From positions 1-38,786 of the forward strand of contig JANQLI010000148.1 of NCBI GenBank assembly GCA_028280675.1: a stretch of DNA of 38,786 bases, written 5' to 3'. Below, in pieces: positions 1-38,786 of the stretch. Made by a program: the position numbers and the translations under genes. Below the pieces are notes generated by a model. The model was not told the DNA's origin, did not search any database, and saw only the letters and a program-made list of their open reading frames with translations. The stretch comes from Alphaproteobacteria bacterium. Its GTDB lineage: Bacteria; Pseudomonadota; Alphaproteobacteria; SMXP01. How positions within the stretch are numbered: the first letter of the stretch is position 1; every line of letters begins with the position of its first letter.

Positions 1-399
1 CAAACAAGTACTCAGATCCGGGTTATTCGGCCTCTTTCAGTCGATAAGACTGAGGTCACAATTTATTGTTTCGCTCCGAAGGGAGAGAGCGTCGAAGATC
101 GATCTCATCGCATTCGTCAGTATGAGGACTTCTTCAATGCAAGTGGTATGGCAACGCCAGATGATCTAAGGGAGTTCGAGCAATCACAAAAGGGATTCCA
201 AGGCACATCGGCTGAATGGAGTGATATTTCAAGAGGATCAACGCATTGGATCGAAGGTGCTGATGATAATGCAAAAGCTCTAGGCATCCATCCATTGATG
301 AGTGGTGAGAGAGTGGATGATGAAGGCATCTTCCTCGGTCAGCATGAATATTGGCTAGATACTCTAAAGAATGAATTGAAAAATGAAGTTGAGTTATGA
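1..399 (+). CDS. benA: Benzoate/toluate 1,2-dioxygenase alpha subunit, C-terminal part (cut by the window edge)
   Basis: Frame is open from base 1: QTSTQIRVIRPLSVDKTEVTIYCFAPKGESVEDRSHRIRQYEDFFNASGMATPDDLREF, the characteristic BenA/XylX C-terminus. The stop overlaps the next start (ATGA 396-399). The ORF-track start at 148 is internal. Confidence 0.88.
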   Translation, partial: QTSTQIRVIRPLSVDKTEVTIYCFAPKGESVEDRSHRIRQYEDFFNASGMATPDDLREFEQSQKGFQGTSAEWSDISRGSTHWIEGADDNAKALGIHPLMSGERVDDEGIFLGQHEYWLDTLKNELKNEVEL

Positions 400-890
400 G
401 TAAGCTTGCCAGCATTCACGAATTCATCACCGTAGAAGGCCATCTTCTTGATGAGCGCCGTTTTGAAGAATGGCTGGACCTTTATGCAAATGATGTCGAA
501 TACTGGGTGCCGAGTTGGGATGAGAATGGATGCTTGGTTGATAACCCTGAAACGGATGTCTCCTTAATCTATTATTCACGCCGTGCGGGTTTAGAGGATC
601 GAATATTTCGTTTAGGAACAGAAAGGTCTTCTGCTTCCTTTCCATTGCCGCGGACAACACATTTGGCAACCAATGTTCTAATCATGGATAGGGTGGATAA
701 AGATATTTCAGTGAAATCAAACTGGGCCACTTACTCGTATAGAGATAATGTTACGCATGTCTATCATGGTTGTTCGCAGTACGTATTACGACAAGATGCC
801 TCGGAATTGGGTTGGAAAATCAAAAAGAAAAAGATTGTCATTCAAAATGATTATCTTGGACATGTTGTCGATTTTTACAGCATTTATTGA
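396..890 (+). CDS. benB: Benzoate/toluate 1,2-dioxygenase beta subunit
   Basis: 164 aa with LLDERRFEEWL..YWVP..SLIYY..RAGLEDRIFR..SSAS.PLPRTTH, typical of BenB/XylY. Translationally coupled to the alpha subunit. Confidence 0.88.
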   Translation: MSKLASIHEFITVEGHLLDERRFEEWLDLYANDVEYWVPSWDENGCLVDNPETDVSLIYYSRRAGLEDRIFRLGTERSSASFPLPRTTHLATNVLIMDRVDKDISVKSNWATYSYRDNVTHVYHGCSQYVLRQDASELGWKIKKKKIVIQNDYLGHVVDFYSIY

Positions 891-899
891 GTAACCCAA

Positions 900-1940
900 A
901 TGAAAGCCTTCATAAAATCAGATTTTACTCCAGGTCGTGCGTCATATGAAGATGTTAAAAAGCCGGAACCCAATGTGGATCAGGTACTCATAAGAGTTCA
1001 TGCGGCTGGTATCTGTGGCACAGATGTACATGTTTATCACTCCGCACCTTTTATGCTTCCTAAAATTAAGCAGCCTGTGATCATGGGGCATGAAGCAAGT
1101 GGTCGTGTTACGGCAATTGGTGAAAATGTACAATCCGTAAGGGTAGGTGATCGCATTGCGGTAGAAAGCCATATTTGGTGTGGCAACTGTCCAGCCTGTT
1201 TAGCTGGTCTTGAACACGTTTGTCCACATACGACTTATTTTGGTGTGGATGTTGATGGGGTCTTTTCCGAATATGCGCTTTTGCCTGAAAAAGTTTGCCG
1301 CCGCGTTCCTCAAGCGCTCGGCGATGAGGAGGCTGCACTGTTAGAGCCATTTGGCGTTGCGGTGCATGCCGCAACGAGTGGAGGAGGTGTATCTGGAAAG
1401 CGGGTTCTTGTTGCAGGATGCGGCCCGATCGGCCTTATGAATATTGCAGCCGCGAAGGCTCTTGGCGCTTCAGAGGTTTATGCGATTGACAAAAACCAAA
1501 AGAGATTAGATGTCGCAGAAGATATGGGAGCAGATTCTGTCATTCAAGCGAAAAACAATGATGGAAATGATCTGTTCTCCCAGAGTGATTTGGAGAATAT
1601 TGATGTGGCCATTGATTATACAGGACAGGCTGACGTGATTCAGTCCCTGAGCCGTTGTTTGCGCGTAGGAGGTTCCCTTCGTTTGCTGGCGATTCCAGAG
1701 AAATCAGCAGGCTTTCCCTATGAACATATCATACTGAAAGGGCTTGAGGTTGTGGGCGTGCATGGTCGCAAACTTTTTGAGACGTGGGATATTGCTGAAG
1801 ACCTATTAGTGAGTGGGAAAGTGAATCTATGGCCGGTGATCAGTCACCGTTTGTCTCTCCAAGATGTAGATGCTGGGTTTGAGTTTATTGCCCAGGAAGA
1901 AGCGTTAAAGATCCTCATTGTACCTAATAGTACGGAGTAG
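900..1940 (+). CDS. Zn-dependent medium-chain dehydrogenase (threonine-dehydrogenase-like)
   Basis: GICGTD and GHE catalytic Zn motifs, structural Zn motif CGNCPAC-x7-C, Rossmann GCGPIG. GVHGRKLFETW resembles Tdh. Confidence 0.85.
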   Translation: MKAFIKSDFTPGRASYEDVKKPEPNVDQVLIRVHAAGICGTDVHVYHSAPFMLPKIKQPVIMGHEASGRVTAIGENVQSVRVGDRIAVESHIWCGNCPACLAGLEHVCPHTTYFGVDVDGVFSEYALLPEKVCRRVPQALGDEEAALLEPFGVAVHAATSGGGVSGKRVLVAGCGPIGLMNIAAAKALGASEVYAIDKNQKRLDVAEDMGADSVIQAKNNDGNDLFSQSDLENIDVAIDYTGQADVIQSLSRCLRVGGSLRLLAIPEKSAGFPYEHIILKGLEVVGVHGRKLFETWDIAEDLLVSGKVNLWPVISHRLSLQDVDAGFEFIAQEEALKILIVPNSTE

Positions 1941-1958
1941 CACCAATCACTTGCTGTG

Positions 1959-2939
1959 TTATGAACGAACCGTATGGGAAGGAAGCTCGTGATATTCTTT
2001 CTTATACTCTGCCGAAAACCGTCCTAAATGCGTGAATTGAAATTCCATCGCGATATCGGTTACTGATTTTCCTGTGAGGTGTGCTTTTTTGAGCTCTTGC
2101 CGAGCTTTCTCCAGCTTCAGCTTTTTAACATACGCCATAGGAGATATGCCCTGGTGATGTTTAAACCTCTCATACATGGTACGAATGTTAAGATTCGTTG
2201 CTTTGGCAAGAGCTTCAGGTGTAATGGCTTCGCGAATATTATTGTCAATGTAAGCATCGATATTGATAAGCCAAGCTGGTTGGTGTTCTGCTTCGGCTTT
2301 AAAAATTACATATGAATGCGTATTGTCTATGCTGCGGAGCAAATATTGTATGAGAAGCTTTTCTGCTGACTGTGAAAGACAATTTGAGGCTGTGTAAAAT
2401 GAAGACTCTGAAAACATATCATGTGTCATATGGCTGATGAGGCGCACTAAATCCAGCCCAGGTGATGAGCTAATGTCAAAACACTCTTGGAAGACAATGG
2501 GTGTTTTGATGGGTCTACGTGTGATTTCGTAAAGCTCTTTTTTGACTGTTTCTGGGTCGACTAACACGACGACTTTTTCACAATCAGGGCTATAAGTTAC
2601 CTTGATGTTTCCAGTTGGATTGATGATCACTGCATTGTGCTTGTTGGCAGTAAAGCAACGTCCTTCGGAGCGAATCTCACATCGGCCCCTGGTGACGATT
2701 TGGATGTGATACATGGAGCAAGGTTTTGTCGCGCGAACATCAACTTCTTGTCCATAGCTCAGGTAATTAATAGAAGAGCTGCCGATCTGGCTGTGCAGGA
2801 AAATCGCTTTATCTTTTGTTGTATGCGTATTCTCCACGGAACAATAATGGTCGCCTGTGAGCGCCCGCATTTGTTGATGGACCAGACTCGGGTGGGTTTG
2901 CGCGTGGTCGGAATACTCTGGTAAGAAGTCGAAATTCAT
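1959..2939 (-). CDS. AraC/XylS-family regulator (BenR/XylS-like)
   Basis: C-terminal double HTH (TPEALAKATNLNIRTM...SVTDIAMEFQFTHLGRFSAEYK...ELPSHT), an N-terminal effector domain, and benAB nearby. Confidence 0.88.
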   Translation of the reverse strand: MNFDFLPEYSDHAQTHPSLVHQQMRALTGDHYCSVENTHTTKDKAIFLHSQIGSSSINYLSYGQEVDVRATKPCSMYHIQIVTRGRCEIRSEGRCFTANKHNAVIINPTGNIKVTYSPDCEKVVVLVDPETVKKELYEITRRPIKTPIVFQECFDISSSPGLDLVRLISHMTHDMFSESSFYTASNCLSQSAEKLLIQYLLRSIDNTHSYVIFKAEAEHQPAWLINIDAYIDNNIREAITPEALAKATNLNIRTMYERFKHHQGISPMAYVKKLKLEKARQELKKAHLTGKSVTDIAMEFQFTHLGRFSAEYKKEYHELPSHTVRS

Positions 2940-2971
2940 CTGTTCCCTCTCTCACATCACACAATTACTGG

Positions 2972-2989
2972 AAGAATACTAGAATAGCA
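2972..2989. promoter_or_regulatory. Palindromic operator-like motif, copy 1 (AAGAATACTAGAATAGCA)
   Basis: Core ATACTAGAAT in the divergent gap between the AraC gene and the isomerase. Flanks match the consensus less well than in other copies. Confidence 0.5.
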
Positions 2990-3045
2990 GTTATTATCCA
3001 TGCTGACAAACACAGCTATTATTATAACTTTTCTGGACTGCACAG

Positions 3046-3684
3046 ATGAAACTATATGGATTTAGTCGAAGTTCTGCATCGTATCGTGTGCGCATTGCGC
3101 TTAATCTCAAGGGGATAACATATGAACAGCTCTCAGTTCGTCTTAGAGAAGGCGACCAGAGAAAAACAGAGTTTCTGGACTTGAATGCACAAGGTCTAGT
3201 CCCCGTTCTTAAAACGGAATCGCACGATCTTACGCAGTCTCTTGCTATTATAGAATGGCTCGATGAAGAATACCCACTCCCTGAGTTATTACCTCAGGAT
3301 TCTTTCGCGAAGGCTCATGTGCGTGCGATGGCACAGCTTGTCGCCTGTGATATTCATCCAATTAATAATTTACGTGTGTTACAATATCTTCGCGAAACCT
3401 TTTCTCAAGGTGAGGAGGGAGTGAATGAATGGGTGCAGCATTGGATAAATCTGGGTTTTGAATCGCTTGAAATGATTGTTGCGAAAGAACCTGAAGGTAA
3501 TGATTTCTGTTATGGTCAACGTCCCGGACTTGCAGATATCTGCTTGATACCGCAAATTGCGAATGCAGTGCGCTTTGGTGTCGATATGTCTCGTTTTCCG
3601 AGATTGCAGCATATCAATGAGGCATGTTTATGCATGGATTCTTTTCAATCGGCGGCGCCAAGCAATCAACCCGACTTTGATTAA
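3046..3684 (+). CDS. nagL: Glutathione-dependent maleylpyruvate/maleylacetoacetate isomerase (GST zeta)
   Basis: RSSASYRVRIALNLKG, LTQSLAIIEWL, ACDIHPINNLRVL and LADICLIPQ signatures. Adjacent to the gentisate genes. Confidence 0.88.
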   Translation: MKLYGFSRSSASYRVRIALNLKGITYEQLSVRLREGDQRKTEFLDLNAQGLVPVLKTESHDLTQSLAIIEWLDEEYPLPELLPQDSFAKAHVRAMAQLVACDIHPINNLRVLQYLRETFSQGEEGVNEWVQHWINLGFESLEMIVAKEPEGNDFCYGQRPGLADICLIPQIANAVRFGVDMSRFPRLQHINEACLCMDSFQSAAPSNQPDFD

Positions 3685-3711
3685 TGTGAATCCGGTTTAG
3701 TACGAACTCGG

Positions 3712-4410
3712 CTATGTGATTGAGAGGTCTACCGCTCCTATGCCTACTACCTCACCATGGAGATGATCGCCGGGCTGAACAGCTCCAACGCCCGCGGGCG
3801 TTCCTGTATAAATAAGGTCCCCAGGAACAAGGTGATAAAATTTGGATAGGTCGGAAATAATTTCTGGAACACTCCAAATGAGGTCCGAAATATCTGCCAG
3901 TTGTCGCATATCTCCGTTAACCTCAAGGGAGATCCCAGCTCTTTCAGGGTGTCCACATTGTTCTACTGTTACAATAGTTGAAATCACCGCTGATTGTTCA
4001 AAGTCCTTGCCCAGGTCCCATGGGCGTCCTTTCTCGCGTGCAACGAGTTGTAGGTCGCGCCGAGTCATATCTAAGCCAACGGCATACCCAAAAATGTGTT
4101 CGTGAGCAGAGGGTACATCTACATTTGAGCAGGGACTGCCTATTGCAACGACAAGTTCAATCTCGTGATGATAATTTTGCGTCCCGGGCGGGTAGGGTAT
4201 CTGCGCTCCCGTTTCGACAATCGTTGAAGGCGATTTGGTGAAGTAGAAAGGTGCTTCACGATCAACTTTTACTCCCATCTCTGCTGCATGCGCTTCATAG
4301 TTGCGCCCAACACAAAAGATACGGTTTACAGGAAAGCGTTCATCTGTTCCTGAAATCGAAACAGACGACGTTTGCGATGGTGGAAAAGTATAGATATGTT
4401 TTGAAGGCAT
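3712..4410 (-). CDS. nagK: Fumarylpyruvate hydrolase (FAH family)
   Basis: RIFCVGRNY, HHEIELVV, GLDMTRRDLQ, GDLIYTGTPAGVG. Overlaps the gentisate dioxygenase stop by one base. Confidence 0.88.
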   Translation of the reverse strand: MPSKHIYTFPPSQTSSVSISGTDERFPVNRIFCVGRNYEAHAAEMGVKVDREAPFYFTKSPSTIVETGAQIPYPPGTQNYHHEIELVVAIGSPCSNVDVPSAHEHIFGYAVGLDMTRRDLQLVAREKGRPWDLGKDFEQSAVISTIVTVEQCGHPERAGISLEVNGDMRQLADISDLIWSVPEIISDLSKFYHLVPGDLIYTGTPAGVGAVQPGDHLHGEVVGIGAVDLSIT

Positions 4411-5468
4411 TATGTATGATTCTTTTCTGTAAATTCTTCATAGAAACCCAACTTGCGTTGCATGGGTGCATCATCGACCATAAAGAGAAATGCTGAGCGC
4501 GAACTTGATTGGTTTTGGTGTTGAATATTGGCGTGGGTAGGGACAGCAAAAGTGTCCCCTTCGTCCCAGGAAATTGTTTTGCCATCTATGAGGGATTGTC
4601 CACTTCCCTCAATAACATGGATAACTGCACTTGCGGATCGTCGGTGCGGCGTTGCTAACTCGCCGCCTCTTAGCATCAGTGCAGAAAACCCCAGGATCGG
4701 AAGGCATTCTTCACCTGTTTCAGGATTAACATAGGCAAGATGGACAAGTTCATCCAGCGCTGCATCTTTTTCACAGGATATCAATGCATCCCGGACATCT
4801 TTCCAGGGAAAGCGCACAAGGGGGTAAGGTTTCCGTTGTTGGTTTATGGACGAGTACGGGAGAAGACCAGCGCGTTTGTAGCGAGTTTGAGATGCGTCCA
4901 GTTTGTTCGAGAGTGGTTGGGGTGCGCCTTCTATGCAGTAAGAAGCCTCAACGGAATAGACTAATGGCAGATCCAGTGCGTCCAACCAAACAACGGGTCC
5001 GTCGCCATCGTGACCATGTTCATGCCACAGACCAGATGGTGTCAAGATAAGGTCTCCTTTTTCCATGGGGCAGCGTTCGCCTTCAACAGTGGTGAAGCCG
5101 CCACTCCCTTCAACAACAAAACGTACAGCGCTAGGGCTATGACGGTGGTTTGGTGCAACTTCATTGGGAAGAATTAATTGCATTCCAAGATAGATCGTAG
5201 GTGTTGCTTTCATGTTATCCAGGCCTAAACCTGGATTTGCTAATACGAGGACACGTCGTTCCGCTTTTTCAATAGGGGTAAGGTCACCAGCTTGAATCAG
5301 AAGGTGGCGTAAGTCTTGATAACGCCACAGTGTTGCCTCAGTGCTTCGCATGGGTATGTCGTACGGCAGGACATTCCTCAGACTGGGCCATAACGGGAGC
5401 AAGTTTAAGTCCGTTAAGGCTTCACGATAATCAAGTGGTAGATCTTCTAAAGTCCCAAGTTCGCTCAT
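4410..5468 (-). CDS. nagI: Gentisate 1,2-dioxygenase (bicupin)
   Basis: [25 protein letters not shown] and WHEHGH iron-ligand motifs; the N-terminus resembles NagI. Flanked by isomerase and hydrolase genes. Confidence 0.9.
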
Positions 5469-5498
5469 GAACGGATTACTCTGTTAGGTAGTTCTATT

Positions 5499-5539
5499 AA
5501 GCATACTAGTATATTACATGGATTCTGGCGTGAGTTCAA
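5499..5539 (-). promoter_or_regulatory. nagI promoter candidate with operator-like copy 2 (AAGCATACTAGTATATTA, 5499-5516)
   Basis: Minus strand reads TTGAAC(5539-5534), 17 bp, TAATAT(5516-5511). The perfect core palindrome ATACTAGTAT (5503-5512) overlaps and follows the -10. Confidence 0.6.
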
Positions 5540-5606
5540 TATTCTATCGTCAACGTGGTGCAAAAAGCTGATAATGACACGGCAGAGCTCAAGAAATTCA
5601 GATTTC

Positions 5607-7268
5607 TTACAAATTATATGCTTCTAGTGGGCCTGGGTATTTAGCACCGATGTCTTGACCCTTTCCAATTTCAATATCGATAAGAGTATTCAGTTGCGTG
5701 TTTAGTTTTAGAATAAGGTCGCGGTGCGAGTTTTTACGGCTACCATAAGCGAGATTAGTGATTTCGTGGGGGTCATTTACTGTATCATAAAGCTCTAACT
5801 CGTTATGAGTGATTAAGCTTTCCCAATTACTGGGTTGATGATGTTCGGATGGACGGAAATATCGTGCGAACTTGTACCGGCCATCAAAAACTCCCCGTAA
5901 TAAAGAAATGTTATCGAGGGACGGCCTTTCGTTCTTATTGAGTGTGCGAAGGAGGCGTCGTTTGAAGAATTCCGGATCCCATGCATGAATCGTAGTGTAG
6001 TTAAAGAGAATGCCACGCTCAGAGCGTTTTGTTGGAGCGCTTGTTGTCGTAAGCGCGTCGTTTAGGGGGATGCCGGTGAGTTCAGGAAATGTCTCGTGTG
6101 AGTTCGTCTCACGTTGTTCAGCAAAATTCAAGATTGTCGGTACAATATCAATACCTGATGCTAAGGCTGAAGTTGAGAATCCGCTACTGTAATCGGGGTG
6201 TCGAATGATCAAAGGAACTCTTAAATTCTCTTTGTAAATATCGGGTCCTTTTAAGCGTAATCCATGGGCACCGGCGCGCTCGCCATGATCACTCGAATAA
6301 ATAATGATAGTGTTGTCGTATTGACCCGATTTGATAAGGGCATTGAGGACAGATTGAAGTTGTGTATCTGCATCTTGTATGCATGCATAATAATAAGACT
6401 GCCACTTCTTCCACTTTGCCTCATCATAACTTGTGGTTTCGCCTAACATATAGTCAAGGAACAGGGCATGATCCTTTTGCGCACTTGGTTTCTCTTTTAG
6501 GTCATCCAAATAGTAACTTTCAGGTAAATCATAATCCGTATCAGTGCTGTAGGGTGGAGCATTTGGGGCTTGGTGTAACTTTGAAACAAAGCCAGGGTGG
6601 ATCCGTTTTGATTCTTGCTGTCCCGTCACATCAAAATACATAATATCATGTGGATTGATAAAATTGACGGCAAGAAACCAAGGTTTGTCTTTCGAGATAC
6701 GTGTTGACTTATCGAGCAGCCAGTTGCTTGCATCCTTCGCAATGAGCGGATCAAGTCGATGCCCGTCCCAACCTTTTCCGCCATGAATCTTTTCATCCTG
6801 AAAATCTGAGAAACCAAAGCCATCGAGATCAAGTGTTGAATTAAAATTGTGATAGGTGAGGTGCCACTTACCCTTATAGGCCGTATAATAGCCAAGCTCG
6901 CGCAGCATATGACCAATAGTTTTTACTCCTGGGGCAAGTCCTGCAGACGGTTGCTCATCTCCTGGATTTGCGAAGACGCCCGTGTGTTGTGTATGCTGAC
7001 CTGTATAAATTGTTGAGCGTGATGGAGCACATGGTGCTGTTGTCACATAATAATTTGTAAAGTTGACACCATTCTCCTCTAAAAAATCGTGTCCAGGCAA
7101 ACTAAGATTCGAAGGTAAATCACCTCGGGACCTTTCTTGATCCGAGAGGATTAGAAGTATATTTGGCCTAGCGTGTTTTCGTGAAAGAAATGCCGCAGAC
7201 TGAGCTTTCCTAGCCGAGTTGAGGCTGAGAGTTGCCAGTGCGCTGGCTAAAAAAGTTCGCCTTTTCAT
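5607..7268 (-). CDS. Cys-type (formylglycine-dependent) sulfatase-family hydrolase with Tat signal
   Basis: MKRRTFL twin-arginine signal, PNILLILSDQ, CAPSRSTIYTG (CxPxR), GYYTAYKGKWHL, SDHG. Confidence 0.88.
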   Translation of the reverse strand: MKRRTFLASALATLSLNSARKAQSAAFLSRKHARPNILLILSDQERSRGDLPSNLSLPGHDFLEENGVNFTNYYVTTAPCAPSRSTIYTGQHTQHTGVFANPGDEQPSAGLAPGVKTIGHMLRELGYYTAYKGKWHLTYHNFNSTLDLDGFGFSDFQDEKIHGGKGWDGHRLDPLIAKDASNWLLDKSTRISKDKPWFLAVNFINPHDIMYFDVTGQQESKRIHPGFVSKLHQAPNAPPYSTDTDYDLPESYYLDDLKEKPSAQKDHALFLDYMLGETTSYDEAKWKKWQSYYYACIQDADTQLQSVLNALIKSGQYDNTIIIYSSDHGERAGAHGLRLKGPDIYKENLRVPLIIRHPDYSSGFSTSALASGIDIVPTILNFAEQRETNSHETFPELTGIPLNDALTTTSAPTKRSERGILFNYTTIHAWDPEFFKRRLLRTLNKNERPSLDNISLLRGVFDGRYKFARYFRPSEHHQPSNWESLITHNELELYDTVNDPHEITNLAYGSRKNSHRDLILKLNTQLNTLIDIEIGKGQDIGAKYPGPLEAYNL

Positions 7269-7376
7269 TGTGGATCCCTATCGGCTTAAACAGATTTTAT
7301 TAGATTCATCATGACTTTTCAGTTGGATAGGTCGTGATCCTCACAACCCTAGGCAACTCGTTGTTCGATAAATACC

Positions 7377-7405
7377 TTGACATAGGCTAACATATTAGTA
7401 TGCTA
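7377..7405 (+). promoter_or_regulatory. TonB-receptor promoter candidate with operator-like copy 3 (TAACATATTAGTATGCTA, 7388-7405)
   Basis: TTGACA(7377-7382), 16 bp, TATGCT(7399-7404). The palindrome covers the spacer and the -10. Confidence 0.65.
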
Positions 7406-7560
7406 AAGGCAATCTTGTGCACCGGCTAAACAGCCTGAGAGGCGTAAGATTTATAGAGATAGGGGGTTGTCGGAGCATTTTCATTTGTATGCTTGCATGC
7501 GCTAAGCGCTGTGACTGCAAAAAAATTATGCGTTCGGCTTAAACAAAGAGGAATTTAGAG

Positions 7561-9828
7561 ATGAACTCTCCTGATATGACAAAAGATTCGGCTAATAGAC
7601 GTGCGGCCTTTCGTATGGCACTTCTTTCGACGATCTTTGGTGTTTCGCTCACAGGGGTCGCTCATGCTGCTCTTGATGAGGTTGTTGTGACAGCGCAAAA
7701 ACGTGAAGCGAGTTTGCAGGATACACCAATTTCCATGGCTGCATTTAGCGGTGATGATCTTGACAAGCGCGGTGCAGCAAACATTTCTGATGTAGGCGAT
7801 TTTACGCCAAACATTCAGTTTGACTCATCCGTTGCTCTGAGCGGGAGTTCTAATTCAGCGTCGATTTATATTCGTGGCATCGGTCAGCCGGACTTTATTG
7901 CCTCCGCTGATCCTGGTGTTGGCGTTTATCTGGATGGTGTTTATATCTCAAGCTCGATGGGCGGTGTGTTGGATCTCCTTGATGTCGAGCGAGTTGAGGT
8001 GCTGCGTGGTCCGCAAGGGACTCTGTTTGGGCGGAATACAATCGGCGGTGCGATTAGTGTTGTTACTAAAAAGCCGGACAATGAGTTTTCAGGTTCTGCT
8101 GAACTAACCCTTGGCGAATTTGAGCGTATCAATGCTAAAGCATCTATAAATGTTCCAATTGTTGAAGATGTGCTTGCTGCTCGTATTGGGGTGTCAACTA
8201 AGAATAGTGATGGCTATGCTGATCGTATTCTAACAGGTGAAACCATGGGTGGGGAAGATACCGACGCTCTCCGTGGCATGCTGCGTTTTACGCCGAATGA
8301 AGATTGGGACATTAACTTTGCTTTTGACTATACCAAGTCAAAGGATGACAGCCCGCAATCATCTTTGGTTGGTGTGTCGGCTGTCCCTGGACCTCCTCCT
8401 CCAGCGGGGACATGGGCTGGTGCTTATAATGCAATCTATGGCATTGCCAATATGGCAGTTTATGATGAGAGCTTCGTCCTTGGAGATAATGAAAAGTCTA
8501 TGGCGACGGGTCCTACGGGAGTTGATATGGACCTCTGGGGTGCGTCACTCAATATGGAATGGGATCTTGGTTTTGCGACCGTGAGATCCATAACCGCATA
8601 CCGTACGTGGGAAGCAGAGTTTGGTCGTGATCCTGACCACTCGCCCATTGTTATTATTCAGCAAGCCTATGAGCACGAGCAAGATCAATTCAGCCAAGAG
8701 TTTAATATCTTCGGCAGTGCCTTTGATGATCGTCTCGATTGGCTGCTCGGTGCTTATTACTTCGATGAGCATGCCGAGGAGTTTACAGATGTTCCTGTAG
8801 TGCCTGATCTCTTTACATGTTGTGGTTTGCCAATTTCTGGCGGTGGTACCCAAGTCATGGATAATGAGAATTATGCATTCTTTGGACAAGGGACCTATCA
8901 AATTACGGATCAGCTCGGTGTGACGCTTGGTCTTCGTTATTCTCATGAAGAAAAGAATATGATAAACGGCTCGCGTAAACCGCAGTTGCCGGGTATGCCA
9001 TACTTGCTTACTAATCGGAATGCATCGGCAACATTTAATAGCTTAACGCCTCGTATTAGCGTGGAGTATAAGCCACTTGATAATATGTTGCTCTATGCTT
9101 CATATTCCGAAGGTTATAAGGGCGGAGGCTTCGTCGCGCGCTATCTTTTCCCACGCGCAGAGCCACTTGCATTTGATTCAGAAGAAGCGCAAACTTATGA
9201 AGTCGGCTTTAAAGGGGACTTCTTTGATGATCGTTTGCGCTTGAACGGTGCTGCTTTCTTCTCGGAATATGAAAATATTCAAATCTCAGTATTCAACTTT
9301 GGTGTTCCAGAAATTCGGAATGCTGCGGAAGGTGAAATTAAGGGATTAGAATTAGAAGCGACCGCTGTGCCCACAGACAATCTTACTCTAAATGCAGGTT
9401 TTGGCTATATTGACGCTGAATACACGAAGATTGATCCTGGTGATTTGGTTGGTGTTCTGGTGCCATTTGATACGAGTGCAGCATTTCAAAATACACCTGA
9501 ATATTCCTGGAATGTGGGTATTGAGTATCTTCTGCCTTTCGCCAATCTTGGAGATTTGAGACTTCGGACAGATTATTCCTATAAAACGGAAATTGCGAAT
9601 GATGCTGTGAATACTCCGCAATTGATCCAAGATGATTTTGGTCTTTTGAGTGCGAGCGCGAATTTGGAACTCGCTGATAGCCCTTGGCAATTTACCGTCT
9701 TTGGCCGCAATCTCACTGATGAGGATTATATCATCTCTGGTACCAGTGATATTGCATCGATTGGTATCATCGAAGCAGTTTGGGGCCGTCCACGTGAATG
9801 GGGTGTCACAGCGAAAGTAAACTTCTAG
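7561..9828 (+). CDS. TonB-dependent outer-membrane receptor
   Basis: Signal peptide ending VAHA, TonB box EVVVTA, plug motif VERVEVLRGPQGTLFGRNTIGGAI, C-terminal Phe (AKVNF). Confidence 0.95.
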   Translation: MNSPDMTKDSANRRAAFRMALLSTIFGVSLTGVAHAALDEVVVTAQKREASLQDTPISMAAFSGDDLDKRGAANISDVGDFTPNIQFDSSVALSGSSNSASIYIRGIGQPDFIASADPGVGVYLDGVYISSSMGGVLDLLDVERVEVLRGPQGTLFGRNTIGGAISVVTKKPDNEFSGSAELTLGEFERINAKASINVPIVEDVLAARIGVSTKNSDGYADRILTGETMGGEDTDALRGMLRFTPNEDWDINFAFDYTKSKDDSPQSSLVGVSAVPGPPPPAGTWAGAYNAIYGIANMAVYDESFVLGDNEKSMATGPTGVDMDLWGASLNMEWDLGFATVRSITAYRTWEAEFGRDPDHSPIVIIQQAYEHEQDQFSQEFNIFGSAFDDRLDWLLGAYYFDEHAEEFTDVPVVPDLFTCCGLPISGGGTQVMDNENYAFFGQGTYQITDQLGVTLGLRYSHEEKNMINGSRKPQLPGMPYLLTNRNASATFNSLTPRISVEYKPLDNMLLYASYSEGYKGGGFVARYLFPRAEPLAFDSEEAQTYEVGFKGDFFDDRLRLNGAAFFSEYENIQISVFNFGVPEIRNAAEGEIKGLELEATAVPTDNLTLNAGFGYIDAEYTKIDPGDLVGVLVPFDTSAAFQNTPEYSWNVGIEYLLPFANLGDLRLRTDYSYKTEIANDAVNTPQLIQDDFGLLSASANLELADSPWQFTVFGRNLTDEDYIISGTSDIASIGIIEAVWGRPREWGVTAKVNF

Positions 9829-9855
9829 GTTCTATTCCCTTGTGAAGTACTTGAG

Positions 9856-9890
9856 ACGCCAGATCGGGCAACTGATCTGGCGTTTTTTTT
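9856..9890 (+). terminator. Rho-independent terminator
   Basis: Stem ACGCCAGATCGG / CTGATCTGGCGT with a GCAA loop, followed by a T tract, 27 bp after the receptor stop. Confidence 0.9.
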
Positions 9891-9945
9891 AATTCCCTAT
9901 TTGGCTTTTTTGGAGCGTTGCTTGTCACGATGACGTGAAAAAGAC

Positions 9946-9975
9946 TAGCAATGATAAACAAATACTAGTATGCTA
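9946..9975 (+). promoter_or_regulatory. nahD promoter candidate with operator-like copy 4 (ACAAATACTAGTATGCTA, 9958-9975)
   Basis: TAGCAA(9946-9951), 17 bp, TATGCT(9969-9974). Perfect core ATACTAGTAT at 9962-9971. Confidence 0.6.
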
Positions 9976-10074
9976 CACTCAATTTAGCCATGAGAATGCA
10001 AAAAAAATTGAGCTAATTAAAGCGTCGGTGTCGCTTTCTAGCGCTATCTAAATAAGAAATTTACAGGTTCTTGA

Positions 10075-10668
10075 ATGAGCAAAGTGATTGACTTCTATTA
10101 TGACTTCTACAGTCCTTATGCCTATTTAGGGCATTACGGATTAATGGAACTGAAGAAGTCAAACAAATTTCAAATTCATTATCATCCAGTCGACTTGAAT
10201 CTGCTGAAAAAAGCAGCAGGAAATACAGGTCCACCAAACCGAGACATCCCGCCCAAAATTAAATATCTCATGACAGACTTAAACCGTTGGGCACAACGAT
10301 ACGATATCGCTTTTGGCATGCCTGGGAGTTTTCTTTCTGAGCGTATGAATAAGGGAACATTCTACGCAATGAAGAAGGGCGATGCAGATGCGTATGTTTT
10401 AGAATCCTATAAGATGACATGGGGGGAAAGCGGCGACCCTAATGATGATGACCTTCTTCGGAAGTTGGCCAAGGCTATGGATTGGGATCAAGACGAATTT
10501 ATGTCTTTTTTAAGTTCAGAGGAGGCCTCTCATACCTACGAAAACGAAAACCAGTCCGCTATTGCAGCAGGAGTATTCGGTGTTCCCACTATGGTGATTG
10601 ATGATGACATGTGGTGGGGCAATGATCGACTCGTTTTCGTAGAGGAATATCTGTCAGCGCATACATGA
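10075..10668 (+). CDS. nahD: 2-hydroxychromene-2-carboxylate isomerase (kappa-GST/DsbA-like)
   Basis: DFYYDFYSPYAYL, GNTGPPNRDIPPKIKYL..DLNRWAQRY, GVFGVPT..MWWGNDRL. Confidence 0.88.
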   Translation: MSKVIDFYYDFYSPYAYLGHYGLMELKKSNKFQIHYHPVDLNLLKKAAGNTGPPNRDIPPKIKYLMTDLNRWAQRYDIAFGMPGSFLSERMNKGTFYAMKKGDADAYVLESYKMTWGESGDPNDDDLLRKLAKAMDWDQDEFMSFLSSEEASHTYENENQSAIAAGVFGVPTMVIDDDMWWGNDRLVFVEEYLSAHT

Positions 10669-10751
10669 ACACCCATCCGTCATTATGGACGGATATCTCA
10701 TCAATAAACTCACGCTTAGAGAGTTATTTTGACACAATATAAGGAACAAGA

Positions 10752-11096
10752 ATGATGAAGAGAATGACACCTTTTGCTTTTGCACTCGCTAGCATGGTGC
10801 TTGTTACTTTAAATACGGCATCCGCAGATATCAGTATTCTTTACGGAAACTCCATTGCGATGAAAAATGCTGAAACTGAATTTTCCGCGTACTTTAACAA
10901 AGATGGTAGTTATTCAAGCTCGAAAGGTGATACAGGCAGTTGGACGCTAGAAGGTGATCAATTATGTGTATTGTTAGATGGCGCAGATGCAAGCAGATGC
11001 GGCCCTGCTCCTTTGGATAAGGCAATCGGTGATAGTTGGTCTATGACGGATCAGAATGGCGAGTCAATTACAGCTACGCTTGTCAGCGGTCGTTAG
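10752..11096 (+). CDS. Small secreted hypothetical protein
   Basis: AAGGAA RBS, signal peptide ending ASA, predicted beta-rich mature part with a Cys pair. No family recognised. Confidence 0.7.
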   Translation: MMKRMTPFAFALASMVLVTLNTASADISILYGNSIAMKNAETEFSAYFNKDGSYSSSKGDTGSWTLEGDQLCVLLDGADASRCGPAPLDKAIGDSWSMTDQNGESITATLVSGR

Positions 11097-11117
11097 TTTA
11101 ACAAGCGATTTCCCCCA

Positions 11118-11158
11118 AACTGCCCGGTTTTCCCTCTTGAGGGGGCCGGGTGGTTTTT
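11118..11158 (+). terminator. Terminator-like hairpin
   Basis: AACTGCCCGGT..TCCCTC / GAGGGG GCCGGGTGGTT stem (with G-U pairs and a bulge) followed by Ts. Confidence 0.55.
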
Positions 11159-11176
11159 CAATATATGAGATAATCT

Positions 11177-12016
11177 GTGCCAGTTATAGAGAGCAGTAAT
11201 ACTTCAATCATTCCGTCCAAAGGCGTACACCTTTATCACACGGATATTTCAAACTGTTGTGACCGTGTCCGTATTGCTTTGGAAGAGAAAGGCATTGAAT
11301 GGGAAAGTCACTTCTATGTGCTTCCCCGTGGCGATCATCTAACCGAAGAGTTTTTTGCGTTGAATCCCAAAGGTGTGGTTCCAGTGCTTGTGCATGACGG
11401 GGTTGTTATAACGGAATCGAATGACATTATCTCATATCTCGATGATCACTTTCCTCAGCCGCCTTTGCAACCGGACGACCCGGATAAGAAGAAACGCATG
11501 CATGATTGGATGCAGTCAGCGGCTGATTATCATGTCTATATTGCTGCACTTTCATTTGAGTTTTTATTTAAAGCAACACCTTACGAACCTACTTTTTTTC
11601 AGAGGCGAGCGAAGTTTCGTGCAAATGTACCAGATCCCATGAAGGTCATTTTTGACCCACGCAATCATGCGGTTAAACCAGACGCGGTTAAAGAAGGCAT
11701 TCGTGAAGCCAATCGAATTTTTGCCGACATGAATGCAACATTAGACCGCAGTGGGCCGTGGCTTCTGGGAGAGCAAATTACACTGGCTGATATCAGCTGG
11801 GCTGTGCAAATTCATCGACTCAAAACATTGAATATGCGGGATATCGAGAATTATCCCCATGTTGCATCTTGGTACGCGAGACTTGAAGAACGTGAATCTG
11901 TGAAAAAGGGTATGCTTCAATGGGAAACGAAGGAGCCCTATGCGTTATTCAATCAATATGTTGAGCAGCGTGTCGAAGAGGGAACGGATGTCAATGCGTC
12001 TTGCTGGCGTGAGTAA
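11177..12016 (+). CDS. Glutathione S-transferase family protein
   Basis: LYH..SNCCDRVRIALEEKG, LNPKGVVPVLVHDG..ITESNDI, WLLGEQITLADI. GTG start. Confidence 0.85.
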   Translation: MPVIESSNTSIIPSKGVHLYHTDISNCCDRVRIALEEKGIEWESHFYVLPRGDHLTEEFFALNPKGVVPVLVHDGVVITESNDIISYLDDHFPQPPLQPDDPDKKKRMHDWMQSAADYHVYIAALSFEFLFKATPYEPTFFQRRAKFRANVPDPMKVIFDPRNHAVKPDAVKEGIREANRIFADMNATLDRSGPWLLGEQITLADISWAVQIHRLKTLNMRDIENYPHVASWYARLEERESVKKGMLQWETKEPYALFNQYVEQRVEEGTDVNASCWRE

Positions 12017-12114
12017 CCGTAGCGAGTTAGATGCTTATGTAATCGCCAGTGATGCATAAGCTATACTCAAGAAATGCATACAGCTCAAAAATAAGAAAAT
12101 AGGGGGCATCTATT

Positions 12115-13437
12115 TTGGATAAAGTAGAGCAGTCCGCATTGGACTTTCGCGAGAAAGAAATGTCTCGGTATCAAATGTTTACCGTCGGACTCTGTTTGAT
12201 TATCAACATGTTGGACGGATTCGATGTCCTGGCCATTGCTTTTACCGCGCCCTCGATAGCGGTTGCTTGGGATTTGCATCCAACAGAACTAGGTATTTTG
12301 TTTAGTGCAGGACCATTGGGCATGACGGTAGGCTCTTTGGTTATAGGACCGCTCGCAGATTATTATGGAAGACGTCCATTAATCCTTGCTTGCTTAGTTA
12401 CAATTAGCATTGGCATGTTGCTATCGGCCTTGACAACGACAACGCTGCAACTTTCTATTTTACGTGTTCTAACGGGCCTTGGTATTGGCGGCATGCTCGC
12501 AAGTCTGAACACACTCGTTTCGGAGTATTCGTCGTATAAGCGACAAGCTTTTTGTATTTCGATATTTCAATCCGGGTATCCCATAGGAGCAAGCGTGGGT
12601 GGTGTCATCGCGACTTATCTTATCGCTATGTACGATTGGCGTGCCGTGTTTATATTTGGTGGAGTGTTGTCGACTCTTATGATTGTCGTTGCATGGTTCT
12701 ATTTATTTGAGTCCATTGATTATTTGCGTGCGAAGAATACGAATAAGGCACTTGCTCAACTCCAAAGTATATTGCGACGAATGGGTAGTGCGACAAACAA
12801 TATCCCACCTAAGTCATTAATGGGAAAAACAGAAATCACCTTCAATTACCGGGCTCTCTTTGAGAAAGAGTATTTTTCTTCAACGGCGAGAATATGGTTG
12901 AGTTATTTTGGTGCCATGTTCGCCTTCTATTTTATTATAAACTGGACCCCTAAGATTATCGTAGATATGGGACTGAGCGTAGATCAAGGGATTACAAGCG
13001 GCGTCATTATGAATGTAGGTGGAATGATTGGCGGCTTGTTTCTTGGTTATATTGCGGTGAGATGGGACATTCGTGTCATTGTTGCGGCCTATTTTGTTGC
13101 AAGCTTTTTTGTTATGAGCCTTTTTGGATTCCTTGGACCTCACTATGTCACTTTATTGATCGTCGCATTCTTTATAGGGATTTTTCTATTTGGAGGAATT
13201 GTGGGCCTATATGCTGTTATTCCTCAAATCTATCACGCTGATGTCCGTGCTTTTGGTACGGGGTGGGGTATCGGTATGGGACGGCTTGGTGGAATTGTAG
13301 GCCCGTTTGTAGCTGGACTGATTATCTCAAGTGGCATAGATCGCCACTATTACTTTCTTATCTTAGCAATTCCCGTGCTACTGGTTGCTTTGGCGATTTA
13401 TAATATCGAACTCATCCGGAATAGAGGAACACTCTAG
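12115..13437 (+). CDS. MFS aromatic acid:H+ symporter (BenK/PcaK/MhpT-like)
   Basis: TM1 DGFD motif, GPLADYYGRR loop motif, many hydrophobic segments. TTG start. Confidence 0.88.
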   Translation: MDKVEQSALDFREKEMSRYQMFTVGLCLIINMLDGFDVLAIAFTAPSIAVAWDLHPTELGILFSAGPLGMTVGSLVIGPLADYYGRRPLILACLVTISIGMLLSALTTTTLQLSILRVLTGLGIGGMLASLNTLVSEYSSYKRQAFCISIFQSGYPIGASVGGVIATYLIAMYDWRAVFIFGGVLSTLMIVVAWFYLFESIDYLRAKNTNKALAQLQSILRRMGSATNNIPPKSLMGKTEITFNYRALFEKEYFSSTARIWLSYFGAMFAFYFIINWTPKIIVDMGLSVDQGITSGVIMNVGGMIGGLFLGYIAVRWDIRVIVAAYFVASFFVMSLFGFLGPHYVTLLIVAFFIGIFLFGGIVGLYAVIPQIYHADVRAFGTGWGIGMGRLGGIVGPFVAGLIISSGIDRHYYFLILAIPVLLVALAIYNIELIRNRGTL

Positions 13438-13498
13438 TTTCTGGGACATATGTCGGGGCTGGGGCAAACTTTGATTCATTTGTTTGTCGCTAATTATC

Positions 13499-13532
13499 TT
13501 GAATCCAGATTAAGTAACATGCTAGTATATGA
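13499..13532 (+). promoter_or_regulatory. Promoter candidate of the ALDH-dioxygenase operon with operator-like copy 5 (TAACATGCTAGTATATGA, 13515-13532)
   Basis: TTGAAT(13499-13504), 18 bp, TAGTAT(13523-13528), preceded by TGn. Confidence 0.58.
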
Positions 13533-13629
13533 ATTGTGTGGTGCGCATTTGTTTTGCGCATATATGGCTCTGTATTGGACAAACACATAAGAGCAGTATT
13601 CGGAATGCATAAGAGCAAGGACACGTTAA

Positions 13630-15105
13630 ATGACACAGTCTTCAAAATTATTTGCGCCAGCGATTTGGTCAGGAAAAATCTTTGACGGCGATTGGAAAGA
13701 TGCTCGAGGTGCCATCCAGGAGGTTCTTGATAAAGCTAGCGGAGACAAAATCGCAGAATCCGCATTTGCAACGAAGGATGACGTATCCGATGTGGCGCGA
13801 GTTGCTGTTGAAGCACAAAAAGAATGGTGCAATTTACCTGGCCCACAGCGGGGTGATATCTTACGTAAATTTTCAGAGCTTTGTCGCGTGCACGATGGAG
13901 AAATCTCTGATTGGTTGGTTCGCGAAACGGGCTCCGTTCGTGCAAAAGCGGATTGGGAAGTTCACACGACTGCACGCGAAGTTTTAGAAGCATCCACAAT
14001 GCCCAGCTTTCCGCAAGGCCAGTTGCTCGCAACAGAAGTACCAGGACGTCAGAGCATTGCCCGGCGTCTTCCTGTTGGGGTGGTGGGCATCATTACGCCT
14101 TGGAACTCACCCTTTCTTTTAGCTGCACGTGCATTTGGTCCGGCATTAGCGATGGGAAATGCGGTTGTTATCAAACCTGATCCACAAACGCCTATCATTG
14201 GTGGGGTGCTTCCAGCTTTATTGTTGGAAGAAGCAGGCCTGCCAAAAGGCTTGTTTCAAGTGGTTCCAGGGGGAGCCGAGACTGGCGAAGCGATCATATC
14301 TGACCCTGCTATTGATATGATTTCTTTCACCGGCTCAACGGCAACGGGACGCATCGTTGGCGAGCAAGCGGGTCATCATATCAAGCGAGTGTCTTTAGAG
14401 TTAGGTGGAAACAACGCCTATATCGTTCTCGATGATGCGGATCTCGAAGCGGCAACATCCGCAGGCTCATTTGGATCCTTCTTTCATCAAGGACAAATTT
14501 GTTTAACGGCTGGTCGTCACTTGGTGCATGAGGTCATTGCTGAGGAGTATATCCAAAGGTTAGCGGAGCGAACGCAAAGGCTGAAAATCGGTGATCCCTT
14601 TTTAGATAATGAGGTGTTGATAGGGCCAATAATTAATCAAAAACAGGCGGATCGCGTGGAAGGTATTGTCCAAAGAAGTATAGACATGGGCGCAACGCTG
14701 AATGCTGGCGGTATGCGGGATGGGCTCTATTATCCACCGACTGTATTGAGTGATGTCACTGTGGACATGCCTGTCTTTACGGATGAAATCTTTGGACCAG
14801 TTGCGCCGGTGATAACATTCAAAACGGATGAAGAGGCGGTGCAACTAGCCAATCAAACACATTACGGTCTGTCAGCAGCGATCCAGTCACCTGATATCGG
14901 CCGCGCGATGGCGATTGCAGATCAACTTCATTCCGGGATTATACATATCAATGAGCAGACGGTTCTGCATGAGGTCTATGGGCCAATCGGTGGGGTTGGC
15001 GCTTCCGGCAATGGGTTTAATTACGGCACTGTAAGTAACGCAGATAAATTCACTGAATTACAATGGATCACCTCTCGAGCCGAGGCGCAACCATACCCAT
15101 TCTAA
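13630..15105 (+). CDS. xylC: Aromatic aldehyde dehydrogenase (benzaldehyde dehydrogenase XylC-like)
   Basis: ITPWNSP, FTGST, LELGGNN, FFHQGQIC (catalytic Cys), EIFGPV. Confidence 0.78.
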   Translation: MTQSSKLFAPAIWSGKIFDGDWKDARGAIQEVLDKASGDKIAESAFATKDDVSDVARVAVEAQKEWCNLPGPQRGDILRKFSELCRVHDGEISDWLVRETGSVRAKADWEVHTTAREVLEASTMPSFPQGQLLATEVPGRQSIARRLPVGVVGIITPWNSPFLLAARAFGPALAMGNAVVIKPDPQTPIIGGVLPALLLEEAGLPKGLFQVVPGGAETGEAIISDPAIDMISFTGSTATGRIVGEQAGHHIKRVSLELGGNNAYIVLDDADLEAATSAGSFGSFFHQGQICLTAGRHLVHEVIAEEYIQRLAERTQRLKIGDPFLDNEVLIGPIINQKQADRVEGIVQRSIDMGATLNAGGMRDGLYYPPTVLSDVTVDMPVFTDEIFGPVAPVITFKTDEEAVQLANQTHYGLSAAIQSPDIGRAMAIADQLHSGIIHINEQTVLHEVYGPIGGVGASGNGFNYGTVSNADKFTELQWITSRAEAQPYPF

Positions 15106-15147
15106 AAACGCGATACCAGTCATTGTTGCGGTGTGCTGAGAGAGACG

Positions 15148-15471
15148 ATGCGTATAAAACTTTGTGAAGTCATTCACTTATCTGAGGGTGAGGTACAATG
15201 TGTAGAGGCTTCCGGCTTAGAGCCTCTTGCAGTTTATCGTTACAGTGGTGAAATCTATATCACGAGTGATCGCTGCACCCATAGTACCGCATCTCTGTCA
15301 GAAGGATACTTTGAAGGAGGCGTTATTGAATGCCCTCTTCACAGAGGACAATTTGATGTGCGCACCGGTGAGGTGATTAAGTTTCCCTGCAAGATACCCT
15401 TGAAAACCTATGAGCCAATTATAGAAGATGGGTGGATTTGTATTGATCTACCTTTGGCCACTGATGACTAA
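15148..15471 (+). CDS. Rieske-type ferredoxin of a ring-hydroxylating dioxygenase
   Basis: CTH-x16-CPLH Rieske motif. ATG at 15148 after GAGAGAG is preferred over GTG at 15133. Confidence 0.9.
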   Translation: MRIKLCEVIHLSEGEVQCVEASGLEPLAVYRYSGEIYITSDRCTHSTASLSEGYFEGGVIECPLHRGQFDVRTGEVIKFPCKIPLKTYEPIIEDGWICIDLPLATDD

Positions 15472-15514
15472 CTGATCTCCACCTATGTGGCATAGGAAAA
15501 CTAGGACAGATCTT

Positions 15515-16864
15515 ATGTATAGCGAAGAATTGATAGACGTAGAAAACGGCATCCAAAGTAAAAAGATATTTTGGGAAGAGGGTATCTATCATCATGAATT
15601 AGAAACCGTTTTTTATCGTTGCTGGTTGTTCTTAACGCATGAGAGTCTTGTTCCGGAAGCAGGAGATTTCATAGTAGCCAAAATGGTTGATGACGAAGTC
15701 ATTGTTTCCCGACAAAAAGACGGATCCATTCAAGGTTTCTATAATTATTGCACCCACCGCGGTAATCAGCTTTGCCCTTATGAAGCAGGAAACGCGCGTG
15801 GATTCCAATGTAATTACCATGGGTGGGCATTTGGTTTAGATGGATCGTTGCAGTCTGTTCCCTTTAAAGAGCAGGCTTATCGTAAACACTTTGACCAGAG
15901 TAAGTGGGGATTGAAGAAGGTTGCAAAGATTGAAAGCTATAACGGTTTTATTTTTGCATGTGCAGATGGTGATGCGCCGTCACTACGTGAGTATCTTGGT
16001 GAGATGGCCTGGTATCTTGATGCCTGGACGAATGTACCTGGGGGCATAGAGTTTCTTGGTCCCCCAGCGCGTTCCATTATGCGAGCAAACTGGAAGGCGC
16101 CTGCTGAGAATTTTGTTGGTGATGCGTATCACCTTGGATGGACTCATGCCTCTGCGCTTTCCGTGATTGGCGGACCAGTTGGGGGCTTGGTGGGGAATGA
16201 CGAACCGCCTCCAGAAGGTATTGGACTTCAGGTTACCACGAAACATGGGCATGGTTTTGGGTGTCTTTGGGATTTGGGACCGACTTTAATGAGTGATACG
16301 GTTCCTGAAATTTGGCAATGGAAACAAGATCATACGCCTGAAATCGAAGAGCGTTTAGATGCGTGGCGTGCTCGTACATATTCTGGGCAATGGAATTGTA
16401 CTCTTTTTCCAAATTGTTCGTTTCTTTACGGAACCAATGCTTTCAAACTCTGGAATCCAATAGGGCCGAATGAAATCGAAGTGTTTACGTGGGCCTTCGC
16501 GGAAAAACGTATGCCTGAAGATATGAAGAAGCGTATCCATTCGTCAGTGCATAGAACTTTCGGCCCGGCGGGAACATTTGAATCAGATGATGGCGATAAT
16601 TTAGAATATTGCACGCAAGTGAATCGCGGTCAGGTGACAAGAACAGGTGTGATGAATGCACAAATGGGTCTGGGTGAAGAGCGCGATGATCCAAATTTGC
16701 CAGGTTTAGTTGGGGACTACATTAGTGAGATTTCGCATCGCGGGATGTATCGCTTCTATGCAGAACTCTTAGATGGTGCAACATGGGATGACATCAATAT
16801 AAGTGGTGATCTTTGGAAGGAGTCACTTATGAAGGCCACTCGCCAAGATCAGGAGAGTGTCTGA
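15515..16864 (+). CDS. PAH ring-hydroxylating dioxygenase alpha subunit (NahAc/PhnAc/BphA1f-like)
   Basis: Rieske CTHRG..CNYHGW, iron site ENFVGDAYHLGWTH, SVHRTFGPAGTFESDD. ATG at 15515 has AGGA 8 nt upstream; 15485 is the alternative start. Confidence 0.92.
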   Translation: MYSEELIDVENGIQSKKIFWEEGIYHHELETVFYRCWLFLTHESLVPEAGDFIVAKMVDDEVIVSRQKDGSIQGFYNYCTHRGNQLCPYEAGNARGFQCNYHGWAFGLDGSLQSVPFKEQAYRKHFDQSKWGLKKVAKIESYNGFIFACADGDAPSLREYLGEMAWYLDAWTNVPGGIEFLGPPARSIMRANWKAPAENFVGDAYHLGWTHASALSVIGGPVGGLVGNDEPPPEGIGLQVTTKHGHGFGCLWDLGPTLMSDTVPEIWQWKQDHTPEIEERLDAWRARTYSGQWNCTLFPNCSFLYGTNAFKLWNPIGPNEIEVFTWAFAEKRMPEDMKKRIHSSVHRTFGPAGTFESDDGDNLEYCTQVNRGQVTRTGVMNAQMGLGEERDDPNLPGLVGDYISEISHRGMYRFYAELLDGATWDDINISGDLWKESLMKATRQDQESV

Positions 16865-17385
16865 TGCCCCCGCTAAGTGTTGTTAACACCCACACCTATT
16901 ACGAAATTCAATGCTATCTTCATCATGAGGCGCGGCTATTTGATAATGAAGAACAGCGTGAATGGTTAGATGAGCTTGTCGATCCAGAAATTCGTTATCA
17001 AGTATTGGTCACACAGGAGAGAAGCCGGGATGGACGAGGAAGTGGGAGCGATACTGTCTATGTCTATGATGACGGAAAAGACGAACTCGACTTTCGTGTA
17101 AAGCAATTTGAAACCGGTATGCAGTGGATGACCAATCCTGTGCCAAAACTGCGCCATCTTATTACGAATATTGAGGGATTCCAGTGTGAGAGCGATAATG
17201 AATTCCGCGTGTATTCAAACGGAATGATTTATCGAAGCCGGAAGGTTTACGAGGAAAATATATTTGTCTTTAGTCGTGATGATATTTTACGCCGCGGAGA
17301 TGATAATAAATTGCGACTCTTACGGCGTGAGGTTCTCTTAGACCAACGCTTAGTGCGCAGTAAGAATATGCTGTTCTTTATATAA
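16864..17385 (+). CDS. Ring-hydroxylating dioxygenase beta subunit
   Basis: YLHHEARLFD..EWL, P..RHLITN, RDDILRR..LLRREVLLD. Starts in a TGATG overlap with the alpha stop, with AGGAG upstream. Confidence 0.9.
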   Translation: MPPLSVVNTHTYYEIQCYLHHEARLFDNEEQREWLDELVDPEIRYQVLVTQERSRDGRGSGSDTVYVYDDGKDELDFRVKQFETGMQWMTNPVPKLRHLITNIEGFQCESDNEFRVYSNGMIYRSRKVYEENIFVFSRDDILRRGDDNKLRLLRREVLLDQRLVRSKNMLFFI

Positions 17386-17407
17386 TACGTCCTTGGGATT
17401 CTTATTG

Positions 17408-19000
17408 ATGACCACATATGATTATATCATTGTTGGGGCTGGGTCGGCAGGGTGTGTGCTAGCCAACAGGTTGTCAAAGAATCCTCGTCACTCTGTTCTT
17501 CTTATTGAAGCGGGCCCCTCTGACAAATCTCTTTTAGTTCGCATGCCCATGGGATTTGGAAAACTGCTTTCAGATACCAAGCATGTTCGGCATTTTACAA
17601 CTCAACCTGAGAGAGGAAATGGATTTCGATCCGAATCTTGGCCTAAAGGTAAGACGATAGGTGGATCAAGCTCGGTGAATGGGACCTATTATAATAGAGG
17701 CCAACCTCAGGATTATGATCACTGGCATGCTTTGGGTGCAACCGGATGGCATTGGGAAAATTTGGAACCGTATTTTCGGGAGATTGAGGACCATGTCTTA
17801 GGTGATGATGGCGTGAGGGGCAGTGATGGTGAGCTTCATGTTTCCTTGCATGCTGATCCCAGTTCACTTGCGAAGGCGACAATATCCGCAGCAAAGGGCT
17901 GTGGATTAGATCAGAAAGACGATTTGAACCGTGCCAATCCTGAAGGTATTGGCTATACAGCATGTAATATCAAGAATGGGGAGCGAGTGAGTGCCGCTAG
18001 TGCCTTTCTTGATCCCATAAATTCACGTCCTAATTTGACCGTCTGGAAAAATACCTTGGTCACAAAAATTGAATGCCAAGGAGGGCGGGCTGTAGGAGTT
18101 CATTTTCGCCAGGGTGGGCGTGATGCTTTCGTTAAATGTGATCGAGAAGTGATTCTTTCGGCAGGGGCAATTCAATCGCCACAATTGTTACAACTTTCAG
18201 GTATTGGACCTATCGATGTACTTTCACAGTTTGAGATACCAGTCGTAGCGAATCTTCCTGGTGTGGGGCAAAACCTTCGTGAGCATCGTATGCTATTTGT
18301 CCAGCATGCTTTGAAACAGCCACTCAGCTACAATCATGAGTTTAATGGATTAAGAGTTATTCCGCATGTGCTCCAGTATATCCTCAAGAAAAAAGGTTTA
18401 ATGGCGACGAGCTCACATGAAGTGTGTGGTTATCTAAAGTCTCATCCGGATACAGATCGCCCGGATATTCAAATTATTATGGCACCTTTCTCATTTGATC
18501 TTGAGCAAGGCGGTGCTGTAACGTTTGAGAAGTGCCATGGCATGCAGATTTCCGGTTATCACTTGCAGCCGACGAGTTGCGGCAGTGTGAATATTTGTTC
18601 GATTGATCCTGAGGTTCAACCTACGATTACCTCGAACTATTTAGATACGGAGAAAGACCGTGCCGTGAGTGTTGCTATTCTAAAACATATCCGAAATATT
18701 TATGCACAACCCGCATTGCAGAAGTATGTAGATGAAGAAACATCTCCTGGTATCGCAATAGAAGCGCCAGAAGAAGTGATTAATTATCACCGTTGTTATG
18801 GTCAATGCCTTTATCACGTAGCGGGGACATGCAAGATGGGAAAAGACGACATGTCTGTAGTTGATGAGAGGTTGAAAGTCTATGGTGTCGAAGGATTGCG
18901 TGTAGTTGACTGTTCTATCATGCCTACGCTTGTTTCGGGAACGACGAGTGGCCCGGTCATGGCTATTGCTAATCGTGCCGCAGCCTTAATCACCGGGTAA
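17408..19000 (+). CDS. GMC-family FAD oxidoreductase (choline/aryl-alcohol dehydrogenase-like)
   Basis: YDYIIVGAGSAG, GKTIGGSSSVNG, EVILSAGAIQSPQLLQLSGIG, YHVAGTCKMG, GLRVVDCSIMP. ATG at 17408 is preferred to TTG at 17393. Confidence 0.9.
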   Translation: MTTYDYIIVGAGSAGCVLANRLSKNPRHSVLLIEAGPSDKSLLVRMPMGFGKLLSDTKHVRHFTTQPERGNGFRSESWPKGKTIGGSSSVNGTYYNRGQPQDYDHWHALGATGWHWENLEPYFREIEDHVLGDDGVRGSDGELHVSLHADPSSLAKATISAAKGCGLDQKDDLNRANPEGIGYTACNIKNGERVSAASAFLDPINSRPNLTVWKNTLVTKIECQGGRAVGVHFRQGGRDAFVKCDREVILSAGAIQSPQLLQLSGIGPIDVLSQFEIPVVANLPGVGQNLREHRMLFVQHALKQPLSYNHEFNGLRVIPHVLQYILKKKGLMATSSHEVCGYLKSHPDTDRPDIQIIMAPFSFDLEQGGAVTFEKCHGMQISGYHLQPTSCGSVNICSIDPEVQPTITSNYLDTEKDRAVSVAILKHIRNIYAQPALQKYVDEETSPGIAIEAPEEVINYHRCYGQCLYHVAGTCKMGKDDMSVVDERLKVYGVEGLRVVDCSIMPTLVSGTTSGPVMAIANRAAALITG

Positions 19001-19039
19001 GAGTTACATCACATATTGTCAATATATGTTCTTCAGTCA

Positions 19040-20053
19040 TCACTCAGCAGCTGCAGGGCTTTTTAAAGAAGAGTATTTTTTATGTAGGGCAGCTGCGCGA
19101 CGCCCGGATTCCTGCGCGCCTTCAAGGTAAGCATCTGGCAGAATATGGTAAGGCGGGCGTGTTGGTCCTGCATTCATCCAGCCTGCGGCATTCATGCGCG
19201 CTTTCTCTAGAGCAATGTTATAGATTGAAAACTCTTTGAAGCTGCCGTTCGGGAAAAGAGGTGCTAATGCATGCCCAATCTCTCCGGCCATGTTGTTCGC
19301 TTCAGCCCAATCATTGGATTCTTTGGCGGCTTTGATAACATCACGGAATCGCGTTACTGCATTTGGGCCGCACACGGCGCTATTTGTCCAGAACGCAGTG
19401 CAAAACTCAGGGTGCATCCGTGCCGCGCCATAGTAAGCAGCATCAATGGGTAAAAAACGAATTTGTTGGTGAGACGCATTGATGTCTTGTAATAGTCGAT
19501 CCATGCTTGAGTACTTACTCGTGACGACCTGTGGAATAGATGCCACTTGCGCCCAGAAATTTGTTGGGAAATCGAACTTGAAGGCTTCTTTATTATCGTA
19601 AACGCAAATTCCCATATCGGGGCAGGCTTCAGCGATATCTTTAAAATATTGTACTGCAGTTGCGACACTCGGTGCACACCACATTGGTACGCCAAGCATT
19701 GTGCCATCCGCGCCTAAGTCTGAAGCTATACGTGTTTGGCGAACTGTTTCTCGGGTATTTAATGCTGTGGTCCCGACGAAGACTGGAACACGCCCTGCAG
19801 TGACTTCGACAAGGGTTGCCATAAATTTGTACTTTTCATCCCATGTCAATGTTGCGCATTCGCCAAGCGTACCGAGTGCCAGAATACCATTCACGCCGCC
19901 CTTAATAAGGCCTTCGATGGCGCGTTCTGCTTCATCTAGATCGAGGGTGTCTTCGGACCGCCAATCATCGCTGCCCGGTTTTGCTGGCGTTGGCATGATG
20001 GCCCATGCACCTACGATTTCATCGACAGTTATGAGGGATTTTGCCTTGGCCAT
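19040..20053 (-). CDS. nahE: trans-o-hydroxybenzylidenepyruvate hydratase-aldolase
   Basis: GAWAIMPTPAK, LGTLGECATLTWDEK, GADGTMLGVPMW, EAFKFDFP..FWAQV..IPQVVTSKY, FSIYNIALEKARM. Confidence 0.92.
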   Translation of the reverse strand: MAKAKSLITVDEIVGAWAIMPTPAKPGSDDWRSEDTLDLDEAERAIEGLIKGGVNGILALGTLGECATLTWDEKYKFMATLVEVTAGRVPVFVGTTALNTRETVRQTRIASDLGADGTMLGVPMWCAPSVATAVQYFKDIAEACPDMGICVYDNKEAFKFDFPTNFWAQVASIPQVVTSKYSSMDRLLQDINASHQQIRFLPIDAAYYGAARMHPEFCTAFWTNSAVCGPNAVTRFRDVIKAAKESNDWAEANNMAGEIGHALAPLFPNGSFKEFSIYNIALEKARMNAAGWMNAGPTRPPYHILPDAYLEGAQESGRRAAALHKKYSSLKSPAAAE

Positions 20054-20120
20054 AGTCAGTTCCTAGTTTCGGGGCAGGTGAGAATCTGTCTCGTGCAGAC
20101 CCCTATATTTCTATTTCAGG

Positions 20121-20153
20121 TAATATACTAGCAGATCAGATATGCAATTTCAA
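20121..20153 (-). promoter_or_regulatory. nahE promoter candidate with operator-like copy 6 (TAATATACTAGCAGATCA, 20121-20138)
   Basis: Minus strand reads TTGAAA(20153-20148), 17 bp, TAGTAT(20130-20125), preceded by TGn. Confidence 0.58.
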
Positions 20154-20664
20154 TAACCCTCTATCTGTTAATCTCTATCATGAGGGGTTCTTGGGTTATT
20201 TGAGACTTGTGACGGCGATTCATAGCTTTAGGCGTGCTTTCTATAGATATTGAATCTTTCTGAAAGTTGACCGCTTCTCTCCAGATCAGGTGTGCGTAAT
20301 GTGAAGTTAATACACAAAGAGTCATAGTGGCTGATCAAACTTATAAGCCTCTTTATGAAGGCGAAGAGCGCTAAAGCATAGAATCTATCAGGCATATACG
20401 CTGGTAGACTGTCCCTCAGTTACATTCTGAGTGGGATCAATATGTCTCTTCTTTGTATGCTGTAAGTCAATGTTTCATGTTTTCAGCTATGCCAGCCTAA
20501 GGACATCATAGGTCGCGGGTATGGCATTTATTACCCTCGATGAAGATCAGAATAATCTGCCCAGTAGAAGCCAAATGTGAGGGGGGTGTATTCTTTAGGA
20601 TGCGTTGACTCTCGGGCACTAGAACGAATCAGCGCCGAATTTTACGGGAAAATGCGTAAAAGGC

Positions 20665-20693
20665 TTTACTTATATGCTAGAATGTTACATAAT
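20665..20693 (+). promoter_or_regulatory. Promoter candidate of the flavin-module/meta-pathway operon with operator-like copy 7 (TTATATGCTAGAATGTTA, 20670-20687)
   Basis: TTTACT(20665-20670), 17 bp, CATAAT(20688-20693). The palindrome fills the spacer. Confidence 0.62.
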
Positions 20694-20816
20694 CAGTCTC
20701 GAACTTCTTCACTGAGTGTATTTCGCTCACTTAGGTGGGGTTCACAGATGGTCTGTTATTAAGAGGGCAAAGTGTCAGCCAGACCGTGACTGGTTTAAAA
20801 ATGAAATGGATGAGCA

Positions 20817-21986
20817 ATGAACGATATACCTACGCCAGTCAGTCTTATTAATGCAGCGAGAGCAATGAAGCCTCAGTTGCGGGAACGCGCAGCTCAGGTG
20901 GAAGAAGCGCGCATTGTTGGTAGAGAAACAATTGCGGAGTTCCGAGAAGCGGGTTTCTTTAAAATTCTTCAGCCTAAATCTTATGGTGGTTATGAACTTC
21001 CGCCGGAAGTTTTATCTGATGTTATATTTGAAGTGGCTTCTGCTTGTGGGTCAAGCGGTTGGACACTTGCCGTCTTAGCGCTGCATCAATGGGAAGTTCA
21101 GCTTCTCCCGGAAGATGCTATTGCTGACATTTGGGGTGATGATCCAAATGTACTTTTATCGTCTGCTTATGCGCCATCCGGAAATGTGAAGCCAGTAGAT
21201 GGTGGATATGAGCTGAGTGGTGAGTGGCCGTATTCAAGCGGATGTGATCATGCCGACTGGGCGATTGTTGGTGGGGTGCGTCCACCACGGTCGGATGATG
21301 AGGTTCCTGCGCTTTGTGGTTTCTTCGTTCCAAGGTCAGAATATGAGATTATCGATGACTGGAACGTCATGGGGTTGGCTGGTACCGGGAGTAAAAGAAT
21401 TAAGATGGATGGTGTTTTTGTTCCAGAACGTCACCAGCATGCGATATTTGGTTCTGCACCACCACCTCCTGAAGATGCAAATACGATTTATAAAATTCCG
21501 TTTGCTCTCGTTTTTGTAGAAATGTTGTCTGCTGCCGTGCATGGCATGGCCATGGGTATGTTGGACCAATTTATAGAACGCAATAAAGCGCGTCTCGGTG
21601 CGTTGGATCAGTCAAAGTATTCTGAGAATTCAGACATTCACCGATACATTGCAGAAACGGAATTTGTGATCCGTTCATCACGGATGCTGAGTCATGAAAA
21701 TCAACGAACGGCATTTAACTTAGCTGAAGCGGGGCAAGAACAGGCGCTTATAGACAAAGTTCGGCACTTATGGGAAGCCGCTAAGTCCGTGCACAATTGT
21801 TCTGAAACCTGTTCAAAACTCTATTCCGTAAGTGGCGCGCATACCCTTTTTGAAGGTGATTCACTGCAGCGACTCTTCCGTGATTTGCAAAGCGGAACAA
21901 TGCATATGGCCTTTAATTACAACGCATATGCGCGCAACTACGGTGGCATGCATATGGGGCATCCGAATTCAGGGAGTTTTGTATAG
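20817..21986 (+). CDS. Two-component flavin monooxygenase, oxygenase subunit (acyl-CoA dehydrogenase fold; HsaA/C2-HPAH-like)
   Basis: AGFFKILQPKSYGGYE, ACGSSGW, LSGEWPYSSGCDHADW, DDWNVMGLAGTGS, LQRLFRDL..GTMH. Confidence 0.88.
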   Translation: MNDIPTPVSLINAARAMKPQLRERAAQVEEARIVGRETIAEFREAGFFKILQPKSYGGYELPPEVLSDVIFEVASACGSSGWTLAVLALHQWEVQLLPEDAIADIWGDDPNVLLSSAYAPSGNVKPVDGGYELSGEWPYSSGCDHADWAIVGGVRPPRSDDEVPALCGFFVPRSEYEIIDDWNVMGLAGTGSKRIKMDGVFVPERHQHAIFGSAPPPPEDANTIYKIPFALVFVEMLSAAVHGMAMGMLDQFIERNKARLGALDQSKYSENSDIHRYIAETEFVIRSSRMLSHENQRTAFNLAEAGQEQALIDKVRHLWEAAKSVHNCSETCSKLYSVSGAHTLFEGDSLQRLFRDLQSGTMHMAFNYNAYARNYGGMHMGHPNSGSFV

Positions 21987-22136
21987 GGTGCATCAGCACA
22001 GCATGTGCGACTGAAAATAATGGGTCTAACCATATCTGCTCAATGCGATATGTGAGCCAAGATTACTGACGGAATGGCAGCCTCGTGTTGTCTTGCGTAG
22101 TGGCGTGATCGTGTGCGCCGAAGAGGAGGATAGATA

Positions 22137-23369
22137 ATGAAAGTACTTGCATTCCAGCAGGCGCCGTATCGTCATATGCCCGCTGATTTCGCGGAGAAAT
22201 ACAATTCAGTTGTGAATACTCCTTATTTTGAGTTGGTTGATAATCAGCTCATGCATGAGGACCACGTACATTTTATTGATGAGATGTTACATGCAGCGCG
22301 TTGTGGTTTCGATGGAATCGGTCTTACCGAGCATGGTCAATCATCATATGATGTCTTGCCTAATCCCAATTTGCAGCTTGCAGCATTAGCTTATGCAACA
22401 CAATCAGAAGGCCTTGATACTGCGTTAGCGTGTTTGGGTCGTTCGTTGGGTAAAACAAAGGAGCCGCTACGAGTGGCTGAAGAGTATGCGGTTTTGGATC
22501 AAATCAGTGGTGGACGTTTGATCGCAGGTTATCCAATTTCTCTAAGCTTTGACTCAAATATCAACCAAGGTATTCCCCCCATACAGACCCGTGATCGTTT
22601 CGCGGAAAATATTATGTTGATTGATAAGGCTCACAAGGAGAAAGAACCATTTGCGTGGAATGGGAAATACAACAAACACCCACATGTGAATCTCTGGCCG
22701 CGCCCTGTGCAGCCGTCGCTTCCTGTGTGGTCTCCTGCTGTTGGAAATCCGCATACACTTGGTGGAATTCTTGATCGTGATCAGGTGTTTTTATATTTCA
22801 GTTGGTTCGGGCCTAAATTGACGGGTCGCATCTTTGATCGTTATTGGGAGATGGCCGAAGAACGTGGCCGTGACACGAATCCCTATCGACTTGCGTTCCT
22901 GCAATGTGTTGCTGTTGGAGAAACGGATGAAGAAGCGCATAGAGAGTACGGTCCGCACGTGAAAGCGGCATTTAATACTGGTCTTGGCTGTATACCCCAA
23001 TCCAATCTCGGCGTTCCTGGTTATATGGACATTAACGGCGTCGAAGCAGTGACGCGAGATCCGGGTGACTTTGGTATTTTTCCTAAAATGCGTACGGCAG
23101 CATATGAAGAAATCGTCGATGCGCAGGCGTGTATTGTTGGTGGTGTAGATACGGTAGCTGAACAGTTAATCGAGCTCATTAAATCACACCGGATTGGCAA
23201 TTTGTTGCTCATGACACAGCACGGGTCCATGCCAACAGAGCTTACCAAGAAAAACATCAGTCTTGTTGCAGAAAAAGTGATGCCCAAGCTGCGTCAAGCA
23301 TGGTCAGAAGCTGGTTTTGACGCTCAAGGTTGGGAACACAATTGGTGGCCAACCGGACTTACCAACTAA
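22137..23369 (+). CDS. Luciferase-like monooxygenase (LLM class)
   Basis: GFDGIGLTEH, PLRVAEEYAVLDQISGGRLIAG, LWPRPVQP, AEKVMPKLR. GAGGAGG RBS. Confidence 0.88.
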   Translation: MKVLAFQQAPYRHMPADFAEKYNSVVNTPYFELVDNQLMHEDHVHFIDEMLHAARCGFDGIGLTEHGQSSYDVLPNPNLQLAALAYATQSEGLDTALACLGRSLGKTKEPLRVAEEYAVLDQISGGRLIAGYPISLSFDSNINQGIPPIQTRDRFAENIMLIDKAHKEKEPFAWNGKYNKHPHVNLWPRPVQPSLPVWSPAVGNPHTLGGILDRDQVFLYFSWFGPKLTGRIFDRYWEMAEERGRDTNPYRLAFLQCVAVGETDEEAHREYGPHVKAAFNTGLGCIPQSNLGVPGYMDINGVEAVTRDPGDFGIFPKMRTAAYEEIVDAQACIVGGVDTVAEQLIELIKSHRIGNLLLMTQHGSMPTELTKKNISLVAEKVMPKLRQAWSEAGFDAQGWEHNWWPTGLTN

Positions 23370-23408
23370 CGCATCGCTTATGCAGATCAATATTCGGAGT
23401 TAGGCAAA

Positions 23409-24230
23409 ATGAGCAACAACACGAACATCAAAGGTCCCGAGAGGGAAGAAGTCATAGGCGTTTGGAATGACGAGATCAGCCTGCGCGTCAATATTGCCGG
23501 GGATGGTCCAGCGTTACTGTATTTCCATCCTGCCGGAGGCCTCTATTGGGACGAATTTCTTGATGCACTCGCAGAAAGCTACACGGTTTATGCGCCCGAA
23601 TTACCTGGAACAACGCCGGGTGATCCTTATGCCATACATAAGGTCAAGGATTATACTGACCTTATACTTATGTACGAAGAGCTAATTCAGAAACTCAACT
23701 TAAAGGGTTCTGTTGCTATTGGACAGTCTATGGGTGGTATGATCGCCTTTGATCTTGCATCCTTTTATCCTGATATCTTTAGCCACCTTATTGGACTGGC
23801 GCCGTGTGGCTTATGGCGAGATGATGCGCCAGTTGCGATCGCAGATCTTTATGTGGCAGCTCCTGAAACGGTTCCGAGTTTTCTTTTTGATGATCCTTCG
23901 CTGCCTGCAGCGCAGGCGATGCTGTCATTGCCAGAAGACCCCGCAAACATACCTAAGCACGTGGCTCAAGCGGTATGGAATCTGGGGTGTGCTGGAAAAT
24001 TTATGTGGCCCTTCCCGGATCATGGCCTAGGTGGCAGGCTGCATCGTATTGCGATACCGACACTGGTTCTTTGGGGACGCAATGATAATTTAGTGCCTTC
24101 GATTTATGCCGAAGATTTCGGAGCAAATATCTCAGGCAGTGAAGTTCATCTGTACGAAAACTGCGGGCATATTTTGCAAATCGAAAAATTAGACGACGCA
24201 TTGTCAGATGTGAAGCGATTCATAGCTTAG
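23409..24230 (+). CDS. Alpha/beta hydrolase
   Basis: Nucleophile elbow GQSMGG, PTLVLWGRNDNLVP (Asp), CGH (His), HPAGG oxyanion region. Confidence 0.88.
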   Translation: MSNNTNIKGPEREEVIGVWNDEISLRVNIAGDGPALLYFHPAGGLYWDEFLDALAESYTVYAPELPGTTPGDPYAIHKVKDYTDLILMYEELIQKLNLKGSVAIGQSMGGMIAFDLASFYPDIFSHLIGLAPCGLWRDDAPVAIADLYVAAPETVPSFLFDDPSLPAAQAMLSLPEDPANIPKHVAQAVWNLGCAGKFMWPFPDHGLGGRLHRIAIPTLVLWGRNDNLVPSIYAEDFGANISGSEVHLYENCGHILQIEKLDDALSDVKRFIA

Positions 24231-24297
24231 ATCAGCTGCTGCTGATTATGGAAATTAAGGCCGTGTAATGAGTGACGCACTCCTCAAAGGGACGAAT

Positions 24298-25281
24298 ATG
24301 CATAAGCCGGTATTTGATTCAAATGAATTCAGGCGCTCGCTTGGAACATTTGCAACTGGTGTGACTATCATTACTGTGCGTAGTCCTGATGGAGAACCTA
24401 TTGGCGTAACGGCGAATAGCTTTAGTTCCGTATCCCTTGATCCCCCTCTTGTTCTTTGGAGTTTAGCCAAAAATGCGAAAAGTCTTCCTGCATTTCAAGC
24501 AGCGGAGTACTTTGCAATTCACATTCTTTCGGCAGAACAAGAAGGCTTATCGAATTTATTCGCCTCGCAGGGGGCAGATAAGTTCGGCAACTTGAACACG
24601 GAGCAGGGTATAGGCGATACACCGTTGCTTGATGGATGCTGCACACGGATGCAATGTAAAGTGGCGCATCAATACGAGGGCGGTGATCATATCATATTTG
24701 TTGGAGAGGTCGTTGATCTCGTTAGCAATGATTTAACGCCACTTGTCTTTCAAGCGGGAAAATATTCTTTAGCAGCTCGTAAAACAGATGATACACCATT
24801 GATAAGTAGCTCATCTTCCGGGTTCGATGAGGATTTTTTTGGCTATTTGTTGTGGCGTGCATACTTCCAATTCCAATCTGAAGTTAACAAGCAAGCGCCA
24901 TTCAGAGGCTTCACCAGTCTTGAGTTTTTGATCCTTGTCACGCTCGCACATAATAATTGGCGAGCTGTCGATACACTGTGCGATATGATAGTGCATGATG
25001 GTGATCATGACTTGGTGGGCCAAGCATTGGAATCCTTAGTTGAAAAGGGCCTTCTTCAGGAGAAGGCCGACAAGAATGGATTTAAACTATGCGGTTTGAG
25101 TGAAACCGGAAACGAAAAAGCACTCGAACTACTCACTATCGCCAAATCAACGGAATCCACATTTTTGGAAAGGCTTGGGCAGAAGGAAAGTGCTGCCCTC
25201 AAGAATTTACTTAAAGGTTTTATCGTTGAGACGGATACGGGGATACCTCACCCTTGGGAGCGCACTGAAGGTGAAGCCTAA
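24298..25281 (+). CDS. Flavin reductase with a C-terminal MarR-like domain (C1-HPAH-like)
   Basis: FRRSLGTFATGVTIIT..GVTANSFSSVSLDPPLVLW..GGDHIIFVGEV, then about 150 aa with a winged-helix pattern (LESLVEKGLL..LSETG). Start at 24298 or 24268. Confidence 0.82.
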   Translation: MHKPVFDSNEFRRSLGTFATGVTIITVRSPDGEPIGVTANSFSSVSLDPPLVLWSLAKNAKSLPAFQAAEYFAIHILSAEQEGLSNLFASQGADKFGNLNTEQGIGDTPLLDGCCTRMQCKVAHQYEGGDHIIFVGEVVDLVSNDLTPLVFQAGKYSLAARKTDDTPLISSSSSGFDEDFFGYLLWRAYFQFQSEVNKQAPFRGFTSLEFLILVTLAHNNWRAVDTLCDMIVHDGDHDLVGQALESLVEKGLLQEKADKNGFKLCGLSETGNEKALELLTIAKSTESTFLERLGQKESAALKNLLKGFIVETDTGIPHPWERTEGEA

Positions 25282-25376
25282 GAAGTTTTCAAATATGTGC
25301 ACGCCATACGCAGTTTTCATGGATGCCCATTCACTTTTGAGCTTTTAGCTAAAGAGAAAGAGATTCATTTTCGATT

Positions 25377-25955
25377 ATGGAGGTATTGGTCTTTTTTAAT
25401 TTTCGCAGCCCTTATTGCTATTTAGCGACGCAAACGCTCTTTGATGAGATAGGCAAGCGTGGTGCAAAATTGATATGGAAGCCGCTCGCGGGATGGGATG
25501 GACGATCTCCTAAAGATCGTCCACGGATAAAAGACAAAGTGAGAATCGCACGTCAGGATGTTCAAAGAATTGCAAGAAAAATGGACATTCCTTTTTGCCC
25601 TCCACCGCCTGATACGGATCCGACATTAGCTGCTCTTGGTTCGTTATATGCAGAAAAAAGCGGTCAACTTGCAGCATATGTGAAGGCTGTTATGCAAGCT
25701 GAATGGGCAGAAGGCAAAGATATTGGAGATGAATACGTGCTGATGGAGAGCGTCAAGAAGTCCGATCTTAATGGCGAAGAATTTCTTATAAGTTTGAAAA
25801 ATCGCGATTTAAAGAACCAACTTTCAAAAAACTGGGAGGAAGCGCAGGAGCTGGGCGTGATTGGTGTTCCATCTTTTGTTGTCGAGGATCAGATTTTTTG
25901 GGGACATGATCGCCTCTCCTACTTGCTTGATTATATAGAGGAGAGAGCCGCATAG
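25377..25955 (+). CDS. Second, divergent NahD-like isomerase (kappa-GST/DsbA-like)
   Basis: FFNFRSPYCYL, GVIGVPSF..FWGHDRL. Confidence 0.8.
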   Translation: MEVLVFFNFRSPYCYLATQTLFDEIGKRGAKLIWKPLAGWDGRSPKDRPRIKDKVRIARQDVQRIARKMDIPFCPPPPDTDPTLAALGSLYAEKSGQLAAYVKAVMQAEWAEGKDIGDEYVLMESVKKSDLNGEEFLISLKNRDLKNQLSKNWEEAQELGVIGVPSFVVEDQIFWGHDRLSYLLDYIEERAA

Positions 25956-26266
25956 CGAAGACGGAAACAGATCAGTCTTGGGCATACACCCTTGAGTTTG
26001 AAGACACTGGAATAAGCTTAATGTGTCGTGCGTCGAAATCTGTTCTTGCAGAGCTTGAGAGACAACATTGTCAAACAGTGTCTATTGGTTGCCGTGGGGG
26101 TGGGTGTGGTGTGTGCCGTGTTGAAGTATTGATGGGGAAATATGCGGTTGGGACGATGAGTCGAGCGCAAGTGTCCTTAGAAGAAGAGAGATGTGGCATC
26201 GTATTAGCTTGTCAGCTTTATCCCGAAAGTGATTTGAAGCTTCGGGTGCTTAACCGAAAAAATTAA
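25952..26266 (+). CDS. xylT: XylT-type plant-like [2Fe-2S] ferredoxin (catechol dioxygenase reactivator), probable ATA start
   Basis: GCRGGGCGVCRV..MSRAQV..LACQ; immediately upstream of xylE. The frame is open from 25931 and the first ATG (26021) lies inside the domain. Confidence 0.82.
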   Translation: MAKTETDQSWAYTLEFEDTGISLMCRASKSVLAELERQHCQTVSIGCRGGGCGVCRVEVLMGKYAVGTMSRAQVSLEEERCGIVLACQLYPESDLKLRVLNRKN

Positions 26267-26313
26267 AATTGAGTAGTTATGGAATTTAATCAGGTGAGAG
26301 AGGAAATCGGAAA

Positions 26314-27237
26314 ATGGCAATGACAGGTGTACTGCGTCCAGGTTTCTGCCAATTGCGGGTCTTGGATATGGAAAAATCAATGGTTCACTATCGAGATCGG
26401 ATCGGTCTTGATGAAGTGAGTCAGGAAAAAGATGGTCGTGTGTATTTGAAAGCGCGCGATGAATTTGACCGCCATAGCATTATTTTGCGATCTGCCGATG
26501 AACCGGGTATGGATTGCATGGGTTTTAAAGTGTTAGATGACGAAAGCCTTACCCAGCTTGAAAAGGATCTCACCGCTTTTGGCGTGGATGTCGAGCATAT
26601 TGAGGCAGGTGAGCAGCCCGGTATCGGTCGGCGTATTCGTTTCCAAGCGCCTATGGGGCATATCTTTGATTTTTATGCGGAGATGGAAAAATCGGATAAA
26701 GGCCCAATGGTACAGGACCCGCATGTTTGGGATGAGCAACCCCGCGGTATGCGACCAATCCGTTTTGATCATTGCTTATTGTATGGTGATGAACTGGATG
26801 AAACAGCCGAGATTTTTCAAAAAGTCTTAGGCTTTCAAGTTTCTGAGGTCATTCGCGTTGAAGGGGACGTGATCAATGCATACTTCTTAACATGCAGCAC
26901 GAAGGCGCATGACATTGCTTTGATCCGCTTTCCTGAAAAAGGGAAGTTCCATCATTGCTCCTTTTTATTGGAAGACTGGAATGCCATTGGCAATGCGGCA
27001 GATATAATGACTCGTTACGATATCTCTGTTGATATTGGACCAACACGTCATGGTATTACGCGCGGTAAAACAATCTATTTCTTTGATCCATCGGGAAATC
27101 GCAATGAAGTTTTCTCAGGTGGCTACAACTTCTACCCTGACAATCCTCGCCGTGAATGGTGTGAAGAAGAAGTAGGACGTGCGATTTTCTATTACGAAAA
27201 GCAACTTAATGATCGCTTCATGGGAGTTGTGACCTAA
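26314..27237 (+). CDS. xylE: Catechol 2,3-dioxygenase
   Basis: 307 aa; GVLRPG, RFDHCLLYG, FHHCSF, DIGPTRHGITRGKTIYFFDPSGNRNEVF. Confidence 0.95.
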   Translation: MAMTGVLRPGFCQLRVLDMEKSMVHYRDRIGLDEVSQEKDGRVYLKARDEFDRHSIILRSADEPGMDCMGFKVLDDESLTQLEKDLTAFGVDVEHIEAGEQPGIGRRIRFQAPMGHIFDFYAEMEKSDKGPMVQDPHVWDEQPRGMRPIRFDHCLLYGDELDETAEIFQKVLGFQVSEVIRVEGDVINAYFLTCSTKAHDIALIRFPEKGKFHHCSFLLEDWNAIGNAADIMTRYDISVDIGPTRHGITRGKTIYFFDPSGNRNEVFSGGYNFYPDNPRREWCEEEVGRAIFYYEKQLNDRFMGVVT

Positions 27238-27331
27238 ACAGATATCACTCTGACTATTGATCATTAAGGATAGAAGGAAAATGTGGGGCAGGTATGTGAT
27301 TAAATCCTGATCATCACAAAGTTAGATACAC

Positions 27332-28798
27332 ATGACATCAAGAGAAATATTACATTTTATCGATGGGGCTTATACGGCTGGCTCATCTGGGCGGATGTAT
27401 GAGAATATCAATCCTGTGGATGGGAGTGTGATCTCACATATCTGTGAGGGGGGCCGTGACGATGTTGATCAAGCTGTGAGTGCCGCGCGTCGTGCACTTG
27501 CAGGCCCCTGGCGCGATATGACAGTTCAGCAGCGTTCAGATATTCTTTACCGGGTTGCCGACGGTATCACAGCACGATTTGATGAATTCCTTGAGGCCGA
27601 ATGTCTCGATACGGGTAAGCCTCATTCCTTGGCAAGGTCAATCGATATCCCTCGCGGTGCCGCAAACTTTAAGGTTTTTGCTGATCTTGTGAAAAATGTA
27701 CCTGCAGAATCCTTTGTAATGGATACACCTGATCAACAAGGTGCTGTGAACTATTCGATCCGTACACCCAAAGGGGTGATTGGCGTTATCTCACCATGGA
27801 ATCTGCCGCTTCTACTCATGACATGGAAGGTGGGTCCAGCCTTGGCCTGTGGAAATACGGTTGTTGTAAAGCCTTCCGAGGTAACGCCAACTACGACGGC
27901 ACTGCTTGGTGAGGTGATGAATGAAGCAGGCGTTCCACCCGGTGTGTACAATGTTGTGCATGGGTTTGGAGCGAATTCTGCGGGGGCCTTTTTGACAGAA
28001 CATCCAGATGTTGATGCCATCACATTCACAGGAGAGACATCAACGGGCACAGCGATTATGAAGGCTGCGTCTGAAGGGGTGCGTGATGTATCCTTTGAGC
28101 TGGGTGGGAAGAACCCTGCAATTGTTTTTGCCGATTGTGATCTCGATAAAGCCATTGAAGGAACCATGCGATCTGCTTTTGCAAATTGCGGTCAGGTCTG
28201 TCTCGGTACCGAGCGTGTTTATGTGGAGCGGCCAATCTTTGATGAATTCGTAAAGCGTCTCAAAGAGGGTGCTGAAGGCCTTGTGATCGGTCCACCTGAT
28301 ATGGAAGGGGCTGCGCTTGGTCCACTGGTGAGCCAGGAGCATCAGGATAAAGTTCTCAAATATTATGATCTTGCTGCGTCGTTAGGTGCCCAGATTGTTA
28401 CGGGTGGCGGCGCTCCGAGCATGAACGATGCACTGCAATCGGGATTCTGGGTGGAGCCGACTATTTGGACGGGATTACCCGATGATAGCCCCATCATGAA
28501 AGAAGAAATTTTTGGCCCATGCTGTCATATCACACCATTTGATTCAGAAGATGAAGTTATCGCTTTGGCAAATGATACGGATTATGGGTTGTGCTCGTCC
28601 GTGTGGACGGAAAATCTCTCAAAAGCGAACCGTGTTGCAGCGCAAATTGATTGTGGCATCACATGGGTGAACTCGTGGTTTTTGCGCGATCTTCGGACAC
28701 CTTTTGGTGGCGCAAAACAATCCGGTATCGGTCGCGAAGGTGGTGTTCATAGCTTGGAATTTTACACAGAGCTACGCAATATCTGTGTGAAGCTGTAG
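27332..28798 (+). CDS. xylG: 2-hydroxymuconic semialdehyde dehydrogenase
   Basis: DIPRGAANFKVFAD, PWNLPLLLMTWK, FTGET, FANCGQVCLGTER, WVNSWFLRDLRTPFGG. Confidence 0.95.
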   Translation: MTSREILHFIDGAYTAGSSGRMYENINPVDGSVISHICEGGRDDVDQAVSAARRALAGPWRDMTVQQRSDILYRVADGITARFDEFLEAECLDTGKPHSLARSIDIPRGAANFKVFADLVKNVPAESFVMDTPDQQGAVNYSIRTPKGVIGVISPWNLPLLLMTWKVGPALACGNTVVVKPSEVTPTTTALLGEVMNEAGVPPGVYNVVHGFGANSAGAFLTEHPDVDAITFTGETSTGTAIMKAASEGVRDVSFELGGKNPAIVFADCDLDKAIEGTMRSAFANCGQVCLGTERVYVERPIFDEFVKRLKEGAEGLVIGPPDMEGAALGPLVSQEHQDKVLKYYDLAASLGAQIVTGGGAPSMNDALQSGFWVEPTIWTGLPDDSPIMKEEIFGPCCHITPFDSEDEVIALANDTDYGLCSSVWTENLSKANRVAAQIDCGITWVNSWFLRDLRTPFGGAKQSGIGREGGVHSLEFYTELRNICVKL

Positions 28799-28804
28799 GG
28801 GATT

Positions 28805-29608
28805 GTGATGAGTACGATTAGTCACGATGATATTGAACGCGCCGCTTCTCAATTGAGGCAGGCGCACGAAAGTGGCGTTCCATGCGCGCCGCTCAATCAA
28901 TTCATTCCAGCAACGGATATTGAGGCCGGTTACGCCATCCAAAATATGAATACAGATTATTGGATTGCAGAAGGACGCAAACTTGTTGGCCGTAAAACAG
29001 GTTTAACCTCTAAAGCCGTACAGAACCAACTGGGAGTTAATCAACCCGATTTTGGAATGCTCTTTTCAGATATGGCGTATGCCGATGGTGAGGATATATC
29101 TCTATCACGGATGCTACAGCCCAAAGTCGAAGGTGAAATAGCATTTATTCTCGGCCAGGATCTCGATAGTGATCATCTGACATTGGCGGATGTGATAAGC
29201 GCTATTGATTATGCAGTTTGTGCCATTGAGATCGTCGATTCGCGTATTGCAGATTGGCAAATCAAGATTATGGATACCGTTGCAGATAATGCGTCATCGG
29301 GTCTTTACGTTTTGGGAAGTGAGCCGCGAAAACTCGGTGAATTTGATCCCCAACTTTGTGGTATGGTGATCGAACATCGAGGTGAGCCAATTTCGACTGG
29401 TGCTGGTGCCGCATGTTTGGGCAATCCGCTACATGCCACACTCTGGCTTGCAAAAATCATGGTTGATGTGAAACGTCCTTTGAAAAAAGGCGATACGGTC
29501 TTATCCGGTGCTCTTGGCCCAATGGTCAGTGTCACAGGCGAGGGCGTGTATGAGCTTCGCATTGATGGTGTGGGGTCTGTTCGCGCTTCTTTTGTTGATG
29601 GGAAATAG
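28805..29608 (+). CDS. xylJ: 2-oxopent-4-enoate hydratase
   Basis: GRKTGLTSKAVQNQLGVNQPDFG, QPKVEGEIAF, EIVDSRI, DTVADNASSG, LSGALGPMV. Confidence 0.9.
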   Translation: MMSTISHDDIERAASQLRQAHESGVPCAPLNQFIPATDIEAGYAIQNMNTDYWIAEGRKLVGRKTGLTSKAVQNQLGVNQPDFGMLFSDMAYADGEDISLSRMLQPKVEGEIAFILGQDLDSDHLTLADVISAIDYAVCAIEIVDSRIADWQIKIMDTVADNASSGLYVLGSEPRKLGEFDPQLCGMVIEHRGEPISTGAGAACLGNPLHATLWLAKIMVDVKRPLKKGDTVLSGALGPMVSVTGEGVYELRIDGVGSVRASFVDGK

Positions 29609-29618
29609 GTAATCGATA

Positions 29619-30557
29619 ATGTCTAAAGTGAAATGCGCTGTCATTGGATCGGGGAATATTGGAACTGATCTTATGATTAAAATTATCCGAACCAGTGAAA
29701 GTCTTGAGATGGCTGCCATGGTGGGTATTGATCCGGAGTCGGATGGACTTGCTCGTGCAGAGCGTATGGGCGTTGCTTCAACACATAGAGGTATTGATGG
29801 GTTAGTGGAACTAGACTCCTTTGCCGACATAAAAATCGTTTTTGATGCCACCTCAGCCTACGCACATCAAAATCACAATGATATTTTGCAGGCTCATGGC
29901 AAACAGGTTGTTGACCTAACACCAGCTGCCATTGGGCCGTTCACGGTTCCGGTTGTAAATATGGAGCAGAATCTTTCTGAGCAGAACGTCAATATGGTGA
30001 CATGTGGTGGGCAAGCGACGATTCCTATTGTTGCAGCGGTGAGCCGTGTTGCGAATGTGCCTTATGCAGAAATTGTGGCATCAGTATCTTCAAAATCGGC
30101 GGGGCCAGGGACACGTGCGAATATTGACGAGTTCACACGGACAACGGCCCAAGCGATTGAAAGCATCGGAGGTGCAAAAAAAGGTAAAGCGATTATCATA
30201 TTGAACCCGGCCGAACCACCAATGATTATGCGCGATACAGTGTTTACGCTTTCAGACATTGTAGATGAAAAACTCATCGAAGATTCTATTCATAAAATGG
30301 TGGCGGATGTTCAAGCTTATGTTCCCGGCTATCGTCTTAAACAAGATGTACAATTTGAGCGTTACGGTTCCAATAATCCATTGAAAATCCCTGGTTATGG
30401 TGAGTTTGAAGGTCTTAAGTCGTCCGTCTTTCTTGAGGTCGAGGGTGCAGCGCATTACCTGCCGGCCTATGCTGGGAATCTAGACATCATGACGTCTGCG
30501 GCCCTTGGCACGGCGGAGAAGATTGCAGAGCTAAAATACGGCGCTAAAGCGGCATAG
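29619..30557 (+). CDS. xylQ: Acetaldehyde dehydrogenase (acylating)
   Basis: [46 protein letters not shown]. Confidence 0.95.
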
Positions 30558-30571
30558 GTGGGATCAGTAAG

Positions 30572-31597
30572 ATGTCTAAAAAACTATATATTCAAGATGT
30601 GACGCTACGCGATGGGATGCATGCGATTAAACATCTCTATGGTGTGGATCAAGTACAAGCGATTGCCAAGGCGCTTGATGATGCGGGCGTGGATGCGATT
30701 GAAGTTGCCCATGGGGATGGTCTTTCCGGCACAAGTTTTAATTATGGATTCGGGACTCATACGGATTGGGAATGGTTGGAAGCTGCTGCTGATGTTCTGA
30801 ACAATGCTGTTCTCACCACACTTATCTTACCCGGTATTGCGACAGTGGAGGAACTTAAGCGTGCTTATGACCTCGGCGTGCGGTCTGTGCGTGTTGCGAC
30901 CCATTGCACAGAAGCTGATGTATCAAAACAGCATATCCAGATGGCACGTGAGATCGGGATGGATACCATTGGCTTCCTCATGATGAGTCACATGAATGAG
31001 CCCCAAAAGCTTGCGGAACAAGCAAAGCTGATGGAATCTTATGGGGCGCAATGTGTGTATGTTGTCGATTCGGGTGGTGCTTTGAACATGGATGATGTCC
31101 GAGATCGTCTTAAGGCGTTTGATGAGGTCTTAGACCCAAAGACAGAGCGTGGCATTCATGCCCATCAAAATTTATCGCTTGGTGTCGCAAATTCCATCGT
31201 GGCTGTGCAAAATGGTGTGCGGCGTGTTGATGCTTCTCTGGCAGGCATGGGTGCCGGTGCCGGAAATGCACCCTTGGAAGCCTTTATTGCATGTGCAAAC
31301 CGCTTGGGATGGGAGCATAATTGCGATCTATTCAAACTGATGGACGCGGCGGAGGATTTGGTCCGTCCCATACAAGACCGACCTGTGCGTGTTGATCGAG
31401 AAACATTAAGTCTTGGTTATGCAGGCGTTTATTCGAGCTTTCTGCGTCATGCAGAAACTGCTGCCGAAACTTATGGCTTGGATGTGCGTGAGATTCTTGT
31501 CGAGCTCGGTGCACGTAAAATGGTCGGCGGGCAAGAGGATATGATTGTGGATGTGGCGTTGGATATCTTGAAAGACCGTGAGGGGACGAGTGTATAA
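30572..31597 (+). CDS. xylK: 4-hydroxy-2-oxovalerate aldolase
   Basis: [49 protein letters not shown]. Confidence 0.95.
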
Positions 31598-32367
31598 TGA
31601 CCGATATTCCACATATTGCAGAAATCGTTGATACTGCCGCTCACGATGCAACAGAAATCTCCCAGCTTTCATTAAGTGGTTACGACCTGACTCCGCAACA
31701 AGCCTATGACGTGCAGGCAGAATCCATAGATCGGCGTATGAAGCGAGGCGAGACTCTGATCGGTGTGAAGATGGGCATGACCTCACGTGCCAAAATGATT
31801 CAAATGGGTCTTGATGAGATGATGTGGGGGCGTCTTACGGATAAGATGCTTGTTGAGGATGGTGGAGAGATTGATCTCAAAGATTATGTCCACCCACGTG
31901 TTGAACCAGAAATTGCATTCCTGATGAAACAGGATTTATCGGGGAAGGTGAGTCCTCTACAGGCAGTGGAAGCCGTCAGCGCCATTGCTCCTGCTATAGA
32001 AATTATCGATAGCCGCTATAAAGATTTTAAGTTTAATGTCCCGGATGTTATCGCTGACAACACTTCCTCATCAAGTCTCGTGGTTGGCCCGTGGGCAAAG
32101 CCAGATATCAATATTGCAAATCTCGGTATGGTTATGGAGTTTGATGGTAAGGCTGTGGAGATAGGGTCATCCGCCGCTATACTCGGTCATCCAGCGCGAG
32201 CGCTTGCAGGGGCATCGCGATTAGTTGCTGAGCAAGGATTATCATTAAAGGCCGGTTGGATTGTTATGGCAGGTGGTGCAACGGCTGCTGTTGCTTTGAA
32301 GCCTGGTGTCCAGGTGCGCTTGAGTGTGGCTCAGCTCGGGCGCGTGAATTTTTCAGTTCTTCCTTAA
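31597..32367 (+). CDS. xylI: 4-oxalocrotonate decarboxylase
   Basis: GVKMGMTSRAKMIQMG, HPRVEPEIAF, EIIDSRYKDFKF..VIADNTSS. TAATG overlap with xylK. Confidence 0.92.
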   Translation: MTDIPHIAEIVDTAAHDATEISQLSLSGYDLTPQQAYDVQAESIDRRMKRGETLIGVKMGMTSRAKMIQMGLDEMMWGRLTDKMLVEDGGEIDLKDYVHPRVEPEIAFLMKQDLSGKVSPLQAVEAVSAIAPAIEIIDSRYKDFKFNVPDVIADNTSSSSLVVGPWAKPDINIANLGMVMEFDGKAVEIGSSAAILGHPARALAGASRLVAEQGLSLKAGWIVMAGGATAAVALKPGVQVRLSVAQLGRVNFSVLP

Positions 32368-32415
32368 TTATCTACTTCATAGATAGCTGTTTAGTATTTC
32401 ACAGTAGGTGGTGAA

Positions 32416-33123
32416 CTAGAGCGTTCCTGTCCGGAATGGTTTGTTGCAAACATGTGTTGCCATTATTCTTTCCGCTCTCGCTGAGTCGCGGTGAGAAATA
32501 ATATCCACGATTTGATCACGTTCTTTATTTGCCTCAGCGATGTTGGCATTAATTTTGGCGGATTGCCCGTTGAACAATAAGAACTCGGACATATGCCATT
32601 GATCGGCTACGCGCTTTGCAATCATCGGGCTACGAGCCATCGAACGTATCAAGCCGTAGAATTCAGAAAGAAGACTTAGAAAATTCTCAGACAATGCTTC
32701 ATCGATCTTTGGAGACGCATGATGGATTTTTTTTGATAGGTCAATTAGAAGCTGAATCTCGTTTTCATCATGCCGTTCGGCAGCTAAGCGAGCCATAAAG
32801 CCTTCTGCTTTGCCAAAAAGACGGAAGAAATCTTCAATCTCTATTCTTGTTGGTGAGATCACTTTCGAGCCAACTTGCGGCGTAATAATCAGATAACCAG
32901 CACTTCGCAAGTGACTCAAGGCCGCTGAGACTGGCGCACGACTTGTTTTGAACTCTTGCGCTAAGTGCAAAGAAGAAATGGGCTCGCCGAATAAGTAAAC
33001 CCCTCGTGCGAGTCTGTGTTCTAATACATCACAAATATATCCAGCTTTACCACCAAGTTTAGAATTGCGATTCTCAGAACGAACACTCCCTCGGTTGGTA
33101 TAAGATTGATCCTGTTGTCTCAT
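32416..33123 (-). CDS. GntR/FadR-family regulator, paralog 1
   Basis: wHTH GEPISSLHLAQEFKTSRAPVSAAL..LRSAGYL; FCD-like C-terminus (IVDII..RDSARAERIMATHV). Confidence 0.85.
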   Translation of the reverse strand: MRQQDQSYTNRGSVRSENRNSKLGGKAGYICDVLEHRLARGVYLFGEPISSLHLAQEFKTSRAPVSAALSHLRSAGYLIITPQVGSKVISPTRIEIEDFFRLFGKAEGFMARLAAERHDENEIQLLIDLSKKIHHASPKIDEALSENFLSLLSEFYGLIRSMARSPMIAKRVADQWHMSEFLLFNGQSAKINANIAEANKERDQIVDIISHRDSARAERIMATHVCNKPFRTGTL

Positions 33124-33242
33124 CTTGAAAGAATTGGTTTGAGTTATGTACTATAAAACTGCATTAGTTGTCAGAGGAATATGGTAAAGTGCTGCAAAGA
33201 GAATCATGCACTTCTATAACCTTACAATTCATTTATTCCCGC

Positions 33243-33917
33243 TTACGCAACCCAGGAATTTATTTCTTGATTATTATGCATCATGCTTCTGTTAAATTGA
33301 GTTGATTTCCCTTTTAAGAGCAAAGAGCGAATACTCTCTATTTCAACGAAGGGGAGGTCAAGTTTCTTCGCTAAGGATTGACAATACGCTGATGTGCCTA
33401 CCTCGCCTTTTTCATCAAGTATGTCACAGCATGTTATGACATCATAAGGTGTTAAATCGTTTATTAATTGATGTGCACCGGAAATTAATGTTTCGTCTAA
33501 AGAAAATGGTTTCCGTATGACGATGGGCATCACGTGACCAGGTGTTACCAAGTCATTTGCTGTAGCTATTTGTGAACCAGCGGTTCTAATTGTTAATGCG
33601 CGGTCAGCAGCAGAGATTCCGGTTCCATTGCAACTCGCGGCTTCGATAGATTTCAAGTATTCAGGCCTACTTGAGTTGTGTGATGAATTGCATTCCATAG
33701 TTCTCAAACCCAAACGGAAAGCTGTGCGTTCATCCAGCGCAATGCTTAAAAGTCCACGTCCTTCAATAGCCATCAGCGAAGCTAAGTCTTCATGTAGAAG
33801 AGCAGCTACGCCAACGAAAATCCCTCGACCAGCACCATTGTGATGAGATTTATGGCTTAAAATAATTAACTCGCCGCTGGATAGTGATTCTCTTAGGGAA
33901 TTGATGTCTGGTGTCAT
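33243..33917 (-). CDS. RibB (DHBP synthase)-like protein lacking catalytic residues
   Basis: Keeps SIEA..TGISAADRALTIR and DLVTPGHVMP, but lacks the DDEDRENEGD loop and the RxGHTE motif. Confidence 0.75.
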   Translation of the reverse strand: MTPDINSLRESLSSGELIILSHKSHHNGAGRGIFVGVAALLHEDLASLMAIEGRGLLSIALDERTAFRLGLRTMECNSSHNSSRPEYLKSIEAASCNGTGISAADRALTIRTAGSQIATANDLVTPGHVMPIVIRKPFSLDETLISGAHQLINDLTPYDVITCCDILDEKGEVGTSAYCQSLAKKLDLPFVEIESIRSLLLKGKSTQFNRSMMHNNQEINSWVA

Positions 33918-33973
33918 GCCCTGGCCTTTATGCCTTTCTGAAGAGTCCTTTGTGTTTAAATCCTGAGTTAGGC

Positions 33974-34003
33974 TAACATACTAGAATAATAGATAGATTC
34001 CAA
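33974..34003 (-). promoter_or_regulatory. Promoter candidate for the RibB-like gene with operator-like copy 8 (TAACATACTAGAATAATA, 33974-33991)
   Basis: Minus strand reads TTGGAA(34003-33998), 17 bp, TATGTT(33980-33975). Confidence 0.55.
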
Positions 34004-34201
34004 CAAAAATATCACATAGAATAAGGTATTAAAATCAGAGGGTTAAGAAGGATGTAACGTTAGCCTGAGCAGCAGGTGCCTTTAGAATATTGCTGAACTT
34101 ACATGTAAAACCGTTGGCTTATAATCCCTAAATACTATGTGGTTTTCTAAGATTACAGAGTTCCTCTTAGCTGCCAAATCTTCGTTTCCGTGTAAAAAGC
34201 C

Positions 34202-34234
34202 TAGCAAAATCTATAAAAGTATGCTAGTATGCAA
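34202..34234 (+). promoter_or_regulatory. Promoter candidate for the extradiol dioxygenase genes with operator-like copy 9 (AAGTATGCTAGTATGCAA, 34217-34234)
   Basis: TAGCAA(34202-34207), 17 bp, TAGTAT(34225-34230), preceded by TGn. Confidence 0.6.
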
Positions 34235-34266
34235 GCTGGCAATGAGTTCGTGAAGGAGTGAAATAG

Positions 34267-34533
34267 GTGAGCATTAATACGATCGAAAGAGTCCTATGGG
34301 AGGCGATCACATTCCCGGATAAAGCGGAAGTTTTTAGATCACAGCCCGAAGAACATTTTAACAGCTATTTTCATTTAACGTCGCAAGAGAAGCAATTATT
34401 GCATGAAATGGATGTACGCAAAATGGCTGATCTTGGTGCGAGTGAAATGCTTCTTATGCTTGCATGGCAGGTCGTCAGGGGCCCCGAGACTATGAATGAA
34501 TATATGGGACGCATGAATACGCCCAGCAGCTAA
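34267..34533 (+). CDS. LigA-type small subunit of a class III extradiol dioxygenase
   Basis: 88 aa with F..QPE..F..Y.LTSQEKQLL..MDV..M..LGAS.MLL pattern, AAGGAG RBS, directly upstream of a LigB-type gene. Confidence 0.75.
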   Translation: MSINTIERVLWEAITFPDKAEVFRSQPEEHFNSYFHLTSQEKQLLHEMDVRKMADLGASEMLLMLAWQVVRGPETMNEYMGRMNTPSS

Positions 34534-34572
34534 AGTTATGAAGAGAGAAGTCTCTAGAATAAGGAATCTACA

Positions 34573-35400
34573 ATGAGTGAAATAGTTGGTGGCTTTTTAA
34601 TGCCGCATGATCCTTTAATCTCAGCCGAACCAGATGCTCCACCAGCTGAGCAGCGTAAGGCAGTGAAAGATGCATTTGCGACAATAGCGAGCAGATTAAA
34701 AGAGTTGGACGTGGATACGGTGATTGTCGTTGGAGATGATCACTACACTGTTTTCGGTCCACAATGTATACCACGATATTTGATTGGCATTGGCGATGTT
34801 GAAGGACCAGCAGAGCAATGGCTCGGTATTTCACGTAGGCCTATTGAGAACAATGAACCACTTGCGAATCACATTATGCAAGTTGGGTTTGATAACGGTA
34901 TTGATTGGGCGGTTTCCAAAACCCTTCTTATGGACCATTCCACTATTATACCTATTCACTATACCTTAGGGGAAGGAAGTAAGATTAAGTCGATACCCGT
35001 TTATATTAATTCTGGTGTTATGCCGCTCATTTCGAGTCGCCGTGCGGCTGAAGTGGGTCAATTAATAAGAAAAGCTGTTGACTCGTGGTCAGGTGATGAA
35101 CGCGTGGCTATCTTAGGTACGGGTGGCATTAGTCATTGGGTCGGCATGGCTGATATGGGCAAGGTCAATGTGGAATGGGATAAGAAAGTTCTCTCTTTTG
35201 CTGAGGCCGGAGATATTGAAGGTCTGATCGCAATGGAAGACATGGATGTGTTCCATGAATCTGGAAATGGCGCACTTGAAATCAAGAACTGGATTGTGGC
35301 CATGGCAGCTGTACCGGAGATGAAGGCCGACATCATTGCCTATGAACCGATACCTGAATGGGTCTGTGGGTGTGGTTTTGCAGAGCTCAAGGCCGCTTAA
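34573..35400 (+). CDS. phnC: LigB-type extradiol dioxygenase large subunit, PhnC-like
   Basis: 275 aa; IVGGFLMPHDP, GDDH, MDHS, GTGGISHW, GNGALEIKNW. By my recall it closely resembles PhnC of Burkholderia RP007-type phn clusters. Confidence 0.78.
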   Translation: MSEIVGGFLMPHDPLISAEPDAPPAEQRKAVKDAFATIASRLKELDVDTVIVVGDDHYTVFGPQCIPRYLIGIGDVEGPAEQWLGISRRPIENNEPLANHIMQVGFDNGIDWAVSKTLLMDHSTIIPIHYTLGEGSKIKSIPVYINSGVMPLISSRRAAEVGQLIRKAVDSWSGDERVAILGTGGISHWVGMADMGKVNVEWDKKVLSFAEAGDIEGLIAMEDMDVFHESGNGALEIKNWIVAMAAVPEMKADIIAYEPIPEWVCGCGFAELKAA

Positions 35401-35523
35401 GTTCCAGTTGTAATATGAGAGGGGGTGGTCGGATATTATTTAAAATCTGTGGCCGCCGCCTCGATTGGGGTTTGTTGCGTAGAGCGCGTCACAGATATTG
35501 TTTTTTATTGAGCGTGTAAGAAG

Positions 35524-36759
35524 ATGAATTCTCCAATGCAGAGGCGCGCTGTTCATGGGTTTGGAGAATGCGATGTGTTTGAGAAGAGACGAAAGTATAT
35601 CCTACTGCTCGTAAGTGCATTGCCTGCTATTGCCGGTGCTCTTGTCTCTCCGCTCCTCCCTAGCCTAACACGCGTCTTTGCCGCAGAACCTAATGTCGAG
35701 TTGCTAGCGCGATTTGTTTTTACGCTTCCTGGGCTGTTCATTGCTCTCTTTGCCCCGCTCAGTGGCATTGTGATTGATCGCTATGGTCGCAAATTACTCC
35801 TAATCGCATCCGTCATCCTATTTGCCATTTCTGGTGGATCGGGACTTATCGCTCAGTCTTTGCCACAATTACTTTTTGGCCGCGCTTGCCTTGGCATCGC
35901 TGTGGCTGCGATCATGACTGTCACAACAACACTCGTTGGAGACTACTATCGTGAGCCTGAAAGAGGTCATGTTGCTGGAACACAGGCCGCTTTTTTGGCA
36001 TTAGGTGGTTTCTTAGGATTGCTGATCAGTGGCCTTCTTGCAGAGCTATCGTGGCGTGTTCCCTTTTTCATTTACTTTCTGGTGTTGCTTCTTGTTCCAT
36101 TTGTTGTGAAGTATATCAGCGAGCCAGTATCTGGCAATCTGGGCACGCATGACAAGGCGTTTGTTGAAGACAGGGAAACGCCTACTTCGCTGTCTCTTAT
36201 TTTGCTTGTTAATGGTCTCGCCATCGTCGGGATGATGATTTTCTTTACTGTCCCAATACAAGTGCCATTCTTACTGGAGGAGATTGGAGAATCTGCTCCG
36301 AGTCTTGCGGGTTTAACAGTGAGTGTATGCATTCTTGTAACAGGTATTTCCTCGATGAGCTTTCGTTACTTTAAGACTGTGATCTCGCTGCCACTGGTTC
36401 TATCCTTGTCCATGGCTATTATGGCTGTAGGCTATCTACTCGTGGGTATCTCATCGGGGTATTGGATGTTGTTGGTGGCGATGCCTATATGTGGTCTGGG
36501 GATGGGTCTCATAACGCCAGCGATTACTTTGTGGCTTTTAGAATTATCCCCCATGCATATCCGTGGCCGTGTCATGAGTGCTCTTGCTTCAGGGATCTTT
36601 TTTGCGCAGTTCGTGACACCTCTTATATCGCAGCCTATCATTTCTTCATTAGGGTTAAGCGGAATTTTCATATTGTCGTCACTAGTACTTATGACCCTGG
36701 CTGCCACACTCTGTTTTGGGTCTTATCTCTATCAGCGTCGTTCTCTGCGCGCGCGATAA
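35524..36759 (+). CDS. MFS transporter (drug:H+ antiporter-like)
   Basis: GIVIDRYGRK motif A, GRACLGIA, multiple TM segments. Exact start uncertain. Confidence 0.85.
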   Translation: MNSPMQRRAVHGFGECDVFEKRRKYILLLVSALPAIAGALVSPLLPSLTRVFAAEPNVELLARFVFTLPGLFIALFAPLSGIVIDRYGRKLLLIASVILFAISGGSGLIAQSLPQLLFGRACLGIAVAAIMTVTTTLVGDYYREPERGHVAGTQAAFLALGGFLGLLISGLLAELSWRVPFFIYFLVLLLVPFVVKYISEPVSGNLGTHDKAFVEDRETPTSLSLILLVNGLAIVGMMIFFTVPIQVPFLLEEIGESAPSLAGLTVSVCILVTGISSMSFRYFKTVISLPLVLSLSMAIMAVGYLLVGISSGYWMLLVAMPICGLGMGLITPAITLWLLELSPMHIRGRVMSALASGIFFAQFVTPLISQPIISSLGLSGIFILSSLVLMTLAATLCFGSYLYQRRSLRAR

Positions 36760-36813
36760 AGGTCGCAACCGTAGTTCGCGTGAATATGCAATTTTGCTTG
36801 AGTGATATACGCG

Positions 36814-37470
36814 CTACTTAAGGGTTCCAGTTCGTAATGGCTTGCCACGAACATGTGCTTCCATGGCCTGCTCTGCAGCATCAACATCTCGATTCTCGAT
36901 GGCCGCGACGACCTCATTGCGCTCTTTGTTTGCTTGTGCAAGATTGATGTAAACATTGGATGTGCGACCATTGAAGAGTAGGAACTCTGACATCCGCCAC
37001 TGACTGGAAACACGTCGCGCTTCCATCGGACTTCGCGCCATGCTCCTTATGGTGCTATGAAAAGAAGCAACAAGGTCCAAGAATTCGTCTGATACTTGCT
37101 CATTCTTCTTTTTCGGTGTTGCTTTTTTAATGCGTTTCGATATGTCGCGGAGAGCGTCACATTCACCATCTTCATGCCGTTCAGCCGCCAATCCAGCCAT
37201 GAATCCTTCTGCTTTGCCGAAGAGATGAAAAAAGTCTTCGATTTCCTGTGTTGTTGGAGAAACCACACGACATCCAACTTGAGGAGTGATGACAAGAAAG
37301 CCTGCACTACGCAAATGATTGAGCGCTGTCATAACGGGTGCACGACTTGCATTGAATTCTTCGACTAATTCGACAGTCGAAATGCTCTCGCCGAATAAAT
37401 AGTTTCCACGTGCGAGGCGGTATTCCAGCTCCTCACAGATGTAGCCTGCTTTACCACCGAGGGCCGTCAT
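36814..37470 (-). CDS. GntR/FadR-family regulator, paralog 2
   Basis: wHTH GESISTVELVEEFNASRAPVMTAL; FCD-like end (AIENRDVDAAEQAMEAHV). ATG at 37470 follows AGGTGAG; longer starts up to 37551 are possible. Confidence 0.85.
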   Translation of the reverse strand: MTALGGKAGYICEELEYRLARGNYLFGESISTVELVEEFNASRAPVMTALNHLRSAGFLVITPQVGCRVVSPTTQEIEDFFHLFGKAEGFMAGLAAERHEDGECDALRDISKRIKKATPKKKNEQVSDEFLDLVASFHSTIRSMARSPMEARRVSSQWRMSEFLLFNGRTSNVYINLAQANKERNEVVAAIENRDVDAAEQAMEAHVRGKPLRTGTLK

Positions 37471-37635
37471 ATTCTCACCTAAATTCATACCATTTCCAAT
37501 AGCATGAAGCTGACTTTGTTGTCTTTTGTCTCTCATTGGAGTCGCTGCCACCTAACTAACCATTTGATTTTATTGGAAAAATATGCCATTTTGAAACATC
37601 TTCAAGCTTTATGATCGATTCGCTTATAGCAATGC

Positions 37636-37667
37636 AAGCATCTTAGCATGTAAATAATAGTATGCAT
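37636..37667. promoter_or_regulatory. Two weak overlapping operator-like copies (AAGCATCTTAGCATGTAA, GTAAATAATAGTATGCAT)
   Basis: Degenerate matches in the divergent gap between GntR paralog 2 and purU. Confidence 0.35.
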
Positions 37668-37777
37668 GTGTTTTGTCTGACCGCTTTCTGAGCTGCTTTC
37701 GGCTTCATTAGCGCATTGTGATCTGTCAGAGCACGTCGCATAGATGAGACGAGTAAACCAAATAGGGATGATTAAAT

Positions 37778-38641
37778 ATGAGTACCCAGGATAAGTATGT
37801 CTTAACACTGACCGCGCCAGACGTGTCGGGAATTGTGGCCAATGTCGCTGGAGCGCTTGCTGACTGGGGCGCTTTTATAACGGAGGCCAATCATCATAAT
37901 GAGCCGCGCTCTGAGACTGCTTTTTTACGTTTTGCGTTTCATGCGTCAGAGGTATCAATGGCCACCTGCGAAGAAATGAGACAAGCTTTCATACCTATTG
38001 CAAAGAGGTATAACGCGGAATTTGCTTTTCACAATATGACACATCCTATGCCGATCATTATTGCTGTCTCAAAATTTGGACATTGCCTGTATGATTTATT
38101 GCATCGTTGGAAGGCAGGAATTTTGCCCGTTGATGTGAAAGCCGTTATCTCAAACCATGAGGATATGCGCGGTTTCGCCGAATGGCATGACCTTCCATTT
38201 CATTATCTTCCGATTACGAAAGAAACAAAACCCCAACAGGAAGATCAAATAAAAGATCTCATTAAAAGCTACGGTTCTGAACTTCTCGTGCTTGCTCGCT
38301 ATATGCAAATACTCTCGGAAGATATGTGTGAGCATGTATCAGGGAGGGCGATAAACATTCATCATTCGTTCTTGCCAAGCTTCAAAGGGGCTAAGCCTTA
38401 CAGTCAGGCCTATGATCGCGGCGTGAAAATGATTGGAGCAACTGCTCATTATGTGACCTCCGATTTAGATGAAGGGCCAATCATCGAACAAGCAGTTGAA
38501 CGCATCGATCACTCGGTCTCTCCGGAAGAACTTGTCAATATTGGCCGGGATAGCGAGTCGGTCGCGTTGTCTCGTGCGGTGCGGTGGCATGCAGAACGGC
38601 GCGTCTTGATAAGTGGTCATCGGACAGTTGTGTTCCGTTAA
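37778..38641 (+). CDS. purU: Formyltetrahydrofolate deformylase
   Basis: N-terminal ACT domain, VSKFGHCL, VISNH, LARYMQILS, INIHHSFLPSFKGAKPY, GATAHYVTSDLDEGPIIEQ. Confidence 0.95.
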   Translation: MSTQDKYVLTLTAPDVSGIVANVAGALADWGAFITEANHHNEPRSETAFLRFAFHASEVSMATCEEMRQAFIPIAKRYNAEFAFHNMTHPMPIIIAVSKFGHCLYDLLHRWKAGILPVDVKAVISNHEDMRGFAEWHDLPFHYLPITKETKPQQEDQIKDLIKSYGSELLVLARYMQILSEDMCEHVSGRAINIHHSFLPSFKGAKPYSQAYDRGVKMIGATAHYVTSDLDEGPIIEQAVERIDHSVSPEELVNIGRDSESVALSRAVRWHAERRVLISGHRTVVFR

Positions 38642-38723
38642 CTGACGAACAACCTGTACTTCTATGTGTTCTACTAGGTGCTAGAGAACGTCCGTGAATA
38701 ATTTGATGATCAGGGTAATTGAT

Positions 38724-38781
38724 TTCCCTGTTCTCTTAGGTAACAGGGAATTTAAATTCCCTGTTTTTTCTTTAGGGAATT
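38724..38781. repeat. Alternating inverted TTCCCT(GTT) repeats including a perfect 24-bp palindrome
   Basis: TTCCCTGTT(38724-38732), AACAGGGAATTTAAATTCCCTGTT(38742-38765), AGGGAATT(38774-38781). Confidence 0.8.
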
Positions 38782-38786
38782 CGCAC

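Follow-up and report, generated by a model that had tools for sequence, protein, structure and literature searches.

What does a set of flavin-dependent oxygenase genes contribute at the head of a catechol meta-cleavage operon? This question was raised by a stretch of 38,786 nucleotides (the window) from a marine aromatic-compound degrader. Gene calling placed five genes at 20817-25955, all on the forward strand and running co-directionally into xylTEGJQKI (Table 1). The preliminary description had spoken of a four-gene module here; the stretch itself holds five genes, while a four-gene cassette of oxygenase, luciferase-like monooxygenase (LLM), hydrolase and reductase is conserved. The gene classes it had named, including the serine hydrolase and the NahD-like gene, were borne out by Pfam, NCBIfam and PDB comparisons, and the co-directional run into the xyl genes by the gene calls.

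Table 1. Features of the flavin module and its surroundings (positions in the window).
Feature	Position	Strand	Basis	Details
Operator cores ATRCTAGNAT, all intergenic	2976, 5503, 9962, 13519, 20674, 33978, 34221 (span 2976..34230)		Motif scan	Units marked, in order: maiA, gentisate dioxygenase operon, nahD1 operon, aldehyde dehydrogenase-RHO-GMC operon, module + xyl operon, ribB-like-gntR, ligAB-MFS
NahE (trans-o-hydroxybenzylidenepyruvate hydratase-aldolase)	19040..20053	-	PDB 9frt (2.6e-122), 6dao (3.2e-121), PhdJ 6dan (2.2e-86)	Divergent from module
Promoter/operator, sigma-70-like	20664..20693	+		-35 TTTACT 20665-20670, 17-nt spacer, -10 CATAAT 20688-20693
Operator core ATGCTAGAAT	20674-20683			Inside spacer of module promoter
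HsaA/C2-like oxygenase, ACAD-fold, flavin-dependent, 389 aa	20817..21986	+	Pfam, NCBIfam, PDB	Predicted phenol ortho-hydroxylation
LLM, luciferase/DKCMO branch, 410 aa	22137..23369	+	Pfam, PDB profile, Foldseek	Predicted Baeyer-Villiger/Dakin-type
Serine alpha/beta hydrolase, 273 aa	23409..24230	+	Pfam, triad, synteny	Predicted aryl-ester/lactone hydrolase
C1-type NADH:flavin reductase, 337 aa	24268..25281	+		Flavin_Reduct N-terminal and C1-like regulatory C-terminal domain
Divergent NahD paralog, DSBA-like, 192 aa	25377..25955	+	Pfam DSBA, PDB matches	
xylT, xylE, xylG, xylJ, xylQ, xylK, xylI	26021..32367	+	Pfam, NCBIfam	Dehydrogenase branch
Genes after module	26021-26266, 26314-27237, 27332-28798, 28805-29608, 29619-30557, 30572-31597, 31597-32367	+	Gene calls	
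GntR/FCD regulator (32416-33123), downstream of RibB-like gene (33243-33917)	32416..33917	-	Pfam GntR + FCD, DHBP_synthase	
Second GntR/FCD regulator	36814..37551	-	Pfam; tblastn	

The oxygenase carries Acyl-CoA_dh_2 and Acyl-CoA_dh_N domains (Pfam) and scored 307 bits on the NCBIfam model for HsaA (cut-off 450) and 224 bits on that for C2 (cut-off 650); its best PDB match was 2rfq, the oxygenase of 3-HSA hydroxylase (4.1e-70), and 2jbr was matched at 2.2e-47. The reductase showed a Flavin_Reduct domain at residues 26-166 (Pfam), reached 214 bits on NF045919 over residues 15-319 (cut-off 340) and aligned over its whole length to the C1 reductase 5zc2 (residues 11-319, 8.5e-48). It had been called a reductase-MarR fusion; Pfam detected no MarR domain in the C-terminus (best match HTH_27, E 0.19), and what stands of that claim is the full-length homology to C1, its sole basis. 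The C-terminal half was kept at 47-53% in five related loci (L002-L006). The fifth gene product matched DSBA (105.7 bits, Pfam), 3fz5 (2.2e-13) and the HCCA isomerase 2imd (2.9e-11) and shared 27% identity with the stronger NahD copy (10075-10668). The resemblance of the oxygenase to HsaA, which was both its best NCBIfam model and the source of its best PDB match, would suit a steroid A-ring module whose products act as HsaA, HsaB and HsaD equivalents on 3-HSA-like seco-steroids, and a related MAG bears the label Novosphingobium sp. Chol11; some related loci hold HsaD-like hydrolases, a KstD-like flavoprotein, an SDR or a P450. However, the HsaA score lies below its cut-off, the reductase is C1-type rather than HsaB-type (214 versus 129 bits, NCBIfam), NahE, NahD, RHO, gentisate and catechol genes make up the neighbourhood throughout, and no steroid gene was found in the window, all of which leaves this reading very improbable.

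The LLM is a divergent member of its class: it matched Bac_luciferase with 116 bits (Pfam), and its family profile recovered from the PDB 2i7g (6e-22), 7bip (8e-21), 4uwm (1.4e-9) and LuxA (1.5e-9). A Foldseek search with the AlphaFold model (pLDDT 81.6) again placed 7bip and 2i7g on top, followed by 5aec/4uwm at 9e-16, so the closest characterized relatives are the type II BVMO 3,6-diketocamphane monooxygenase (3,6-DKCMO), the luciferases and RslO1, and not DszA. Burkholderia sp. DBT1, which degrades dibenzothiophene, is the source of a further deposited homolog, 62% identical and labelled only "putative monoxygenase". The Kodama pathway of this strain destroys the ring, and the strain is not known to use the 4S route. 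The preliminary description had offered a DszC/DszA-like attack on heteroaromatics as an alternative, taken here as sulfur-specific and directed at thiophenic compounds, to which the fold classes (ACAD-fold oxygenase, LLM and reductase) and the homolog from a dibenzothiophene-transforming strain would lend themselves. That alternative found no support: the oxygenase scored 29 bits on the DszC model (cut-off 850) and 60 on SfnB (cut-off 431), the LLM profile found no DszA/SsuD/LadA/NtaA-type chain in the PDB at E<=0.01, and SsuD, HcbA1 and CmoJ came no higher than 34th among the Foldseek matches. The route of DBT1, a third gene encoding a serine alpha/beta hydrolase instead of a desulfinase, and the carbon-catabolic context (NahE, NahD, XylE) argue in the same direction, and we regard a desulfurizing role as extremely improbable.

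By its relatives, the LLM is predicted to insert oxygen beside a carbonyl in a Baeyer-Villiger/Dakin-type reaction. The hydrolase (Abhydrolase_1, Pfam) has the triad S107/D226/H254 in the motifs GQS107MGG, D226 and GH254I and, as the constant partner of the LLM, is predicted to be an aryl-ester/lactone hydrolase. Of 80 LLM loci, drawn from Pseudomonadota, Actinomycetota and Acidobacteriota, 74 had the hydrolase gene immediately 3' of the LLM. Five more were cut <=318 nt past the LLM, leaving L073 as the one true absence; the pair is thus present in 74 of the 75 loci, spread across phyla, that are informative. The pairing still held in six of nine loci at 27-37% LLM identity. LLM and hydrolase thus form an old, conserved, near-obligate pair, and adjacency maintained from 27 to 82% identity speaks for enzymes that act one after the other. 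Baeyer-Villiger oxidation followed by ester or lactone hydrolysis and then hydroxylation, as proposed earlier, fits the proximity of the LLM to 3,6-DKCMO and luciferases, the serine nucleophile and this pairing. The homology of the LLM does not, however, single out this chemistry, since the closest solved structures are 2i7g, a top structural neighbour itself of unknown function, and RslO1, likewise a top neighbour and described as epoxide-forming in an excerpt of PMC11354265.

The LLM might accordingly hydroxylate, epoxidize or otherwise oxygenate its substrate, and the hydrolase might serve another step, such as C-C bond cleavage in a ring-fission product or thioester hydrolysis. The fold search with the hydrolase model placed esterases/lipases and C-C (MCP) hydrolases equally near, with CumD at rank 3 and CarC, HsaD and MhpC close behind, and the pair occurs inside meta-cleavage clusters of Pseudomonas, Burkholderia and Cupriavidus. 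On the other hand, the hydrolase reached only 44-50 bits across the BphD and HsaD models (BphD 49.8, cut-off 462), compared to 150-199 bits for the true MCP hydrolases of the same loci, and the GNS and GHW motifs, present in the true MCP hydrolases of L003 and L056 as GNSFGG and GHW, are missing from it. In Pseudomonas and Novosphingobium the loci moreover encode a distinct true MCP hydrolase next to the pair. Together with the adjacency described above, these features lead us to consider a role outside Baeyer-Villiger chemistry rather unlikely.

The oxygenase was directly 5' of the LLM in all nine loci with an ortholog of at least 50% identity (L002-L007, L022, L095, L096), the full order oxygenase-LLM-hydrolase-reductase was seen in L002-L006 and L096, and among the loci searched such orthologs occurred only beside an LLM. 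A sample of 200 further genomes from the G045 family yielded none at E<=1e-90. This invariable position ahead of the LLM-hydrolase pair indicates a genuine four-gene cassette, rare and horizontally mobile. The preliminary description did not recognize the arrangement from described PAH clusters, yet the LLM-hydrolase half has been seen before: a fosmid from a phenanthrene consortium, which shares 99% identity with Burkholderia sp. HB-1, carries it with no assigned function (PMC5591006, Table 1), and DBT1 has a homolog of the LLM. Elsewhere, small operons join the pair to catechol cleavage, which favours the Baeyer-Villiger reading: it was found in Rhodococcus as LLM-hydrolase-flavin reductase-catA next to a LysR gene, in Caballeronia as reductase-LLM-hydrolase beside ortho-cleavage genes, and in Pseudomonas as C23O-MCP hydrolase-LLM-hydrolase-xylJQK. 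In Solirubrobacterales its surroundings do not look aromatic and comprise a second LLM, EthD, Zn-ADH, hydantoinase A/B and a sugar ABC transporter. In Sphingobium AntQ-1 grown on anthraquinone, an LLM and an adjacent hydrolase showed the highest expression of any genes and were proposed to be a BVMO and a lactone hydrolase, according to an excerpt of PMC9836352.

These contexts bear on a substrate-specific version of the Baeyer-Villiger reading, a Dakin shortcut in which NahE would supply an o-hydroxyaryl aldehyde (salicylaldehyde, 1-hydroxy-2-naphthaldehyde or, when dibenzothiophene is degraded, 3-hydroxy-2-formylbenzothiophene), the LLM would convert it to an aryl formate, and the hydrolase would yield formate and a catechol-type diol, bypassing aldehyde dehydrogenase and salicylate hydroxylase. 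A bona fide NahE is encoded divergently from the module, and NahE homologs were present in the flanks of 14 of the 80 LLM loci. Rugosibacter/Rhodocyclaceae loci follow the order ferredoxin-LLM-hydrolase-reductase-NahE-NahD-RHO, with no aldehyde dehydrogenase homolog within the flanks of L013-L016, L018, L021 and L029. The HB-1-like fosmid has the same order (PMC5591006, Table 1), but its authors classed the RHO adjoining the pair as salicylate-type (PMC5591006), which means that salicylate would still be formed. The DBT1 homolog and the Rhodococcus arrangement with catA also favour the shortcut, as does the lack of a salicylate 1-monooxygenase over the TIGR03219 cut-off in six of six genomes, although the genomes, being MAGs, are incomplete and a Rieske-type salicylate hydroxylase would escape that search. 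Yet the HsaA-like oxygenase would be left without a role, an aromatic aldehyde dehydrogenase is present in the window under the same operator, and among the papers searched none described a bacterial flavin monooxygenase that takes salicylaldehyde to catechol by a Dakin reaction. We therefore rate the shortcut as unlikely.

Promoter and operator of the module are conserved. A 23-nt element, CTTTACTTATATKCTAGAATGYT, recurred exactly 5' of the oxygenase in six other loci (L002-L005, L022, L095), and even with up to 3 mismatches allowed the expected number of matches in the window is 0. The flanking intergenic DNA was otherwise unalignable. The earlier claim of one operator-bearing promoter is thus supported comparatively; the repeat finder alone did not reveal the operator. 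Matches in the window to the core of this element, ATRCTAGNAT, numbered 11 at 7 sites versus 0.59 expected (0 of 100 shuffles reached 11), and seven of the eight sites in the 2.88-Mb genome are on this contig, the eighth (C217:5072) lying inside an ORF. This concentration at seven intergenic sites of the island points to a GntR-type regulon. Two paralogs are candidates for binding the operator: one core (33978-33987) lies 61 nt upstream of the ribB-like-gntR pair, and the regulator at 36814..37551 is the paralog closest (50-56%, tblastn) to the GntR in eight cassette-holding loci.

The gap between module and xylT (25955-26021) contained neither an operator core nor a terminator-like site, and no such site lay in any intergenic gap of 20817-32367, in agreement with the earlier observation of no clear terminator within the run. 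Across the search, nine terminator-like sites were found versus 12.1 expected; the seven upstream of 32300 were all intragenic, and the others were at 32314-32345 and 32422-32438. The one operator-bearing promoter would serve the module and the xyl genes together, and the two are predicted to be co-transcribed. XylE (TIGR03211, 398.9 bits, cut-off 320.2) and XylG (TIGR03216, 859.9 bits, cut-off 693.25) exceeded their curated cut-offs, and the meta-cleavage set at 26021..32367 includes no xylF or xylH. Other routes to ring-cleavage substrates exist in the window (aromatic aldehyde dehydrogenase, RHO and gentisate genes as well as BenAB-like genes), so the meta operon does not need the module.

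This last point counts against the Baeyer-Villiger mechanism that we prefer, as do the Solirubrobacterales context, the nearness of the hydrolase fold to MCP hydrolases and the presence of a flavin reductase gene at only 19 of 82 loci. We nevertheless put the mechanism forward tentatively, with slightly less than even confidence. Behind the sigma-70-like promoter with its putative GntR-family repressor operator in the spacer, the reductase would use NADH to supply reduced flavin to both oxygenases, and its C-terminal domain may tie flavin reduction to an aromatic ligand, as in C1. That a single reductase serves the cassette, as proposed earlier, is supported, and we infer that both oxygenases share its flavin. 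On the LLM, a flavin peroxide would attack an aromatic aldehyde or ketone at its carbonyl carbon, and oxygen insertion would give an aryl ester or lactone, which the serine hydrolase would split to expose a phenolic hydroxyl. If a catechol has not been reached at this stage, the HsaA/C2-like oxygenase would hydroxylate ortho to this group, and the catechol would pass to XylE and the downstream enzymes. The overall task of the module is probably the conversion of aromatic aldehydes or ketones to catechols.

Gene calling placed 12 genes, all on the plus strand, between positions 20817 and 32367 of the window, which has a G+C content of 45% and is one contig of a 2.88-Mb metagenome-assembled genome (MAG) that is 84% complete. 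The preliminary description had read the stretch 20817-25955 as a four-gene module running co-directionally into the xyl genes. Gene calls, family searches and a terminator scan bore out the run and its lack of intergenic terminators, but the stretch contains five genes rather than four. The fifth encodes a product whose DSBA-like thioredoxin fold and similarity to solved HCCA isomerases would place it in the NahD class, and which is only 27% identical to the second NahD copy of the window. Among the genes that follow, XylE (TIGR03211, 398.9 bits; cut-off 320.2) and XylG (TIGR03216, 859.9 bits; cut-off 693.25) exceeded the cut-offs of their families, while XylJ, XylI, XylQ and XylK were named by their best family matches. 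With XylE and XylG followed by a hydratase, an acylating dehydrogenase, an aldolase and a decarboxylase, this part of the run is a catechol meta-cleavage operon of the xyl/dmp type. Neither an xylF hydrolase nor xylH was present in this operon, and 4-oxalocrotonate tautomerase (PF01361) was not found anywhere in the 84% complete genome. Terminator-like sites were absent from the intergenic gaps before 32314 (nine sites in total versus 12.1 expected from shuffled sequences), and Rfam gave no matches in the window. The longest gap of the run (150 nt, 21987-22136) separates the oxygenase from the luciferase-like monooxygenase (LLM) gene and contains no terminator-like site, promoter-like site or repeat; a gap of about 70-150 nt was also seen between these two genes in related loci. 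The divergent neighbor of the module is a bona fide NahE (PDB 9frt, 2.6e-122).

Features of the module, the meta-cleavage operon and the surrounding aromatic island, with positions in the window
Feature	Position	Strand	Matches and remarks
ACAD-fold oxygenase	20817-21986	+	HsaA model 307 bits, C2 model 224 bits; PDB 2rfq 4e-70, 2jbr 2e-47
LLM	22137-23369	+	single-sequence PDB matches all distant; best 2i7g, 3e-16
Alpha/beta hydrolase	23409-24230	+	
Flavin reductase, 337 aa	24268-25281	+	whole length aligns with two-domain C1 (5zc2 8.5e-48)
Divergent HCCA-isomerase-family (NahD-like) protein	25377-25955	+	PF01323 105.7 bits; PDB 3fz5 2.2e-13, 2imd 2.9e-11
xylT, xylE, xylG, xylJ, xylQ, xylK, xylI	26021-32367	+	after the NahD-like gene
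BenA/BenB-like RHO subunits	1-1940		124-aa C-terminal BenA fragment 194 bits, BenB 179 bits
Gentisate pathway genes	3046-5468		
Sulfatase	5607-7268	-	
TonB-dependent receptor	7561-9828	+	
GntR gene	32416-33123	-	
RibB-like gene (DHBP synthase)	33243-33917	-	Pfam 91.9 bits; NCBIfam ribB 71 bits (cut-off 177)
LigA-like ORF and LigB-type extradiol dioxygenase	34267-35400		
GntR/FCD gene	36814-37551		
Formyltetrahydrofolate-deformylase-like gene	37778-38641		Formyl_trans_N 130 bits

The oxygenase carries PF02771 and PF08028, matches PDB entries 2rfq, 3afe and 2jbr and has a separate flavin reductase gene 2.3 kb downstream in the same cluster, as is characteristic of group D (ACAD-fold) two-component flavin monooxygenases. 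It scored below the equivalog cut-offs for both HsaA (NF045629, 307.1 bits over residues 13-385 versus 450) and the C2 component of HPAH (NF045920, 224 bits versus 650). The reductase covered profile positions 4-307 of 309 of the C1 model NF045919, with 214 bits against a cut-off of 340, and its residues 11-319 aligned to residues 9-313 of 5zc2, so that both domains are covered. The reductase-MarR fusion proposed earlier has its support in this full-length homology to C1; a MarR domain was not recovered in Pfam (best HTH_27, E 0.19). Together, oxygenase and reductase likely constitute a two-component phenol hydroxylase. Like C1/C2 HPAH of Acinetobacter baumannii and HsaAB of Mycobacterium/Rhodococcus, they pair an ACAD-fold oxygenase with a Flavin_Reduct reductase, but unlike these systems the module proteins lie below all three equivalog cut-offs (HsaA, C2 and C1), are found in a setting of PAH/catechol catabolism instead of 4-HPA or steroid degradation, and are encoded by genes between which the LLM and hydrolase genes are inserted. 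Given this position of the LLM and hydrolase genes, one reductase therefore probably serves two oxygenases.

The cassette of oxygenase, LLM, hydrolase and reductase is real and rare. Orthologs of the oxygenase (at least 50% identity) were present in nine loci from other genomes and metagenomes (L002-L007 and L022 as well as the metagenome contigs L095 and L096), and the latter two were the only ones exceeding 40% identity among the 80 best of 241 oxygenase relatives. The oxygenase gene lies directly upstream of the LLM gene in all nine, and the complete order oxygenase-LLM-hydrolase-reductase is found in L002-L006 and L096, which agrees with the conservation that had been predicted for this arrangement. 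L007 has the order reductase-oxygenase-LLM-hydrolase, the contig of L095 is cut within the LLM gene, and L022 shows no reductase. No oxygenase ortholog at E<=1e-90 was detected in a sample of 200 additional genomes of the family to which genome G045 belongs, and none of six genomes of the window's own family contained an LLM match at E<=1e-30, the closest LLMs (80-87% identity) being from other lineages; the LLM of the cultured Emcibacter nanhaiensis is 85% identical. Such a scattered occurrence, with highly identical copies in distant hosts, points to horizontal transfer. The best match to the oxygenase in the plasmid collection was only about 36% identical.

Upstream of the oxygenase there is a single promoter-like site, TTTACT-17 nt-CATAAT (20665-20693). 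A 23-nt element at 20664-20686, CTTTACTTATATKCTAGAATGYT, is present in exact form in L002-L005, L022 and L095, and outside of it the regions upstream of the oxygenase could not be aligned across loci; zero chance matches to the element are expected in the window, even at three mismatches. Within the promoter spacer lies the operator core ATRCTAGNAT. The repeat finder reported no inverted repeats of at least 10 nt in 20040-20830, and the operator was seen only by comparing loci. Seven positions in the window, all intergenic, carry the core (2976, 5503, 9962, 13519, 20674, 33978 and 34221), giving 11 matches with palindromes counted on both strands, compared with 0.59 expected; none of 100 shuffles reached 11. 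These sites front maiA, the gentisate dioxygenase operon, nahD1, an aldehyde dehydrogenase-ferredoxin-RHO-GMC operon, the module, the ribB-like-gntR pair and ligA-like/ligB-MFS. In the whole 2.88-Mb genome there are eight core sites, seven of them on this contig and the eighth inside an ORF. Among 174 loci, the core was present in all nine cassette loci and in five others, and in L007 and L096 it adjoins a GntR gene. The window contains two GntR/FCD genes, and a homolog 50-56% identical to the copy at 36814-37551 is found in eight cassette loci. No core site precedes xylT, so that the meta genes have no separate operator and, in the simplest view, rely on the module promoter. The conserved element and the missing site at xylT support the single operator-bearing promoter suggested in the preliminary description, and the module and the xyl genes probably share this operator-controlled promoter. 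From the sequence we infer that a GntR-type regulator would bind the operator and that the module and the xyl genes would be co-transcribed. A search of sequencing runs recovered the locus in two DNA runs from a single study and in no RNA run.

Several other genes of the island are associated with the same operator. The gentisate genes, under the core sites at 2976 and 5503, encode a maleylpyruvate-isomerase-like GST (TIGR01262, 269.9 bits, above cut-off), an FAA-family hydrolase and a gentisate 1,2-dioxygenase-like cupin (275.6 bits, below the cut-off of 442). A sulfatase and a TonB-dependent receptor are located inside the aromatic island between operator-marked promoters, and a homolog of the receptor (45% identity) lies between the reductase and NahE in cassette locus L006. 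The RibB-like gene, a divergent family member, precedes a GntR gene of the same orientation, and an operator core is located 61 nt before the pair; the gene may serve to raise the flavin supply specifically for the flavin-dependent module, and no homolog was found in related loci. The gene for the LigB-type extradiol dioxygenase follows an ORF of 88 aa that matches LigA weakly (E 0.002, below cut-off), from which the enzyme is probably of the two-subunit LigAB type; the best NCBIfam matches of the LigB part were MhpB-like (137 bits, below cut-off). The BenA/BenB-like genes are followed by a Zn-dependent dehydrogenase and not by the usual short-chain BenD type. The formyltetrahydrofolate-deformylase-like gene at the island edge adjoins the second GntR gene, and any connection with formate or C1 metabolism would be speculation.

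The family profile of the LLM matched, in order, PDB entries 2i7g (function not assigned; 6e-22) and 7bip (RslO1; 8e-21), followed by Enhygromyxa luciferase, the PuwE oxygenase domain, 3,6-diketocamphane monooxygenase (4uwm, 1.4e-9) and LuxA (1.5e-9). No chain of the DszA, SsuD, LadA or NtaA type was matched at E<=0.01 in this search of the PDB. An AlphaFold model of the LLM (pLDDT 81.6, pTM 0.87) gave the same order with Foldseek, namely 7bip and 2i7g, then 5aec/4uwm (9e-16 to 4e-15) and then luciferases, with SsuD, RutA, HcbA1 and CmoJ at rank 34 or lower. Judged by sequence profile and predicted fold, the LLM sits on the luciferase/diketocamphane monooxygenase (DKCMO) side of the superfamily, on which characterized reactions open with a flavin peroxide attacking a carbonyl. 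[quoted passage not shown] The 3,6- and 2,5-DKCMO of the CAM plasmid and bacterial luciferase are the nearest functionally characterized structures (4uwm and LuxA by profile, 5aec at 9e-16 by fold) and likewise combine a TIM-barrel LLM with a separate flavin reductase. In contrast to these enzymes, the LLM, a predicted monooxygenase of 410 aa with extra segments, is only about 20% identical to them and is constantly partnered with a serine hydrolase. RslO1, however, is described as epoxide-forming (PMC11354265), and Baeyer-Villiger activity on progesterone is reported for a Caenibius LLM (PMC12239570). In the ESM Atlas, an LLM homologue (P0002) fell into generic "LLM class oxidoreductase" clusters only. 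A DszA/DszC desulfurization system was considered and rejected, as the DszC model (NF043015) scored 29 bits versus 850, no PDB chain of the DszA/SsuD branch was matched at E<=0.01, and the third gene encodes an alpha/beta hydrolase instead of DszB.

The hydrolase has the triad Ser107-Asp226-His254 in the motifs GQSMGG and GHI. An Asn-Ser nucleophile elbow and a His-Trp motif are hallmarks of C-C hydrolases, and a serine nucleophile rules out an epoxide-hydrolase or dehalogenase mechanism in this fold. True meta-cleavage product (MCP) hydrolases, encoded next to the LLM-hydrolase pair in loci of Novosphingobium (L003:11180) and Pseudomonas (L056:7091), display GNSFGG and GHW and reached 150-199 bits on the BphD/HsaD models; by cut-off and motifs, the hydrolase of the module does not belong to this class (BphD TIGR03343, 49.8 versus 462 bits; HsaD NF045632, 44.2 versus 400). 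Its fold search did not discriminate, with lipases and esterases (6i8w, ABHD6, Est1) scoring like MCP hydrolases (CumD, CarC, HsaD, MhpC).

The simplest model that uses every conserved feature is a sequence of Baeyer-Villiger or Dakin oxidation, ester cleavage and hydroxylation, which as a whole we propose tentatively, with a confidence slightly short of even. One C1-type reductase would supply reduced flavin, the LLM would insert oxygen into an aryl aldehyde or ketone in a Baeyer-Villiger or Dakin-type reaction, the serine hydrolase would cleave the resulting aryl ester or lactone, and the HsaA/C2-like oxygenase would add a second, ortho hydroxyl where needed, so that the product could enter the XylE pathway under common GntR-type control. 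As candidate substrates, besides the o-hydroxyaryl aldehydes discussed below, the preliminary description had suggested cyclic ketones or quinones of oxy-PAHs, for example 1-indanone, which could be converted via dihydrocoumarin and melilotate to 2,3-dihydroxyphenylpropionate. Such a route would employ all four genes and also the LigB-type dioxygenase and the HsaD-like hydrolase of the Novosphingobium loci.

The partnership of LLM and hydrolase is ancient and close. When one genome per species was scanned with the profile, 80 loci with LLM relatives of 47-82% identity were recovered, hosted by Sphingomonadaceae, Halieaceae, Porticoccaceae, Rugosibacter/Rhodocyclaceae, Pseudomonas, Burkholderia, Cupriavidus, Thauera, many Actinomycetota and a Terriglobales MAG, so that the pair spans Pseudomonadota, Actinomycetota and Acidobacteriota. 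A hydrolase homolog directly follows the LLM gene in 74 of them (gaps of -43 to 135 nt); in five of the other six the contig ends at most 318 nt after the LLM, leaving L073 alone as truly lacking the hydrolase. Even in distant relatives (27-37% LLM identity) the pair was adjacent in six of nine loci, and two plasmid matches at about 30% LLM identity overlap an annotated alpha/beta hydrolase. The best 120 90%-identity clusters of the LLM family are all at least 53% identical to the LLM, and 1.84 billion representatives included 136 matches at E<=1e-30 and 1024 at E<=1e-10. In the plasmid collection the best LLM matches were from Rhodococcus and Caballeronia (50-54% identity), and no Sphingobium record matched the window LLM at E<=1e-12.

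Among the closest relatives, the pair lies inside gene clusters of the PAH type. Its flanks include homologs of NahE in 14 of the 80 loci, and of NahD in 13, ring-cleavage dioxygenases in 15 (XylE-like in eight, LigB-type in six and CatA in three) and a flavin reductase in 19 of 82 loci, the latter total including two plasmid loci. Rugosibacter/Rhodocyclaceae have a LysR gene and the order ferredoxin-LLM-hydrolase-RHO reductase-NahE-NahD-RHO alpha/beta. Elsewhere the pair and catechol-cleavage genes make up minimal units: a Rhodococcus rhodochrous plasmid has LysR and LLM-hydrolase-flavin reductase-catA, Caballeronia has reductase-LLM-hydrolase beside ortho-cleavage genes, and Pseudomonas has TetR and flavin reductase genes together with C23O-like-MCP hydrolase-LLM-hydrolase-xylJQK-porin. 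The linkage to NahE and the oxygenase-less operons ending in catA or C23O would be explained if the pair were an aryl-aldehyde Dakin monooxygenase and an aryl-formate esterase converting NahE-released o-hydroxyaryl aldehydes (salicylaldehyde, 1-hydroxy-2-naphthaldehyde or 3-hydroxy-2-formylbenzothiophene, a supposed dead-end product of dibenzothiophene) to catechol-type diols and formate, a shortcut that we nevertheless regard as unlikely. It would bypass NahG, and salicylate 1-monooxygenase (TIGR03219) was above its cut-off in none of the six genomes examined; this absence lends weak support, because these are incomplete MAGs and salicylate hydroxylases of other types, such as the Rieske type, exist. 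Other routes encoded in the window, partly under the same operator, argue against the module being strictly required; they comprise an aromatic aldehyde dehydrogenase (9jw2, 3e-105; NahF 4jz6, 5e-94), an RHO, the gentisate pathway and the BenAB-like genes. In Solirubrobacterales and other Actinomycetota (L025-L046) the genes downstream of the pair encode another LLM, shorter at 285 aa, together with an EthD-domain protein and a Zn-ADH, and an enolase-superfamily gene, hydantoinase A/B, a GntR gene and a sugar-type ABC transporter are nearby; this context is conserved but different and cautions against tying the whole LLM family to one aromatic substrate. Counts from the census of neighboring gene families are lower bounds, since the GC3-filtered ORF caller drops some genes.

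The closest precedents for the pair are that of Burkholderia sp. HB-1, with a homologous LLM in Burkholderia sp. DBT1, and the LLM-hydrolase pair of Sphingobium sp. AntQ-1. Fosmid S1P3 from a phenanthrene consortium, 99% identical to HB-1, carries ferredoxin-LLM-hydrolase-reductase-NahE, as in the Rugosibacter/Rhodocyclaceae loci (PMC5591006, Table 1), and its authors noted the "luciferase family protein" without giving a function (PMC5591006). An RHO, a GMC oxidoreductase and a GntR-linked meta operon adjoin the pair there, a gene content very like that of the window, but the genes given include neither an HsaA-like oxygenase nor a C1-type reductase (PMC5591006). The operator core was not found in the Rugosibacter-type loci related to HB-1, which have a LysR gene instead. 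The LLM of DBT1, a dibenzothiophene degrader, (AAK96191.1, "putative monoxygenase alpha subunit") is 62% identical to that of the window and falls into one 90%-identity cluster with the HB-1 protein. In AntQ-1, according to the available sections of the report, sphantq_4473 (LLM) and sphantq_4474 (hydrolase) were proposed as a type II BVMO and a lactone hydrolase converting anthraquinone to catechol and phthalate (PMC9836352). As in the window, an LLM and an alpha/beta hydrolase are thus adjacent in a PAH-related degrader; these sections infer their function from transcript levels and metabolites instead of enzyme assays, and describe no HsaA-like oxygenase or C1-type reductase beside the pair (PMC9836352). 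Our searches of the published literature found no function assigned to the window's LLM subfamily and no description of a four-gene arrangement with one C1-type reductase for two oxygenase systems, of the cassette's conserved promoter-operator or of the near-obligate LLM-hydrolase couple as a family. The parts are of known kinds (group D two-component hydroxylases, LLM monooxygenases, serine hydrolases and GntR-controlled catabolic operons), none of them at an equivalog cut-off, and the whole is a real, conserved and uncharacterized catabolic module.

The conserved promoter-operator provides a compact sequence marker for the cassette in metagenomes, and, traveling with the cassette and combined with the seven-site regulon, offers a regulatory model for a whole marine aromatic-catabolic island. 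The four-gene version could illustrate how a single ligand-gated reductase supplies two distinct flavin oxygenases. If the Dakin shortcut were to apply, many PAH degraders would possess an oxygen-dependent bypass of NahF/NahG and a route completing the Kodama pathway. More generally, if the proposed chemistry is correct, the widespread LLM-hydrolase pair (at least 120 90%-identity clusters, none below 53% identity) would be a missing genetic basis for Baeyer-Villiger and Dakin steps. Metabolites have long suggested such steps in the degradation of PAHs, of oxy-PAHs (indanone, fluorenone, anthraquinone) and possibly of thiophenes.
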